Source: Chloroflexota bacterium (lineage in GTDB: Bacteria; Chloroflexota; UBA6077; CF-72). From it: a stretch of 64,000 nucleotides of DNA. Location: the NCBI GenBank assembly GCA_019247515.1, contig JAFAOS010000340.1, positions 315 through 64,314 of the forward strand, given 5' to 3'. The first letter of the stretch is position 1. The number at the start of each line of letters is the position of its first letter. Position numbers and translations under genes: made by a program. Shown here one piece after another: positions 1 through 64,000 of the stretch. The notes beneath the pieces are model-generated. The model had not been told where the DNA came from. It worked only from the letters and a program-made list of their open reading frames with translations, and searched no databases.

Positions 1-121
1 CGTCTGTTGTTCCACGACCTGGCCACCGTTACGACGTCCGAGCTCAGAACCCCGGATCGACGTCCGCTACCAATGGTTGAGTACACTTGCAGTTGGGGGT
101 GCGGAGGGTGCAAGGAGCAGT

Positions 122-2461
122 ATGGCTACGCAACAGTCTGCGCAGGTCTACGTCACAAACACCACTGACGGTCATGCCACGATCACGCTCTACCACAATA
201 ACTCGTCGAATGGTACCCAGAGTGCGACCTGGACCGCCGACCCTGGCCAGGAGGTCGGCCCCCTGAGCGTCCGCTTCGAAACGGGCTTCGGATCCTGGGG
301 TATCCTCGACTATTGGGCGGTTGAGCTGGCGGTCCGCGACGGCTCGACGCCCGGCGTGTACGAGAGCAGCGGCGTCCTCCAGTACAGCGACTGGAAAGAG
401 TGCCAGTTGCAAGGACCGGACGCCAATCAGAACCTGGTGTTCGCGGTCAATACGAGCACCTTCTCGATCAACTTGCGGTCCGGTGGCTGTTCAACACCAA
501 TGAATCTGGTTCAGCGGCAAACCGCACAGGCGTACGTCACCAACAATACCGATGGCCACGCGACCGTGACCCTCTACCACAACAATTCGTCGGACGGAAC
601 TCAGAGCGGCAGCTGGCCGGCGGCGCCGGGTCAGCAGGTCGGTCCACTCACCGTACCGTTCCGCGTCGGCCTGAACTCGGCCATGATTCTGGACTACTGG
701 GCCATCGAACTGGTCGTTCAGGATGGTTCCACACCGGGCGTCTACCAGAGCGCCGGTTTCGTATCGATGACCAACTGGAAGGAGTGCCAGCTCCAGGATG
801 CCGACGCCGGCAAGAGTCTGCCGCTCACCGTCAATACCAGCACCTTCTCGATCAACCTCCCGTCAGGCGGTTGCCAGGCAGCGATGAGCAAGGTCGGACC
901 CTACGCCAAGGTCGATCACGTGTTCGTCCTGATGCTGGAGAACCACTCCTTCGACAACATATTTGCGCTGTCCGGCATCCCGGGCATTCAGCACGCGACA
1001 AGCAGCAACTCGAACGCGTACAACGGCCAGACCTATCCGGTCGCGTCGCCTGCGTTGTCCAGCATGCCGACCGATCCCGGACACGAATTCCTCGACGTTC
1101 TGGAACAGCTCTGCGGGCAGGGAGTCACGCACACACCATGGACTGCATATCCACCGATTAACAACTCCGGGTTCGTCGCGAATTACGCGACGAGTCACAC
1201 CGAAGTTACCACGAACAATCCGAATGTGCCGACGCCTGCCCAGTACGGCGACATCATGCAATGCTTCGACACGTCCAGACAGCTGCCAGTGACCTATCAG
1301 CTGGCCACGGAATTTGCCGTGTGCGACCAGTGGTTCTCGTCCCTGCCTGGACCAACCTGGCCAAACCGCTTCTTCGTCCACGGCGCATCATCAGCCGGGT
1401 GGGCGGACAGCCCTCCCTCCACAACGATCGTCAAATGGGAAACGCCGGGCGGCGGTTTCGCGTATCCGAGCGGATCCTCCATATACGACACGCTCGCCAG
1501 CGCCGGGTTAGGGTGGCGCATATACGTGGATGAAAATGGACCCACGCTGGGCGGAATCCCGCAAGTAGCGGCACTGAGGGGCATTACATGGGGGATCAAC
1601 ACCAATTCATTTTCGGGCTTTGCTTCGGATCTCCAGGGGCCGTACCCGTACACCTATACGTTTATCGAGCCCAATTATGGAGACCTCGCCGGCGGGTCGT
1701 ACACCGGTGGCTCGTCCCAGCATCCAATGGACGGAGTGACCGGGGGCGAACGACTCATCAAGGCCACATACGAGGCCATTCGCAACTCACCATTGTGGAA
1801 CCGTAGTCTGCTGATCGTCACTTACGACGAGCATGGCGGCTTCTACGACTCCGTCCCGCCTGGACCCGCTCCGGCACCGGACGACGGAAGCCCGAATGAC
1901 CTGACGATCAATTCAAATGGCTTTACTTTTGAGAGGTATGGTGTCCGCGTGCCGGCGATCATCGTCTCGCCGCTCATCCCCAAAGGTTCGGTGGACCACA
2001 CGCTGTACGACCATGCGTCGGTCCTGGCCACGCTCGAGCACCTGTACCACCTGCCGACGTTGACCAGCCGCGATGCGGCTGCAAACACGGTTCTCAATCT
2101 GCTGTCGCTCAACACGCCCAGAACGGACTGTCCGACAGCCCTGAATAACCCCGCGCCTGGGCTCGTGCGGGCGACCGCTGCTGCCGCCGCGGCGCCGGTC
2201 GACGCCCAGAATGAGTTTTTGCCCGACTCCGGCAACGTCAATGGCGTCCTGAACATCCTGCTCAAGACCGATCTCGTGCTGTCGCGGGGCGATTCAATCG
2301 AGCATACGGCCATCCGACAGCGGTTCGACGGCATCAAGACTCTGGCGGACGCCCGGGCCTACGCCGACGAGGTGCGCACGAAATTGACAGCGGCACAGGC
2401 CAACCTCGCCGTCAAGCCGGCGCTCCCGTCGCGCGTCACCCCCACCAGCGCCGCGGAGTAA
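122..2461 (+). CDS. Phosphoesterase / non-haemolytic phospholipase C family protein with two N-terminal copies of an uncharacterised ~125-aa module
   Basis: ORF 77-2461. The internal ATG at 122 is preceded by AAGGAG (112-117). The C-terminal ~510 aa carry family motifs VFVLMLENHSFDNIF, TYDEHGGFYDSVPP and GVRVPAIIVSP. No recognisable signal peptide. Confidence 0.8.
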   Translation: MATQQSAQVYVTNTTDGHATITLYHNNSSNGTQSATWTADPGQEVGPLSVRFETGFGSWGILDYWAVELAVRDGSTPGVYESSGVLQYSDWKECQLQGPDANQNLVFAVNTSTFSINLRSGGCSTPMNLVQRQTAQAYVTNNTDGHATVTLYHNNSSDGTQSGSWPAAPGQQVGPLTVPFRVGLNSAMILDYWAIELVVQDGSTPGVYQSAGFVSMTNWKECQLQDADAGKSLPLTVNTSTFSINLPSGGCQAAMSKVGPYAKVDHVFVLMLENHSFDNIFALSGIPGIQHATSSNSNAYNGQTYPVASPALSSMPTDPGHEFLDVLEQLCGQGVTHTPWTAYPPINNSGFVANYATSHTEVTTNNPNVPTPAQYGDIMQCFDTSRQLPVTYQLATEFAVCDQWFSSLPGPTWPNRFFVHGASSAGWADSPPSTTIVKWETPGGGFAYPSGSSIYDTLASAGLGWRIYVDENGPTLGGIPQVAALRGITWGINTNSFSGFASDLQGPYPYTYTFIEPNYGDLAGGSYTGGSSQHPMDGVTGGERLIKATYEAIRNSPLWNRSLLIVTYDEHGGFYDSVPPGPAPAPDDGSPNDLTINSNGFTFERYGVRVPAIIVSPLIPKGSVDHTLYDHASVLATLEHLYHLPTLTSRDAAANTVLNLLSLNTPRTDCPTALNNPAPGLVRATAAAAAAPVDAQNEFLPDSGNVNGVLNILLKTDLVLSRGDSIEHTAIRQRFDGIKTLADARAYADEVRTKLTAAQANLAVKPALPSRVTPTSAAE
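131..886 (+). repeat. Intragenic tandem duplication, two ~124-codon modules with a 384-nt period
   Basis: SAQVYVTNTTDGHATITLYHNNSSNGTQS...DWKECQLQ...NTSTFSINLRSGGC aligns without gaps to TAQAYVTNNTDGHATVTLYHNNSSDGTQS...NWKECQLQ...NTSTFSINLPSGGC. About two thirds of positions are identical by eye. Confidence 0.85.
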
Positions 2462-2528
2462 CCCTCAACATTGGGGGCGCCGCTGCGCTCTTCCGCGTGC
2501 TGGACGACCGCCGTGGGTCTAGCGTCAG

Positions 2529-2567
2529 TGCTGGCCACACTGGCGCACGCGCTGCACGCCAGCATTT
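2529..2567 (+). terminator. Weak candidate intrinsic terminator after the phosphoesterase gene
   Basis: Inverted repeat TGCTGGC (2529-2535) / GCCAGCA (2558-2564) with an alternative inner stem TGGCG/CGCCA, followed by TTT. It lies in the convergent gap 2462-2571. The loop is long and the T-tract short. Confidence 0.25.
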
Positions 2568-2571
2568 AGAA

Positions 2572-3942
2572 CTATCCTCGGGTGGCTGCCCACTCCTGCA
2601 GCGCAATCCGCAAGAAGAAGGGCACCATCCGCTCCAACCACCATTGACCGTGCGGCCGTGGAATGTCGCGCCAGTAGCTCCCTGCGATGTGTATCGCAGC
2701 CAGTGGCCGGGCAACCGTAACCGCTCGTCGCAGTGACTCGGGTGGCGCGTACGCTGTCCAGGGCTCCAGATACCTGTCCACGATGCGTTGCTGCGCGTCG
2801 GGCACCGTGGAAAGGTAAGGATCCCACGAAGCGCTCTGCAGCAACGGCATCAAGCTGAAAAAGGGGTGGGAAAGGTTGGCGTCCGTCCAGTCGATGAACG
2901 CGACCCGGTCGTCCGCGACGTACACGTTGGAACTCCAAAGGTCACCATGCTCGAGAGCGGCGGGCAGTCCACTCTGGGCAAGCTCGTCGCAAGCTGCCTC
3001 GAGTTCAGGGCGAAGCGTGTGCAATCGGCGCATCTCTTCGGCTGTTAGCCCGTGCTCGGCCCCTCCCACGAGGGCGGGCTCGTCCTCCACAAGCGCACCG
3101 ATCACCGTGCGCAACTCAAGCGGCCCGCGCTCTCGGCAGCCCAGAGCGCGTAGCGTGCCGAGGTGGGCAGTAGAGGCGATCTGAAGCTCGGCATACCTGC
3201 CTGCCACCCGTTCCCAGGTGGCGAGCGGTGCACCCGCTTCCAACACGCGCCCGCGGCAGGAGCGCATCAGGAGCCAGCGCTCCTGCGCATTCGTGGCCAA
3301 CACCTCGGGGACAGACGCCGGCTCCCACTCGGCCAGATGGCGAACCAACAGCGGCTCGCTGGCATACGAGCGCGGCAAAGCCTTGAAAAAGAGCGCCTCC
3401 TGATCTGTCTGGACACGAAGGACGCATGAAAACTCCCACGCGCGGACTTGCTCTATGGCCCGCGCAGGACCGAGTCCGCGCGCGCTGAACTGTCGCATGA
3501 TCCAGGACGTCGCATGCGCCCACCAGCCTGCGACGGTCCAGTCCCGACCATCATGCGTAGCCCGCGGTGTCGCGGCCTGAAGGAACCAGGCGTCGAGAAG
3601 AGACGCTTGTGAAGGCTCGACAAAGACAAGGTGGCTGAGATCGCCTGCCTGCACCCAGCGGAGAGTGGACTCATCTGAGAGGCCAGTGAGTAGCTCTAGC
3701 TCCAGCAGTCGACGAACACGGCCGTCGGCGACATCGACATGACGGCAGCTCAGGACCGCAGTATCCAGCCCCAGCTGGTCGCGGATCGCCAGCCGGGTTG
3801 GACCCACATCGGCCGGGTGGTGCACGGCCGTATGAATCGTTGGTAGTCGCCATCTGCCCTGCACCGCCATCACCAGAACAGCCGGTGGCTCCTGGCGCGC
3901 GATCAGGAGAGTATCTTCGAACCGATCCTCGATCAGTGACAT
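2572..3942 (-). CDS. Aminoglycoside/choline-kinase-like phosphotransferase family protein with an extra ~130-aa N-terminal region
   Basis: Kinase catalytic loop HGDLWSSNVYV followed by AFIDWTDANLSHPFF (HxDxxxxN plus IDW pattern of the APH family). Lies 18 nt downstream of the preceding LLM gene on the same strand. Confidence 0.7.
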   Translation of the reverse strand: MSLIEDRFEDTLLIARQEPPAVLVMAVQGRWRLPTIHTAVHHPADVGPTRLAIRDQLGLDTAVLSCRHVDVADGRVRRLLELELLTGLSDESTLRWVQAGDLSHLVFVEPSQASLLDAWFLQAATPRATHDGRDWTVAGWWAHATSWIMRQFSARGLGPARAIEQVRAWEFSCVLRVQTDQEALFFKALPRSYASEPLLVRHLAEWEPASVPEVLATNAQERWLLMRSCRGRVLEAGAPLATWERVAGRYAELQIASTAHLGTLRALGCRERGPLELRTVIGALVEDEPALVGGAEHGLTAEEMRRLHTLRPELEAACDELAQSGLPAALEHGDLWSSNVYVADDRVAFIDWTDANLSHPFFSLMPLLQSASWDPYLSTVPDAQQRIVDRYLEPWTAYAPPESLRRAVTVARPLAAIHIAGSYWRDIPRPHGQWWLERMVPFFLRIALQEWAATRG

Positions 3943-3960
3943 GGGCGACCTGACAAAGCT

Positions 3961-4959
3961 TCACAAATGTTTGATCCTTGTATCATTGGGCGCGGCGGCG
4001 TACAGCGTGGTTTCAATCATGTCCCAGGGTACGCCCGGCGCGCAGCCGACCATCACGATGTCAACCGTCTGATCCCAGCACTCGAGACGCTCCCGAACCT
4101 GACTGGAAGTACCAAACGCCGCAAAGTCGTCCAGCAGCCGTTCGGCTTCCGGTGGAATCACCCCACCTTGCGGGCGAGGCCGAGGATTGGCAGCTCGGAC
4201 AGCCGCAACTTCAGCAGCGTAGCCGTTCTTCGACAGTGATCGACTGTACACATTGCCCATAGCAGCCACATACCAGGCTGCCATGGAAGCCGCTACTTGC
4301 CGCGCTGCAAGAGGGTTGTCGTCAGCAACGGCCGACGGGCCCGCGGCAACGATCAGCTGGTCCGATCGCTTCGATTCCAATTGCCTTCGCCAGGTGTGCA
4401 GGCGCTTGCGGTCGACGTACAACGGCAGCCAACCATCGGCGAGCTCAGCGACAACCTGCGCGCTGCGATCGCCAAGGGCCGCCAGCCAGATAGGCACAGC
4501 CGGAGTCGGGGCAACCCCAAGGCGGATTGGCCGAGCTGACGGCACGCCTGTCAGGTCAGGGGTCTGTCCAGCCAGCAACGCGCGGACTCTGGTAACGGTT
4601 CCGCGGAGTCTGTCAGCTACCTGAACGAACCGTACATCGTGAAAGCCCTCCGCGAGGGCCCGAGTGCTAGCGCCGAGGCCCAGAATGAAGCGCCCACCGG
4701 AGATGTCGTGGAGCGTCGCGGCGGTCATTGCAAGCGTGGCAGGGCTGCGGCCCCATACCGACAGGATGCCTGAGACAATACGGATTCGCCGAGTGCGCAA
4801 TGCGATCTCCGTCAAGACGGGGATCGAATCCAGGCCCCAGCCCTCCGGTACGGAAAATACCTCGTACCCGAGTTCCTCCGCCATCAAAGCAGTCCGCACG
4901 ATGACATCTCGACGGGTTTCCATCGGTGTCAGCGCGACGCCGCGGCGACGATCAGTCAT
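3961..4959 (-). CDS. Luciferase-like monooxygenase (LLM) class flavin/F420-dependent oxidoreductase
   Basis: 332 aa. LMAEELGYEVFSVPEGWGLDS, GRFILGLGAS and a C-terminal FGTSSQVRERL are typical of LLM TIM-barrel oxidoreductases. Confidence 0.85.
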   Translation of the reverse strand: MTDRRRGVALTPMETRRDVIVRTALMAEELGYEVFSVPEGWGLDSIPVLTEIALRTRRIRIVSGILSVWGRSPATLAMTAATLHDISGGRFILGLGASTRALAEGFHDVRFVQVADRLRGTVTRVRALLAGQTPDLTGVPSARPIRLGVAPTPAVPIWLAALGDRSAQVVAELADGWLPLYVDRKRLHTWRRQLESKRSDQLIVAAGPSAVADDNPLAARQVAASMAAWYVAAMGNVYSRSLSKNGYAAEVAAVRAANPRPRPQGGVIPPEAERLLDDFAAFGTSSQVRERLECWDQTVDIVMVGCAPGVPWDMIETTLYAAAPNDTRIKHL

Positions 4960-5215
4960 GCATCACCCCCGCGATCAGCAGATCGGGCGTGTCTACCATG
5001 CGAATCGCCAGAATTCCGCCATTCAGGAGACCCGGCCAACCCGCGTAATGCGGCTCTGGTTGCCAAGTACAAACGGTCGTCTCGCCTGACCAGTAACTCT
5101 TGATCTGTAAACCGTGTGGGTTCTTCGGGCCGCATCCCCAACACGGCTGGTCGGGCAACTGGTCCTGGATCGCGCGCGTGAACGTTGCTGGGTCGGGTCG
5201 CATGGTCAGTCTCAA
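4952..5215 (-). CDS. PaaI/hotdog thioesterase-like protein, apparently C-terminally truncated
   Basis: 87 aa. CWGCGPKNPHGLQIK and GLLNGGILA match the N-terminal half of PaaI-type thioesterases. The ORF ends about 50 aa early and overlaps the LLM start by 8 nt. Confidence 0.45.
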   Translation of the reverse strand: MRLTMRPDPATFTRAIQDQLPDQPCWGCGPKNPHGLQIKSYWSGETTVCTWQPEPHYAGWPGLLNGGILAIRMVDTPDLLIAGVMHD

Positions 5216-5289
5216 CTCAAATTCTGTTGTGCGCCAGCCTACGCGCGGCGGACCCGATCGTCTTGAGCGAAACTACTCAACTACCGTAC

Positions 5290-6306
5290 TCAATGACCTG
5301 CGGTGAAACCGTGCTCGAGGGCCCAGGCGACCACCTGTACCCGTGAGCGCAGGCCGAGGCGATTGAGCACACGCTGGAGGTGGTTCTCCGCCGTGCGTTG
5401 ACTGATCACCATCACTTCGGCAATTTCGCGGTTGGTCAAACCACGCGCCACCAGCGCGACGACCTCTCGCTCGCGCGGCGACAGTGGGAGAATCGTCTGA
5501 TTTTCGCTGGTTAGAAAGCCACGTATCGCCTCGAGCAGGGGCTCGGGGTCGCCAAAATACGGGAGATGGGCCATGCCACGGAGTGGCACGAGAACAGCAC
5601 CCGGAATATGCGCGGCGACTTCGCGACCGAGCACGAACGGCACCGCGCGGTCCTCCTGCCGGTGGAGGACGAGCGTTGGAACCCTCAAGCCTGGCAGGAT
5701 GCCGCGTATGTCGCTCTGATAACTCGCCTCCAGCAACTCGGCCGCTACCTCGGCAGACGCAGCAATGCGCTGAGTTTCCGCAAACGACGCTGCTGCTGCA
5801 GCGTCCTCGCCCGCCAGGAAAATGTTGGACAGAGTCCGTGACCCCAGACCCCAGTGGGCGCGAATGAGCGCTAGCACCGAGGCCTTCACTTCGTCGGGTG
5901 CCAGATCTCGGCCGCACGCCCAGGTGCCGTACAGGATCAGTTTGCGTACCTGGTCAGGGTGGCGGCTCGCGAGGAGTGCTGCTACCAGCCCGCCCTGTGA
6001 GGTACCCAGGACGTCGAAGGTCCGCAGGCCGAGGCTGGCAATGACACTCTCCAGAGCCCGGACCTCGACGTCAATTGAGAAATCACGCCGCTGCCGATCC
6101 GATAGCCCCGTACCTGGTTTGTCGAAGCGAACGATGGTACGGATCTGCGCCAGTGATTCAAAGAAGGTCCGATACGCTTGGGACTGCCACATGAACTCCA
6201 GGTGGCTGACCCAGCCCGTATCCACAACGAGGACCGGTCCCCGGCCGGCTGTCGCGTAGGCCACTCGAGATCCGTCGACCTCACAGAAACGAATCCGCTG
6301 GTCCAT
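5290..6306 (-). CDS. Alpha/beta-hydrolase domain fused to a C-terminal LuxR-type HTH (one-component regulator)
   Basis: N-terminal hydrolase fold with nucleophile elbow GTSQGG and a late His (GMAHLPYF). C-terminal LSPREREVVALVARGLTNREIAEVMVISQRTAENHLQRVLNRLG is a canonical LuxR/FixJ HTH. Confidence 0.8.
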   Translation of the reverse strand: MDQRIRFCEVDGSRVAYATAGRGPVLVVDTGWVSHLEFMWQSQAYRTFFESLAQIRTIVRFDKPGTGLSDRQRRDFSIDVEVRALESVIASLGLRTFDVLGTSQGGLVAALLASRHPDQVRKLILYGTWACGRDLAPDEVKASVLALIRAHWGLGSRTLSNIFLAGEDAAAAASFAETQRIAASAEVAAELLEASYQSDIRGILPGLRVPTLVLHRQEDRAVPFVLGREVAAHIPGAVLVPLRGMAHLPYFGDPEPLLEAIRGFLTSENQTILPLSPREREVVALVARGLTNREIAEVMVISQRTAENHLQRVLNRLGLRSRVQVVAWALEHGFTAGH

Positions 6307-6470
6307 CTGTGTAAGCCACCATACCAGAGGGTCTCCGTGTCAGCCGGCATTCTATGCTGACGCCGTTCGATTCGGTCCGGCCGCCGTGACATATGCTGTG
6401 TCGCCTCAGGTCCGCGTGCACATTCGACGCCGCGGGCCCGGGTCGGGGAGCGATCGAGGGCTGAAGCGGC

Positions 6471-7889
6471 TCAGGCTAGGTGCACGTACTCGTAATCCAG
6501 CGGCTTGCCGTTGATCCCGTTGCGCGGCGGAGCGATCCACGCGGCCAGCTTGCCGCGCTCGTAGACCGGCTGCATGAGGGAACGGACGTAGGTCCTGTCA
6601 ACCGGGCTCGGCAGCCACTCGTATTTCTGGGCCTCCCATTCAGCGGCTGAGAGCAGCTCACCCTCTGGCGTCGCCCGGATGTCCGCGAACGCGCCGACGT
6701 GGCGATTGAACGCGACGTGCGGCAGCTTCAGGCGATGCGGGAGTCCGGCCGAGGTAAGCGTAGCGTTCCAGCGGTCCACACCATTCTGGCAGTCGGCGAT
6801 GTACTCACGCCGGAGATCAGCGTTCAGGCCCAGCAACGCGGGAACCTCCGTCTGACCGATCTGGCCGTCGATCAGGGCGTCAACCATGATCGAGGTGTCC
6901 GTGAGCTGGTGATCGTCCTTCCGTCGCTCCTCGGCCCAGCGTCCCTTCAGCCCGGCGGTGAAGTAGTTGCCAACATTGGTGGAGGTCTCGCCGCCAAACA
7001 GGTCGAGCGAAACCGAGAAGTGGAAATTAAGGTACTTCTGAATCACGGAGAGGGGAATGGCGCCGTACGGAATCACATCGTCGGTGTTGTGCTCCCGCAT
7101 TAGCTGCGCGGTGCGCTCCACAACCCGCTGCGCACCGGTCAGACCCACGAACATGTGGTGGCTTTCTTCTTTGAGCATGAACGCGCAGGTGCGCGCCAGC
7201 GGATCGAACGCCGACTCCTTCAGCGTCCCCAACTGGTACTTCCCGTCCCGGTCAGTGAAATACGTGAACATGAAGAACGACAGCCAGTCCGGCGTTTCCT
7301 CGTTGAAGGCACCCAGGATGCGGGGCGCCTCCTGACTGCCGGAGTGGCGGTGCAGCAACAGCTCCGCCTCCTCGCGACCGTCACGGCCGAAATGCGCCTG
7401 GAGCAGATAGACCATCGCCCACAGGTGTCGGCCTTCCTCCACGTTGACCTGGAACAGGTTGCGCAGGTCGTACAGACTCGGTGCGGTTGCACCAAGATTG
7501 CGCTGCTGCTCGACCGACGCCGGTTCCGTGTCACCCTGGATGACGATGAGGCGCTGAAGGCTGGCGCGATATTCGCCCGGCACCTGCTGCCAGGCGGCGT
7601 CGCCTTTGTGCTGGCCGAAGGCGATGCGTCGGTCCGGGTCGCGATCGGCGAGAAAGATGCCCCAGCGGTAATCGCGCATGGGCACGTGATCGAAGACGGC
7701 CCAGCCGTCCCGATCCACGCTGATGGCCGTGCGCAAGTACACGTCGCGCGTTGGGAGGGCCGGGCCCATTGTGTCCCACCAGGAGAGAAAATTGGGTTGC
7801 CAGGCTTCGAGCGCTCGCTGTAAACGGCGGTCCTCCTGGAGCTTGACGTTGTTCGGGATCTTTTCCGCGTAATCGGCGGCCGTGGTCAT
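6471..7889 (-). CDS. boxB: Benzoyl-CoA 2,3-epoxidase, di-iron oxygenase subunit BoxB
   Basis: 472 aa. The N-terminus YAEKIPNNVKLQEDRRLQRALEAWQPNFLSWWDTMGP closely matches BoxB sequences as I remember them. Length fits. Confidence 0.9.
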   Translation of the reverse strand: MTTAADYAEKIPNNVKLQEDRRLQRALEAWQPNFLSWWDTMGPALPTRDVYLRTAISVDRDGWAVFDHVPMRDYRWGIFLADRDPDRRIAFGQHKGDAAWQQVPGEYRASLQRLIVIQGDTEPASVEQQRNLGATAPSLYDLRNLFQVNVEEGRHLWAMVYLLQAHFGRDGREEAELLLHRHSGSQEAPRILGAFNEETPDWLSFFMFTYFTDRDGKYQLGTLKESAFDPLARTCAFMLKEESHHMFVGLTGAQRVVERTAQLMREHNTDDVIPYGAIPLSVIQKYLNFHFSVSLDLFGGETSTNVGNYFTAGLKGRWAEERRKDDHQLTDTSIMVDALIDGQIGQTEVPALLGLNADLRREYIADCQNGVDRWNATLTSAGLPHRLKLPHVAFNRHVGAFADIRATPEGELLSAAEWEAQKYEWLPSPVDRTYVRSLMQPVYERGKLAAWIAPPRNGINGKPLDYEYVHLA

Positions 7890-7910
7890 GCGTGCATCCT
7901 TCAGGTGAGG

Positions 7911-9611
7911 TCAGACGCGGGTTGGATCGAACTGGACCTTCTGGCCAGTGCCATACTTGCGCAATGTGCCTTCGGGTCCGGTTGCGTTCGGACGTGAGAA
8001 GATCCAGTTCTGCCACGCGGACAGGCGAGCGAAGATCTTGGTTTCCATCGTTTCCGGGCCGACAAACCGATAATTCGCTTCCATGCCCGTGAGCGCGTCC
8101 GGACTGAAGCTGGAGCGCTCTTCCAGCGTCAGGCGGACTTCCTCATCCCAATCGATGTCGTCCGGCGCGAACGTCACCACACCGAGCCTCTCCGCCTCTT
8201 CGGCCAGCAGCGGCTGGCCGGAGCGCTCCATTACCGCCGACAGGCTCGCATCATCGCCGATGAAGCGCGATTGAAGGCGGGTCAGACCGCTACCCATCGA
8301 CAGCGGCCCGAGGTTCATGGCGTCGAGCGTAAGAGCCGCGGGACGTGCGTCTGAATCGAGATCCTCAAAGACGCCAGCCAGTTGGAACGAACGGTCAGCA
8401 GCGAGGGCAAGTTCGAGCAGAGAGCCAGCGAAACAACTGCCCGGCTCGATGAGGGCGATCAGACTGCGACTGGTCACGTCAAGCCGCTTCAACGTGCGTT
8501 TCAGATACAGTATGATCTCGTTGGCCAGCCAATCGCCGCGGTGCTCCAGCAGGAACTCATCGTAGCCGAGCACACGCTCGGCAGTACCGCGGGTCCGAAA
8601 GACCCACGTCCCGAGGTCCAGCTCGTTGGTGCGCAGATCGAGGATCAGATCGTCGAGCTCACGCGTCATCCCCAGCGGCCAGAATTCTGCGCCCAGCGCG
8701 TGCATGCCCGCGACGTCGGTCGGCACGTCGCGGTCGGGGCCCTGAATCGTGATCTCCACGAGGCGGCGCCCGCGGTCGAGTGACGCGGACACCCAGCGAT
8801 AGGCGATCCTGGACTCGGTGCGGTTTTTCGCCAGGCTGTCGAGGGTGATGCCACTGCCATCGGCGCGTCGAGTCGAACGGCGCGCCAGCTCCGCGGCACG
8901 CTCCGCGACGGTCTCCGACCACTTCGGACGCGGCACTACCTCGTCGACGAGGCGCCAGGCGACGGCCTTTTCGCCGCTGATGCCCTCCGAGCGCGTGGCG
9001 AAATAGTCCGCGCGGTCGCGACGAACGCCACGTTTTTCAACGACGCGGGTCAGGCCACCGGTGCCGGGCAGGACGGCGAGCAGCGGCACCTCCGGCAGCG
9101 ACACTGCCGAGGATCGATCGTCGACGAGCATGATGTGGTCGCAGGCAAGCGCCAGCTCGTAGCCACCGCCTGATGCGGTGCCGTTGAGCGCCGCCAGGTA
9201 CAGCTGACCTGAGTGGGCGGTGGCGTCCTCAATGCCATTACGCGTCTCGTTGGTGAACTTGCAGAAATTGACTTTGGACGCGTGCGAAGCCGAGGCGAGC
9301 ATACGGATGTTGGCGCCGGCGCAGAAGATGCGCGGGTTGGCACTGGTGACGATGACCACGCGTACTTCGGCGTGCTCGAAGCGCAGACGCTGCACCGCGT
9401 CATACAGCTCGATATCGACGCCAAGGTCGTAGGAGTTCAGTTTCAGCTCGTAGCCGGGCTCGAGACCAGCACGTTCGTCGACGTCCATCGCCAGCGTCGC
9501 GACCTGGCCATCGATGCTCAACCGCCAGTGGCGGTAGCCGGACGGCTCAACGCGGAAGTCGACGGGCAGGCGGCCGTGTGTCGCGTGCGGCGCTTCAGTC
9601 GGACTGGTCAA
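7911..9611 (-). CDS. boxC: 2,3-epoxybenzoyl-CoA dihydrolase / benzoyl-CoA-dihydrodiol lyase BoxC (crotonase superfamily)
   Basis: 566 aa. YRHWRLSIDGQVATLAMDVDE...GYELKLNSYDLGVDIELYDAVQRLRFEH is the BoxC signature as recalled. TTG start with GAGGAG 9 nt upstream. Lies 21 nt upstream of boxB. Confidence 0.9.
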   Translation of the reverse strand: MTSPTEAPHATHGRLPVDFRVEPSGYRHWRLSIDGQVATLAMDVDERAGLEPGYELKLNSYDLGVDIELYDAVQRLRFEHAEVRVVIVTSANPRIFCAGANIRMLASASHASKVNFCKFTNETRNGIEDATAHSGQLYLAALNGTASGGGYELALACDHIMLVDDRSSAVSLPEVPLLAVLPGTGGLTRVVEKRGVRRDRADYFATRSEGISGEKAVAWRLVDEVVPRPKWSETVAERAAELARRSTRRADGSGITLDSLAKNRTESRIAYRWVSASLDRGRRLVEITIQGPDRDVPTDVAGMHALGAEFWPLGMTRELDDLILDLRTNELDLGTWVFRTRGTAERVLGYDEFLLEHRGDWLANEIILYLKRTLKRLDVTSRSLIALIEPGSCFAGSLLELALAADRSFQLAGVFEDLDSDARPAALTLDAMNLGPLSMGSGLTRLQSRFIGDDASLSAVMERSGQPLLAEEAERLGVVTFAPDDIDWDEEVRLTLEERSSFSPDALTGMEANYRFVGPETMETKIFARLSAWQNWIFSRPNATGPEGTLRKYGTGQKVQFDPTRV

Positions 9612-9852
9612 AATTGGTGCTCCTCGAGGACCTCGTCGGAGAGTCGCGGCGTGTGCGCATCGTAGTATCTACAGGGTAACGGCTTTCCACTCGATTGACA
9701 TGTCTTACGCGGCCAACGGGGCGCTACCCCCTTTGTCCTTGGGATCTAGCGCCTGTGCGGGCGGTCTGCTTGAATGGGCGCCGCTGATCGAGGTGAGGCA
9801 CCTGTGCATGCCCCGCGCAGCGTTTGAGGCGCGGAAGGAAAGTTCGAGACGT

Positions 9853-10686
9853 ATGGCTCAGACACAGGATCGCACCGCCGCCACCGTTCCAACGGTCGAG
9901 TTCACCGAGAACTTTGTCGAGGCGGACGGATTCCGAATTCGCTATGCGGAAGCAGGCCAGGGTCACCCGGTCGTGTGGCTGCATGGTGCGGGTGGTCTGC
10001 ACTTCAAGAACGGACACCATCTGCTGGCCGCCACCCACCGCGTGATTGGAATCGAGATGCCCGGCTTCGGTGAGTCGGCCCTCAATGAGCGACACCAGAC
10101 CTCGCGCGACATGTCCGTGACGCTCGCTCACGCGGCCGCCGCTCTGGGTTTGGACCACTACATCCTCTGGGGCACCTCGTTCGGCGGGCGCATCGCCTTG
10201 TGGTTGGCGCTGCAAACGCGTGAGGCGATCGACAAGATTGTGCTCGAGGCGCCGATCGCCATCCTGCCCGAGGGCCACCAGCCTCCGCGCGATAGCTCAC
10301 CGGACGACTTCCTCAGGCGCTTCTACGCCCATCCCGAGCGAATGACACCCACCGCGCCGACCGATCAGGCGCTGATGCAGAAACAAATGGGGCTGGTCAT
10401 GCGGTTGCTCGGACCCACGTCACGGGATGCGGAGCTCGAGCGCCGCATGCCCGAGATTCAGACGCCGACACTGGTGCTGATCGGCACGCGCGACGGCGTC
10501 GTGTCTCCAGAGTGGGGCCGCCAGTATATGCGCCTGCTGCCCAACTGCAACTTCATGCTGGTCTACGACGCGGCGCATGAAATCGCCTCAGACCGCCCCG
10601 AAGCCTTCGTCGAGACGGTCTGGGATTTTCTGCAGCGCGGCGACGCCTTCGTGGTCGGTCAGCGCAGCACGGTCATATTTCCCTGA
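9853..10686 (+). CDS. Alpha/beta hydrolase (meta-cleavage-product/ester hydrolase-like), paralogue 1
   Basis: Start at the internal ATG 9853 of ORF 9700-10686. HGAGGLH oxyanion region, GTSFGG nucleophile elbow and a late AAHE His. Alignable end to end with 20274-21098. Confidence 0.8.
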   Translation: MAQTQDRTAATVPTVEFTENFVEADGFRIRYAEAGQGHPVVWLHGAGGLHFKNGHHLLAATHRVIGIEMPGFGESALNERHQTSRDMSVTLAHAAAALGLDHYILWGTSFGGRIALWLALQTREAIDKIVLEAPIAILPEGHQPPRDSSPDDFLRRFYAHPERMTPTAPTDQALMQKQMGLVMRLLGPTSRDAELERRMPEIQTPTLVLIGTRDGVVSPEWGRQYMRLLPNCNFMLVYDAAHEIASDRPEAFVETVWDFLQRGDAFVVGQRSTVIFP

Positions 10687-11773
10687 TTTGCGGGATCACC
10701 TTCGTCCCAAACAGCTCCACCGAGCGCAGCATTTTCTCATAGGGCAGAGCTGGCCCCTGGAACACCAGGTCGACCACGCCTACTCCGGTGGCAGCCTGCA
10801 TCTCCTTGAGCTGGCGAACCACGGTGTCTGGGCTGCCCCAGAAGTTGACCATGCCGATCGGGTTGCGAGGGGGTGGTGGAGCACCATTTCCGCCGGCGGC
10901 TGAGGGTGGTGGCCCCGGAAACGGCGCGCCTTGGGACACCAGCTCGCGCAGCACCGACTCCTTCGGCGTGAGTTTCACGCCACCGCCCATGAAGCCTTCG
11001 CCCAGGTCGCGCTCAGCCTCTTCATCCGTTTCGGCCACGTAGCACCAACCGCGGTACAGCAACTCGTCGGCGCTGGGTGTCCAGCCCATACGCTGCGCTT
11101 CCTCTTTATAGACCGCGAACTGCTGCGCGGCGATGCCCGGGGGCGTGAACGAGACTGCGCCGCCGAGTTTGTGGCGCGCGCCGAAGACCGCGGACTCGCG
11201 GCTGGCGGCCGACATGAACACCGGCGGATGCGGTTGCTGCACCGGCCGCGGCCAGATGGAGACCTCGCGGAACTCGAAATGGCGACCAACCCAGCCGAAC
11301 GGCTGCGGCTCGGTCCACGCCTTCAGGATGATCTCGATGCCTTCTTCGTACAGCGCGCGTGTCTCGTTCGGTTTGGTGCTATAGGTGAGGAATTCGTTCG
11401 GCGTGCCGCGCAGCAGACCGGCAACCACCTTTCCGCCACTCAGATTGTCGAGCATGGCGAACTCTTCGGCCACGCGTACGGGATTCGTCAGAGGCAGCGT
11501 CGGCCCGAGCAGGGCGATCCTGGCGCGCGTCAGGTGCTGGCTGACCGCGGCGGCGAGCAGGATCGGGTTTGGCGACAAACTCGAGCTCGAGTAGTGGTGC
11601 TCCGAACAGGCGACCCAATCGAATCCGACGCGGTCGGCGAGTTTGGCCACCTCCATGCCCACCTGGTGTGCACGGGTTCCGTGTTCCGGATTCCAGCGTT
11701 CGCCCGGTATCGGCCAGTCAGACCGCAGCTCCGGATCCAGGTACGTGAACGTGCAGAAAATGGAAGTCTTCAC
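10673..11773 (-). CDS. LLM class flavin-dependent oxidoreductase, paralogue of 19151-20257
   Basis: ORF 10673-12208 trimmed to the GTG at 11773. Upstream residues are Arg/Pro-rich with no homology, and the longer ORF would overlap the divergent gene at 12071. FDWVACSEHHYS, RIALLGPTLPLTNPVRVAEEFAMLD. Confidence 0.8.
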   Translation of the reverse strand: MKTSIFCTFTYLDPELRSDWPIPGERWNPEHGTRAHQVGMEVAKLADRVGFDWVACSEHHYSSSSLSPNPILLAAAVSQHLTRARIALLGPTLPLTNPVRVAEEFAMLDNLSGGKVVAGLLRGTPNEFLTYSTKPNETRALYEEGIEIILKAWTEPQPFGWVGRHFEFREVSIWPRPVQQPHPPVFMSAASRESAVFGARHKLGGAVSFTPPGIAAQQFAVYKEEAQRMGWTPSADELLYRGWCYVAETDEEAERDLGEGFMGGGVKLTPKESVLRELVSQGAPFPGPPPSAAGGNGAPPPPRNPIGMVNFWGSPDTVVRQLKEMQAATGVGVVDLVFQGPALPYEKMLRSVELFGTKVIPQIREI

Positions 11774-12031
11774 AGAACCCCTTCTGGGCCTCGCAACTTG
11801 CGCCCGACCGCAGGCATGCGCGGCGGTCGTCATCACGACCCGCACCAGTGTAACCATCGGAACCTGGTTCGGATACGCCCCGGCCGATGCCGAACGGGGG
11901 ACGCCGATCATCCCGCCCAGGGCTGCCGCCTGACGACCGCGACTGCCACGGCGCGCTGGGTGATCAGCATCCGGGATCTCGACTGAGGACACGCGCTGAT
12001 TCCCTGATCCTCTCGGGGGCGTACACTCCGC

Positions 12032-12049
12032 CTGTTTCGATCGAAACAG
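12032..12049. promoter_or_regulatory. Perfect 18-bp palindrome CTGTTTCGATCGAAACAG, candidate operator or 5' UTR hairpin
   Basis: Read directly from the sequence. It lies in the 297-bp divergent gap between LLM (start 11773, minus) and the CoA-transferase (start 12071), immediately before the AAGGGGA Shine-Dalgarno at 12053-12059. Confidence 0.4.
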
Positions 12050-12070
12050 CATAAGGGGAGCTATCCAGCA

Positions 12071-14398
12071 ATGGGCGGAGCGCTGCAGGGCATTCGCGTC
12101 GTCGACTTCGGGCAGTACCTGGCTGGCCCGCTGCTGGCAGTCATGCTCGCCGACCATGGCGCGGACGTGATTCGGGTCGATCCGCCTGGCGGCCCGCGAT
12201 GGAAACACCCCGCGAATGCCATGCTGCAGCGAGGCAAACGCAGCATTGTGCTCAACCTCAAGTCCGCTTCGGGCCGCTCCACGGCCGAGCGCCTCGCCGC
12301 GACCGCTGACATCGTCGTGGAGAATTTCCGGCCCGGCGTGATGGACCGACTCGGCGTCGGCGCGAGCGCCATGCTGGATCGTTGGCCGCGGCTGATCTAC
12401 TGTTCGTTACCGGGCTTTGGCAAGGATGACCCGCGCGCCGGTATGCGCGGCTGGGAAGGCGTGGTCTGCGCCGCGGCGGGCGTGTACCACCCGAGCGTGC
12501 GTCACCCGCCAGACGAAAGTCCAGCGTTCAACGCCATCCCGTTCGCCTCGAGTTACGCGGCCGCGATTGCCAGCCACACGGTCATGGCCGCCCTGATTGC
12601 GCGGCAGAGGGATGGCCTGGGGCAACGGATCGAAGTGCCGCTGTTCGACGCGCTCTTCGAGCTTCAGGGTCACTACGGCCAGAAGCTGCCGGGATCGTCG
12701 CGTCCGATGCCCAGGCCCGGCGCCGGCAACTTCGCGCCGGTCGGACATTTCCTCTGTGCTGACGGGCGCTGGGTTCATCTCGGACAGGTGCAGGAGCACC
12801 ATTACCGCTGGTTCACTCAGAAATTTATGCCAGCCGAGGCGCTCGCGCGCGGCCTGGGAGATTCGGCTCGCTTGCGCACGGACCCGGCGCTCAATGTGGA
12901 GGCGCTGCGTGTCCTGGCGGAGATCTTCAAGGCGCGGACCGCTTCGGAGTGGGAGCTCGCGATCAACCACGAGACCGGCGCGTGCACAGGGGTGTGTCAG
13001 ACAACAGAGGAGTGGCTCCACTCCGACGAGCACGCGCGCGAGTGCCGCGCGGTCATTTCACTGGTCGATCCCGAGTATGGGCCCACTTACCAGGCGGGCT
13101 ATCCCGTCTGGCTGAGCCGCACGCCACCTGAAGCGCAAGGCCCCAGGCACGCGCTAGATGCCGACCGCGCCGAGATCGTCGCCGAACTTGAATCGCCGCG
13201 TGCCGCGCTCGACGCTCCTCGCGCCAGCGATACCCGACCCGTATTGGCAGGCTACCGAGCCATCGACGTCAGTCAGGTCCTGGCGGGGCCAACTGCCACC
13301 CGCGTGCTCGCCGAGTACGGCATGGACGTGATCAAGGTCAACAGCCCGCTTGACAATCAGCTTGGTCTCCACCTGCACACCAACGGCGGCAAGCGCAGCA
13401 TGCTGCTGGACCTCAAAACCTCGGAAGGTAAAGAGATCCTGCATCGCCTGGCCGCAACCGTCGACGTCTTTCATCAGAACTTTACACGCGGTGTCGCCGA
13501 GCGCCTCGGCTGTGGTGAGCCAGCGATCCGTCGCATTCGGCCCGACGTTGTGTACTCGACCATCAGCGCCTTCGGGCAGGCGGGTTTTCGCTCGGGCTGG
13601 CGCGGTCGGGAGGAGCTCGGGCAAGCGGTGACGGGTGCGCAGTTGCGCTGGGGCGGCGATGAGGAGCCGCTCATGCAGGTGTACGCGCTCAACGACTTCG
13701 GCACGGGCCATTACAGCGCCTTCGGGATTCTGGTGGGGCTCTACCACCGGCTTCAGACCGGCGATGGTCAGCAGGTACACGCCTCACTCGCGCAGACGTG
13801 CACATACATGCAGATTCCGTTCATGGTCGGCCACGAGGGTCGGCTCTGGGACGAGCCACGCGGCCAGCACGTCAAGGGTTGGGGACCGCTCGACCGGCTG
13901 TACCAGGCCAGCGATCGCTGCTTTTACGTGGCGGCTCAATCAGCGTCGGAGCTGAAAAATGTGGAGGGTCTCCGTGGCGTGGAAGGCCTGGGCGGGCCCG
14001 CGCTCGAGGCGGAGCTCACTTCCCGCTTCCTGCAACAGCCGGCGACCACCTGGGTAAAGCGCCTTGTCGCGGCGGGAGTCGCGGCCAGCATCAACTTCGA
14101 ATTCTCCGCGGAGGTGATGGAGGACCCCGACGTCAAACGGCGTGGCTTGAGCCTCGTACGCCAGCACGCGGAGGTCGGGGAGGTGCGCTCCATCGCGCCC
14201 AGCCGGAGACTTTCGCGTACGCCTGCGCGGCCATCGTTTGCCGCCCCGCCCGCTGGCTGGCACACACGCGAGCTGGTCGAGGAAGCAGGTCTGGGCGACG
14301 AGTTCCAACAGCTTTTGTCCAGAGGCGTGTTGGCGGAGCGCCAGCCCGAAGGCATCTCACCCGTCGGCCAGCTCGTCGCCGTGCCGACAACCAGATGA
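12071..14398 (+). CDS. Tandem fusion of two family III (CaiB/BaiF) CoA-transferase domains
   Basis: 775 aa. The first domain starts LQGIRVVDFGQYLAGPLLAVMLADHGADVIRVDPP. The second starts about aa 395 with LAGYRAIDVSQVLAGPTATRVLAEYGMDVIKVNSP. Both are classic family III N-termini. Confidence 0.85.
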   Translation: MGGALQGIRVVDFGQYLAGPLLAVMLADHGADVIRVDPPGGPRWKHPANAMLQRGKRSIVLNLKSASGRSTAERLAATADIVVENFRPGVMDRLGVGASAMLDRWPRLIYCSLPGFGKDDPRAGMRGWEGVVCAAAGVYHPSVRHPPDESPAFNAIPFASSYAAAIASHTVMAALIARQRDGLGQRIEVPLFDALFELQGHYGQKLPGSSRPMPRPGAGNFAPVGHFLCADGRWVHLGQVQEHHYRWFTQKFMPAEALARGLGDSARLRTDPALNVEALRVLAEIFKARTASEWELAINHETGACTGVCQTTEEWLHSDEHARECRAVISLVDPEYGPTYQAGYPVWLSRTPPEAQGPRHALDADRAEIVAELESPRAALDAPRASDTRPVLAGYRAIDVSQVLAGPTATRVLAEYGMDVIKVNSPLDNQLGLHLHTNGGKRSMLLDLKTSEGKEILHRLAATVDVFHQNFTRGVAERLGCGEPAIRRIRPDVVYSTISAFGQAGFRSGWRGREELGQAVTGAQLRWGGDEEPLMQVYALNDFGTGHYSAFGILVGLYHRLQTGDGQQVHASLAQTCTYMQIPFMVGHEGRLWDEPRGQHVKGWGPLDRLYQASDRCFYVAAQSASELKNVEGLRGVEGLGGPALEAELTSRFLQQPATTWVKRLVAAGVAASINFEFSAEVMEDPDVKRRGLSLVRQHAEVGEVRSIAPSRRLSRTPARPSFAAPPAGWHTRELVEEAGLGDEFQQLLSRGVLAERQPEGISPVGQLVAVPTTR

Positions 14399-14424
14399 GT
14401 AAGCAGGGGGAGGCATTTGCCTGA

Positions 14425-16086
14425 ATGATCACACGTCGTCGTGCACTGCGGGCCTTCAGCCTCACCGGCGCGGCAGCCCTCCTCGCGGCCTGCGGTCCGG
14501 CAGCCCCGAGTCCAGGCCCGACCTCGGTACCGACTGCCGCGCCCCCGCCGACCACGGCGCCTGCGGCCGCAACGCAGACACCCGCCGTCGCCGCGAAGCC
14601 AACCGTTCCCGCAACTGCGCAGCCCACGAGCGCGGCAGCCGCCGCAAGTGGCCAGCAGCCGAAGCGCGGTGGCAACCTGACCAGCACGTCTTTGCCGCTT
14701 GCGCGACTGGATGCGCACTGCTTCTGTGGCGGTGACGCGTTCCTCGGTATCTGGGACACGCTGATCGGCTACGACGACAAATCCCAGCCGATGCCGAACC
14801 TGGTGCAGAGTTGGGAGGCCAACCAGCAGCTGACGCAGATAACCCTGAGCCTGCGCCAGGGGGTCCTGTTCCACTCCGGCAGAGAGCTCACCAGCGAGGA
14901 CGTGAAGTACAACTTCACGCGAACAATGGACGCAGCCAAGGCGCCCATTTACTCCGGCTTTGTTCGCCCGTTCCTCGACAGCGTCGAGACCCCTGATAAG
15001 TACACGGCGGTGGTGAAGACCAGGCAGCCCTGGCCTGGTGTGTGGGACTTCCTCCGCTTCTTGTGGATCACGGATTCCGAAGCTGACCAGAAGCAGGCTG
15101 ACAGCGATCGCGCCGTCGGGACGGGCCCGTTCGTGCTGCAGGAGTACGCTCAGAGCGATCACGCGGTCCTGGTTCGCAACGACAAATACTGGCAAAGTGC
15201 TGTTCCCTACCTGGATCAGATTACGATGCGCTTTTTCACCGATCCCCAGGCGTTGCTGGTCGCTTTCGACTCGGGTGCGGTGGACATCGTGGTCAACCCG
15301 CTCGCCCGCGATCTGCAGCGCTACCTGAATGACCAGAACGTCAACGTGTATCGCCCGTCAGTGCCGATCAACTACCGCGGCTACGTGGCCCACTCGAAGA
15401 ATCCACCAACGTCCGAGAAAACGTTCCGCCAGGCGCTGTCCTACGCCCTCGACCGTGAGCGCGCCAATCAGACGGTGTGGCAAGGTCTGGGGACGCCGAT
15501 GACGCTGCTATGGAACAGCGCCAACGTCGCCTACGACGCCGCCAAAGACAAAGCGTATGCGTTCGATCTCGACAAAGCGAAGTCGCTCGTCCAGCAGTCG
15601 GGTGTGACTGACACGTCGATCGAGATCGAGTACAGTGCCAACTCTCCGGACGATGCGCAGGTGGCGCAGATCTGGCAGCAGGACCTGGCCAAAATCGGTG
15701 TCAACGCCACCCTCCGCTCACAGGAGCAAGCGGTCTGGTTCCAGCGCTACAACACCCAGGCCTACAAGAGCATATCGATGGTGCTGGCACCGACGCTGCC
15801 GTGGAATCCGGCGAGCGTGCTGGGTGGCCCATATACCAAGCCGGACGGGAACGCGGCCGCATTCGAGTCGCCTGAATGGACCGACGTCGTGAGGAGGATC
15901 CAGACCGAGGCAGATCCGGCGCAGCAGAAGGTGCTGTACGCGCAAATGAACGACTATCTGCTGGATCAGGCCTTTCATCTGACCTGGGGCGCGCAGCCGC
16001 TGGCCACGATCACGCCGAAGAAGGTGCAAGGTGTCGAACTGAACCCGTTCCCAACGGCTCCCTACAACCGCACCTGGCTTGCATGA
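14425..16086 (+). CDS. ABC-type substrate-binding lipoprotein, family 5 (peptide/nickel/opine type), Tat signal
   Basis: MITRRRALRAFSLTGAAALLAACG gives a twin-Arg motif plus a lipobox Cys. A Pro/Ala/Thr linker follows, then a family 5 SBP body. No permease or ATPase gene adjacent. Confidence 0.85.
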   Translation: MITRRRALRAFSLTGAAALLAACGPAAPSPGPTSVPTAAPPPTTAPAAATQTPAVAAKPTVPATAQPTSAAAAASGQQPKRGGNLTSTSLPLARLDAHCFCGGDAFLGIWDTLIGYDDKSQPMPNLVQSWEANQQLTQITLSLRQGVLFHSGRELTSEDVKYNFTRTMDAAKAPIYSGFVRPFLDSVETPDKYTAVVKTRQPWPGVWDFLRFLWITDSEADQKQADSDRAVGTGPFVLQEYAQSDHAVLVRNDKYWQSAVPYLDQITMRFFTDPQALLVAFDSGAVDIVVNPLARDLQRYLNDQNVNVYRPSVPINYRGYVAHSKNPPTSEKTFRQALSYALDRERANQTVWQGLGTPMTLLWNSANVAYDAAKDKAYAFDLDKAKSLVQQSGVTDTSIEIEYSANSPDDAQVAQIWQQDLAKIGVNATLRSQEQAVWFQRYNTQAYKSISMVLAPTLPWNPASVLGGPYTKPDGNAAAFESPEWTDVVRRIQTEADPAQQKVLYAQMNDYLLDQAFHLTWGAQPLATITPKKVQGVELNPFPTAPYNRTWLA

Positions 16087-16363
16087 CGATAACCCTCAGC
16101 CGCGAGGATCAGCGTAACCGTCACGTGCGCGTGGAGGACTGACTCCATTGGCGCACTTCCGGGCCCGTTCGGGGCCATCCACGCGATCCGGCCAGGCCAT
16201 CACGCCCGGCGAGGATCGCTTCCAGATACTCGCCAATGTCTCGCCAATCGGCATTTTCGTTCGATCGGCCATTGGACCACACTGAAGTGGTCGCACCAGA
16301 GCCGCGACCATTGCCGTATTTCAATCTCGGAGAATTCGAATAACCGCGCTGGGAGAAGAATAG

Positions 16364-17461
16364 ATGCGCTTTTCGATCATCGGCGCGCCCCGACAGCGCT
16401 ACGATCTCGGCGAAACCGCCGCGCAGGCCTGGTGGGACTTCGTCGAGGATGCCGTGCTGGCCGATCAACTCGGTTTTGACGCGATCTACACCGGTGAGCA
16501 CCACTTCTGTTTCGCGTCTGGCAACTCTTCGCCGCTTGTGCTGTTGACGCACATCGCCGCACGCACCGAACGCATCCGTGTTGGCACGTCGGTGATCTGC
16601 GCACCCTTTCACAATCCGCTGCGCCTGGCGGAGGACATCGCGGCCGTCGATATCGTCTCCAGGGGTCGCTTCGACCTGGGTATCGGCGTTGGCTCGCAAT
16701 GGGAGGAGTTCCAGACGTTCGGCATCAAGCCGAAGGAGCGCGTCGGACGAACCTGGGAGATCATCGACATCATCGAGCGCTGCCTCCACGGCAAGGAGGA
16801 GACGTTTGATTGGGAGGGCAAATACTACCATTTTCCGGGCGTACGCTGGATCATGCAGCCTGTCCAGAAGCGGATTCCCATCCTCTGGGGAGGCTTCGGC
16901 CCCCAGAGCGTCGCGCGCGCGGCGGAGCGCGCCTACCACCTGATCGCCTTCGACGTCACCGGCGCCTACGAGCGAGTCATGCGCGAACACGGTCGCCGCC
17001 CGGAAGACTACCTCATCGGCTTCGTCAACCGCATCAGCATCGGCAGCACACGCGAAAAGGCCTTCGAGGCCGTCGCGGAGCCGTGCACCTGGACGAGCAA
17101 CCAGTACGCGTTGCGGCCTGACCTGGAGGGCAATAAGCCGCCTGAGTCCGCCGCCTTCAGCGTCGAGGACATTCGTCGCGCCTGGCAGCAGGGCAGCTTC
17201 CGCGGTGGGCCATTCTCGGTGCCAATCGCGGGGACGGTCGAAGAAGTGACCGAGCATTTCCTAAAAATTGTGCGCGGAGAGATGGGACTCATCACGCATG
17301 TTGGCTTGCAGGTCCGTGAGCCAGGCACAAAGACCGAGGACGTGCACCGCACGATGACCCTCTTCGCGCAGGAGATATTGCCGGTCCTCAGGGCGGAGGC
17401 GGCCAGAGTTGAGACACAGCGCAAGGCCAGCGGCCAGGTCGCTTCGGCCGGAGCACCGTAG
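16364..17461 (+). CDS. LLM class flavin-dependent oxidoreductase
   Basis: 365 aa. LGFDAIYTGEHHF, RIRVGTSVICAPFHNPLRLAEDIAAVDIVSRGRFDLGIGVG. Confidence 0.85.
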   Translation: MRFSIIGAPRQRYDLGETAAQAWWDFVEDAVLADQLGFDAIYTGEHHFCFASGNSSPLVLLTHIAARTERIRVGTSVICAPFHNPLRLAEDIAAVDIVSRGRFDLGIGVGSQWEEFQTFGIKPKERVGRTWEIIDIIERCLHGKEETFDWEGKYYHFPGVRWIMQPVQKRIPILWGGFGPQSVARAAERAYHLIAFDVTGAYERVMREHGRRPEDYLIGFVNRISIGSTREKAFEAVAEPCTWTSNQYALRPDLEGNKPPESAAFSVEDIRRAWQQGSFRGGPFSVPIAGTVEEVTEHFLKIVRGEMGLITHVGLQVREPGTKTEDVHRTMTLFAQEILPVLRAEAARVETQRKASGQVASAGAP

Positions 17462-17573
17462 CGTGTTTGCAATGGGGAAATCTGTCGCGGCGCCCACGAG
17501 CGCACTGAGGAACCCGGAGCTCAACAAGAGCCCGGATACTCGCCAATTTCACGTCGCGTCTCGATGCTGGCGC

Positions 17574-18881
17574 TTACCATTCGACCTCTGGCGCGGGCAA
17601 CTCTGGCGTGCCGCCGCACTCGCGAGCCAGCACCGGCATGATCTCGTCGGCGAACGCGTGCATCTGCTCCTGCTCCTCCTCCCACGTGCAGCCAGGCCCG
17701 CCGAACAGCACTCCGCATGGGAAGTCGTCGTACTGCCCGATTTCCTTCACTCGCATGATCTCGTCGACCAGCTGCTGCACGCTCCCGCACAGCCGAGGGC
17801 GATGCACCGGTGGTCCGCCGGTCGCGCTCGGGGGCGCGAACCCGCCCAGGTAGCCCCAGAGGTGCTGGCCGGCGAGCTCGAACTGCTCGCGGCTGCCGAT
17901 ACCGTGATCCACGATGTAGACCTCCGCCGCGTGGACCACGCCGCGTTTGCGCTCGGAGTCCCAGCCGTACCTGAAGGCGCCGCGCTGCCGGTAGTCCGGA
18001 AAACCGCTCTTTTCGGCCTCCTGGTGATAAGCCTCCACCTCTTCGCGAACGCGGTCCGGTTCGATGGTCAGGAAGATCACGTTGATTCCGGCGCGCGCGG
18101 AGCGCCGCAGTGAGCTCATGTTCCTGACGTTCGGCTGCCAGAGCTGCGGATGCGGCTTCTGCAGCGGCTGTGGGAAGACGGACAGCTCCTTGAGCCGCGT
18201 CGCATGCGAGCGGATCCCGCTGGGCACGCCGGTCGGTTCCCCCAACTGGAGCACGTCTTCAACCCGGCGCCCCACCTCAGGCTGCGAGAAATACTCGATG
18301 GTCATCGGATGGTGGTGCGGCGTCCACGTCGGCGGGATGGTGTAGAACTGCCCCTGGTACGAGAAGGACGGCTCGGTCCACGCTTTGATGATGATCTCCA
18401 GACACTCGTCGTAGTAGGCACGACTGCGCATTTCGTCGCCGGCAGTCGAGCCGTACACCTGGCCAAAGACCTCCGTCTCGCGCGGCTGCGCGCCGCGGCC
18501 GACGCCGAACTCCAGTCGGCCCCCGCTCAGCACGTCGACCATCGCCGCCTGTTCGGCCAGTCGGACCGGGTGGTGCCAGGGCAGAATGTTGGCGAGCTGG
18601 CCGATGCGCAGGCGCCTGGTGCGGGTAGCGATCGCGGCGCTCATGAGCAGCGGGTTTGGACTGAACTCGGCACCCTCCGGCTGGAAGTGATGCTCGGTCA
18701 TGAAGAAGTAGTGAAACCCGAGCTGCTCGGCGAGTATCGCCTTGCGCACCTGGTTGACGACCGCGCGCTGGCGCGACGCGTGCATCGCTCCCAGGTCGCC
18801 CTTGGGTACGGTCACGCCGTTGGCGGTGAGCCGGATCGGCAGGTCGGTGGGGCCGTTCTCAACGGTCAGGAATTCGATCAT
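17574..18881 (-). CDS. LLM class flavin-dependent oxidoreductase (long form, 435 aa)
   Basis: LGFHYFFMTEHHFQPEGAEFSPNP, RIGQLANILPWHHPVRLAEQAAMVDVLSGGRLEFGVGRG. Confidence 0.85.
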   Translation of the reverse strand: MIEFLTVENGPTDLPIRLTANGVTVPKGDLGAMHASRQRAVVNQVRKAILAEQLGFHYFFMTEHHFQPEGAEFSPNPLLMSAAIATRTRRLRIGQLANILPWHHPVRLAEQAAMVDVLSGGRLEFGVGRGAQPRETEVFGQVYGSTAGDEMRSRAYYDECLEIIIKAWTEPSFSYQGQFYTIPPTWTPHHHPMTIEYFSQPEVGRRVEDVLQLGEPTGVPSGIRSHATRLKELSVFPQPLQKPHPQLWQPNVRNMSSLRRSARAGINVIFLTIEPDRVREEVEAYHQEAEKSGFPDYRQRGAFRYGWDSERKRGVVHAAEVYIVDHGIGSREQFELAGQHLWGYLGGFAPPSATGGPPVHRPRLCGSVQQLVDEIMRVKEIGQYDDFPCGVLFGGPGCTWEEEQEQMHAFADEIMPVLARECGGTPELPAPEVEW

Positions 18882-19150
18882 CGTGTTGCGGGCTCTTTTC
18901 TAGCGGGCAATTCTCGAGCACACGGCTGGCCGCCGTCGCGCGCGCGTGGCTACCATACCGGCCCATGGCACGCGTCTAGGTCAGATCACGCAATCCACGG
19001 GCGTCAGGAAGAACCTGTTCCAATTGGGAATGTCCTCCGGTGTGTCGGGCATGACGCCACCCATATACCCGACGTGCTTCGCTCACCGCGGCTGCGCTTG
19101 ATCTCCAGCGGTCTGACGTCATACCTTTTGGTAAAACGAGCGAGGGGTAC

Positions 19151-20257
19151 GTGAAGGCAGCATTGTTCACGGGCGCGAGCTACGCCGGGCCGTCCACGCG
19201 CGGCAAATGGCCTGTGCCAGTCAACGTTTATTCGAGAGAAGCGGCCGAGGACTCGATGCAATGGGCACTCGAGCAGTTCAGCATGGCAGACGAGCTCGGT
19301 TTCGACTGGGTCACGGTTGCCGAACATCACTTCTCGCCGTTTTCGCTGACACCTAACCCGATGGTCATGGCCGGAGCGCTGACGCAACGGGTGAAGCGGG
19401 CAAGGATTGCGCTGCTGGGTCCGAATATTCCGATCCAGAACCCGGTGCGCGTCGCCGAGGAATTCGCCATGCTCGACACGCTCACCAACGGGCGCGTTGT
19501 CGCCGGCATGCTGCGCGGGACCTCCAACGAGTATGTCACGTACAACATCAACCCCGCGGAATCGCGCGGGCGCTTTGATGAAGCCTTGCAGATCATCCGC
19601 AGAGCCTGGACGGAACCGCAGCCGTTCGGTTGGTGGGGTCGCTACTTCGAATATCGTTCGATCTCGATCTGGCCACGACCCGTCCAGCAGCCCCACCCTC
19701 CGATTTACATGTCCGGCTCGAGCCCGGAGTCAGCCGAGCTGGCCGCTCGCAACCGTATCGGCCTGGGCTTCGCGGTCACGTCCGTGCCCCTTGCAAGCCA
19801 ATCCGGAAAGCTGTATCGCCAGGTGGCGAATGAAGTGGGATGGACTCCGCAAGCGGATGACGTCATTTATCGGGTTGGGATCCACGTCGCCGCGACTGAC
19901 CAGCAGGCGTTCGACGAGCTGCAGAGCATTCCCGCGGACGGCGTCACGCGGCTCAGTCGCGCCAACCCGGTCATCGACGATGCGGTCGCCCAGGCGGGCT
20001 ACTACGGACGGGACCGCGAGCATCAGCAAGGCCGGGCCATGCTGAACCGGGGCGCTGAGTTTGCCGATCGGCTCAAGAATGGGCAGCAGCTGGCGGGCAG
20101 TCCAGATACCGTGCTGGAGCAGGTTTGCAGCGTGCATCGCGAGCTGGGCGCCGGCGTGCTGGACCTCATCTTCCGCGGCCCGGATCGTGACAGCACGCGG
20201 CGCTCGATCGAGCTGTTTGGCACTCACGTTCTGCCGCGCATTCACGAGCTCGACTGA
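19151..20257 (+). CDS. LLM class flavin-dependent oxidoreductase, paralogue of 10673-11773
   Basis: GTG start after GAGGGG. FDWVTVAEHHFS, RIALLGPNIPIQNPVRVAEEFAMLD, WTEPQPFGWWGRYFEYRSISIWPRPVQQPHPP. About 60 percent of positions are identical to the paralogue by eye. Confidence 0.85.
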   Translation: MKAALFTGASYAGPSTRGKWPVPVNVYSREAAEDSMQWALEQFSMADELGFDWVTVAEHHFSPFSLTPNPMVMAGALTQRVKRARIALLGPNIPIQNPVRVAEEFAMLDTLTNGRVVAGMLRGTSNEYVTYNINPAESRGRFDEALQIIRRAWTEPQPFGWWGRYFEYRSISIWPRPVQQPHPPIYMSGSSPESAELAARNRIGLGFAVTSVPLASQSGKLYRQVANEVGWTPQADDVIYRVGIHVAATDQQAFDELQSIPADGVTRLSRANPVIDDAVAQAGYYGRDREHQQGRAMLNRGAEFADRLKNGQQLAGSPDTVLEQVCSVHRELGAGVLDLIFRGPDRDSTRRSIELFGTHVLPRIHELD

Positions 20258-20273
20258 GGAGGCACCGCCCGGG

Positions 20274-21098
20274 ATGGCTATTGACACGCTCAACACAACT
20301 CACACCGGGGCGTCGCGGTTTGGCGAGAAATTCGTGGACGCTGACGGCTTTCACATTCGCTACCTGGAAGCTGGTCAAGGCGAGCCGATCATACACTTCC
20401 ACGGAGCAGGCGGGTTGCATCTCTATCGCTCGCACGAGCTGCTCGCGCAAAAGTATCGCGTGATCCTGTTCGAGGTGCCCGGATTCGGCAACTCTCCAGC
20501 CAACGAGCGCTCGCAGTCCGTTGAGGACCTGGGACAGACGATGGCGGAGGCGGTAAGCCGTCTCGGTATCGACCGGTTCAACCTGATGGGGAACTCCTTC
20601 GGCGGCATGCTTGCGTTGTGGACTGCGCTGCAGGCTACTGAACGCATTCACTCGCTTGTCCTCGTCGCCCCAGCGGCAATCCTTCCAGAGAACCACACGG
20701 GGCCGCAGGGTCTGTCGCCCGAGGAGCGCACGAAGCGCCTGTTCGCCCATCCGGAGCGGGTGGACCTGCCGCCGCCGTTGCCCCCGGAGGTCAGGGCAAA
20801 GCAGAACGCGTTCACGCGGCGCCTTACGACTCCCAGTCGAGATGAGCTCGAGGCGCGCATGGCCAGCTTCCAGCCACCGGTGCTCGTCGTCTGGGGGCCG
20901 GATGACCGGATGATTCCGAGTGAGATGGGCCGTGTTTACGTCGAAAAGCTGCCTACCGCCTTCCTGGTCCTGCTGTACGACGCCGGGCACGAGGCGGACG
21001 CGGACCGGCCCGAGGCATTCGCCGACCTGGTCACCGAATTCGTCGAACGAGGCGCTGAATTCGTGGTGAACCGTCGGAGTGGAGTGGTCCATCCTTGA
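20274..21098 (+). CDS. Alpha/beta hydrolase, paralogue 2
   Basis: Internal ATG 20274 of ORF 20061-21098, 16 nt after the LLM stop. FVDADGFHIRYLEAGQGEPIIHFHGAGGLH, GNSFGG, AGHE. Confidence 0.8.
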   Translation: MAIDTLNTTHTGASRFGEKFVDADGFHIRYLEAGQGEPIIHFHGAGGLHLYRSHELLAQKYRVILFEVPGFGNSPANERSQSVEDLGQTMAEAVSRLGIDRFNLMGNSFGGMLALWTALQATERIHSLVLVAPAAILPENHTGPQGLSPEERTKRLFAHPERVDLPPPLPPEVRAKQNAFTRRLTTPSRDELEARMASFQPPVLVVWGPDDRMIPSEMGRVYVEKLPTAFLVLLYDAGHEADADRPEAFADLVTEFVERGAEFVVNRRSGVVHP

Positions 21099-21237
21099 GG
21101 GGATCCGCGCATGCATGAAGGGAGCAGCACAGGAGGACTCGATATCGACGAGCACACTTCTGCACCACTCGAGTTGGCGAGACCTGGAGTAGCCGCACGC
21201 GGCCAATGAGCCCGAGGCAAAACGCGCGGGACCTCCC

Positions 21238-21896
21238 GTGGTTCTGAGAAGAGCAAGTATCTCCGACAGCGTTGCGGAGATCGTGCTCGAACGCATCACC
21301 TCGGGCGTTTACAAGGTCGGCCAGCGCCTTCCAACGGAGCGGCAGTTGGCCGAGACACTCGGCGTGAGCAGAGCCGGCGTCCGCGAGGGCTTGAACCGGC
21401 TGCAGAGCATGGGTCTGATCGTCACCGTCCGCGGTCTGGGCGGTGGTTCGATCGTCCGGGAGTTCGACGGCGGTTTTCTCGCGCGCGCACTGGCGCTTAC
21501 GTTGAAAATGAATGGCGTGACCAGGGAGCAGCTGATTGAAGCTCGGATTGCGCTGGCTCCAGAGATCGCCGCGCTTGCGGCCCTGCGCGCGTCTGACGAG
21601 GACATCCAGGCCCTCGAGGCGATCTCAAAGGGCATCGACGGCACCCGCTCAGATCAGGCGCATCGAGCGATGTTTGCTTTCCATGTGCGTTTGACCGAAG
21701 CCTGCGGCAATCCCATTCTGAAGGCGGCCATGAGCCCCATCCTTGACCTGGTGAGCCCGTGGCCGACCTCGCGCGCCTGCAGGCTCGAGAAAAAAGCTCG
21801 CCGGGCGAACAGTTGGAGATCCTGGCGGTGATGCAGGCGGTGAAGGCCCGCGACCCGGTCCGCGCCCGCGCCTCGATGGTGAAATATATGGAGCAC
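21238..21896 (+). pseudogene. GntR family (FadR/FCD subfamily) regulator interrupted by a frameshift near 21745-21760
   Basis: Winged-helix LPTERQLAETLGVSRAGVREGLNRLQSMGLI in frame 1. After ...SPILDLVSP that frame turns into nonsense and stops at 21831. The FCD-like continuation VADLARLQAREKSSPGEQLEILAVMQAVKARDPVRARASMVKYMEH is in another frame (ORF 21759-22154). Confidence 0.6.
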
Positions 21897-22110
21897 CGGG
21901 CGCCAGTGCTCGATGTCGTTGGGTGCGTCTACCGGCAGCGTCGCGTCGAAGCCGATCTTGCTAATCGTGCCGTCCTCGGCCGCCGTATGGTCCAGTCCCA
22001 CGCGACCGGGGAAGCCGGACTCAATGACAACATCGCGATCCGGACGGAGCCGCGTCGTTTGCGCCCAACTCACCTCCGCGTCGCAGTACACGTCGATGGT
22101 ATGCGAGTCT
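21897..22110 (-). pseudogene. C-terminal remnant of a UbiD-family decarboxylase
   Basis: The translation TIDVYCDAEVSWAQTTRLRPDRDVVIESGFPGRVGLDHTAAEDGTISKIGFDATLPVDAPNDIEHWRP parallels the end of UbiD as I recall it (DVxxxxxVxWAxxTRxxPxRDxV...LDxxxxxxGxxSKxGxDAT...EWxRP). Nothing UbiD-like lies further upstream. Confidence 0.4.
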
Positions 22111-22343
22111 GCGGGAAGTATCGGCGACGGGACCCAGGTTCTTCGTCCAGCTGATGGAGGACCTGGACAGCACTGATGGCCGGAAAGGCCCGTGGAGCTC
22201 GGACGGTTACGTGCCCAAGGGCCTTGTCGACCGGCTGCGCGACGGCGAGTGGCGCTACAGTGGCGATTGATGCACCTTACGTCAAGCCAGAGCTTGCCGA
22301 AAGTTGGGAACCCCGCTGCGGTGCTGTGCGCCGCGTCGTGCTT

Positions 22344-22676
22344 TTATGCGGTGGGCGGGTGATAGCTGGCAATCGCTTCCGCACCCTTCCGCATTGCCTG
22401 GATGCCTTCCTCGACCGGCATGAGCGGCGTGGTTTTGATTGCCTTCACTGATCCACCAGCGGAGACGACCATCGATGCCGCTGCAGCGCTCTGGTTATCT
22501 GGCAGATCCATCACCGCGACGATGTCGTAGTCGCCAAAGGCGAAGTAGGCGCTCTCAAACCGACCACCAAGGCGCTGCATGAGCTCCGACACGATTTTCA
22601 CGCGGTCTTGAGGATTCTTCAGCTGGGCAGCCCATGCTTCTGGCGTGTACGCCACTTGGAGCAGATAGCGAGGCAC
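22344..22676 (-). CDS. GYD domain protein
   Basis: ORF 22344-22742 trimmed to the GTG at 22676, which has AAGGAG 6 nt upstream. (M)PRYLLQVAYTPEAW..., FAFGDYDIVAVMDLPD. Confidence 0.75.
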   Translation of the reverse strand: MPRYLLQVAYTPEAWAAQLKNPQDRVKIVSELMQRLGGRFESAYFAFGDYDIVAVMDLPDNQSAAAASMVVSAGGSVKAIKTTPLMPVEEGIQAMRKGAEAIASYHPPTA

Positions 22677-22834
22677 GGCGGTCTCCTTTGTGACCCCAAA
22701 ATTCCCGATCGCAGTAAACACCCGCACGACCACGCGCGGCAAGGTGTTGTCACATGAATGCTTTCAGGTGGCCGCCACGTTTCGTAGGTCCCGGCAATTC
22801 TTCTCTGAAGAGAAGCAGATTTTTCATCAACCTG

Positions 22835-24364
22835 TTACACGTCAACTCCACCACGCGCCTGGGTCCCAGCCAGGTAGCGTTGCAGACTTTGTCGCACGAA
22901 CTCGTGCGCGTCACCTTGCCTGATCGGCAAGATCGCGGCAGTGAACCCCGCGGGCTGCGAATCCTTTGTCAGGTGATAGACGCGTTGAACCAGCGCGCAC
23001 TGATCGCGATCGAGCGGCTGGTTGGCAGGGTAACGCGGATCGTCGATCGAGACGCTAACCTGCGGCATCTGGACCCGTGGGAGTGTTAGCGGCGTATCCG
23101 TGCGTGCGCTCGACAGATTCAATACCGATTCGAATGAATTGGCGCTCTCGTCGCGTTTCGTCAGGAAACCAGGTAGCCCAAACAATTTCTTGACCGTCGA
23201 TAGCACCGAGGTGTGCTGGTACTGCGTCGAGTCCACGCGGCCCGCCTCGACCCAGGGCGATGCGATGATTGCCGGCACTCGCAACCCCAACCGGTCAAAT
23301 GCGAACGACGGCGCGTACGGCGGATCGCCTGGCTGTGGCGAATTCTTACCATCTGGGTTGGGCACGCCTTCAGCTGGTGGTATCACATGGTCGTAAAAGC
23401 CGCCGTGCTCGTCGTAGGTAACAATCAAGACGGTGCTGGCCCAGCTGGCTGGACTGGCCCGCAGCCCTTCATACACGTCTGCTATCAGGTTGTCCGCGTA
23501 ACGCGCGTCCTCTGGCGCATGTTGTGAGTTTGCCATTCCATGCGTGACACCGGCGGCATTATATGAGTTCAAGAAACGCGGAATGATGAACGAGTAATTT
23601 GCCAGTTTCCCAGCCTGGACATCGGGCACGAAGTCGTGCTCGAAGGATTTGAAGCACGCAACACTGGCCTTGAGTTGGCTGAACTCCAGGACCTCGTTCT
23701 GGTCGAAGGAATATGTTGCCCAGGTCAGCCCATTTGCCTGGAGGTTGTCGTAGACGGTCCGCGTCGTAAATTGGCGAGTCCACTCGTTGAGGCCAGCTCC
23801 GAGCGACGTTGCCGCGTGCATGTACAGCCGGTTCGGCTGGGTTGGCCCTGGCACTTCCGAATACCAGTTGTCGCACAGGCAAAACGCGTCGGCAAGTGCG
23901 TTGATGGAGGGCAATCTGGTTGGCGCGAACGCCTGCATGACGACGTGGATCTGCTGCGGTGTCGGGTTCGGTATGCGGTCATGAAACAGCTCGTCGCCGT
24001 AGTTCCTGACGAAACCATCGTTTGTAGCCGGTAGACGTGGGCTGGGTCCACCCCTGTCGTTGCACAGTTGATAATTCGTGGCCTGAATCGAGTGACCTGG
24101 TCCCTGGCCAACCAGGACGGCATACGGAGCATTGGCATCCGCTACGTACGCGGGATTGGAGCTGGACTCAGGTCGAGAGGGATCCAGCAGGTTTCGCTCA
24201 TTTCCAGTGAGGCCCCGCACGCCGGGTCGATACCCGAAGATGTGGTCGAACGAGCGGTTCTCAAGCATCAAAACAACGACGTGCTCAATATTGGCAGTCA
24301 CCTGACAGGATCCCCTTGCTGGTAGCCGAAGTCGGCAGTATGACACGCGTCGGAACGTTGTCAA
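22835..24364 (-). CDS. Phosphoesterase / phospholipase C family protein, paralogue without the N-terminal module
   Basis: IEHVVVLMLENRSFDHIFGY, TYDEHGGFYDHVIPP, GLRVPAIIASP. An alternative GTG start at 24301 with AAGGGGA upstream is at least as likely as 24364. Confidence 0.85.
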   Translation of the reverse strand: MTTFRRVSYCRLRLPARGSCQVTANIEHVVVLMLENRSFDHIFGYRPGVRGLTGNERNLLDPSRPESSSNPAYVADANAPYAVLVGQGPGHSIQATNYQLCNDRGGPSPRLPATNDGFVRNYGDELFHDRIPNPTPQQIHVVMQAFAPTRLPSINALADAFCLCDNWYSEVPGPTQPNRLYMHAATSLGAGLNEWTRQFTTRTVYDNLQANGLTWATYSFDQNEVLEFSQLKASVACFKSFEHDFVPDVQAGKLANYSFIIPRFLNSYNAAGVTHGMANSQHAPEDARYADNLIADVYEGLRASPASWASTVLIVTYDEHGGFYDHVIPPAEGVPNPDGKNSPQPGDPPYAPSFAFDRLGLRVPAIIASPWVEAGRVDSTQYQHTSVLSTVKKLFGLPGFLTKRDESANSFESVLNLSSARTDTPLTLPRVQMPQVSVSIDDPRYPANQPLDRDQCALVQRVYHLTKDSQPAGFTAAILPIRQGDAHEFVRQSLQRYLAGTQARGGVDV

Positions 24365-24654
24365 GAGACGAGCCCGACCTTGTCGATGGGGAGATCACTC
24401 TATCGCTCTATGCGGTGGAGGGATGGCATGCCGCCGCGCACGGCTATGCTGGCGAAGCGTCCCCTCTCACATCGTCAGGAACATTCGAGCTCCGATGTCC
24501 TGGTGCAAGTCAGGCCCAGGACCACCATCTTGCCCCCTGGCACGAAACGCAGGGGCAACGCGTCCACCGACAAGCCTCAATCGCGGCGTCTGTCCACCTG
24601 TGGCGACGTGACACATACACCCGTGGCTCGACCGAGGCAGTCGTAGGTCATCAC

Positions 24655-24987
24655 TTGCAGTGTTTCGGCGCGGGTGACCTCGAAGGAATCCTGGCTGATT
24701 ACACCGCCGATTCAGTGCTCTGCACGCCCACCGGTGTGCTCCGCGGCCCGCAGGGCATGACGCCCTTCTTTCAGGCAACGTTTGCGGAGTTTGCCAAGCC
24801 AGGCATGAGCTTCACCATGCAACGCCAGACCTTCGAGGGCGAAGTCGCACACATCATCTGGAACGCTGAAACGGCAGGCAACGTCTACGAGATGGGCACG
24901 GACACGTTTGTCGTGCGCGATGGCAAGATCGTCGCGCAGACGTACGCGGCAAAGGCGACGCCCAAGAGCCAGGCCAAGCGCTTCTAG
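24655..24987 (+). CDS. SnoaL-like / NTF2-fold protein, start uncertain
   Basis: The domain is recognisable from about TEAVVGHHLQCFGAGDLEGILADYTADSVL to the C-terminus. The only in-frame start codons are GTG 24415 (about 70 implausible extra residues) and TTG 24655 (clips the first helix). The ORF track gives 24316-24987. Confidence 0.5.
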   Translation: MQCFGAGDLEGILADYTADSVLCTPTGVLRGPQGMTPFFQATFAEFAKPGMSFTMQRQTFEGEVAHIIWNAETAGNVYEMGTDTFVVRDGKIVAQTYAAKATPKSQAKRF

Positions 24988-25034
24988 TCCGGCCACGCAT
25001 TGGTCGCCGCGCGCGTGGGTGAAACAATCGCACG

Positions 25035-25664
25035 GTGACTGCACGTTGGTGGCTGCCCGTCCTCTGGCGGGTTGCAATGATCTGGGTGCCTATCGCCGTG
25101 GCGGTGACTGGCCTGGCGGCGCTCGTCTATGCAGCGGTGCAACATGAGCTGCGACAGAGCGCCAACGACCCGCAGGTCCAACTTGCTGAGGACACCGCCG
25201 CGCGTCTCGACGCTGGCGCAACGCCAAGTGCGGTGCTGCCGGCCGAGCGCGTTGAGATGTCGAGCTCGCTGGCCCCGTACGTCATGGTGTTCGACGCGAA
25301 CGGAGAGCAGATCGCCTCGTCCGCGGTACTCCAGGGCACCGCGCCGCCATTTCCGGCATCGGTGTTTGAGGCCGTGCGATCCGGGGGTCAGGACGCGATT
25401 ACATGGCAACCACAGCTGGGCGTGCGGAGTGCCGCCGTGGTCCAACACTGGCGTGGCGGGTTCGTTGTGGCCGGACGCTCGCTGCGGCTGGTCGAAGAAC
25501 GCGAAAATGACGTGTTGCTGCTTTCGGCGTTCATGTGGGTGCTCACGTTGGGTGCGACCGCAATCGCGTCGACGGCGGTGGCGCTCGTGGCGGCGTCGCG
25601 GTCGGGCGAGATCGACTTGCGTGCGATGTCGATCGCGCGGCGCGGCCCCGCTCTCCGCGGGTGA
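25035..25664 (+). CDS. Two-TM membrane protein with an extracytoplasmic sensor-like domain and no output domain
   Basis: An N-terminal TM (WLPVLWRVAMIWVPIAVAVTGLAALVYAAV), about 120 aa of soluble loop, a second TM (LLLSAFMWVLTLGATAIASTAVALVAA) and a short tail. Topology resembles the input half of a histidine kinase. Confidence 0.55.
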   Translation: MTARWWLPVLWRVAMIWVPIAVAVTGLAALVYAAVQHELRQSANDPQVQLAEDTAARLDAGATPSAVLPAERVEMSSSLAPYVMVFDANGEQIASSAVLQGTAPPFPASVFEAVRSGGQDAITWQPQLGVRSAAVVQHWRGGFVVAGRSLRLVEERENDVLLLSAFMWVLTLGATAIASTAVALVAASRSGEIDLRAMSIARRGPALRG

Positions 25665-25840
25665 CGATCGGTGGCCGACGGCGCGACATTCATCGCCTCG
25701 TAGCAATGATGCCGCAACGTAAACGGGACAGCATGTCAACCAGCGGACCGGTACTCTGGTCGGACTCTTGATCCTGGGAGGAAGGGGTCATAGCCGCCAA
25801 CGTCAGCGGCGAGCACATTGAACTACTCAGCCAGGTCGAG

Positions 25841-27736
25841 TTGTTCCGCGGACTCGACCGAATCGCGCTTGCCAAGCTGGCCGGGCACATCGAGCCAGTC
25901 CGCGTGCATGACGGTGAGGCGCTGTTTTTTCAGGGCGATCCAGGCGATGCGCTGTACCTGATCAGCCGAGGCGCGTATGGCGTCTACGCTCGGTCCTCCG
26001 AGTCCTCAGATGAGGTGCTGCTGCAGCGGCTCCACCGCGGAGAGGCGATCGGCGAGATTGCGCTGCTGACGGACGAGCCGCGCTCCTCGACCATCCGTGG
26101 CGAGGGCGACGGTGAGGTGCTGCGGCTGCCCAAAGCTCGCTTTCTAGATCTGGTTCGCAGCGACCCGTCGGTCGGGCTGGCGATTTCCGCAACGCTGATC
26201 CGGCGGTTACGCGCGGCGGACGCGGCGCGGCTCGGCACCCCGCCGCCGGCGCTGGACACCGGGTCGCTCGAAGCGGAGCGTGACGGACCTGCGCGCCTGA
26301 ACCCCCGCTGGACCGATGGATCAGGTCGGAGCAGGCCCAATAAGCGCGCGGTGGGTCTGGGATTGAGCGCGCTCCTGTTCGTTGGTGGCTGGTTTGGCGT
26401 GGCGCCGCCACCGGGACTCGGCGAGGCCGGCTGGCACGCGCTGGTCAGCCTGGTGGCGATCGTGCCCGCGCTGGTGCTGGAGGCAATGCCCGACGGCGCC
26501 CTCGCGCTGTTGCTGGTCAGTATCTGGGCGGCTGGTGGCGTGGTTCCGACCAATGTTGCGTTGGGCGGCTTCAGTACGACCACGTTCGTCCTGGTCGTGG
26601 CGGTGTTCACGGTCGGCGCCGCCATCGCGTCCTCGGGCCTGCTGTACCGGCTCGCGCTCTGGTCCGCCTCGCGAACGGCGAGCTTCGCCGGACAGGTCCT
26701 CACTCTCGGCGTCTCAGGGGCCGTGCTCGGCCCAGCCGTGCCCAACGCGACCGGTCGGATGGCGCTCGCGGCCAGCGCGGTGGGTGAACTTGCCGACGCG
26801 CTGGGTTACGAACCCGGCAGTTCGACAGCCAGCGGTCTGGCGATGGCCGCTCTGGCCGGCTACGGCCAGATGGTGGCCCTCGTTCCCACGTCGTCCAGTG
26901 TTGCGCTCCTTGCCCTGGCGCTCTTGCCCGACACGGCGCGCGCGGACGTGACATGGATTGGATGGGGCGTGCGTGCGCTGCCGCTACACCTGGTGGTGTT
27001 AGGGGGTCTGCTGGCGACCACGCTGTGGATCAGCCGGCCGTGGCAGTCGGGCCGGTCGAAGGACCGCATGGTAAAGGCGCTGACACTTCAGCGCGCACTC
27101 CTCGGACGGCTCTCGCGAAGCGAGGCGGTGGCGGCCGTGACGACGCTCGCATTGTTGGTGGGCTTTGCCACCCAGCCAGTCCACGGGGTCGACCCCGCCT
27201 GGCTGTGTATCGGCGCCATGGTGGTGCTGGCAGCGTGCGGGGTTCTGACCGTCGACACGTTGCGCACGGTCAACTGGAGCACGGTGTTGCTGCTCGGGAT
27301 GCTTGCGGGTCTCGGCAGCGTGTTCACCGCCACCGGCCTGGACGCGTGGCTGGGCAGCGTGGTCGTCGCCTCGGTCGGCGGACTGGCCAGTCTGCCGGTC
27401 GTGTTCGTGCTCGGCCTGGCGGTCGCGTGTATCGGCCTCAGCTTTGCGCTGCGCTGGCAGGCCGCGGTGCCCATCGTCGTGGTGGCCATGTCGCCGGTCG
27501 CGCGCGCCGCGGCCATCGATCCATGGATCGTGGCGATCGTCACGCTGACGGCTTCCAATACATTTTTCCTGCCCTACCAGAGCACCATCTACCTGGCGCT
27601 GTACGACGGCGCGGGCGCGCGCCAGGGATTGTTCCGCCACGCCCAGTTTCGCCCGCTCAGCGTTGCATACGCCTTGCTGGTCCTCGGTGGCCTCGCGATC
27701 AGCGTGCCGTTCTGGCACAGCCTCGGACTGCTGTGA
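25841..27736 (+). CDS. Cyclic-nucleotide-binding domain fused to a multi-pass ion-transporter-superfamily (SLC13/ArsB-like) permease
   Basis: N-terminal CNB domain: LFRGLD..., GDPGDALYLISRG, GEIALLTDEPRSSTI (phosphate-binding cassette with Arg). About 470 aa of hydrophobic helices follow. TTG start at 25841; the true start may lie a few codons upstream, after the GGGAGGAAGGGG at 25775-25788. Confidence 0.75.
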   Translation: MFRGLDRIALAKLAGHIEPVRVHDGEALFFQGDPGDALYLISRGAYGVYARSSESSDEVLLQRLHRGEAIGEIALLTDEPRSSTIRGEGDGEVLRLPKARFLDLVRSDPSVGLAISATLIRRLRAADAARLGTPPPALDTGSLEAERDGPARLNPRWTDGSGRSRPNKRAVGLGLSALLFVGGWFGVAPPPGLGEAGWHALVSLVAIVPALVLEAMPDGALALLLVSIWAAGGVVPTNVALGGFSTTTFVLVVAVFTVGAAIASSGLLYRLALWSASRTASFAGQVLTLGVSGAVLGPAVPNATGRMALAASAVGELADALGYEPGSSTASGLAMAALAGYGQMVALVPTSSSVALLALALLPDTARADVTWIGWGVRALPLHLVVLGGLLATTLWISRPWQSGRSKDRMVKALTLQRALLGRLSRSEAVAAVTTLALLVGFATQPVHGVDPAWLCIGAMVVLAACGVLTVDTLRTVNWSTVLLLGMLAGLGSVFTATGLDAWLGSVVVASVGGLASLPVVFVLGLAVACIGLSFALRWQAAVPIVVVAMSPVARAAAIDPWIVAIVTLTASNTFFLPYQSTIYLALYDGAGARQGLFRHAQFRPLSVAYALLVLGGLAISVPFWHSLGLL

Positions 27737-27785
27737 GACGGCTTCACGAGCCAGCCGCGTGGCCGGTACACTTGGCGGCTCCAGT

Positions 27786-30731
27786 ATGAGCGCACATCCA
27801 ACTCAGGACACGGACGTGCGCGGCGCCGCCGATACTGACTTCCTGGCCCTCGGCCTTGGCGGTACCAGCATGATGTCCATGCTGTGGACAATCGCTCTTG
27901 GGCACCGGGCGGTGGGTGTCGAGATGCGCGGCGATCCGTTTCTGGGCGTCCACTGGAATATCCGGGCCGACCTGTATCACCAGCTCGGGTTGATCGACCG
28001 GTTGATGCTCGAGCGCTACGGCGAAGAGCGGCTGCCGCGGCGCGGTGATTCGGATAAGCTCTTTCGACTCGCGGAGACGCTCTACAGCACCGAAACCAGG
28101 TCGGGCGACATTGTCGCCGACGAAGTCATCGACGGGTTCGACAGCGAGCAGCACATCGTCGGGACGATCCACCACGTGGAGTTCATTGACGACCGCTGGC
28201 GGGACGGCGTGCCGAATCGGACCGTTACGCTATTGAGTCCGCCGCCTGCACCGGAGTTGCCCGACGAGCGGCTCATCCGAGACAACATTCGAGACGTGCT
28301 CGACGGCCCCTCCACCTTCCAGGCCGGCGCCGCTTCGGTGCTCGTGCTGTTGCGGCGCTACCTCGAAAAACTGGAGCAACTGGACCTCGAGGGCGGCTAC
28401 GAGCCGCGTGTACGTTTGTTCACTCGCCACCGTGTCTTGAACACTCCGGAAGGCTTCATCAAACTTGACGATGGTCGCATTGGCTTTCGCATCGAGGCCT
28501 TGCAGGAGCTCGATTACCGAGGCAAATTCGTCCGCGTTCGCCGACCCGGCACCGGTCCTATCGAGCTCGGCGTGCCGCGGTTGTTCATGATCGCCCAAGG
28601 CTCCCACAGTACCGATGCAGAGCGACTCGGCTTCAAACAGGAGGACGTGGTGGTGGACCACGACGACGGCCGCGGCCCGGTCGTGGCGCAGGCGGACTTC
28701 CTTGCGGGTCTGCTCGAAGTGCTGGTTGGCGGTCGCTTGCGTCGGCGGATCTCGTCCGAGTTCGACGAGAACGGCACCGAGTACTGGGTGCGCCAGATCG
28801 CGGTCGGCCACGAAAACGATCCGGAGGTGGGCTGGTGCCTGGTCCAGGTTCCGGACTTCAAGGCGTTCGATCCGGTGGCCGCTGGCCTGGTGCCGGAGGG
28901 CACTGATGGGCGGTCACCCGAGTTCTTCGCCGCCTACGAGAACCTGGTCTACGACTTCTATGTGCAGCACGTGGCCGACATTCTGGACATGCCGAAGGAG
29001 CAAGTGCAGAAGATCCAATCGGCATACGGTCCGAAACTCTTTACGCTGGTAGAGCGGATGGGGGACGACGCCCTGATCGCGCCGAATGGAGTGGTCGCCG
29101 GCGACTCGTTCGGCAACGGCCACTTTCTCACCTCGGGCGGAGCGATGACCGGCATGGTGGGCCACAGCGCACGGGTGTACGAATACTGGCGGGCCTGCGA
29201 CGCCGGCACCCGGCACGCGGAGGCGATTCGCACGCTCGCCGACAAGATCATGATGGATACCAGCGACTGGCTCCACGTGAGTGCCAAAGAGTACAGCGAG
29301 GCCGTGCCGATCAATTTCGGCGCCGAACGGATCGCGCAGATTTCGGCGCAAAGCGGCATCTCCTCGAGCGCCCGGTCGGCGGCGATCGACGCCTCGCGCC
29401 GACTGCGTCACGCGTTGCTGCCGTTGGATCCATCCGACTGGCGGCGATTGTTCCTCCGCAACGGGAAGGTCCACTCGGCGCCGCTGCCAGACCTGCACGC
29501 GATTCATCCAGCACTGCGTACACAAGTAGCGCGGCGCGCGCAAACGCGTATTGGTGTGGCGACCGTCGTAGCTGACCTCCAACCCGAGACGGTGCGCTAT
29601 GTCGAGGCACTGCTCCGCCAGCCGGGCGTCAACCTGGGCTTGATCACCGGTGCGTCGGTCACGGCGCTGCCTGACGCGTGGCACGAGCGCGTGGTCGCAA
29701 AGGCGCACGTATCGAACATTCTCAATGCAGACGAGCTCGCCGAGGCTGTTCGGGTGATGCACGATCGCATCGGATTACCCGATCGGTTCGTGACGCCCGC
29801 CGATGAACTGCAAGTGCCTGTCGCGGCAGCCCGCGAAATACTCGGCATCGCCGGCGCGCGGGTGTCAGAAGCGCGTAACTTTCGTGATGGGACGCGCATG
29901 CGTGAGCGGCTGGAGGCCCTGGGCCTACCAATCGCCCGTTACGCCAGGGTCGAAAGCATCGAGGATGGTCTCGTGTTCGGCACCGAGATCGGCTACTACC
30001 CGCTGGTCGTCAAGCCCAACGAAGGTGCCGGTGCCGACAACACGTACCGGGTTCAGACCGAGGACGAGCTGCGCGAGCTGCTCGAGCGACTGCAACCGAG
30101 CGCGGACCGTCCGCTGATCTGTGAGGAGTTCATCAAAGGTCACGAGTGCACGCTGGAAGTCATCACCATCCACGGCGTCCCCGCCTGGTTCTCGGCCACG
30201 CGCTTCGAACCGGAGCTGCTCGACGTGCTCCTGTCGCCCGGTACTCCGCTCACGATCACGTTGCCGCGTGAACCTGACGATCCAGCCGACCCACTGCTGC
30301 GACGTATGGGGTTCGCGGCCCTCAAGGCGCTGGGAATGGGCACCGGCTTGTCGACCATACGCTGGCACCGCCGCCAGGATGGAACATCTGTCATTGCTAA
30401 CGTGAGCGCGAGCCCACCCCCGGCCAGCGTCATGTCACTGATGGAGCTCGTGTACGGCGCCGACATGCACCGCGTGTGGGCCAACACCCTCACGAATGAA
30501 GTGTTCGCGCCGATCCCGCGGTTGATCGCCGCTGGCGGCGTCTTTTTCCGCCGCCCGCTTCAGTCTCAGCTCGGCGCGCTCGATGCAGTCCTGGCCGAGT
30601 TCCAGGACGTGGTGGTGGAGGCCCGCTTGCCGGAGTATGTGCTGGCGCGGCATGCCGAGACGAGAGTGGTGGACGAAGCACTGCATCGCATCGCCGCAGC
30701 GGTTCGCGCGCCGGTTTATTCGACGATCTGA
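27786..30731 (+). CDS. 981-aa fusion protein: flavoprotein (halogenase/monooxygenase)-like N-terminal region plus C-terminal ATP-grasp domain
   Basis: ATG 27786 inside ORF 27663-30731. N-terminal FLALGLGGTS (degenerate dinucleotide-binding loop) and VAGDSFGNGHFLTSGGAMTGMVGH (resembles the GDAxxFxDPxxSxG motif of flavin halogenases/monooxygenases). C-terminal YPLVVKPNEGAGADNTYRV and CEEFIKGHECTLEVI are ATP-grasp motifs. Confidence 0.75.
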   Translation: MSAHPTQDTDVRGAADTDFLALGLGGTSMMSMLWTIALGHRAVGVEMRGDPFLGVHWNIRADLYHQLGLIDRLMLERYGEERLPRRGDSDKLFRLAETLYSTETRSGDIVADEVIDGFDSEQHIVGTIHHVEFIDDRWRDGVPNRTVTLLSPPPAPELPDERLIRDNIRDVLDGPSTFQAGAASVLVLLRRYLEKLEQLDLEGGYEPRVRLFTRHRVLNTPEGFIKLDDGRIGFRIEALQELDYRGKFVRVRRPGTGPIELGVPRLFMIAQGSHSTDAERLGFKQEDVVVDHDDGRGPVVAQADFLAGLLEVLVGGRLRRRISSEFDENGTEYWVRQIAVGHENDPEVGWCLVQVPDFKAFDPVAAGLVPEGTDGRSPEFFAAYENLVYDFYVQHVADILDMPKEQVQKIQSAYGPKLFTLVERMGDDALIAPNGVVAGDSFGNGHFLTSGGAMTGMVGHSARVYEYWRACDAGTRHAEAIRTLADKIMMDTSDWLHVSAKEYSEAVPINFGAERIAQISAQSGISSSARSAAIDASRRLRHALLPLDPSDWRRLFLRNGKVHSAPLPDLHAIHPALRTQVARRAQTRIGVATVVADLQPETVRYVEALLRQPGVNLGLITGASVTALPDAWHERVVAKAHVSNILNADELAEAVRVMHDRIGLPDRFVTPADELQVPVAAAREILGIAGARVSEARNFRDGTRMRERLEALGLPIARYARVESIEDGLVFGTEIGYYPLVVKPNEGAGADNTYRVQTEDELRELLERLQPSADRPLICEEFIKGHECTLEVITIHGVPAWFSATRFEPELLDVLLSPGTPLTITLPREPDDPADPLLRRMGFAALKALGMGTGLSTIRWHRRQDGTSVIANVSASPPPASVMSLMELVYGADMHRVWANTLTNEVFAPIPRLIAAGGVFFRRPLQSQLGALDAVLAEFQDVVVEARLPEYVLARHAETRVVDEALHRIAAAVRAPVYSTI

Positions 30732-31237
30732 TAGCCGGCGAGGACCGGCGCTGCGTTGTCGCGATCGCTCACGGCCACCTGATGCGCGATCAGCTCAGCC
30801 AGACGGTAGGTAAGCTCGCGATGGTGAACCGAGAGCATGCGCGCCAGGGCCAGGACCAGCTTGTAGGCGCCGAGACTCCCCTGGTCGAGGAGCTCCTCGA
30901 ACCGCTCGCGGCGAAACCGAAAGATCGTCAGCGGTCCCTGCGCACGAATAGTCGCCGATCGCGCATGACCGTCGAGGATGGCGATCTCGCCGAAGGCAGC
31001 CCCCGGCTCCAGGATGCGAATCTGCCAGTCGCCCTTGTGGACCTGGGCTTTGCCCTCGTACAGGATGTACCACGCGTCGCCGGGCTCGCCCTCGTGAAAA
31101 ATGACCTCGCCGTCGGTGAAGCGCTGGACGTCCATGATGCGCACCACCTCGGCGCGCTCGGCAGAGTCCAGGGTGTCGAAGAGGGGCGTGGTCAGCAGGA
31201 AACCGACTACGGTGTCGAGCGAGATAGGTTGGTCCAT
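30716..31237 (-). CDS. Stand-alone cyclic-nucleotide-binding domain protein (no HTH)
   Basis: Internal ATG 31237 of ORF 30716-31330. LFDTLDSAERAEVV..., GEPGDAWYILYEG, FGEIAILDGHARSATI. The 3' end overlaps the convergent ATP-grasp gene by 16 nt. Confidence 0.75.
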   Translation of the reverse strand: MDQPISLDTVVGFLLTTPLFDTLDSAERAEVVRIMDVQRFTDGEVIFHEGEPGDAWYILYEGKAQVHKGDWQIRILEPGAAFGEIAILDGHARSATIRAQGPLTIFRFRRERFEELLDQGSLGAYKLVLALARMLSVHHRELTYRLAELIAHQVAVSDRDNAAPVLAGYQIVE

Positions 31238-31289
31238 GACTGCAGCGTCGGGCTCCGAGTATGCCGGCCCGGGCGTGTGCTGACAAGCC

Positions 31290-31709
31290 TTGACGAAGTA
31301 CATTCTTGAGTCTCGGTCTGACGGGAGCATGGCTTTTGCAACGGTGGCGGCCGTTGCACGTCAACATCACATGGGATGTCTCGGTGTTCTGGTTGCGTTT
31401 GCCCTGATCCTGGCGATGGGCACGTGGGCCGCGGTGGGATTGATTTCTCTGGCTGCGACGCTTGTCGTGGCAGCGCTGGTCGGCTGGGCAGCCGACATGG
31501 TCGTGCCCGGCAAGTTGCCAGGCGGCTGGATCGGAGCGATCCTCGCCGGCCTGATTGGCGGCTTCATCGGAAGTCTGTTGTTCAAAGCGCTCGGGATCCA
31601 CGATCCGGGCTTCTCGTTGTTCGGCGTTGACCTGCTGCCCGCGTTCATTGGTGCGTTGATCGTGGTTGTGGCCGTGGAGCTGTACACCACACGCCGGCCT
31701 CTCGCTTGA
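31290..31709 (+). CDS. GlsB/YeaQ/YmgE (transglycosylase-associated) family membrane protein, start uncertain
   Basis: GWAADMVVPGKLPGGWIGAILAGLIGGFIGSLLF is the family core. Possible starts are TTG 31290, ATG 31329 and ATG 31371. Confidence 0.65.
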   Translation: MTKYILESRSDGSMAFATVAAVARQHHMGCLGVLVAFALILAMGTWAAVGLISLAATLVVAALVGWAADMVVPGKLPGGWIGAILAGLIGGFIGSLLFKALGIHDPGFSLFGVDLLPAFIGALIVVVAVELYTTRRPLA

Positions 31710-31778
31710 GCGTCTCCGGATTCGCCAGTCGCGGCTGCCCGCTGGTTTAGACTTGAATAGGAGGCCAGAAAGGGACTG

Positions 31779-33566
31779 ATGGTGACGATCGAGACCCACC
31801 GAGTGCTTCGAAGCCAGGCGTGGTGGGACGACCCCGCCAATCCTGAGATGACCGCTCTGTACCTCGAGCGGTTCCTCAATTTTGGCATTACACGACCTGA
31901 GCTCCAATCCGGTCGACCGATCATCGGAATCGCGCAGACGGGCAGCGACCTCGTGCCATGCAATCGGCATCATCTCGAGCTCGCCCACCGCGTCAGAGAC
32001 GGAATCCGCGATGCCGGCGGCATTCCGCTCGAGTTTCCGGTGCATCCGCTTCAAGAGACCGGCAAGCGGCCGACGGCAGCGCTGGATCGCAACCTGGCCT
32101 ATCTTGGTCTGGTCGAAATCCTGTATGGGTATCCACTGGATGGTGTAGTGCTCACGACGGGATGCGACAAGACGACTCCGGCCTGCCTGTGTGCGGCCGC
32201 GACGGTGAATATTCCTGCCATCGTCCTCTCTGGCGGACCAATGCTCAACGGCTGGTACGACGGCAAGCGCGCCGGTTCCGGTCTGGTTATCTGGGAATCC
32301 AAGCGCCTGCTCGCGGCTGGAGAGATCGACTACTCCGAATTCATGGATCGTGTCGCGGCTTCGGCGCCGAGTGCCGGCCATTGCAACACGATGGGCACCG
32401 CCTCGTCGATGAACGCGATGGCAGAAGCGCTCGGGATGTCGCTCCCCGGCTGCGCGGCGATTCCCGCCCCGTATCGCGAGCGGTCCCAAATGGCCTACGA
32501 CACCGGCCGCCGGGCGGTCGAGCTGGTTCGCGAGGATGTCACGCCACGGATGATCATGAACAAACAGGCGTTCGAGAACGCGATCGTGGTTGCATCGGCA
32601 ATTGGCGCGTCCACGAACGTACCCATCCACATGGACGCCATGGCTCGGCACGCCGGTGTGGAGCTTACGAACTACGACTGGCAGCGATTGGGAGGTGATA
32701 TTCCGCTCCTTGCCAATGTGCAGCCCGCCGGGGAGTTCCTCGGGGAGGACTTTTATCACGCCGGTGGGGTGCCCGCGGTGATGCACGTGCTTCTGGAGGC
32801 CGGCAAGCTGCATGGCGACCGGTTGACTGTTTCGGGTGGCACGGTGGCTACCAATGTCTCTCATTCCGCGCCGACGGACCTGGCGGTCATCCGGCCGTAC
32901 ACTGACCCGCTCGCGGACCGGGGCGGGCTCATGGTCATCACCGGCAACCTGTTCGACGCCGCGATCATGAAGACCTCGGTCATCACTGAGGAATTCCGCG
33001 GCCGGTATCTGTCGAAGCCGAACGATCCGGACGCCTTCGAGGGACGCGCGATTGTTTTCGAGGGGCCGGAGGACTACCACGCTCGCATCGACGATCCGCA
33101 GCTCGACATCGATGAGAACTGCATTCTGGTGATACGCTACGTGGGTACGCAGGCGTACCCGGGCTCAGCCGAAGTGGTCAATATGCAACCCCCCGCCGCG
33201 CTCATCAAGCGCGGCATTAATGCGCTGCCGACGATCGGCGATGGACGCCAGAGCGGCACCGCCGACGCGCCATCCATCTTGAACGCGAGTCCCGAGGCAG
33301 CCGCCGGCGGAAACCTTGCCATCTTGAGGACGGGCGATAGAGTCCGCATCGATCTCAGACAAGGGCGGGCCGACGTCCTGATCTCGGACGAAGAGATTGC
33401 CGCCCGCCGAAGCGTGCTGTCCGCGCCACAACTGGAAAACCAGACACCCTGGCAGGAAATCTACCGTGCCACGGTCGGGCAACTCGATACCGGTGGCTGC
33501 ATGGAGCTCGCCTTGCAGTACCAGGACCTCGTTCACACCAAAGGCCTCCCGCGCCATTCTCATTGA
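31779..33566 (+). CDS. IlvD/Edd family dehydratase (sugar-acid dehydratase type)
   Basis: 595 aa. RPIIGIAQTGSDLVPCNRHH, VLTTGCDKTTPA, SAGHCNTMGTASSMN (Fe-S cluster Cys motifs), DGRQSGT. Confidence 0.9.
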   Translation: MVTIETHRVLRSQAWWDDPANPEMTALYLERFLNFGITRPELQSGRPIIGIAQTGSDLVPCNRHHLELAHRVRDGIRDAGGIPLEFPVHPLQETGKRPTAALDRNLAYLGLVEILYGYPLDGVVLTTGCDKTTPACLCAAATVNIPAIVLSGGPMLNGWYDGKRAGSGLVIWESKRLLAAGEIDYSEFMDRVAASAPSAGHCNTMGTASSMNAMAEALGMSLPGCAAIPAPYRERSQMAYDTGRRAVELVREDVTPRMIMNKQAFENAIVVASAIGASTNVPIHMDAMARHAGVELTNYDWQRLGGDIPLLANVQPAGEFLGEDFYHAGGVPAVMHVLLEAGKLHGDRLTVSGGTVATNVSHSAPTDLAVIRPYTDPLADRGGLMVITGNLFDAAIMKTSVITEEFRGRYLSKPNDPDAFEGRAIVFEGPEDYHARIDDPQLDIDENCILVIRYVGTQAYPGSAEVVNMQPPAALIKRGINALPTIGDGRQSGTADAPSILNASPEAAAGGNLAILRTGDRVRIDLRQGRADVLISDEEIAARRSVLSAPQLENQTPWQEIYRATVGQLDTGGCMELALQYQDLVHTKGLPRHSH

Positions 33567-33578
33567 GGCACCACATCC

Positions 33579-35630
33579 ATGAGTATTGATGTTCAGGCCG
33601 CCCAGAGTGGCAACGGTCAGCCACGAGGAACGATTTTCATCACGGATTACGATTTCGGCGATGTCGACATCGAGCGAAACATTATCGAGGGTGCGGGTTT
33701 CGCTCTGGTCGCCGCCCAGTGCAAGAGCGAAGACGAAGTCATCGCGCAGGGGCGAGATGCGGACGGGGTGATCGCACAGTACGCACGCGTCGGCGCTAAC
33801 GCGATTGCGGCGTTCACGCGATGCCGCGTGATCGCCCGTTATGGAACTGGTGTCGACATTGTCGACGTCGACGCGGCGACCCGCAAAGGCATCCAGGTCA
33901 CGAATGCCCCGAACGATTGGTGCGCGGAAGAGGTCGCCGACCACGCCGTTGCGCTCTGGTTGGCGGCGCTCCGCAAGCTCCCTCAGTACGATCGCGCGAC
34001 GCGACAGGGCGAGTGGCGCTGGCAGACCGGACAGCCGATCTGGCGCTTGCGCGGTCGCGTCCTTGGCATCCTTTCGTTCGGTGTCATCGCCCGAGCGATT
34101 GCTCAACGCGTCAGGCCATTTGGCGTCGACATCTGGGCCAACGCGACCCGTGCGTCGACTATGCGGGCCATGGAGCAGCAGAACGTGCGGCCCGTCTCGT
34201 TTGACGAACTTGTCGAGGGCTCCGATTACCTGATCATCCAGGCGCCGCTCACGGACCGGACGTACCACCTGTTCAATCGACAGACGCTGCGGCGGATGAA
34301 ACCCACGGCGATCCTCATCAACACGGCACGTGGTCCAATCGTGGAAGACGCCGCGTTGTACGAAGCACTGGCAAATGGGTGGATCGCCGGAGCCGGACTC
34401 GACGATCTGGAGGAGGAGCCGGCCAAGCAGCGCGACTGGCGCCCGGAGAACCCGCTGCTGGGGCTGCCCAACGTGGTCGTGACGCCACACGCCGCCTACT
34501 ACTCAGAAGAGTCAATCGGATTGGTACGCCGGATCGCGGCTGAGGAGGCGGTGCGCGTGTTGAGCGGACTGGCGCCGCATTCGCCCGTGAATATCGTTCC
34601 GCAAGCGGCAGTCTCGCCTCCAACGGAACCCGCGATCGAGCACGTATCCATCCCAGATATCGGGATTACCGCGAGCCGTGTTGGCCTCGGCACCTGGGCC
34701 ATGGGCGGGATGCAGTGGGGCGGCGCGGACGACGACGCGTCGGTGCGGACCATCCACGCCGCACTGGACATGGGCGTGTCGCTGATCGATACGGCCTTCG
34801 CTTACGGCTTCGGCCATTCCGAGGAAGTCATTGGCCGAGCGCTCGCCGAGCACGGGGGCCGGGATCGCGTCATCATCGCCACCAAAGGCGGACTCGAACG
34901 CGTTGGAGACGGAGTGGTCCGCGACTCGTCGCGCGACCACATGTTCAGGCAGGTCGAGGACTCGTTGCGCCGACTCCGCACCGACTACATCGACCTCTAC
35001 CAGGTCCACTGGCCGGACGATGCGACGCCCTACGAGGAGACCGCGCGGGCCCTGGCAGACCTGCAAGCCGCCGGAAAGATCCGTGCGATTGGTGTGTCCA
35101 ACTACACGATCGAAGCCATGGAACGAATCCGCGGCGTGGCGTCCCTGGCATCCGCGCAGCCCCCACTCAACCTCTTCGAGCAGCAAGCCCTCACGGACAT
35201 TATTCCGTGGTGCCGCACGAACCAGGTCGCCACGTTGACGTATGGCGCGCTGTGCCGTGGACTGCTGACTGGGTCCATCGACGAGATCTCGCGGTTTGAA
35301 GGCGACGACCTCCGCAATACTGATCCAAAGTTTCTACCACCACGTTTTGCTCAATATATCGAAGCCGTAAGACGACTTGCTGCATTCGCTCGCGAAAGCT
35401 ATGGCAAATCGATCCTCGCACTGGCGGTCCGATGGGTACTCGATCAGCCGGGCGTATCGGTGGCACTCTGGGGAGCCCGCCGACCAGGCCACCTCGACGC
35501 CCTGAAGGATGTTATGGGGTGGCGCCTCGACCCGAATGCGCTTGTCGACATCGACGGCATCATTCGCGAGACAGTGCGTGATCCGGTCGGTCCGGAGTTC
35601 ATGGCGCCGCCAGAGCAGCAGGTCGTCTAG
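33579..35630 (+). CDS. Fusion of a D-isomer-specific 2-hydroxyacid dehydrogenase and an aldo/keto reductase
   Basis: aa 1-335: VADHAVALWLAALRKL, INTARGPIVE, VVVTPHAAYYSEES. aa 350-683: LGTWAMGG..., LIDTAFAYGFGHSEEVIGRAL, IDLYQVHWPD, IRAIGVSNY. Confidence 0.85.
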   Translation: MSIDVQAAQSGNGQPRGTIFITDYDFGDVDIERNIIEGAGFALVAAQCKSEDEVIAQGRDADGVIAQYARVGANAIAAFTRCRVIARYGTGVDIVDVDAATRKGIQVTNAPNDWCAEEVADHAVALWLAALRKLPQYDRATRQGEWRWQTGQPIWRLRGRVLGILSFGVIARAIAQRVRPFGVDIWANATRASTMRAMEQQNVRPVSFDELVEGSDYLIIQAPLTDRTYHLFNRQTLRRMKPTAILINTARGPIVEDAALYEALANGWIAGAGLDDLEEEPAKQRDWRPENPLLGLPNVVVTPHAAYYSEESIGLVRRIAAEEAVRVLSGLAPHSPVNIVPQAAVSPPTEPAIEHVSIPDIGITASRVGLGTWAMGGMQWGGADDDASVRTIHAALDMGVSLIDTAFAYGFGHSEEVIGRALAEHGGRDRVIIATKGGLERVGDGVVRDSSRDHMFRQVEDSLRRLRTDYIDLYQVHWPDDATPYEETARALADLQAAGKIRAIGVSNYTIEAMERIRGVASLASAQPPLNLFEQQALTDIIPWCRTNQVATLTYGALCRGLLTGSIDEISRFEGDDLRNTDPKFLPPRFAQYIEAVRRLAAFARESYGKSILALAVRWVLDQPGVSVALWGARRPGHLDALKDVMGWRLDPNALVDIDGIIRETVRDPVGPEFMAPPEQQVV

Positions 35631-37459
35631 TGCTCGATCAGGATCCCGGTTTCCGCCGCCTCGAGTACCGTGGCGGCTATCTACCAATCGAGGATTTCAG
35701 CCTCATTGGAGATGGGGCGACGTGTGCACTGGTCGGACGTGACGGCAGCATTCCCTGGATGTGCGTGCCACGCTTCGATTCAGAACCGCTCTTCTGCGGC
35801 CTGCTGGATCGCACGCGCGGCGGGCATTTCACGATCGCCCCCGAAGACGTCGTGGAGGCGAGGCAGCTCTACGAGCCCGACACCGCGGTGCTCAAGACCG
35901 AGCTACGCTGCCGGACGGGCGTCGTCCAACTCGTCGATGCGCTCGCGTTTCGTGCCGGCGCCGAGATCTGGGACACCGTTGCCTCGGACCGCGCCGAGCT
36001 CGTTCGTTCTGCCATCGTGCTGGAGGGGGCGGTTCGGCTGCGGGTGGAGGTCGAGCCGCGGGGAGGAGCTGAAACGCGGGCCGCGTGGAGCGCCCTCAAT
36101 GTCCGCGCGGTTCGCCGCCCCGACCTGCGCCTGCACCTGCGCTCGAACCGCCAGCTGGAGGGGCTCCGAACGGTGCACGATTTCAAGCAGGGGGAGCGGC
36201 TCGACGTCGTGCTGTCCTGGGGACGGACGCATCGCCACCAGGGCCTGAACGCAGAAGCCATGCTGCACGCGACCGCCGATTCGTGGCGTCGGTGGATGCG
36301 AGGTTTCCGTTACGCCGGCCCCCAGGAATCACTGGTGCGCAGAGCCGCGATCACGCTGAAGCTTCTCGACAGTTTCGTGGAGGGTTCCGCGGTGGCGGCC
36401 GCAACGTCTTCCTTGCCGGCGCCGATCGGCGGTGTGCGGAACTGGGACTACCGCTACACGTGGATCCGAGACGCGGCGTTCACCGTCTTCGCCATGCGTC
36501 GCATCGGATTCACGCAGGAGGCCGACGCCTTCCTGGGTTGGGTGCTGGACGCCTTCGAGCGAGTGGCGTCGCCGAGGGTCAGGATCATGTACACCCTCCA
36601 GGGCGAGCCGGTGCCCGACGAGCAGGAGGATCCCGAGCTGGAGGGCTATCAGGGCTCCGCGCCGGTCCGCTGGGGCAACGGCGCGGCCGACCAGCTGCAG
36701 CACGACCTCTACGGCGAGATCCTGGACTGTGCGGATCAATGGTGTCGGAGTGGCGGTCGCATCGAGCCGCACCTGTGGACAGGGCTCGCCGGGCTGGCGA
36801 CCACGGCCCAGGGCGCCTGGCAGCAGCCCGATCAGGGCCTGTGGGAGGTGCGCAGCGAAGGTCGCGTGTTCACGTACTCGGCGGCGATGTGCCAGGTGGC
36901 GCTGGATCGAGCGGTTGCCATCGCCGAGCGCATGGGACTACCGGGACCGATGGAGCAATGGCGCGCCGAAGCGAGCAAGCTGCAGTCGCTGATTGTGAAT
37001 GAGTCCTGGGATGAGGACAGACAGACGTTCAGCGAGCATCTCGGGGGCGGGGGAAGCCTCGATGCAAGCCTGCTGGCGCTGCCCCTGCGACGGGTCGTCG
37101 CGTTCGACCATCCGCGCATGGTCGCCACCACCCGGGCGGTCGCGGAGCGCCTGTCGGCTGGTGGTGGGCTCCTGTACCGCTACCTGCATACCGATTCTCC
37201 GGACGGCATTGCCGGGGACGAGGGTGCCTTCCTGCTCTGCAGCTTCTGGCTCGTCGACAACCTGGCCCACCAGGGTCGGCTGGACGAAGCCGCGGAGCTC
37301 TACGCGTCCCTGTGCGCTCGCGCCAGTCCGACCGGCCTGCTGCCCGAGCAAATCAATCCCTCGACCGGTGAATTCATGGGCAACTTTCCGCAGGCCTTCA
37401 GCCACATCGGCGTCATCTTCAGTGGCGTGACGCTGGCGGCGGCCCAGGCACGCGCATGA
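35630..37459 (+). CDS. Glycoside hydrolase family 15 protein (glucoamylase/trehalase-like)
   Basis: LPIEDFSLIGDGATCALVGRDGSIPWMCVPRFDS, RNWDYRYTWIRDAAF, CSFWLVDNLA. The GTG start shares one nt with the upstream stop. Confidence 0.85.
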   Translation: MLDQDPGFRRLEYRGGYLPIEDFSLIGDGATCALVGRDGSIPWMCVPRFDSEPLFCGLLDRTRGGHFTIAPEDVVEARQLYEPDTAVLKTELRCRTGVVQLVDALAFRAGAEIWDTVASDRAELVRSAIVLEGAVRLRVEVEPRGGAETRAAWSALNVRAVRRPDLRLHLRSNRQLEGLRTVHDFKQGERLDVVLSWGRTHRHQGLNAEAMLHATADSWRRWMRGFRYAGPQESLVRRAAITLKLLDSFVEGSAVAAATSSLPAPIGGVRNWDYRYTWIRDAAFTVFAMRRIGFTQEADAFLGWVLDAFERVASPRVRIMYTLQGEPVPDEQEDPELEGYQGSAPVRWGNGAADQLQHDLYGEILDCADQWCRSGGRIEPHLWTGLAGLATTAQGAWQQPDQGLWEVRSEGRVFTYSAAMCQVALDRAVAIAERMGLPGPMEQWRAEASKLQSLIVNESWDEDRQTFSEHLGGGGSLDASLLALPLRRVVAFDHPRMVATTRAVAERLSAGGGLLYRYLHTDSPDGIAGDEGAFLLCSFWLVDNLAHQGRLDEAAELYASLCARASPTGLLPEQINPSTGEFMGNFPQAFSHIGVIFSGVTLAAAQARA

Positions 37460-38823
37460 TCGACCGACTTGTGCTCTTCGGCGCCAACGGCGATCTCAGC
37501 GGTCGCTACTTGCTGCCTGGCCTGGCCGCGCTGCAGGCCGCCGGCCTGCTCCCGCCGGGTTTCCAGCTTATCGCGGCCAGCCGTCATGACTGGAGCGATG
37601 CGGAGTTCCGGCGGTGGGCAGCCGAGCAGCTCTCACGCCACGGCGACGCACTGCCGCCCAACGCCGTCGACGCGGTTCTGGCCTCCGCTCGGTACAGCAG
37701 GGCAGATGCGACCGACGGCACAGCGGTCGGCCGGCTCATCGCCGGCGGGAGTCCAATCGCTGCCTATCTGGCTCTTCCGCCGGCTGTCTTCCCGGCCACC
37801 GTCTCGGCGCTACACGCGGCGGGTCTCCCTTCCGGCAGCACGATCGCCCTGGAGAAACCCTTCGGTCAGAGCCTTCAGGACGCGGTGGAATTGAACCGGC
37901 TGATCGCCCAGACGCTGCCGGAAGAAGCGGTCTTCCGGGTCGACCACTTTCTTGCTATGTCCACCGTGCAGAACATACTCGGGACGCGGTTGGCGAACCG
38001 CCTGCTCGAGCCAATCTGGAACAGCGCCCACATCGACTCGGTCGACATCGTCTGGGACGAGACCGTTGCCCTGGAGGGCAGGGCGGGCTACTACGACTGG
38101 GTGGGTGCACTGAAGGATATGGTCCAGAACCATCTTCTTCAGCTGCTCTGCCTGGTGGCGATGGAACCGCCGGTTCGCGCCGGCGAGCGCGACCTGCGCG
38201 ATCGGAAAGTCGACGTGCTCCGCTCGGTCCGCCCGCTAGCGGAGGAGAACATCGTCCAGCGGAGCCGCCGGGCGCGGTATTCCGCCGGCCGGATCGGCGA
38301 ACGGTCCGTGCCCTCCTACGCTGACGAGCCAGGCGTCGATCCTGCCCGTCGGACCGAGACCTTCGCCGAGCTCGAGCTGGAGATTGACAGCTGGCGCTGG
38401 AAGGGCACCCGCTTCAAGCTCCGTACAGGCAAGGCGCTCGGCAGAGATCGTTGGCAGGTGGCCATCAGGTTCCGGCCGGTTCCCCACCTGCCCTTCGGAG
38501 ACACCGGTGTTCCAACTCCGAACATCCTGCGCTTCGGTCTCGACCCGGAGACGATCAGCCTGGAGCTGACCGGGCGCGGGTCCGGACACGCGTTCCGTCT
38601 GAGTCCGCTGACACTGCACGCACGCCTGGACCCGCCGGCGTTGCCGGTCTACGGAACACTCCTGCTCGATATCCTCAACCGCAATCCGGCGCTCTCGATT
38701 CGTGGTGACGAAGCGGAAGAGTCCTGGCGCATCGTGGAGCCAGTGATGGCGGCCTGGTCACAAGACGTGGTGCCACTGGAAGAGTATCCGGCTGGGTCTG
38801 ATGGGCCCGTCAAGCGTGAATGA
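37456..38823 (+). CDS. zwf: Glucose-6-phosphate dehydrogenase
   Basis: LVLFGANGDLSGRYLLPGL, ALEKPFG, RVDHFLAMSTVQNILG, MVQNHLLQLL. ATGA overlap with the GH15 gene. Confidence 0.85.
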   Translation: MIDRLVLFGANGDLSGRYLLPGLAALQAAGLLPPGFQLIAASRHDWSDAEFRRWAAEQLSRHGDALPPNAVDAVLASARYSRADATDGTAVGRLIAGGSPIAAYLALPPAVFPATVSALHAAGLPSGSTIALEKPFGQSLQDAVELNRLIAQTLPEEAVFRVDHFLAMSTVQNILGTRLANRLLEPIWNSAHIDSVDIVWDETVALEGRAGYYDWVGALKDMVQNHLLQLLCLVAMEPPVRAGERDLRDRKVDVLRSVRPLAEENIVQRSRRARYSAGRIGERSVPSYADEPGVDPARRTETFAELELEIDSWRWKGTRFKLRTGKALGRDRWQVAIRFRPVPHLPFGDTGVPTPNILRFGLDPETISLELTGRGSGHAFRLSPLTLHARLDPPALPVYGTLLLDILNRNPALSIRGDEAEESWRIVEPVMAAWSQDVVPLEEYPAGSDGPVKRE

Positions 38824-38851
38824 GCGGTCGCCATCGGCGCATTTGCAAAGC

Positions 38852-40693
38852 TCAGAAGCGCCAGATGAGCGGCACCCACACCAGCGCGATGATCGAAAAC
38901 CACACGAGCGTTGGTAGGCCTAGCTTCCAGTAATCATTGAACTGATACCCCCCAGGTCCCATGATGAGCATGTTGGCTGGCATCGCCACCGGCGTGAGAA
39001 ACGCGGCGGCGGACATCACGTTGACGGCCATCAGCATTGGTCGGCCAGACACGCCGAAAGCCGCCGCGGCCGACAGTGCAATCGGAATCACCATCAGCGC
39101 GGTGGCTGTATTGCTGATCAGCTGCCCGAGCACCGCGGTGATCAGGATCAATCCCAGCAGCAGCCCGTAAGGTCCAGCATCACCCAACGCGCGGACCAGC
39201 CCCTGGGCGATGAGTTCCGCCGCGCCGGTGGACTGCAGCGCATGAGACAGCGGCACCATGCCACCGACGAGCACGATTACGGTCCACGAAATCGCGCGGT
39301 AGGCCTGGTTGGGACTGAGCACGCCGAGGACGATCAGCGCGCAGGCAGCCAACAAACTGCCGATAGCGGCGGGCACCACGCCGCTCGCCAGCAGCACCAC
39401 CATCACAATGAGCACGCCGATGGTCCGCCTGGCGCCCGGACCCATCGGCGCGGCCTGGCGGCGAACCATGTCCGGCGAATCGACGACCAGAACATCGGCG
39501 TCGTCCTCATTTGCTCTGAGGGCCTCCCAGGTGCCCTGGACCAACAGCGCGTCACCGGCAGCCAGCGCGGTTTCGCGTGGCGCAAGCGTCTCACCTCCAC
39601 GCTGGATGGCAAGGATCAGCAGATTGCCATTGCGGGCCGCCATACCTGGAAACACCCGCATGCCGATTGCCGCCGAGCGTGGCGGAATGATCAGTTCGGC
39701 CACGCCGACCTCGCTGCTCAGCAGCGAGTCAGCCCAATCTCGTTGCCCGTCACCGTTGAAGGCAAGTGGCTCCGCATACGGCGCCAGGGCCTGCGTAGTG
39801 GCGAGCTGACGGATACTGACGGTGGCCCCGCGCACCACGAGTACGTCATTCGGGTGAAAAGCGCCCTCGGTCGCCGCGCCTTCGGAGGTGTATACGCCGA
39901 CCATTTCCGTGTCGGGATAGGCCGCGATGTCCAACGCCGAGCGCGGCGTACCCACCAGCGGCGAGCCGTGCTCGACTCGCAGCCGGGCAAGACCGCCAGC
40001 CAGGTGGTACTGCTTGACCATCGTCCGCGCGTAATCCCCGAGGTTCGGGGGAATGGAGTTCGGTGTCCGCCTGGGCAACAACCGCTCGCCAAACAGCACG
40101 ACGATAGCTACCGAGCCCAGCACCAGCGGCACGCCGGCGAGCGCGAACTCGAAGAACCCGAAACCGCCCAGTCCAGCATCCGCCGCCGCTTCCGACACGA
40201 TCACGTTGATACCCGTTCCCGTCAGCAGCAGCAACGATCCCGCGTGGGCCCCAAATGCAAGGGGCATCAGCAACAGCGAGGGCGGCCGCTCCAGTCGGAG
40301 GCCCAGAACGACGACCATCGGCATCAGTGCCGCCACTGAACCGTTGGGAGTGATGAATGCGCTCAGCGTCGCCGCCAGCAGCATCGTGAGCACCAGCAAC
40401 CGGACCTGGCTGCTGCCGATGCGGGTGATGAGCTGCTGCCCAACCCATGTGGTCACGCCGGTGGCGTCGAGCGCCTCGCTCACCACGAACAGCGAGGCGA
40501 TGAAGATGATCACCGGATCGCCGAAACCAGCAAACGCCTGGTTCAGGTCTACGAGGCCGGTGGCCCACAGCGACAACGTGACCGCGAAGGCTACGATCCC
40601 GACAGGCAGCCGGTTCCAGACGAACAGCACCACGGCGGCCGCCAGAATGATGAAGCAGGTGGTGCTGGGTGACATGCCGAGGCTGAGCAGCAT
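38852..40693 (-). CDS. SLC13/DASS family permease with central TrkA-C domains
   Basis: 613 aa. Hydrophobic N- and C-terminal halves flank a soluble insert of about 200 aa (LRVEHGSPLVGTPRSAL..., AELIIPPRSAAIGMRVF) typical of paired TrkA-C domains. Confidence 0.85.
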   Translation of the reverse strand: MLLSLGMSPSTTCFIILAAAVVLFVWNRLPVGIVAFAVTLSLWATGLVDLNQAFAGFGDPVIIFIASLFVVSEALDATGVTTWVGQQLITRIGSSQVRLLVLTMLLAATLSAFITPNGSVAALMPMVVVLGLRLERPPSLLLMPLAFGAHAGSLLLLTGTGINVIVSEAAADAGLGGFGFFEFALAGVPLVLGSVAIVVLFGERLLPRRTPNSIPPNLGDYARTMVKQYHLAGGLARLRVEHGSPLVGTPRSALDIAAYPDTEMVGVYTSEGAATEGAFHPNDVLVVRGATVSIRQLATTQALAPYAEPLAFNGDGQRDWADSLLSSEVGVAELIIPPRSAAIGMRVFPGMAARNGNLLILAIQRGGETLAPRETALAAGDALLVQGTWEALRANEDDADVLVVDSPDMVRRQAAPMGPGARRTIGVLIVMVVLLASGVVPAAIGSLLAACALIVLGVLSPNQAYRAISWTVIVLVGGMVPLSHALQSTGAAELIAQGLVRALGDAGPYGLLLGLILITAVLGQLISNTATALMVIPIALSAAAAFGVSGRPMLMAVNVMSAAAFLTPVAMPANMLIMGPGGYQFNDYWKLGLPTLVWFSIIALVWVPLIWRF

Positions 40694-40783
40694 GGATTAA
40701 GCATGCGGTACCAGCCTCGGACCGCGCGCTTGCGTTGACATCGTGGATGGGGACGCTCGACCGTAATTGCCGTAGCCTAGAAC

Positions 40784-42058
40784 ATGGGACGTTCGACCAT
40801 GGAGCTTCGTAACTGGGCCGGTAACATCCGCTTCAGCACCGATCGCGTGCACCATCCCGAAACGGTCGATCAGGTGCAGGAGATCGTTCGCACGAGCCGT
40901 CAGGTGCGCGTGCTTGGCTCGCGCCATTCATTCAACGCCATTGCCGATTCGACCGGTGACCTGATCTCACTCGACCGCCTGGAGCCGGTGCTGGAGATCG
41001 ACGAACCGCGGCGGCAGATCACGATCGACGGCGGTGTGACATACGGTCAACTGGCGCCGCGCGTGTGCGAAGCGGGCTTCGCCTTGCATAACACCGCCTC
41101 GCTGCCGCATATCACCGTAGCCGGCGCCTGCGCAACCGCGACGCACGGCTCTGGCAGTGCAAATGGCATCCTCGGCTCGCGGGTTGCAGCGATGCAGATC
41201 GTCACCGGCGACGGCTCGGTCAGAACGATGTCCCGTGCTGAGGACGGTGATCGCTTTGGCGGCGTGGTGGTCGGACTCGGCGGTCTGGGTGTGGTCACCC
41301 GGCTCACGCTCGACGTCTCGCCGACGTTCGACATGTCTCAGCTGGTGTACGAGAACCTGCCACTCGCCGAGGTCGACGGGCATTTCGACGCGATTATGTC
41401 CAGCGGGTACAGCGTCAGCCTCTTCACGGACTGGCGCGAGCGCCGGTTCAATCAGGTGTGGATCAAGACGGTCGCGGCAAGCGGGGACGCGGCGGAGGCC
41501 GCGCCGACGTTTTATGGGGCGACGCTCGCCACGACCGACGTGCACCCGCTGCCCACGCTCGACGCGGCGGCCTGTACGCCGCAGATGGGCGTCGTCGGCC
41601 CATGGCACGAGCGCCTCCCACACTTCCTTGCGGAGTTCGAGCCGAGCTACGGCGAGGAGCTGCAGAGCGAGTACTTCGTGCCGCGCGCGCAGGCGGGTGC
41701 TGCGCTGCGGGCGATCGCCGACATACGCGGCGACGTGGCGCCGCTGCTGCAAATGTCGGAGGTGCGGACGATCGCGGCGGACGACCTGTGGATGAGTCCG
41801 TTCTACCGACGCGACTCCGTCGCGCTGCACTTCACCTGGCGCTACGACTGGGAAAACCTGAAGCTGCTGCTTCCGCGCATCGAGAAGCGGCTGGCGCCGT
41901 TCGACCCGCGCCCGCATTGGGGGAAGTTGTTCACGATGCCTGCGCCGACACTGCAAGCATGCTACGCGCGCCTCCCGGACTTCCGCGCGCTGCTCGAGTC
42001 CTTCGACCCGAAGGGGACGTTTCGAAACACGTTTCTCGAAACGATGGTGTTCGGCTGA
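40784..42058 (+). CDS. FAD-linked oxidase of the arabinonolactone/alditol (xylitol) oxidase family
   Basis: NWAGNIRFSTDRVHHPETVDQVQEIVRTSRQVRVLGSRHSFN and C-terminal PHWGK match ALO/AldO-type vanillyl-alcohol-oxidase-fold enzymes. Confidence 0.85.
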   Translation: MGRSTMELRNWAGNIRFSTDRVHHPETVDQVQEIVRTSRQVRVLGSRHSFNAIADSTGDLISLDRLEPVLEIDEPRRQITIDGGVTYGQLAPRVCEAGFALHNTASLPHITVAGACATATHGSGSANGILGSRVAAMQIVTGDGSVRTMSRAEDGDRFGGVVVGLGGLGVVTRLTLDVSPTFDMSQLVYENLPLAEVDGHFDAIMSSGYSVSLFTDWRERRFNQVWIKTVAASGDAAEAAPTFYGATLATTDVHPLPTLDAAACTPQMGVVGPWHERLPHFLAEFEPSYGEELQSEYFVPRAQAGAALRAIADIRGDVAPLLQMSEVRTIAADDLWMSPFYRRDSVALHFTWRYDWENLKLLLPRIEKRLAPFDPRPHWGKLFTMPAPTLQACYARLPDFRALLESFDPKGTFRNTFLETMVFG

Positions 42059-42202
42059 AAGAACCTGGATCGCGAAACGAGGGGCCGACGACGCGGCTGG
42101 ATTCCGCCTCGGTCAACACGCCTTGCGCTTTGTGAGTACCGAGTTGCGGCGCTGCGCCAGTCTGACGTTCATGTCGTCGGTAGGCGGCGGCTGGTACGCC
42201 GG

Positions 42203-42631
42203 TCAGGTGGTCTGGAGGGCCGACTTGATCTTGTCGATGGCAGCGGTTTCGGAGGGCGCCACGCCGGATACCGCCTTCGCCACGGAGTCCGCGACTCCGA
42301 GCACAAGGTCGCTGTAGGCCGAGGTTTCATCAGGCGCCTTCGCCCGCAAGAGCGCTACCGCGGAGCGCAGGGCTTCGAGCGTGCCCGTCTCTAACGCCTG
42401 GGGTGACGTACCGATCCCGAACCCGCCGCTATGCGTTGCACCCAGGTCGCGGACCAGCTGACTGGAACTTGTCTGACGAGCCTCGTTGAGATGCCCCGCC
42501 AGGGCACCCGTCTCTTTGAACGAGTCGAAAAAGCCGGGGTCCGCCAGCGCCACCAGCATCCCCGCCCCGGTCACGCCCTTCTCCAGCGTTTGCCACTCGG
42601 CCTCGGTGAAATCAGCTTTGCCAGCCATCAA
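42203..42631 (-). CDS. Hypothetical protein (142 aa)
   Basis: Clean ORF with normal amino-acid composition and no overlap with other genes. No family recognised. Confidence 0.5.
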   Translation of the reverse strand: MMAGKADFTEAEWQTLEKGVTGAGMLVALADPGFFDSFKETGALAGHLNEARQTSSSQLVRDLGATHSGGFGIGTSPQALETGTLEALRSAVALLRAKAPDETSAYSDLVLGVADSVAKAVSGVAPSETAAIDKIKSALQTT

Positions 42632-42810
42632 TGCAGTGTACGGCGCCAGCCGCGCATCGGAGTATCACGGCGATGTCCGCGGCGGCCCACGCCTGACTCG
42701 GCTACGAGGGTCGTGCCAGAAGGCACAAAAATGACGCGCCGATGTGATAGCTCCCGTTAGCGTTACGGAAGGGAGCAATCGCGTTGGCCTGCGCTTCAGA
42801 AACAGCTCGC

Positions 42811-43386
42811 TCAGTCGTGTTTTGAATGGCGCGCTGAGACGCCCGACGAGTTGAGCCCTCGCACCGCGGTCTCTTCATCGGGATAGATAAATGGGCTGTC
42901 AACCTCAAAGACGTCGACGGGATTCAGATCGGCTTCGGCTGCCAGCTGACGGAGAGCCGCTTCATTCGATAATGCAAAGGGTCCCGGAGCGCCCCGTGGA
43001 GGTGGTGGCAGAAATGGACGAAGGGCTGCCACCACAGCCGCTGCGTCCATTTTTTCCGGATCACCCCACGTGACGACGACGACATTGGCATCGACTCTGG
43101 CCACGCGACGAGCCTCTCGCAAGGCCAGCACCGGGTTGCCCGCGTACTGGATGGAGTTAAAGCCGGTGACAAGGTCGAAAGACCGGTCTTGAAGAGGTAA
43201 TTCCTCGAGATCGCCCCGGCGGAAGTCGCCCGCGGGCGTGCGGGTACGAGCGATGGCCAGCAGCTCATCGGCGGCATCGATACCCCATACGTGTGCGCCA
43301 CGGGATGCCGCGATCTGAGCTGCCATGCCAGCGCCGCAGCCAAGCCATCGCGCGTGGGCACGCCAATCGTCGACCGAGCGACGAGC
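42811..43386 (-). pseudogene. Class I SAM-dependent methyltransferase lacking a normal N-terminus
   Basis: The SAM motif I reads WLGCGAG-M, so the only ATG (43326) sits inside motif I. The frame is closed by TAA at 43387-43389 only 20 codons upstream, with no start codon in between. The downstream part (FDLVTGFNSIQY) is normal. Confidence 0.5.
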
Positions 43387-43507
43387 TTAACGCGACTCTG
43401 TAAGCAGGGATTTCCACGGCGTTCGCTCGTGATCGGGACTACCTGGAAACGGGTAACTTCGCGCCAGCGGCAATGGGCCTGACGTTTGAGCGTTCGTTGG
43501 GGTAGAC

Positions 43508-45415
43508 GTGCCCGCATTCGTCGGCCGGCGATGGGAGCTGGACCGGTTGCGGGGCGCCTTCGCGGCCGCCGAGGGCGGCCGGGGTTCGCTGCTCATGCTC
43601 ATGGGAGAGCCAGGTATCGGCAAGACCGCCCTGTGCGAGCAGCTTGCGGCGTACGCCCGCGGGCGCGGCGCGCGAGTGGCCGTTGGGCATTGTTATAGCG
43701 CGGACTCGCCGGTTCCATATCGCGCGTTTGCGGAGGCGATCGGGAACATCGTAGCGAACCTCGACCCTTCCACCCTGCGTGCGAAAGCCGGGAACAGCGC
43801 ATTTGCTGTCGCGCGCCTCCTGCCCGAACTTGCGGCGGTGCTCGACCTGCCGGCTGACAGTCCGGACGAGCAGCTCGCGGCTGCTCGTGCCGCGCGGGTC
43901 TACGCCTACCACGATGCGGCGCATCACCTGGAGTGCGCCGTCGAAATTCACGCAACACTGGACGGGCGGGATGCGGCTAGGCATTGCGACCTGTTGCTCG
44001 GAATCGCCGAGGTTCTCGTGTTTGCCGGCGTCGCTCGCAGGGCGGCCAAGGAAGTCGCGCCAGCTGCCTTCGAGCTCGCGACTGATGTGTCAGATCGGCA
44101 CCGTGCGTTCCGGGCATGCAGTCTGGCGCTCGACGCGCTTCAGGTGCTGGGCAGCGCATCAGCTGAAACGTTGCCGAGCTGGCTCCTCTGGGCCGAACGC
44201 GCGGATAGCTATGCGGAACCAGACACCGGTGAACGAATTCGGGCTGACGTGGTTCTCGCCGCGGCGAGGTCGGTCCGCGGACGCCGTGATGAAGCGCTCT
44301 ATCTCTGGTCACGTGCTCTGACTCAGGCGCGGCGCCAGAACGACGAGGTTGGGAAATTTGAGGCGGGCACCGAGGTGCGCGACGTCGCGGTCGAAGCGCA
44401 CGCGCGCGGATACCACGTAGGCACACAAGTGATGGGGCCTTACCGCGACTCGATCCAGTGCCTGCTGGATGGGCGTTTGAACGAGGCGATTGCTCTCTGT
44501 CAACTGGCTATTGATCGCGCCACTGACGGCGGTCCGCGCGTGTTGGGGTTGTTGGGGGCAATGTTCCACTTGCGGTTGCCGCTCATGTATTTGGGCGACA
44601 CTGAGCGCTACGTCGACGTGGTGCGAGCCTACCAGGCAGCCGCGGGCACGCCTCGGGTGGAGGCTGCGCTACTGCTTGCGCTCGGACTGTCTGGGAGCGG
44701 ACGAGTGCAGGAAGCGATCGCCGGCGGAGAAGCGACTGGCGTCGATAGTCTGGACGATCGACCCTTGTTGGAACTGGTCTTACGGCTCGAGCTAGCGCTC
44801 TGCACCGGCGATGCCGCCGCGGCACGCGAGCTCGCCGAACGCCTTGCGCCGGTAGTTCATCTGACGACCGTCGATGGCTGTACCCAGTCAGTTGCCAGGC
44901 TCGTCGGCAGTGTGCTGCGATTGCAGGGTGACTTCGACCGCGCACGCGCTGACTTCCAGCTCGCACTTGTCGGTTCGCAGCGCATCGGCTACCGACCGGA
45001 GGTCGCTCTGACTCAACTAGAGCTCGCCGAACTGCTGCTGGATTACTACCCGGATGAGCGGCATGTCGCCCGTGCGCATCTCGAGTCGGCTGCATCGGAG
45101 TTCCGGGCGATGCGGATGCAGCCGTTCGTGGCGCGTGCCGACGCGCGGCTCGAAGCAGACCGAGACGGTATGCCGGCGGAACTCAGGGCCGGCGGGCTCA
45201 CTCGTCGCGAAGGCGACGTCGCCGGCTTGATCGCCGCGGGGCGCAGCAATCGCGAGATCGCCAGGGAGCTCGTGATCTCGGAAGGGACTGTGGAGGTCCA
45301 CGTCAAGCACATTCTGAGCAAGTTGGCGTTCAGATCGCGCTCGCAGGTGGCGGTCTGGGCGTCACAGCACGGCCTGCATCTGCAGACCGCCAGTGCGCCT
45401 GGACACCAACCTTAG
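43508..45415 (+). CDS. LuxR family regulator with an N-terminal P-loop remnant and helical repeats (shortened LAL/MalT-like)
   Basis: FVGRRWELDRLRGAF...LMLMGEPGIGKTALCEQL (Walker A). C-terminal LTRREGDVAGLIAAGRSNREIARELVISEGTVEVHVKHILSKL. Only 635 aa. Confidence 0.8.
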   Translation: MPAFVGRRWELDRLRGAFAAAEGGRGSLLMLMGEPGIGKTALCEQLAAYARGRGARVAVGHCYSADSPVPYRAFAEAIGNIVANLDPSTLRAKAGNSAFAVARLLPELAAVLDLPADSPDEQLAAARAARVYAYHDAAHHLECAVEIHATLDGRDAARHCDLLLGIAEVLVFAGVARRAAKEVAPAAFELATDVSDRHRAFRACSLALDALQVLGSASAETLPSWLLWAERADSYAEPDTGERIRADVVLAAARSVRGRRDEALYLWSRALTQARRQNDEVGKFEAGTEVRDVAVEAHARGYHVGTQVMGPYRDSIQCLLDGRLNEAIALCQLAIDRATDGGPRVLGLLGAMFHLRLPLMYLGDTERYVDVVRAYQAAAGTPRVEAALLLALGLSGSGRVQEAIAGGEATGVDSLDDRPLLELVLRLELALCTGDAAAARELAERLAPVVHLTTVDGCTQSVARLVGSVLRLQGDFDRARADFQLALVGSQRIGYRPEVALTQLELAELLLDYYPDERHVARAHLESAASEFRAMRMQPFVARADARLEADRDGMPAELRAGGLTRREGDVAGLIAAGRSNREIARELVISEGTVEVHVKHILSKLAFRSRSQVAVWASQHGLHLQTASAPGHQP

Positions 45416-45441
45416 CGTAGCGTTAGGGACGCGTGCGCCGG

Positions 45442-46707
45442 TCAGATGCGATGAAACGAGCCACCCAAACCAAAGACGGTGAGACTCCTGGTTTGCCTGG
45501 TCCCGGCCACCGGTCCCTTCGCGGTATGCGTCGAATCCCCGGCGGATTCCGCGGTATCAATCTCGATCACGGGATCGCCGCCGGCGTTGCTCGCGCGGCG
45601 GACGGCCGTGACGATTTTGACGTGTTTGCCGCTATTGAGCACCCACGCGTCACCAGGTTGTAAGTCCGTCGGGTGGGCCACCAGAGGTCCACTCTCGAAG
45701 CTCTTGGCGTTGCGCTCCTCGTGGCTCAGCGCCTTGGGCAGCTTGCCCTCCGGCACGCCCAGGGCCCGCAATTCCTTGCGCACCTCATCCCGGGCTTTGA
45801 TAGCCGCTTGCAGGACGAAGCCCGAGCAATCCACGCCAACGCCGTTGTCCAGCACCCAGCTCTGGACGACCGCCGCGGCGTCACCGTCGCTCAGATCGCT
45901 CAATTGCTTGCTCGCGGGCAGCGTGCCCTGCTGCAGCGCGTACTTGCGCACTGCGCCATTGTTGAGAGCCTCCTGTGTGAATTGACGGACATTGTCAGGA
46001 GTAGATTTGCCGACGAGCGCCGCCGAACCACCCCCGTACGCCTTACCTCCCGACTGGATTGTGCTCGGCGAACCGCTTGCATTGACAGCCTTGACAATCT
46101 TCGAGAACTGTGAGGCATCACGCGCGCTCTGGACGTGCGCTTTTGCGGCGTCGGTATTGATGTAGTACGCCGCGTGAAACGTGACCTGCTTCGGCGCTGG
46201 CGGGCCCACCTGGCCGGCCGGCAGGGGCTGGGATGTGCCGGGAACAAAGACCGAGATCGTTTGGAATTGCGTGAGCAGCGAGCTCACCTGCTCGGCGGTG
46301 ATCTTCCCAACCAGAGCCTGCGTCAGCTTCTCGAGCTCCACGCGCAACGCTGGCGCCAGCCCGCGAAGCGGCCCGATGGGGAACCTCAGCATGTAATCCA
46401 GGACCACGTACTCCATGCGTAGATCGGCGACGCTCATGCTGTCGTAGTCGATCTGCTGGGGCGTGGCCTGATCCGGCGGAGCCGCGGCAGTCCCCGGCGG
46501 CGCGGAGGCTGGCGCCGGCTGCCGCTGAACGTGACTTGCCGCGCGGCCGCACAATAATCGCTGAACGGCGTGGTTGCCGATCTCGCCTTGAAGCTGCAAG
46601 ACGGCTTCGACGGCGGTAGGTATGCCTCGCTCGACGAGTGGCTGTTTCACCACCGACTGCGGCGCGCGGTCAGCGCTGGATGTTGCAGGCGTGCGGGTAC
46701 TGGTCAC
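45442..46707 (-). CDS. NlpC/P60-like (papain-fold) protein with an N-terminal GNHAVQRLL motif and no signal peptide
   Basis: N-terminal LQLQGEIGNHAVQRLL, then a Pro/Ala linker. C-terminal VDCSGFVLQAAI (Cys) and LQPGDAWVLNSGKHVKIV (His) are arranged as in NlpC/P60 hydrolases. Confidence 0.6.
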   Translation of the reverse strand: MTSTRTPATSSADRAPQSVVKQPLVERGIPTAVEAVLQLQGEIGNHAVQRLLCGRAASHVQRQPAPASAPPGTAAAPPDQATPQQIDYDSMSVADLRMEYVVLDYMLRFPIGPLRGLAPALRVELEKLTQALVGKITAEQVSSLLTQFQTISVFVPGTSQPLPAGQVGPPAPKQVTFHAAYYINTDAAKAHVQSARDASQFSKIVKAVNASGSPSTIQSGGKAYGGGSAALVGKSTPDNVRQFTQEALNNGAVRKYALQQGTLPASKQLSDLSDGDAAAVVQSWVLDNGVGVDCSGFVLQAAIKARDEVRKELRALGVPEGKLPKALSHEERNAKSFESGPLVAHPTDLQPGDAWVLNSGKHVKIVTAVRRASNAGGDPVIEIDTAESAGDSTHTAKGPVAGTRQTRSLTVFGLGGSFHRI

Positions 46708-46787
46708 GGTAGTCGTCCGAAGGGCACCACTATACGCTTGATTCCTGGGCTGTCCAGTGGGCCCGACGAGGCGGGTGTGACCGGAGT

Positions 46788-47753
46788 TTATGGCCGCGGC
46801 GTTGGCGTCGGCGCCGCGCCGATGAACACCGGCACGGAGACCGCTGTCTCACGGCCGGTTACCGACGACTGCGCGTACGCGTAGAAATCGTGGCCACCGG
46901 CAATCGAGTCTGGAATGGTCACCTGGGCCCGGAAGACGCCAGGCGCGCCAACCTCGACGCTGCCCAACGCGATGCCGCCCGCGTCGCGATTGCCGATGAA
47001 GAACGACACCTGCGAGATGCCCGAGCCGCTGGTCGCCGCGGGATCGTAAGCGAGCCCTGTAACGGAGTAGGCGCCATGCGCCAGCACGTCGTTGGCCGCC
47101 GGGTTACCGAGCGACAGGACCGGTCCCTGACTGCTTCCCGCGAGGATGGATGGCTGGCTCAGGCCCGGCACGGGCGTAGCCTGACCCGGCTGGGCCATCG
47201 GCGCGGCAGGCGCACCCGTCTGGCTCGCCCCCACGCAGGTGATGATCGCCTGCGGGGTGGGGGTGGGCGTGGCGCCGGCGGCCTCTGGGCCGGGCGTCGG
47301 ACGGGCTCCGATGTGGACGGGCACCGAGACGGTGGTCACCGCGTTGGAGGCGGCGGAATACGCATAGGCCACGAAGTCCGCGCCGCGATCGATCGACGGC
47401 AGGGTGACCTCGATAGAGAACTCGCGGGGGGAGCTGGCGGTGCCGGGGTAAGCGCGGCCGAGCAAAGTCCCACCCGCGTCACGTGCGCCCAGGAAGAAGT
47501 CGACGTGGCTAATGCCCGAGCCGCTCAAGCCATTCAGGAACGAGGGGACGTATGCCGCGCCCGTAACCACGTAGCCCCCGGCCGACAGGAGATCGCCAGG
47601 ATGGGGATTGCCTAACGACAGCGACGGGCAATCCGATGGCGTGGACGGAGTCGTCTGCGCTCCGGCGGGAGCGCTCAGCGCTCCGACCGCCAGTAGCGCC
47701 AACACGCTGCTCAGGCTAAGCCAGGTGAGCAGTCGAGATGGTCCTTTCGACAC
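46788..47753 (-). CDS. Secreted protein with two tandem Ig-like/beta-sandwich repeats
   Basis: Signal peptide MSKGPSRLLTWLSLSSVLALLAVGALSAPAGA. The repeats LSLGNPHPGDLLSAGGYVVTGAAY...GISHVDFFLGARDAGG... and LSLGNPAANDVLAHGAYSVTGLAY...GISQVSFFIGNRDAGG... are separated by a Pro/Thr linker. Confidence 0.7.
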   Translation of the reverse strand: MSKGPSRLLTWLSLSSVLALLAVGALSAPAGAQTTPSTPSDCPSLSLGNPHPGDLLSAGGYVVTGAAYVPSFLNGLSGSGISHVDFFLGARDAGGTLLGRAYPGTASSPREFSIEVTLPSIDRGADFVAYAYSAASNAVTTVSVPVHIGARPTPGPEAAGATPTPTPQAIITCVGASQTGAPAAPMAQPGQATPVPGLSQPSILAGSSQGPVLSLGNPAANDVLAHGAYSVTGLAYDPAATSGSGISQVSFFIGNRDAGGIALGSVEVGAPGVFRAQVTIPDSIAGGHDFYAYAQSSVTGRETAVSVPVFIGAAPTPTPRP

Positions 47754-47939
47754 GGAGTCAACTCCTCTACAAACAGAGTTACGTCGGCCAGCCGACCGCG
47801 GCGTCGTTCAGCGCCTTTCCCGTCCAGTCAGGGTGACAACCGCGGAGCGTATCACAGCCTGCGCATCGGTCGGTCGCGACGCGGCGCCCTCGGGGTAGTG
47901 CGGCACTACCCCGCGAGTCCTGAGCTCGCCCCGTTCTGC

Positions 47940-48695
47940 TCAGGAGGCTGAATCGATGACGTCGTTGAGCTCGCTCTCGAAATAGGGAGCCGGTGCGCCG
48001 GGCGTCGACACCGACGGATTGCCTGTCGAGCACCACATGGTGCCTGTCGTACCCGTTGGGGTCGGTGGGGCAGACTCGTTGGCGTCCGGGCCAGCGACGA
48101 TTTCGTCGTACTGTGCGCCCGTGATCGCAATGTTGAACCCGCCGCTCACCAGCGTGTCCCTGGCGTTATTGGCGACCTGCGTGCCAGTGATCACCGCCGA
48201 GTCCCGGGTCACCGAGTCAGCCACTTCGAGCGCAACGGTCGCGGTCGAGACCGTGTCCGACTCCAGCCCGTGGCGCAATGAAACCGATCCGCTGATCGTG
48301 CCAGGGTCCAGATTCTGCCCGCCCGGGCCGACCATGACCGACATGGTCGTGCTGTGAATGTTGCCGCGGGAGTCCATGCTGTGCGGTCCGGCGCACTTCG
48401 CAAGCAGCGCCTCCGGGGTGGCAACAGATGCATGCGCCGTCCTTTCCAGGTTGCCGCTCGGGGTGGTGATGCGGTAGGCCTCGAACAACGCGAAGCGCAG
48501 GCTACCGAGGTCCGGGCGCTGGTTGGGGGTGATGCAGCGCGTGGTGGCATCCGCGCAGTACTGCTCTTTAGATTCGATTTCGTACGCGGCTGGACCACTG
48601 AGATCGGCCAGCACCGGCGCGGCAGAAACCATCACGCTGGCAACGGCGATGATGGAAGGGGCAATGAAGCCAGCGGCTCGTCTCTTCAAAATCAT
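47940..48695 (-). CDS. Secreted hypothetical protein (251 aa)
   Basis: ORF 47940-49112 trimmed to the ATG at 48695, because the longer version overlaps the ABC permease gene. MILKRRAAGFIAPSIIAVASVMVSAAPVLA is a signal peptide. Four Cys. Confidence 0.6.
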   Translation of the reverse strand: MILKRRAAGFIAPSIIAVASVMVSAAPVLADLSGPAAYEIESKEQYCADATTRCITPNQRPDLGSLRFALFEAYRITTPSGNLERTAHASVATPEALLAKCAGPHSMDSRGNIHSTTMSVMVGPGGQNLDPGTISGSVSLRHGLESDTVSTATVALEVADSVTRDSAVITGTQVANNARDTLVSGGFNIAITGAQYDEIVAGPDANESAPPTPTGTTGTMWCSTGNPSVSTPGAPAPYFESELNDVIDSAS

Positions 48696-48743
48696 AGACG
48701 CGTACAATACACGCGAGTTCAGGACAGAATCACGAGAATTACC

Positions 48744-48761
48744 CACTTCACACACTTCACA
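48744..48761 (-). promoter_or_regulatory. Tandem 9-bp direct repeat (TGTGAAGTG x2 on the minus strand) upstream of the secreted-protein operon
   Basis: The plus strand reads CACTTCACACACTTCACA. It lies 49-66 nt upstream of ATG 48695, inside the only clearly AT-richer intergenic stretch (48696-48793). Confidence 0.3.
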
Positions 48762-48793
48762 ACCAGAATTCGACCTGTGTGTGACTCTGCTGC

Positions 48794-49651
48794 TCAGTAC
48801 TTCAGCGCACCCTCTTGCAGACCGCGCATGTACCAGCGCTGGGTGAAGGCGAAGGCCGCCAGACCGGGGGCCACGGCAATGACGTAGACCGCCGCGATGC
48901 GGGGCCAGGCCCACTGGCCCATGCCGCCGAACGCGCTGGCGAGCACCACGGGCAGAGTGCGGACCTCCTGGTCGTTTGTCAGCGTGAGCGCCAGCAAGTA
49001 TTCGCCCCAGGCAGTTACGAAGTTCACGATTATTACCACGACGATGCCATTGCGCGTCAGCGGCAGAAGGATCGCAAACAGGGTGCGCCATGCTCCAGCA
49101 CCATCGATGCACGCCGCGTCCACCAGCTCATGCGAGATCTGCTCGAATACGCCACGCATGATGAACACGCTCAGCGCCAGGTTGAGCGTCACGTACGGCA
49201 GGATGAGTCCGGCGGTGGTATTGATGAGTCCCAGCCCGCGCTGGATCTCGAAAATGGCGATCAACGACGTGACGCGGGTTGGGAAGAACATGGATGCCAC
49301 GAGCAATCCGAGGACAAGCGCCCGTCCAGGCAAAGCCAGATGCACCAGTGCGTAACCACCCAGGACCGCGCAGGCGGTGGTGATCGCAATCGTGCCAGTC
49401 GTGACCAGGACGCTGTTGAGCATGTTGCGCCCCAGCGTCGGGATGTTCGTCAGTGCGAACGCGTAGTGGCTGAAGTCGAAGTGCTGCGGCCAGAAACCAG
49501 GGCGGTAGGCATCCGGTATCGACTTGATCGACAGCAGCAAGACCCACGCCAGTGGCAGCAAGATGATGAGCATGAAGGCGATGAGCACCGCGTGGCGGAG
49601 CACGGTGCCGATACTCAGCCGCTGATAGCGGCGCGCTCCGACGCTAATCAC
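48794..49651 (-). CDS. Carbohydrate ABC transporter permease (MalG-like)
   Basis: GTG at 49651 overlaps the upstream stop (GTGATTAG). EAA loop LVDAACIDGAGAWRTLFAILLPL. Six predicted TM helices. Confidence 0.85.
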   Translation of the reverse strand: MISVGARRYQRLSIGTVLRHAVLIAFMLIILLPLAWVLLLSIKSIPDAYRPGFWPQHFDFSHYAFALTNIPTLGRNMLNSVLVTTGTIAITTACAVLGGYALVHLALPGRALVLGLLVASMFFPTRVTSLIAIFEIQRGLGLINTTAGLILPYVTLNLALSVFIMRGVFEQISHELVDAACIDGAGAWRTLFAILLPLTRNGIVVVIIVNFVTAWGEYLLALTLTNDQEVRTLPVVLASAFGGMGQWAWPRIAAVYVIAVAPGLAAFAFTQRWYMRGLQEGALKY

Positions 49652-50588
49652 GTGATCGAAACACCCAGAACAGTCCGGCGACGACGACCAGCATCGCCGC
49701 CGCCCCGATCCATCCAATGGCCGCTGCATAACCCTGGAACCAGTCGCCAAGCTGGAACGCGGTGTCCCACATGTAGACCGTCCAGGTGTAGGTTGGCAAT
49801 GCGCGATTGAATCCGCCCAGGATCAGGTACTCGTCGATGACCGCCATGGCGGTCCCAAAACGCAAGACCACCAGGACCAGCAAGATGGGCCGCAAGCGGG
49901 GCAGCGTGACGTGCCAGAAGAGGTTCCATTCATTGGAGCCGTCTACTCGCGCCGCTTCGAAAAGCTCATGGGGGATGCCCGCCAGTCCGGCGAGGTAAAA
50001 CATCGTGTGGTAGCCAAGGCCCCACCACACTTCCATGATGGCGATCGCCGGCAAGATCAAGCGTGGATCGCCCAGCCACTGAGGCGCGGTCTGGGCCGTT
50101 ACGAGCCCAGTTTGCACGAGCAAGTAGTCGATCGGCCCGATGTTGAAGTTGTACAGCCACTTCCAGAGCACGAAGATCAGGGGCCCGGGAATGACCGCGG
50201 GGATCAGCAGGATCAGTCGATACGTCGTCGCGAGCACCGGCTGGGTCACGCGGTCGACCAGGATCGCCAGGAGCATCGGGAGGAAAATCATGCCTGGCAG
50301 AAAGAGCGCGGTGAAGATGACCGCGCGCCAGAGGCCGGTCCACATGACCGGGTCCGCCAGCGCGGCAGCATAATTCTGCAAGCCGACCCAGTTGGCGGGT
50401 TGATTGCGCAGGAAGTGGAAGTCGGTGAAGCTCATCCACAGCACGCGCAGGATGGGGTAGACCTGCCAGCCGATGAAGAACACGAGCGTGGGGATGAGAA
50501 AGACCCAACCCGTGTTGCGCCGGGCGAGCGCCGCCGCCCGCCCGGTCGCGACTCCGGAGCGCAACCCGAGGGTGGTCGTCGAGGCCAC
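49644..50588 (-). CDS. Carbohydrate ABC transporter permease (MalF-like)
   Basis: EAA loop LFEAARVDGSNEWNLFWHVTLPRLRP. Multi-TM. Confidence 0.85.
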   Translation of the reverse strand: MASTTTLGLRSGVATGRAAALARRNTGWVFLIPTLVFFIGWQVYPILRVLWMSFTDFHFLRNQPANWVGLQNYAAALADPVMWTGLWRAVIFTALFLPGMIFLPMLLAILVDRVTQPVLATTYRLILLIPAVIPGPLIFVLWKWLYNFNIGPIDYLLVQTGLVTAQTAPQWLGDPRLILPAIAIMEVWWGLGYHTMFYLAGLAGIPHELFEAARVDGSNEWNLFWHVTLPRLRPILLVLVVLRFGTAMAVIDEYLILGGFNRALPTYTWTVYMWDTAFQLGDWFQGYAAAIGWIGAAAMLVVVAGLFWVFRSRD

Positions 50589-50619
50589 TCAAGAGCCTCC
50601 GCGGACCAGCACTACACTT

Positions 50620-51963
50620 CTAGCCGCTCTGCTTGGCCTGCGCCTGGACCGCGTCGAACGCGGCTTGCATGGCCACGTGCGGATCCGACTCTTCGCCGGT
50701 GATGTATTTCTCCCAGTACGGCTGACCGATATTGAACTGCGTCAGACCGAACTTCTGATTGGGTATCGCCCTGGCAACCTGCAGCTGGCTGAACACCAGC
50801 GGCACCCAATTCTGCATCCAGTCCGGAGGCGATGCGTTCCAGCCGGCGTAGATCGACTGATACGGCGGCAGTTGGCCGGGGTGCGCCGTCGGCGTGCCGC
50901 TGATCGAGTCCTTCCAGATGCCAGGGTCATAAGAGAGCGTTTTCATGTACGCGGCGGCCTGGTCCTTGTTCTGCCCGTATTTGAACAGGCAGGCGCCCGT
51001 CGTCCAGAACACCGTCGCGCCCTCGCCACCCTGTGGCTTCGGAAGTGGTCCAAGCTGCAGCTGATTCGGATCGGGCCACGTCGCGGCGAAGCGAAGTGGA
51101 GCATTTTGATACTTCACGTAGTACGTCGCCTGTTGGGCGGCGAACGCATTCTCGTCTGGAGTGTCGTTGACGCCGGCGTCCGTGGTACCCGGATTCAGCA
51201 CGTTGGGTGCAGACAGCGCCTTCATCTTCTTCATGACATCCAGCGCCTGGATGGCCGGGTCACTGGTGAAGTCGAAAAACAGGTCGGGCGTATAGACGTT
51301 GGTGCTGATGCTGTGCGTGATCGGCGCGAGCGAGCGCCAGCCGTGCGCGTCGAAAACGACGCCGTAGGGTGCGGCCCCGCTGGTGACAACTTGCTGCGAG
51401 TCGGCGAGGACGTCGTCCCAGGTCATCGGCATCGAGCTGATGCCGGCCTGGCTGCTCTGGCCGGCGTTCCAGCCCATGATGATGATGTCGAGCAGGAAGG
51501 GCCAGCTGTACAGGTGGCCGTCGACCGTGCACTCGTTGCGAATGGACGGAATGAGATCGTTCAGAACGTCTTGCGGAATGTAGTTGTCCCACGGTTCGAT
51601 CACGTCGGCCGCGATCAGCGATGACATCTCGACAAAAGGTGTCATACCAACGTAGACGTCCCAGGTGCTGTTCTTGTCGCGCGCCTCGGCAACGAAGCGG
51701 TCGATGCCGAAACCCTGGACTGGCGCGATCTGGAAGTTCAGTGGCGCGGTGGCCTTGAACGCGTCGTTCACCTGCGGAACGGATGGATGCAGGTCGATGA
51801 TCCACTGGTAGAACGTGGGCGTGAGCGGTCTGGAGGTGGTTTGGGCCAACGGCGCGACACGCGCTGGCGCCGCGAGTGCCCCACCCGCGGGTGCCATCGA
51901 CACCGCGAGCAAACCTCCGACGACTGGAGCACCGACCTCAACCAGAAGCTGCCGTCGACTCAA
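50620..51963 (-). CDS. Extracellular solute-binding protein, family 1 (sugar ABC transporter)
   Basis: MSRRQLLVEVGAPVVGGLLAVSMAPAGGALAA is a Tat-like signal. The gene is first in an operon with the two permeases. No ATPase gene is present. Confidence 0.85.
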   Translation of the reverse strand: MSRRQLLVEVGAPVVGGLLAVSMAPAGGALAAPARVAPLAQTTSRPLTPTFYQWIIDLHPSVPQVNDAFKATAPLNFQIAPVQGFGIDRFVAEARDKNSTWDVYVGMTPFVEMSSLIAADVIEPWDNYIPQDVLNDLIPSIRNECTVDGHLYSWPFLLDIIIMGWNAGQSSQAGISSMPMTWDDVLADSQQVVTSGAAPYGVVFDAHGWRSLAPITHSISTNVYTPDLFFDFTSDPAIQALDVMKKMKALSAPNVLNPGTTDAGVNDTPDENAFAAQQATYYVKYQNAPLRFAATWPDPNQLQLGPLPKPQGGEGATVFWTTGACLFKYGQNKDQAAAYMKTLSYDPGIWKDSISGTPTAHPGQLPPYQSIYAGWNASPPDWMQNWVPLVFSQLQVARAIPNQKFGLTQFNIGQPYWEKYITGEESDPHVAMQAAFDAVQAQAKQSG

Positions 51964-52109
51964 ACGGCGGTCGGTCTGACGCCCTGGCGCATGTGCCAGA
52001 TGAGCCCCCTCTTCCTACGGAGTCTTCGGCCGCATCGTGCCCGTTTGTAAAGGGTCTGTCAAGTGAGCGCCACGCGAATCACGTGGCACGTGATCGCTGC
52101 TCCAGGCCG

Positions 52110-52565
52110 TCAGCGTGGCTGGTTGCGCGCCTGCGCCGCGGTCTGGCGCGGACTGACCGCCTCGTGGCACGCCTCGCACATGGCGACTGCCCGCACGGGG
52201 TGGCCGCAGGCGCGGTGCTCGAGCACGACCGGGCCGCCGCTCGCGTCGGCGGCGTAGCGATCGCCCCACTGCATGAGTCCGAGCAGCACCGGCTGAAGGT
52301 CGAGGCCCTTGCGAGTGAGGTGGTACTCGAAGCGGGGCGGGTGCTCTTCATAGAGACGCTTTTCGAGCACACGATGTTCGACCAGCCGCTTCAGCCGAGC
52401 CGCGAGCACGTTGCGAGCGATGCCGAGGTGCTCCTGGATCTGGTCGAACCGATGCGCGCCCAGGAAGACGTCGCGCAGCACGAGGATGCTCCAGGTGTCG
52501 CCCAGCACGTCCAGCGTGCGCGCGACGGAGCAGGCCGAGGGGTCGAATTCGGGGTACGCCGGCAT
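52110..52565 (-). CDS. HxlR family transcriptional regulator with a Cys/His-rich C-terminal tail
   Basis: Internal ATG 52565. CSVARTLDVLGDTWSILVLRDVFLGAHRFDQIQEHLGIARNVLAARLKRLVEHRVLEK is the HxlR winged helix. The tail is HRACGHPVRAVAMCEACHE. Confidence 0.8.
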   Translation of the reverse strand: MPAYPEFDPSACSVARTLDVLGDTWSILVLRDVFLGAHRFDQIQEHLGIARNVLAARLKRLVEHRVLEKRLYEEHPPRFEYHLTRKGLDLQPVLLGLMQWGDRYAADASGGPVVLEHRACGHPVRAVAMCEACHEAVSPRQTAAQARNQPR

Positions 52566-52574
52566 CCACCACAA

Positions 52575-52637
52575 GTCTAGCACAGTGGGTTGCTGAGGAA
52601 AACCCTCTCTGCTAGACTCAGTTTCTGTGAGCAACCC
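52575..52637. promoter_or_regulatory. Two interleaved 8-bp inverted repeats in the HxlR/MATE divergent intergenic region
   Basis: GTCTAGCA (52575-82) pairs with TGCTAGAC (52610-17). GGGTTGCT (52587-94) pairs with AGCAACCC (52630-37), and this last arm overlaps the MATE GTG start. Confidence 0.35.
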
Positions 52638-54051
52638 ACTGCCGCCGCGCCTCGACGCGCGCACGCTGCTTCTGCTCGAGGCGCCCATTGCTCCCACGCT
52701 GGTCAAGCTTGCGGCGCCCAACATCCTGGTCAATATCGCCCAGTCCTCCATCGGCCTGATCGAGACCTATTTCGTCGGCAGACTCGGCACCGATGCGCTC
52801 GCCGGTGTTGCCCTCGTCTTTCCGGTGGTGATGCTGACGCAGATGATGTCCGCCGGCGCGGTGGGTGGCGGCATCTCGTCCGCGGTCGCTCGAGCGTTGG
52901 GTGGCCAACGTCGTCGTGATGCGGACGATCTGGCACTTCACTCACTGGCGGTCGGCCTCGTGTTCGGCCTCGCCTTTACCGTACTGGCGCTGGCGGCTGG
53001 TCCGTGGCTGTACGGCGCGCTTGGCGGACGCGGAGCATCGCTGGCGGCGGCGGTCACGTACTCGAATGTGATCTTCGCCGGCGCCATCCTGATCTGGGTT
53101 TTCAACTCGCTGGCTAGCGTGATCCGCGGTACCGGCAACATGCATGTGCCGGCGCTGGTCACGTGCGTCGGTGTCGTCGCGGTCGTCCCGCTGTCTCCGT
53201 GCCTGATCTTTGGCCTGGGTCCGTTTCCACAACTTGGCGTAGCCGGTGGCGGAACGGCGCTGCTGGCGTACTACGCGGTGGGGTGCGTCGTGCTGGCGGC
53301 CTACATCAAGTCCGGTCGCATCCCGGTTCGTTTGAGTTTTTCAAACCTCCGCCTGCGCGGGGACTTGTTTGCGGACATTCTGCGTGTGGGCGGCGTGTCA
53401 GCCCTGGTGACGATTGGCACGAATGTCACGGTCGCCAGCGTGACGGGTCTCGTCGGAACCTTCGGTCCGGCGGCAATCGCCGGGTACGGGGTCGGATCGC
53501 GACTGGAGTATGTTCTGGTGCCGCTCGTCTTCGGACTCGGCGCCCCGCTGGTGGCGCTGGTGGGCACCAACGTCGGCGCCGGCCGGCACGCGCGCGCGGT
53601 ACGCGTGGCATGGATCGGCGCGTTTGTGGCCGCGGCCATGTGTGCGTTCATCGGAGCGCTCGCCGCGGTCTATCCGCGAGTGTGGCTGGGCATGTTCGAC
53701 AGCGACGCCGCGATGCTCGCCCCGGGGTCCCAGTACCTGCAGCGCGTGGGTCCGTTCTATGGATTCTTTGGCCTGGGACTGGGACTGTACTTCGCCTTCC
53801 AGGGCTTCGGTCGCCTGCGCTGGGCTGTCGTCGCCAATTTCACGCGACTGACGATCGCCGTCGGTGGCGGCTGGCTGGCGCTCCGCTTGACGGGTGATCT
53901 CAGCTTCGTGTTCGTGGCGCTCAGCATCGGCATGGCGGCGTTCGGGTTGATCAACGCCGCGGCGCTGGCAACGGGCGCCGTGACCGCGGAAAAGCATCCA
54001 CGTCTCGAACCGGTGGGCATTTTCGAGAAGGGAGTGCCGGTTACCCGCTGA
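52627..54051 (+). CDS. MATE family efflux transporter
   Basis: 474 aa, 12 predicted TM helices. LAAPNILVNIAQSSIGLIETYFVGRLGTDALAGVALVFPV is typical of NorM/DinF-type MATE N-termini. Confidence 0.85.
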   Translation: MSNPLPPRLDARTLLLLEAPIAPTLVKLAAPNILVNIAQSSIGLIETYFVGRLGTDALAGVALVFPVVMLTQMMSAGAVGGGISSAVARALGGQRRRDADDLALHSLAVGLVFGLAFTVLALAAGPWLYGALGGRGASLAAAVTYSNVIFAGAILIWVFNSLASVIRGTGNMHVPALVTCVGVVAVVPLSPCLIFGLGPFPQLGVAGGGTALLAYYAVGCVVLAAYIKSGRIPVRLSFSNLRLRGDLFADILRVGGVSALVTIGTNVTVASVTGLVGTFGPAAIAGYGVGSRLEYVLVPLVFGLGAPLVALVGTNVGAGRHARAVRVAWIGAFVAAAMCAFIGALAAVYPRVWLGMFDSDAAMLAPGSQYLQRVGPFYGFFGLGLGLYFAFQGFGRLRWAVVANFTRLTIAVGGGWLALRLTGDLSFVFVALSIGMAAFGLINAAALATGAVTAEKHPRLEPVGIFEKGVPVTR

Positions 54052-55168
54052 CCTGGACGTCTTTGATTGGAGCCGGCGTGTTGAAGATCGGATACGTCAA
54101 CCCCAGCAGCGTGCCGTAGATGCCCCACAGCACTGCTTCGGCACCGGCGGCAGCCAACCAGCGCGACGCTCCCACCGCACCCGAGACGACCACCACGGGG
54201 ACCACCGCCAGCAAGGACATCGCCAGCGGCACGACGGCAAAGACCAGGCCGTGCTGCCAGTCGGGCAAGCTTGCGGCGAAGCGGTCCTCGAAACCGCCAT
54301 ACAGCACGCCCCATGCAATCCCGAGCGCGGTCACCACGACGATCAGCGTCAGGAGGTACAGCAGCTCGGCCGGAAACCGCGACACGAGCGCGATGACCGT
54401 GCCGGACGGGGTCAGCAGTCGCTCGGCGACCGGTCCCGCGAGATAGATGAGTGCATTGACAATGGTCGTGGCGCCGCCGACCGCCAGGACACCAGCCAGC
54501 GCCCCCGCGCGCAGGCGGCGTGCGGGACTGGAGGGTGGCCGCGCTGCTCGCGCAACCACAGCTTTGCGGGCGCGCACCAGCCAGACCAGCAAGATGGCGA
54601 TCGCGGTCACACGTAGCAGCAGCCCGACTGGAACCACAATTTGCTCGAGCGTGTCGATAACCGCGGGGCCGAATAAGAACCCCAATGCGAGTGACGCGCC
54701 GGTGTAGACCAGGGCCGCCACGGTCACTGCCGGCCAGAACTTGCGGAACGGCAAGCCCAGGACGGCGCAGACGGCGACGATCGCCAGACCCAGGCCAGGA
54801 ATGAGCCGCGCGACGAAGATGGCCGGTTGGCCGCGCTCGTTCAGTTCAGCCTCGGCGCGCTGGAGGAGCTGCTCGGTCAAACCAATGAAACGGCCGTAGC
54901 GGAGAAGGTCGGCGGGGCTGATCCAGCGCACGAAGGCAAAGAGCAGGCTGGCCCCGAGGGTGCTTGCCGCCGTCAGCACCAGCCACGCGAGCCAGAGCGA
55001 AACCGTGCCTTCGCTGGCCTGCACGCCGAGCAGAACCATGAACAGTGCGATCGGTACCGGCAACGGCACGCCGGCCGATTTCACGAACTGGATGGCGGCA
55101 ACACTCAGCAGGCCGTGGCTGGCGGTGAAGGTGACCAGCCCCGACCAGACTTCTTCCAGCTCATCCAT
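54041..55168 (-). CDS. DedA/SNARE-associated family membrane protein with an extra C-terminal multi-TM extension
   Basis: IQFVKSAGVPLPVPIALFMVLLG and AIFVARLIPGLGLAIV match the DedA core. About 170 further hydrophobic residues follow. Confidence 0.7.
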   Translation of the reverse strand: MDELEEVWSGLVTFTASHGLLSVAAIQFVKSAGVPLPVPIALFMVLLGVQASEGTVSLWLAWLVLTAASTLGASLLFAFVRWISPADLLRYGRFIGLTEQLLQRAEAELNERGQPAIFVARLIPGLGLAIVAVCAVLGLPFRKFWPAVTVAALVYTGASLALGFLFGPAVIDTLEQIVVPVGLLLRVTAIAILLVWLVRARKAVVARAARPPSSPARRLRAGALAGVLAVGGATTIVNALIYLAGPVAERLLTPSGTVIALVSRFPAELLYLLTLIVVVTALGIAWGVLYGGFEDRFAASLPDWQHGLVFAVVPLAMSLLAVVPVVVVSGAVGASRWLAAAGAEAVLWGIYGTLLGLTYPIFNTPAPIKDVQVSG

Positions 55169-55301
55169 CGGCTATCGCCGCATTGCCGGCTGAGACCAGA
55201 TGATATGGCAGGCGGGCCGGGCGGTGGCAGGCAGCGCCCGGCACGCGGGCTGCGGTTCGCGTTGATATGTCGATGGGCGATACTCGAAGGCACTGGTCCG
55301 G

Positions 55302-56408
55302 ATGAACGATCGCCGGCAAAGACGACGGGCGCTCCTGGTCATCAATAGCAAGTCGGGGCCAAACCGCGACAGTCTGCTTCGCGTCCACGAGCTAGTTGGT
55401 GTGCTCGAGGAGTTCCAGATTCGCGCCGACGTCCGCGTAAAACTTGGGAAAAAGCAGGCCCGCGAACAGACACGCGCCGCCGCCAGATCGGGCAACTATG
55501 ACCTGGTTATCGCCGCCGGCGGGGACGGTACCGTCGAGGCGGTCGCGCGCGGGCTACTCGAGACCGAGGTCCCGCTCGGCATCATTCCGCTCGGGACCTT
55601 CAACAATGTGGCGACCTCGCTGCGTATTCCAACGGATGTTCGGAAGGCATGCAGGTTGATTGCGACTGGCGCGACACATCCAGTCGACGTGGGCCTCGCT
55701 CGCACGGCCGATCATAAGAACGAGCGTCCGTTTCTCGAGATCAGCACGGTCGGCCTTGGGGCGATTGCAGGCAAGATTGGCCAGGACATTCAGAAAGGCC
55801 GTTGGGCGGCCGCGGTGGCGGAGGTGCCAACCGCCGTCGAGATAACGTCGGTTCCGATGCGCGTCCGACTCGATGGCCGCGAAGCGATGTCGGTGCGTTC
55901 TCTGCTGGTGACGGTTTCCATCTCTCCGCGCTCTGGCGCAGGCTTGCAGCTGGCGCCACGCGCGCGGATGGACGACGGCCTCTTCGACATCAACATTTTC
56001 GAAGGCTCGGATACGCAAGCGGTCCTGGGCGACGTGGCGTCGTCCGCGTTTGGGCCCTTGCCGCTGTCCGCGCCTGCGAACGTCCAACAGCTGCGTGCGG
56101 CCGAGCTTGACATCTGGACCGCGGAACCACTGCCGGTGTCGGTTGGACCGAAGCTCATTGGCCAGACGCCTGCCAGCTTTCGCATCGAGCACGGTGCTCT
56201 GAGCGTCATCAGCGACCCGCCAGCAACTTCGACGGATGGTGGCGCCGCGCGTGGCTTCCACACCGCACTGTCGGTATTGGGGAACCAGGTCGTCCCGCAA
56301 CTGGGCATCGGCCAGCGCGTTCCGCTCGTACCCATGTTGGGCGCGCTGGTCTTCGGCTGGATATCACAGCCAGTCGTGGCACAGGCGTTGCGCCGACTGC
56401 GCAGGTAG
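55302..56408 (+). CDS. Diacylglycerol kinase catalytic-domain lipid kinase (YegS/BmrU-like)
   Basis: ALLVINSKSG, DLVIAAGGDGTVEAVARGL, PLGIIPLGTFNNVA. A hydrophobic C-terminal tail. Confidence 0.8.
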   Translation: MNDRRQRRRALLVINSKSGPNRDSLLRVHELVGVLEEFQIRADVRVKLGKKQAREQTRAAARSGNYDLVIAAGGDGTVEAVARGLLETEVPLGIIPLGTFNNVATSLRIPTDVRKACRLIATGATHPVDVGLARTADHKNERPFLEISTVGLGAIAGKIGQDIQKGRWAAAVAEVPTAVEITSVPMRVRLDGREAMSVRSLLVTVSISPRSGAGLQLAPRARMDDGLFDINIFEGSDTQAVLGDVASSAFGPLPLSAPANVQQLRAAELDIWTAEPLPVSVGPKLIGQTPASFRIEHGALSVISDPPATSTDGGAARGFHTALSVLGNQVVPQLGIGQRVPLVPMLGALVFGWISQPVVAQALRRLRR

Positions 56409-56423
56409 CCCGGCCACCGGCGC

Positions 56424-58991
56424 TCACGAATGGCGCAATCGCGGCGTCCGCTCGTCAACTTCGGCGGGCGAGCGCTCCGGCACCTCAGCTGGTCCGACTG
56501 GTCGGCCAAAGCCCTTGAGTCGCTCCGCGTAGTCCCGCAGCCGTTTATCCGCTCGCTCGTTCACCGTGCCAGGTTCCCATTGCCCATCACGCTGTGTGCC
56601 GGCTCTTACCCCGGTCAGAATTTCCATGCCCTCGTCGACGGAGGTCACCGCCCAGATGTGAAAGCGTCCCTGGCGGACCGCGTCCACAACATCCTCGCGC
56701 AGCATCAGATTCTTGATGTTCGACGGTGGGATCAACACTCCCTGTTCGCCTGTCAGCCCACGTACACGGCACACGTCGTAAAAGCCTTCGATCTTGCGGG
56801 TTACGCCGCCGACCGATTGGACCTCACCGCGCTGATTGACCGATCCCGTCACGGCAACTCCCTGGCGCAGCGGAATGCCGCTGAGTGCGGACAGCAGCGC
56901 ATAGACCTCCGTGCTGGATGCGCTATCCCCCTCCACCTCGCCATAAGATTGCTCGAACGTGATGCGTGCCGAGATCGCCAGGGGCTTGTCCTGCGCATAG
57001 CGTGACTGGAGAAAGCTCGTCAGGATGAGAAATCCCTTGCTGTGGATGCGTCCGCTGAGCCGGGTCTCGCGGTCGAGATTCGTGAATCCGTCCGCGCCGA
57101 GCGCTATTTGCGCGGTGATCCGCATCGGGCGACCAAACGTATAATCGCCCAGGTCCAGTACCGACAACCCATTCACCTGGCCCTGACACTCGCCGGTCAC
57201 GTCGATGAGAAGGGTGCCATCCTGGATGAGCTCGCGGATTTTGTCTTCTACCATGTTCGAGCGGTAGGTCTTCTCTTCGATCGCCTGCTCAACGTGCTCG
57301 GCCATGACCAGGGGGCTCTGGGCTTTTGCCGCCCAGAAGCTTGCCTCGGCGACGATATCTCCAATCTGCTGAAACCGGGCGCTCAACTTCGCCTGATGGT
57401 CGTCCAAACGAGCGCCGTATTCCGCGATTTTTGCAACCGCGCTGCGGTGGAAGTGACGCAAGCCTCCGTCTCGGACCTGCCTGGCCACGAACGCGGCGTA
57501 GCGAGCCAGATGTTCATCCGTCCGGGTAATTTCTGTATCGAAATCGGCCCGCACGCGAAACAGCCTGGAGAAGTCCTCGTCCTGGAATTGGAGGAGGTAA
57601 TAGACATTCGGCGGACCGATCAGGACCACCTTTACGTTGAGCGGAATTGGCTCGGGTCGCAGCGTCGCCGCGGGAATGGGAGTGAATTGCTCGCCGATAT
57701 TCTCGATGCGGATGAGGCCCGTTTTCAAGGTCCGCTTGAGCACGTCCCATGCGCCCGGGCTGCTGAGCACGTCGATGGCATTCAGCACCAGGTACCCGCC
57801 GTTCGCGCGGTGCAGCGCACCGGCCTTGATCATCGAGAAATCGGTGACCATGCTGCCGAGCTCGGAGCGATACTCCATGCGACCGAGCAGGTTGTAATAC
57901 GTCGGATTGGTTTCCACGACCACGGGCGCGCCGCGGCTAGCGCCGTTGTCGACGAGCACCGCAACGCGATAACGCTCGAAGATTGCCTCTTCACGCTGTT
58001 GTTGGAGGTGGGCCAGCGGATATGGCATCGGCTGCTGCCCCTCCCGATCAGGCTCCGCGGTCGCCTGCGCAGCCCGGTGGATCTCCTCCGCCCGAGCAAT
58101 CAGGTCCTCCTGCACCTGCCTCAGGTACTCCTGAACGGGCGTCAGCTCGGAGTACTTCGCTTCGAGCTCATGAACCAACGGTTCGATGGTGGACCGCGCC
58201 ACCTGCGCGTCCTGCTCGATCATGCGCAGGTGCGTCTCACGCTCGAGCTGGCGTACCTGCTCACCCATCTCGCGCAGCGCCCTCCCCAGCTCCTCGCCCA
58301 GCCGGCCGATGCGGTCGCGCTCTTGCTCCGGCAGTCGCAGCAGCTCCTCCTGAGACATCGGCCGCCCGTCGCTCAGGGGCACGATCATCGGCCCGGCCGG
58401 TGTCATCGACAGCGCCAGGCCGTGTTGTTGCGCGCGCTCGTTCAACTCGCGGATCAGCCGATCGCGGGTGTCCACCACTGTGCGGTGCGTTTCCTGTTGT
58501 TGCTGCCGATACTCACGACTCTCGAAGACACGCCGCAGATCGCGGCGCACCGCGTCCATCAGCGTGCGCATGTCCTGCGCCAGCGCCGCGGCGCGACCGC
58601 TTGGCAGCCTCAGCGCGCTCGGGCATGCCGCATCCTTGAAGTTGTGGACGTAGCACCAATCTCCAGGCGGCGGCTGGGACTCGGCCAGCCGCCTGACGTA
58701 GGCATCGACCGTACTGCTGCGGCCGCTGCCGCGCGGTCCCGCGACGAACAGGTTGAACCCGTCGCCACGCATTTCCAGGCCGAAGGTAAGCGCCCGAACC
58801 GCGCGATCCTGGCCAATCGTACCGTCCAGGGGTTCGAGCTCTTCGGTAGTCTCGAACGGCAGCTGAGCCGGATCACAGAACCACCTGAGCTGGTCGGGCT
58901 CGAGTGGGCGATGCACCGGCGCCGCGACTGTCTGCCCGCGGGGGCCGAAGCCGTCGGGCCCAGCTTGCGCAGGGGAGGGCTGCTCGGTCAT
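56424..58991 (-). CDS. Lon-like protease of the LonC type (AAA-like module with degenerate Walker motifs and a coiled-coil insertion; Ser-Lys protease domain)
   Basis: ORF 56424-59408 trimmed to the ATG at 58991 (MTEQPSP...). P-loop reads GPRGSGRSS. The Walker B position reads YLVLNAID. A long helical insert (ELLRLPEQERDRIGRLGEELGRALREMGEQVRQLERE...). Protease motifs GDSASS and GGVTRKIEGF. Confidence 0.8.
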   Translation of the reverse strand: MTEQPSPAQAGPDGFGPRGQTVAAPVHRPLEPDQLRWFCDPAQLPFETTEELEPLDGTIGQDRAVRALTFGLEMRGDGFNLFVAGPRGSGRSSTVDAYVRRLAESQPPPGDWCYVHNFKDAACPSALRLPSGRAAALAQDMRTLMDAVRRDLRRVFESREYRQQQQETHRTVVDTRDRLIRELNERAQQHGLALSMTPAGPMIVPLSDGRPMSQEELLRLPEQERDRIGRLGEELGRALREMGEQVRQLERETHLRMIEQDAQVARSTIEPLVHELEAKYSELTPVQEYLRQVQEDLIARAEEIHRAAQATAEPDREGQQPMPYPLAHLQQQREEAIFERYRVAVLVDNGASRGAPVVVETNPTYYNLLGRMEYRSELGSMVTDFSMIKAGALHRANGGYLVLNAIDVLSSPGAWDVLKRTLKTGLIRIENIGEQFTPIPAATLRPEPIPLNVKVVLIGPPNVYYLLQFQDEDFSRLFRVRADFDTEITRTDEHLARYAAFVARQVRDGGLRHFHRSAVAKIAEYGARLDDHQAKLSARFQQIGDIVAEASFWAAKAQSPLVMAEHVEQAIEEKTYRSNMVEDKIRELIQDGTLLIDVTGECQGQVNGLSVLDLGDYTFGRPMRITAQIALGADGFTNLDRETRLSGRIHSKGFLILTSFLQSRYAQDKPLAISARITFEQSYGEVEGDSASSTEVYALLSALSGIPLRQGVAVTGSVNQRGEVQSVGGVTRKIEGFYDVCRVRGLTGEQGVLIPPSNIKNLMLREDVVDAVRQGRFHIWAVTSVDEGMEILTGVRAGTQRDGQWEPGTVNERADKRLRDYAERLKGFGRPVGPAEVPERSPAEVDERTPRLRHS

Positions 58992-59220
58992 CGGCAACCA
59001 CCGCGCGTGGTGTCCGCGCTCAGATCGACGTGCAGAATACGATCGAAGTAGCCGTTGGGCATGGCGTGCTTGCGTCCCTTCGATGTGGCGCCAGTGCAGT
59101 TGGCTCTGACCAGATGAGAACAAAGTTACTACAGACAGCGTAGGCGTCATGCGCCGGCTGCACAATGCCACGAGGGGGGACTTTCCCCAAGTGAGTATCC
59201 TGGTTCTCTGGTAGTGACGG

Positions 59221-60624
59221 ATGTGGACGGCGAATGACGTCGGAGAATCATTGGTTCTGCTGGCGCTCGTTTTTCTTGGAGCGGCGCTGATTCGGAAATG
59301 GTCGAGCCACCTTCGCGCGCTCTTTTTGCCTACGGCCGTAATCGGTGGATTTCTCGCACTCGCGCTCGGTCCAGAGGGTGTTGGTCGCCTGACAGGCTCG
59401 AGCGGCATCTTTCCCGATCAGACGTTCCAGGTCTGGCAGGCGTTGCCGGGCTTGCTTATCAACGTCATGGCCGCTTCTCTCTTGCTGGGCGAGCAACTGC
59501 CAGCGCCCGGCAAGATCTGGAGCGTTGCGGGTCCACACGTCATCATGGCGGGGATCATGTCGGCCGGTCAGTTCGCCGTCGCGGGCGTGATCGTGTTGGT
59601 CTTGCTCGAACCTGCCTTCGGTTTCAGCGACAAAGGCGGCGCGCTCATCGAGCTTTCCTTCGCAGGTGGGCACGGCACACTTGCCGGCTTGGGCCCGGTG
59701 CTTGAAGCGTACGGCGCCGGGGACCTGGTCGAGGTCGGACTTGGCCTGGCGACCATCGGCCTGGTCACCGGTGTTGTAATCGGCACAATCCTCATCAACT
59801 ACGCGATTAGTTCCCCCTCAATTCCGATCGCCCGCCAGAATCCGACCACTCCAGACGAGGACCTGGACATTGATCACCACCTCCCACGTCCTGGCCAGGA
59901 GCCAATGGACGAGTGGCAGGGCATGAGCCAGGTGACGGGAGCGACGGTTGCACTTGGCGTCTCGATCGCCGTCGGAATCGTGCTCCTCGAGTTTCTCCGC
60001 TGGATCTTCGGCCTGCTCGGTTCGGACTTCTTTGAGAAGTTTCCACTCTTTCCATTCACGATCATCGGCGGGGTGATCGTTCAGCTTGTGGCCGTCCGCT
60101 ACGGCTTCGGCTGGGCCGTGAACCGCCGAGCGGTCGAGGGTCTCGGAGGGCTCTCGATCGATGGGATCGTCATCTGCGCGATTGGCACACTTTCGTTGAG
60201 CGCGCTTGGCAGCAACATTGGCCCGTTGGTGATTCTTGCCGCGGCGTCTGTCGCATGGAGCATCGTCCTCGTGTTCGTCATTGGCAGGCGAGTCTTCGAC
60301 CGAGACTGGTTCGAGCATTCGATCGCCGAGTTTGGCGAAGGGCAAGGCAACGTCGCCACGGGGTTCATGATGCTGGACATGGTCGATCCGGCGCGGCAGA
60401 CTGGCGTCGCTCGAGGCTATAGCTACCGGCAACTGTTTACTCGTCCCCTGGTCGGCGGTGGGTTCATCTCGGCGCTTTCCGTCCCGCTGATTGCCGCGTT
60501 GGGGCTGCCGATCTTCACGATCCTGACCGTCGCCATTGGCGTTGGTTTAACGATCTGGGGAGTGCGACGAGCAACGGTGGAACAGGGCGCAATCCAGGGC
60601 GCGTCGGTCAAACCCGGCGGCTAA
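59221..60624 (+). CDS. Sodium/glutamate symporter family (GltS/ESS) transporter
   Basis: LFLPTAVIGGFLALALGPEG, ELSFAGGHGTLAGLG and EGQGNVATGF parallel E. coli GltS motifs as recalled. Confidence 0.65.
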   Translation: MWTANDVGESLVLLALVFLGAALIRKWSSHLRALFLPTAVIGGFLALALGPEGVGRLTGSSGIFPDQTFQVWQALPGLLINVMAASLLLGEQLPAPGKIWSVAGPHVIMAGIMSAGQFAVAGVIVLVLLEPAFGFSDKGGALIELSFAGGHGTLAGLGPVLEAYGAGDLVEVGLGLATIGLVTGVVIGTILINYAISSPSIPIARQNPTTPDEDLDIDHHLPRPGQEPMDEWQGMSQVTGATVALGVSIAVGIVLLEFLRWIFGLLGSDFFEKFPLFPFTIIGGVIVQLVAVRYGFGWAVNRRAVEGLGGLSIDGIVICAIGTLSLSALGSNIGPLVILAAASVAWSIVLVFVIGRRVFDRDWFEHSIAEFGEGQGNVATGFMMLDMVDPARQTGVARGYSYRQLFTRPLVGGGFISALSVPLIAALGLPIFTILTVAIGVGLTIWGVRRATVEQGAIQGASVKPGG

Positions 60625-60649
60625 TGCCACCTGTCGCATACTTTGGGCC

Positions 60650-61096
60650 GTGCCCTACCTGCGGATCACCTGCCCCGAGCTCGAGAGCGGACGCCGACAA
60701 ACCGTCGCTACGCGCTTGACAGAGACCATCGATACCTTGCTGTACGACCCGCGCGGGCGAATCACGCCACAGGAACTGCGCGAGCGGACCACCGTGCACT
60801 TCACGCCGTATGCGCCGGAGGAGTTGTTCATCGGTGGGCAGACACCCGAGGCGCGCAATGCCACCGACATTACTATCGAGCTCTCGGACTGGGGACTGTC
60901 GGCTCGCCAGCGGCGGCGACTGGCGCGGGGCCTGACCCCGGTTGTCGCCGACGTGTTTCGCGTGCCACGCGCAGGTTGGGATGGCATCAACATCCGCTTT
61001 CACTCGTACCGACCGAGTGAGTTCGCGGTGGGTGGTCGCCTGTTATCGGAGCTGGTGCCACCGGTCGGTCAGCTCCTGCGCTGGTTGGTTCGCTAA
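60650..61096 (+). CDS. Tautomerase-superfamily protein (two beta-alpha-beta units)
   Basis: Starts MPYLRI, i.e. Pro-1 after Met removal, the hallmark of 4-OT/MIF-type tautomerases. 148 aa. Confidence 0.55.
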   Translation: MPYLRITCPELESGRRQTVATRLTETIDTLLYDPRGRITPQELRERTTVHFTPYAPEELFIGGQTPEARNATDITIELSDWGLSARQRRRLARGLTPVVADVFRVPRAGWDGINIRFHSYRPSEFAVGGRLLSELVPPVGQLLRWLVR

Positions 61097-61140
61097 GCCA
61101 GGCAAGTGGGTGCGCGAAAGTTTCGCGGTGCGCGTGTCGT

Positions 61141-62256
61141 TCAGCCCAGGTGCAAGCCCAGGAAGGCGAGCATCGTCGGCAAGGTTTCCGCAACGTAGCC
61201 CATGTGTCCGCCGGGCGCGAAGCGCACAAGCTTGGGATCGCCGTGCTCCAGCAGCAGGTGCATGTCCTGGATGGGAAAGACGGTGTCGTCGACACCGTTC
61301 CACAGCAGCAGTGGCGCACAGGGTTGGTCGAGAATGCCAAGGTCGAGCAGCGAGAGTGTCGGGGCAATACGGACCCAGTCGTCGTACGTCGCGCCGCCGA
61401 AAGCCGAGGCAAGTGTCGCGGACAGCTCCATCAGATACTCACCATCCTCGGCCCGGGCGATCCAGTCCGGTTGGAAGGCAAAATGCGCCGGACCACCGTG
61501 GTTGATGGCGCAGCGGATGCGCTCGCGCCGCGTGTGGGCAAGCTTGGTCGCCCAGTAGCCACCCGTGCTCAGACCCAGCACGCCGACGCGCGCCGCGTCC
61601 AGGTCCGATCTGGATTCAATCCAGTCGAACACCGGATCCCACAGCCGTTCGGCATCTGTCGAGCCGGACAGTGGTGCATCGCCGACACCGGGCATGTCGA
61701 TCGCCAGCACCGCCAGACCGGCGGCGAGAAACGGATCGGCGCCGCGCTCGCGCTCCTCCTTGAACGTGTCGATGCCGCCCCAGGTGATCAGCACCGCGGG
61801 GCGCTGGACCTCCGATGGCTTGCGTAGCAGCGCCACGCACATGCGACCTTCGCCGGGCCGACCACCGAACGGGATTTCGACTCGCTCCATGTCGACCTTC
61901 AACCAGCGCACCGCCTGGCGGTGCATCTGCTGCGCGCGACGATACGCGCCGAGTTTGCCCGGCGAGTTGGGCGCCGGGAAACGCGCCATGTGATACAGGT
62001 CGTAGGCAACCAGATACTGACGCGCCGCGGCGGCCGCATCGTTGGCGGCCTCCGCTTCCGCGGCAGCACGTTCGTATGGCTCGGCACCGTCTCTGAACGT
62101 CTCGGCCCAGTGCTCGCGGTCCAGCGACTCCAACCGCGCCAGTACGGGCGCAATCTGGTCCACGGTGAGATACTGGAGCGGGTGACGCGGCACGCGCGCG
62201 CGGATCAGCAGCTCCTGGCGGACGCGCTCCAGCCGCGTCGAGTCCGAGGCCGTCAT
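61141..62256 (-). CDS. Alpha/beta hydrolase (FrsA-like esterase)
   Basis: An N-terminal helical cap, then VLITWGGIDTFKEE, nucleophile elbow GLSTGG and PGGHMG near the C-terminus. Confidence 0.7.
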   Translation of the reverse strand: MTASDSTRLERVRQELLIRARVPRHPLQYLTVDQIAPVLARLESLDREHWAETFRDGAEPYERAAAEAEAANDAAAAARQYLVAYDLYHMARFPAPNSPGKLGAYRRAQQMHRQAVRWLKVDMERVEIPFGGRPGEGRMCVALLRKPSEVQRPAVLITWGGIDTFKEERERGADPFLAAGLAVLAIDMPGVGDAPLSGSTDAERLWDPVFDWIESRSDLDAARVGVLGLSTGGYWATKLAHTRRERIRCAINHGGPAHFAFQPDWIARAEDGEYLMELSATLASAFGGATYDDWVRIAPTLSLLDLGILDQPCAPLLLWNGVDDTVFPIQDMHLLLEHGDPKLVRFAPGGHMGYVAETLPTMLAFLGLHLG

Positions 62257-62258
62257 CG

Positions 62259-63485
62259 GTGCGGGACTGTACTATGGTTGGCTCGATGATTGCCGAGAGT
62301 GACTGGCGCTTGCCCAGTCTGTCGCTTGCCGAGCGTGATCGTCGTTGGGCGCGTGCGCGGGAGCTCATGGCCGAAGCCAATGTGGACTGTCTGATCGCCA
62401 GTGGTCCGACGGGACAGCACTACCGGAACGCCGCCGACGTGAAGTACCTGACGCAGCTTGGGCATAACTCGGAGGAGGTTACGCTGCTTTTTCCGCGCGA
62501 GGGCGACGTGCGAGTGTGGACGAATCCGCCCGGCGAGTGGCCGAACGGTAACTGGATAGGCGCCACCCTGCCGGGCGGTGGCAGCCGTGTGCTGCTCGAG
62601 GCCCTGAAGCCTCATTTCGCACGCGCCACCATCGGCGTGTGTGGCCTGGCGGGCGGCGTCTTCGGCACGGTCCGCCAGCCGGACGGGTACTTTCCGCACA
62701 CCGCACTGCGGAGGCTGGCGGAGAACTTACCCGACGCACGCTTCGTGAACGCCGCCGACCTGCTCGGCCGCGCACGCTTCGTCAAGAGCGCGGAGGAGGT
62801 CCAGTTCCTGCGATGCGCAACACAGCTCGCCGAACGCGGGCTCCACGCGCTGCTGCAAACCGCGCGTGTGGGTGTGTTCGAGCCGCTGATCATGGCCAAC
62901 ATCCTGCAGGCGGAAGTTGCCGCCGGCGGCACACTGCCCATCATGCTGGGCTGGATCTCGGGCCCGTTTGGCGCGGCAAACCACCGTCTCGAGCAACCCA
63001 CGCACAGACTCATGCAGAGCGGCGACTATCTCATGGTCGAGCTCGAGGGGCGCTGGGCTGGCTATATCGGGCAACTCGATCAATCCGTGGTCGTGGGTAA
63101 GGTGCCGGAGTGGGCGCACGACGCCCACCAGGCGGCGGTCCAGAGTTTCTGGGACGTGGTCCAGGCGATGCGCCCGGGCGTAACCCTGGGCGAGCTGCGG
63201 GAGGCTGCTCGCAAAGTGAGCCGCTCACCGGGCGTCGAAGGCGAGCTGATCATGCATGGGCGCGGCCTCGGCGACGACGGCCCTCTGGCGCTTCCACGCC
63301 AGCCCGGCGGCGGCGAGCTGGACCGGGTCGCATTGGAGGAAAACAACGTTTTTCTCGTGAAGCCCAACACCATATACCGTGGCCACCGCGACGCCGGGCA
63401 TGTCGGTGACACCGTGGTGGTCACTGCCTCCGGCGCCGAGCGCCTCGGCACGCGCCCGATCGAGCAGTTCTGGCGACTCGACTGA
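62259..63485 (+). CDS. M24 family metallopeptidase (Xaa-Pro dipeptidase/creatinase-like)
   Basis: A creatinase-like N-domain (ERDRRWARARELMAEANVDCLIASG) and a pita-bread C-domain (GDYLMVELEGRWAGYIGQLDQS, LIMHGRGLG, FLVKPN). The start may be ATG 62274 or 62286. Confidence 0.8.
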   Translation: MRDCTMVGSMIAESDWRLPSLSLAERDRRWARARELMAEANVDCLIASGPTGQHYRNAADVKYLTQLGHNSEEVTLLFPREGDVRVWTNPPGEWPNGNWIGATLPGGGSRVLLEALKPHFARATIGVCGLAGGVFGTVRQPDGYFPHTALRRLAENLPDARFVNAADLLGRARFVKSAEEVQFLRCATQLAERGLHALLQTARVGVFEPLIMANILQAEVAAGGTLPIMLGWISGPFGAANHRLEQPTHRLMQSGDYLMVELEGRWAGYIGQLDQSVVVGKVPEWAHDAHQAAVQSFWDVVQAMRPGVTLGELREAARKVSRSPGVEGELIMHGRGLGDDGPLALPRQPGGGELDRVALEENNVFLVKPNTIYRGHRDAGHVGDTVVVTASGAERLGTRPIEQFWRLD

Positions 63486-63498
63486 CGTGCGCGCCTGC

Positions 63499-63835
63499 CT
63501 AATCGCCGATGAGCATGTGCCGCACCCAGCCTTCCCAGGCCGTGCACAATCTGATCGAAGTGTTGGCCACCGTCTTCGGTCATCCACACACTGCCATCGA
63601 TCATGCCAACGGCGAACACGTCGGGGTCGGCAGGGTCGCCGCACACGGCGCGTGAAGCGGACGAAACGCCTCGGGCAAGCCACCAGCGCGCAACACCTCC
63701 CAGGAGTCACCCTGGTCTTCGCTTCGATAAAAGGCCGTCGCCGAGCCCTCCGCCCGCCGCCACCGGACGTGGCCACCAGGACCCGCGGATTGTCGGGCAT
63801 CGCGGTGATGCTGTGCGAGTCCTGTCAGACTCCGT
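63499..63835 (-). pseudogene. Decayed C-terminal fragment of a BNR/Asp-box repeat protein needing at least two frameshifts
   Basis: Protein-like segments sit in different minus-strand frames: DSHSITAMPDNPRVLVATSGGGG, AEGSATAFYRSEDQGDSWEVLRAGGLPEAF, CGDPADPDVFAVGMIDGSVWMTEDGGQHFDQIV. A short tail ...WEGWVRHMLIGD ends at TAG 63499-63501. SxDxGxxW-type Asp boxes are visible. Confidence 0.45.
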
Positions 63836-64000
63836 TGCTCAGGTTACGCCACCGTGCTCAAATTGCGCACGTGGCTGATGTGCGGTGGCGCCGGAAAATC
63901 CCAATGCGCTGAACATGTGGCAGGAGTACTACATCCAGATCGGCAGCCAGAAGCAGCGATTCGATGTCAATGCATTGTTTGGATCCCACCTACATTCAAT

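Follow-up and report, generated by a model that had tools for sequence, protein, structure and literature searches.

The gene analyzed here, located within a 64,000-nt stretch of DNA (the window), encodes a protein that, as judged from alignments, consists of a flavin-monooxygenase-like module (aa 1-580) and a C-terminal ATP-grasp domain without its metal-binding catalytic residues. The loss of these residues, together with the nearly constant presence of a neighboring gene for a cNMP-binding protein, gives the product the look of an enzyme under signal control, not of one that carries out two biosynthetic steps.

The gene occupies positions 27786-30731 of the plus strand (981 aa plus stop; 0 internal stops), and its translation is identical to P0001, the NCBI MAG entry "hypothetical protein JO352_23270 [Chloroflexi bacterium]". 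Its codon-position GC values of 0.69/0.48/0.77 fit the 64% GC of the window, indicating a genuine gene. The strings on which an earlier note, made from the DNA letters, had based its description are all present in the product: GLGGTS (aa 23), AGDSFGNGH (aa 438), LVVKPNEG (aa 740), CEEFIKG (aa 779), and VIANVSASPPP (aa 869). That note did not recognize the domain combination, and we likewise found no description of the two parts joined in one protein in the domain libraries or full-text literature searched. Full-text searches directed at such fusions, at ATP-grasp with cNMP binding, and at bacterial ATP-grasp pseudoenzymes likewise returned nothing on this family. Scanning for promoters and terminators near the fusion gene and its downstream neighbor gave counts at background level, and the result was therefore left out of the evidence.

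A conserved flavoprotein-monooxygenase-like module in several architectures

Residues 1-580 (27786-29525, plus strand; the N-module) make up a self-contained unit, very highly conserved, whose fold and FAD fingerprints (E46, G439-D440) are those of a divergent group A flavoprotein monooxygenase. In Foldseek searches of the PDB with the AF2 model (pTM 0.79, pLDDT 71.8), the top 50 matches were all group A monooxygenases of the PHBH-type two-domain fold (probability 1.00), the best being PnpA, rifampin monooxygenase, PgaE, and PHBH (E 3e-8 to 1e-6); TM scores over these matches were only 0.31-0.57. To solved monooxygenases they were 0.35-0.56, and identity to solved structures was ~11%. Profile comparison by hhalign to relatives carrying PF01494 gave a probability of 100% (E 2.2e-39, 399 columns). 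Those relatives are distant (25-34% identity), and they alone reach PF01494: the N-module matched 0 models in Pfam and NCBIfam, and the window protein had no FAD-family Pfam match at E <= 1. Across phyla, from Chloroflexota to Actinomycetota, Spirochaetota, and Proteobacteria, N-module identity is ~70%.

Two motifs bear on the flavoprotein assignment. The beta-alpha-beta dinucleotide-binding element (aa 19-46, FLALGLGGTS...VGVE; 27840-27923, plus strand) contains the loop G23-L-G25-G26-T27-S28, which aligns with the canonical sequence GxGPGG in distant relatives and in which the third Gly of GxGxxG is replaced by Ser here and by Asn in most relatives. G23, G25, G26, T27, and E46, the acidic residue closing beta-2, are invariant among N-module relatives. 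The GD motif region (aa 437-460, VAGDSFGNGHFLTSGGAMTGMVGH; 29094-29165, plus strand) matches the ribityl-binding flavin fingerprint known from group A monooxygenases. G439-D440 is invariant and aligns with the GD of PF01494-positive relatives, which share the wider block GDxxGNxHFLTSGG and have a canonical GxGxxG loop. The motif also recalls squalene epoxidase.

Foldseek and hhalign thus agree with the proposal that the N-terminal ~580 residues adopt a Rossmann-type flavoprotein-monooxygenase fold with a non-canonical GxGxxS/N loop and a GD motif. The accompanying suggestion of a halogenase did not hold. Flavin-dependent halogenases are marked by a WxWxIP motif; the N-module lacks this motif, has no match to Trp_halogenase (PF04820), and has aromatic hydroxylases rather than halogenases as its top Foldseek neighbors, and on these grounds we reject the halogenase reading.

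Other conserved parts of the module are modeled with low confidence. A segment that ordinary group A monooxygenases lack (aa 105-147, GDIVADE..HIVGTIHHVEFIDDRWRDG; 28098-28226, plus strand) is rich in His, Asp, and Glu and almost invariant, yet its pLDDT is 29-43. A conserved tail (aa 538-578, RRxRHxLLPLDPSDWRRLFLRNGKV..LP.LH..HP; 29397-29519, plus strand) occurs in all architectures of the family and is likewise modeled with low confidence. Three invariant segments of the N-module are poorly modeled by AF2.

From the motifs and the predicted fold we infer putative flavin binding by the N-module. The low TM scores and poorly modeled segments count against it, as do the Ser or Asn at the third Gly position and the lack of a significant Pfam FAD model. 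The latter two features would also fit a wholly non-enzymatic protein, in which the N-module too would be a pseudoenzyme or ligand sensor with a degenerate or structural flavin site, and the whole would serve a cNMP pathway as scaffold or sensor. Foldseek matches include non-redox members of the fold, such as the Diels-Alderase PyrE3 (5xgv), and protein-protein interfaces could account for the extreme conservation. We nevertheless consider this unlikely, given that E46 and G439-D440 are invariant, that the GD block is common to relatives with a canonical dinucleotide loop, and that a dN/dS of 0.05 combined with dozens of invariant charged residues is the pattern of an active site.

The N-module is also found alone (585-595 aa), with a C-terminal FHA domain (~760 aa), and behind an MFS transporter (~1100 aa), with 45-72% identity in these three forms. 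During its evolution, interchangeable accessory parts (none, FHA, MFS, or ATP-grasp) have thus been attached to it. The commonest form of the family is the N-terminal monooxygenase-like module followed by FHA, a majority that points to regulation of the flavoenzyme by a phospho-peptide reader. MFS fusions are present in several lineages; the sequence clusters to which these and other divergent relatives belong all have names that are absent or generic. The self-contained nature of the module with FHA and MFS partners, and the tie of the ATP-grasp type to a cNMP-binding gene, go beyond what the earlier note had described.

The ATP-grasp domain and its three states

The C-terminal domain (aa 590-981; 29553-30728, plus strand) was modeled with a pLDDT of 90.2. 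As had been proposed, it is a complete ATP-grasp domain, with the A, B, and C subdomains all present and a Foldseek match to RizA (4wd3) at E 6.8e-26 and TM 0.71/0.74, followed by hundreds of further ATP-grasp matches. Its closest folds are the L-amino-acid ligases RizA, BL00235, and BacD (TM ~0.7), and PurK/PurT (TM ~0.7 to PurK); the domain descends from an L-amino-acid-ligase-like enzyme. Pfam ATP-grasp matches all fall under the gathering score and are confined to the first half of the domain (aa 705-795). The best of them, PF02222 (aa 708-784), reaches 19.6 bits against a cut-off of 27, compared with 36.1 bits for a canonical relative (L016).

The elements that contact the nucleotide are retained, namely the phosphate-binding Lys and flexible loop in YPLVVK743PNEGAGADN (29997-30041, plus strand) and the E780-E781 hinge in CEEF (30123-30128, plus strand). 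The catalytic and metal site (aa 857-877; 30354-30416, plus strand), which reads mEW...visEvaaRP in the family consensus and in stand-alone relatives, reads TIR859W...VIAN872VS874AS876P in the window protein. We set the register by profile alignment to RizA and E. coli CPS (Q285/E299/N301/R303), plus a family alignment. In this register the first acidic Mg ligand is replaced by R859, the second Glu by N872, the Asn of E-x-N by S874, and the catalytic Arg (E-x-N-x-R; E-I-A-M-R in RizA) by S876. Replacement of the metal-binding Glu and of the Arg, which had been noticed by eye, therefore stands; the register had been off by one, placing the Glu substitution at A871 instead of N872. The replacement of the first acidic ligand had not been noticed.

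Relatives of the ATP-grasp type fall into three states, in which the site is intact, the site is lost, or the entire ATP-binding lid is deleted. E/E/R persists in stand-alone relatives and in one fused subclade, and these reach the Pfam ATP-grasp model. Among degenerate relatives the three site positions read R/N/S, R/D/R, S/D/S, R/G/G, or K/G/G, a variety that indicates relaxed constraint at precisely those positions. In about 16 relatives, aa ~725-785 are wholly missing. The non-catalytic motifs VPAW, LPRExDDPAD, and PIPR are invariant in all three states. Within the degenerate clade, dN/dS at unsaturated dS was 0.12 in the C-domain, compared with 0.05-0.07 in the N-domain; by this codon-based measure, the value of ~0.12 places the degenerate ATP-grasp domain under purifying selection, as a part that is still functional.

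These observations bear on whether the fusion could be a bifunctional biosynthetic enzyme, in which the N-module would hydroxylate or oxidize a small molecule (an amino acid or aromatic acid) and the ATP-grasp domain would ligate the product to an amine or carboxylate through non-canonical residues (for example, N872 in an Arg-assisted, low-metal reaction). The complete fold, the retained K743, flexible loop, and E780-E781, and the selection acting on the C-domain are all compatible with such an enzyme. Moreover, a sister subclade has all catalytic residues, so the ancestral fusion may have been a ligating enzyme, and a stand-alone N-module gene in Kitasatospora is surrounded by genes reminiscent of a small-molecule pathway (TauD-like, PLP-decarboxylase, and DDAH-like). 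We find this explanation distinctly unlikely for the window protein, in which non-conservative substitutions have removed both acidic Mg ligands and the Arg; the substituting residues differ from one relative to the next. The lid is wholly absent from relatives that share both the N-module and the cNMP partner, the fusion has no other biosynthetic genes as conserved neighbors, and the Pfam scores are subthreshold and limited to half of the domain. Since sister proteins lack the ATP-binding lid yet keep all else, the label "ligase" is probably wrong for the window protein. Missing canonical residues do not in themselves prove that all chemistry is lost, and this lineage still has K743, the Gly-rich loop, and the EE hinge.

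The cNMP-binding neighbor and the genomic setting

Immediately downstream of the fusion gene lies a convergent gene for a stand-alone cNMP-binding protein (P0282; 30716-31237, minus strand; 173 aa in the NCBI model, with the longest ORF extending to 31330). The 3' ends of the two genes overlap by 16 nt, and they are not co-transcribed. The partner scores 76.3 bits against PF00027 (cNMP_binding; cut-off 27.5), and its phosphate-binding cassette, FGEIAILDGHARSAT, is intact (pattern GE...R[ST]A). Its ortholog sits directly downstream in 18 of the 21 ATP-grasp-type loci, which come from six phyla, and lies 5.7 kb away in one further locus (L002). This linkage is seen whichever of the three states the ATP-grasp domain is in, and the ortholog is absent from ~45 loci with the FHA, MFS, or stand-alone N-module. 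The earlier note had proposed looking for co-occurring small peptide or amino-acid substrates; clustering of ORFs of at least 120 aa across the 21 loci yielded no conserved neighbor or second enzyme beyond the cNMP-binding protein. A reciprocal look-up from the cNMP-binding protein at four new loci found the fusion adjacent at one, an L002-like transporter context at another, and neither at the remaining two, which indicates that the partner family is enriched with the system and not exclusive to it.

Our leading explanation, which we hold tentatively on the basis of sequence comparisons and predicted structures, is that the protein is a signal-regulated flavoenzyme whose ATP-grasp domain has no catalytic function and serves in docking or sensing, in connection with cNMP signaling. 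The ATP-grasp domain would no longer ligate anything. It may still bind a nucleotide in this lineage, and as a docking or sensing part it would link the flavoenzyme with the product of the small convergent cNMP-binding gene beside it. Oxidation by the N-module would in that case answer to cAMP or cGMP, just as it would answer to phospho-threonine signaling in FHA-type relatives.

A broader proposal, which we regard as rather doubtful, is that the N-module represents an unrecognized, ultra-conserved family of signaling-output flavoenzymes switched by exchangeable inputs, with FHA reading Ser/Thr-kinase signals and the fossil ATP-grasp domain acting as receptor for a dedicated cAMP- or cGMP-binding protein. 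As its output, the N-module would oxidize a common metabolite, a lipid, or a protein side chain, or else make a reactive or messenger molecule in a controlled way. If so, the family would constitute a new effector branch of bacterial cyclic-nucleotide signaling and include the first bacterial ATP-grasp pseudoenzyme in graded decay.

Several neighbors involve transport. Fifty nucleotides before the fusion, a plus-strand gene (25841-27736) encodes an N-terminal cNMP-binding domain joined to a DASS/CitMHS-type anion transporter; it fits a theme of cNMP and transporters, and it is peculiar to this locus and not conserved at others. Na_H_Exchanger+Usp genes flank the fusion in 3 of the 21 loci (L001, L002, and L031), and an Na_H_Exchanger gene follows the Kitasatospora stand-alone gene. 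Together with the MFS fusions, the exchanger-Usp genes and the cNMP-gated DASS transporter hint at a membrane-proximal or transport-related role of the N-module. KefF and KefG are quinone oxidoreductases that gate KefC and KefB, and by analogy the N-module could be a redox accessory subunit serving ion or solute transporters, with cNMP and FHA inputs tuning transport. This strikes us as highly improbable, because transporter neighbors occur in a minority of loci, FHA-type loci have no conserved transporter, and the Kef parallel is drawn by analogy, not from homology.

Two further contexts were considered and rejected. That the fusion forms an operon with sugar-acid genes lying downstream of it (ilvD/edd-like dehydratase, 2-hydroxyacid dehydrogenase-AKR fusion, GH15, and G6PD) is discounted, as none of these genes recur in 20 related loci. 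The cNMP-binding neighbor also suggested a Pycsar-like anti-phage system; the fusion had no PADLOC match, the window contains no cyclase, and the PADLOC matches of the partner reflect only its generic cNMP-binding domain. The surroundings of the fusion in the window are ordinary chromosomal metabolism genes.

The bacterial cAMP and cGMP receptors that are known are chiefly transcription factors, channel gates, and acetyltransferase regulators. If our leading explanation is true, control of a flavoenzyme by way of a retired ATP-grasp domain and a separate cNMP-binding protein would be a new output route. One orthologous group provides a natural series from enzyme to pseudoenzyme (intact site, lost metal site, deleted lid) with selection kept throughout. 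A module of ~575 residues that is ~70% identical across phyla and has no Pfam model or name is also an annotation gap; once its chemistry is known, hundreds of proteins now called "FHA domain-containing" or "hypothetical" could be renamed.

Comparison with known systems

The ATP-grasp domain shares its three-subdomain fold over ~400 residues with the L-amino-acid ligases RizA (4wd3), BL00235 (3vot), and BacD/YwfE (3vmm) and with PurK/PurT (TM 0.66-0.74, E 1e-20 to 7e-26), and the L-amino-acid ligases also have the ATP-binding Lys and the hinge. The family motif layout, ...lEw...GxxvisEvaaRPpG..., aligns with hLEiy...GELIVGEIAMRIGGG of RizA. The window domain differs from these ligases in being only 14-18% identical to them, in its R859/N872/S876 site, in Pfam scores under the gathering cut-off, in its fusion to a flavoprotein module, and in having relatives that tolerate deletion of the lid.

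With group A monooxygenases of the PF01494 (FAD_binding_3) type, such as PHBH, PnpA, rifampin monooxygenase, PgaE, and RebC, the N-module has in common the overall fold, the beta-alpha-beta element ending in Glu, and the GD fingerprint. It departs from them in roughly three invariant insertions (aa 79-147, 291-301, and 364-383), a conserved 40-residue tail, a replaced third Gly, and the lack of a Pfam match on the window protein; its ~70% cross-phylum identity far exceeds the norm of the superfamily. Zeaxanthin epoxidase is a flavoprotein monooxygenase with a C-terminal FHA domain and resembles the majority form of the family in architecture. It belongs to another monooxygenase subfamily, and in the window protein an ATP-grasp-like domain stands in the place of FHA.

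Non-catalytic proteins with an ATP-grasp fold are known in eukaryotes, among them the synapsins. TTLL12 is a further eukaryotic example (PMC3520985). In both, the fold and the nucleotide-contacting elements are kept without demonstrated ligase chemistry, and the domain serves regulation or binding. The case described here differs in being bacterial, unrelated to them in sequence, and fused to a flavoenzyme, and in presenting, inside one orthologous family, a gradation from intact site through lost site to deleted lid.

A flavoprotein-like module with exchangeable partners

The open reading frame at 27786-30731 (+) comprises 981 uninterrupted codons, and its codon-position GC of 0.69/0.48/0.77 is the pattern of a real gene for a window at 64% GC. 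The N-termini of ~40 full-length homologues are consistent with the ATG at 27786 as its start. The product is a 100% match to database protein P0001, labeled "hypothetical protein" in a Chloroflexi MAG, and contains at the expected positions all peptide strings quoted in an earlier note on this DNA. Pfam returned only sub-threshold ATP-grasp matches for this fusion protein (aa 705-795; best PF02222, 19.6 bits versus a cut-off of 27) and no match within aa 1-600; NCBIfam gave the same result. A PDB sequence search found only L-amino-acid ligases (RizA and BacD, E ~1e-7, aa 599-786).

A search of 5.8 billion proteins revealed that the flavoprotein-monooxygenase-like N-module (aa 1-580) is a separate evolutionary unit with modular partners. 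It is 66-85% identical among ~45 proteins that share the target's architecture, in which an ATP-grasp-like C-domain (aa 590-981) follows. Ktedonobacteria and many soil metagenomes contribute hundreds of further copies at ~70% identity, in proteins of ~760 aa whose C-terminal partner is an FHA domain instead. Microtetraspora and Kitasatospora have stand-alone N-modules of 585-595 aa, again ~70% identical. When 1.84 billion cluster representatives were scanned exhaustively with HMMER, only 164 relatives emerged; among them are ~1100-aa proteins with an MFS transporter ahead of the N-module and a fringe (25-34% identity) bearing PF01494 FAD_binding_3. The transporter is full length in the forms at loci L073, L078, L079 and L081 and in proteins P0123-P0127 and P0136 (N-module identity 45-52%); Microtetraspora sp. 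NBRC 13810 has both an MFS-fused and a stand-alone copy.

Profile-profile alignment of the N-module with the PF01494-bearing fringe (probability 100%, E 2e-39, 399 columns) places the canonical GxGPGG loop of the fringe on G23-L-G25-G26-T27-S28 of the window protein, and the fringe block GDAVGNAHFLTSGG on GDSFGNGHFLTSGG. An AlphaFold2 model built from 51 sequences (pTM 0.79, pLDDT 71.8) matched only group A flavoprotein monooxygenases in the PDB (PnpA, rifampin monooxygenase, FlsO1, PgaE, MtmOIV, RebC and PHBH; E 3e-8 to 1e-6, TM-scores 0.31-0.57, identity ~11%). The suggestion that this part resembles a halogenase was not borne out, as both the WxWxIP motif and a PF04820 match are absent. Despite the replacement of the third glycine of the dinucleotide loop by Ser or Asn, the N-module likely binds flavin, because E46, the acidic position that ends beta-2, and the GD pair G439-D440 do not vary among the 51 sequences. 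An entirely non-enzymatic role for the fusion, as a scaffold or sensor, would sit with the altered loop; in view of these invariant flavin-site positions, we consider it unlikely. Three further stretches are nearly invariant and poorly modeled: the His/Asp/Glu-rich aa 105-147 (window 28098-28226; HIVGTIHHVEFIDDRW) and GHENDPEV at aa 341-348 (window 28806-28829), both with pLDDT <50, and the tail at aa 531-585. The first two could form a metal site or partner interface.

In a Kitasatospora contig (BAAAUA010000014.1; locus L006, 4726-11999), a stand-alone N-module lies in a same-strand run encoding, in order, a TauD-like dioxygenase, a PLP-dependent decarboxylase, a Csp (copper storage protein family) member, the N-module, a DDAH-like protein and a Na+/H+ exchanger. 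This run is possibly a small-molecule pathway that could reveal the N-module substrate. At the P0006 locus (JGI 3300047160), two genes upstream of the fusion, gene 4165-6093 encodes a 642-aa protein with an N-terminal FHA domain and a FAD_binding_3-like region, a second, unrelated FHA/flavoprotein pairing that differs from the FHA form of the N-module.

Graded decay of the ATP-grasp-like domain under selection

The C-domain has a complete ATP-grasp fold, as had been proposed from the sequence (AlphaFold2 pLDDT 90.2). Its nearest structural match is RizA (E 6.8e-26, TM 0.71/0.74), followed by BL00235, BacD/YwfE, PurK and PurT. When the family profile is aligned to PDB sequences, the consensus ...lEw...viaEvsaRPp... 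falls on hLEiy...ivGEIAMRiggg of RizA and on Q285/E299/N301/R303 of E. coli carbamoyl-phosphate synthetase, the Mg-ligand positions of that enzyme. The window protein has R859, N872, S874 and S876 here. The replacement of the metal-binding Glu and of the Arg, as read in the earlier note, thus stands (N872 and S876), in a register shifted by one residue from the one that note gave, and a third substitution converts the first acidic ligand to Arg (R859). Still in place are the E780-E781 hinge, the flexible loop and K743, the phosphate-binding Lys of LVVKP. These retained elements are what a still-active, bifunctional hydroxylase-ligase would display; with both acidic ligands and the Arg substituted, we regard such activity as quite improbable.

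Among 45 relatives bearing the domain, three states can be distinguished. In state (i), ~10 proteins retain E/E(D)/R and the lid, and the precomputed Pfam ATP-grasp matches belong to these. State (ii), which includes the window protein, retains the lid with the triad variously replaced (R/N/S, R/D/R, S/D/S, R/G/G, K/G/G and others). In state (iii), ~16 proteins of ~930 aa, the entire B-subdomain is deleted, and with it the VVKP strand and the CEE hinge. The degenerate domain is under continued selection and is not junk: four moderately diverged state (ii) Spirochaetia genes gave dN/dS of 0.12 in the C-domain against 0.05-0.07 in the N-domain (dS 0.4-0.9), and the non-catalytic motifs VPAW, LPRExDDPAD and PIPR are invariant across all three states. 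The ancestor was presumably an active enzyme, since two stand-alone ATP-grasp proteins without an N-module (L016 and L023) keep the complete motif set, L016 exceeding the Pfam gathering score.

The L016 gene (4395-7179, a Myxococcales MAG) directly follows a second, Ddl-like ATP-grasp gene, with neither a flavoprotein module nor a cNMP-binding gene nearby; its product may represent the C-domain in its ancestral, active form. The fusion gene is broken into several overlapping frames on three MAG contigs (L009 4117-7251, L014 4215-7224, L019 4343-6828), the result of assembly frameshifts or of pseudogene formation.

A convergent gene for a cNMP-binding protein and other neighbors

The fusion gene is followed by a convergent gene for a small, stand-alone cNMP-binding protein (30716-31237 (-), NCBI model P0282), which overlaps it by 16 nt. 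We gathered 107 related loci, grouped them according to partner domain and screened all ORFs for an orthologue of this protein. Of 21 non-redundant ATP-grasp-type loci, which span Chloroflexota, Spirochaetota, Gemmatimonadota, Myxococcota, Alphaproteobacteria and Actinomycetota, 18 have one (E 1e-27 to 1e-67) immediately downstream of the fusion; at L002 it lies 5.7 kb away, and at L021 and L031 it is absent. The association is present in all three decay states, and the orthologue is missing from all of the ~45 assessable loci of the FHA, MFS and stand-alone types. In all-against-all clustering of ORFs of at least 120 aa from the 21 loci, it was the sole conserved neighbor of the fusion. The partner has an intact cNMP phosphate-binding cassette (FGEIAILDGHARSAT) and, according to Pfam, no DNA-binding domain. 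Only 139 proteins make up its family at E <= 1e-20, and 14 or more of them sit on a contig that also has a fusion match. Although strong, the link is not exclusive: the fusion was adjacent in only one of four fresh look-ups from the partner side.

Metallo-beta-lactamase-fold genes adjoin the fusion at two loci only (L004 6939-7799 (-); L106 7028-7804 (+)), and one of them matches the model for Anti-Pycsar Apyc1, of a cNMP phosphodiesterase family, adding to the cyclic-nucleotide theme.

Fifty nucleotides upstream of the fusion lies 25841-27736 (+), whose 631-aa product fuses an N-terminal cNMP-binding domain to a DASS/CitMHS-type anion transporter and is putatively a cyclic-nucleotide-gated solute carrier; this gene is not conserved across the related loci. 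Na_H_Exchanger+Usp genes recur in three loci. Together with the MFS fusions, such repeated links to transporters are a lead rather than a result, and that the fusion is a redox subunit ancillary to transporters seems to us very unlikely.

Elsewhere in the window, 33579-35630 (+) encodes a 683-aa protein joining a D-2-hydroxyacid dehydrogenase to an aldo/keto reductase; the run that it forms with genes for an IlvD/Edd-type dehydratase, a GH15 glycosidase and glucose-6-phosphate dehydrogenase has the look of a pathway for sugar acids. Genes for four luciferase-like (F420/FMN-type) monooxygenases lie inside 10 kb (10673-12406 (-), 16364-17461 (+), 17574-18899 (-) and 19151-20257 (+)) and adjoin genes for a family 5 solute-binding protein, an alpha/beta hydrolase and a GntR regulator. 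A 998-aa LonC/LonB-like AAA protease homologue (AAA_32, LonB lid, LonC helical and Lon_C domains) is encoded at 56424-59417 (-).

Possible function and relation to known systems

We tentatively favor a reading, with somewhat less than even confidence, in which the ATP-grasp-like domain would serve in docking or sensing without catalysis and would couple the flavoenzyme module to the cNMP receptor. In a parallel manner, the FHA domain would link the N-module to phospho-threonine signaling in the majority of its relatives. The main interest lies in an ultra-conserved, unannotated flavoenzyme family with swappable signaling inputs, and in a bacterial series of ATP-grasp pseudoenzymes.

The libraries and literature searched hold no description of the N-module family, of the monooxygenase-like plus ATP-grasp-like architecture or of its pairing with a cNMP-binding protein. 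At the level of fold, the window protein belongs to two known superfamilies: that of ATP-grasp, although its residues depart from those of active enzymes and its score is below the Pfam threshold, and, again below that threshold, that of the group A flavoprotein monooxygenases.
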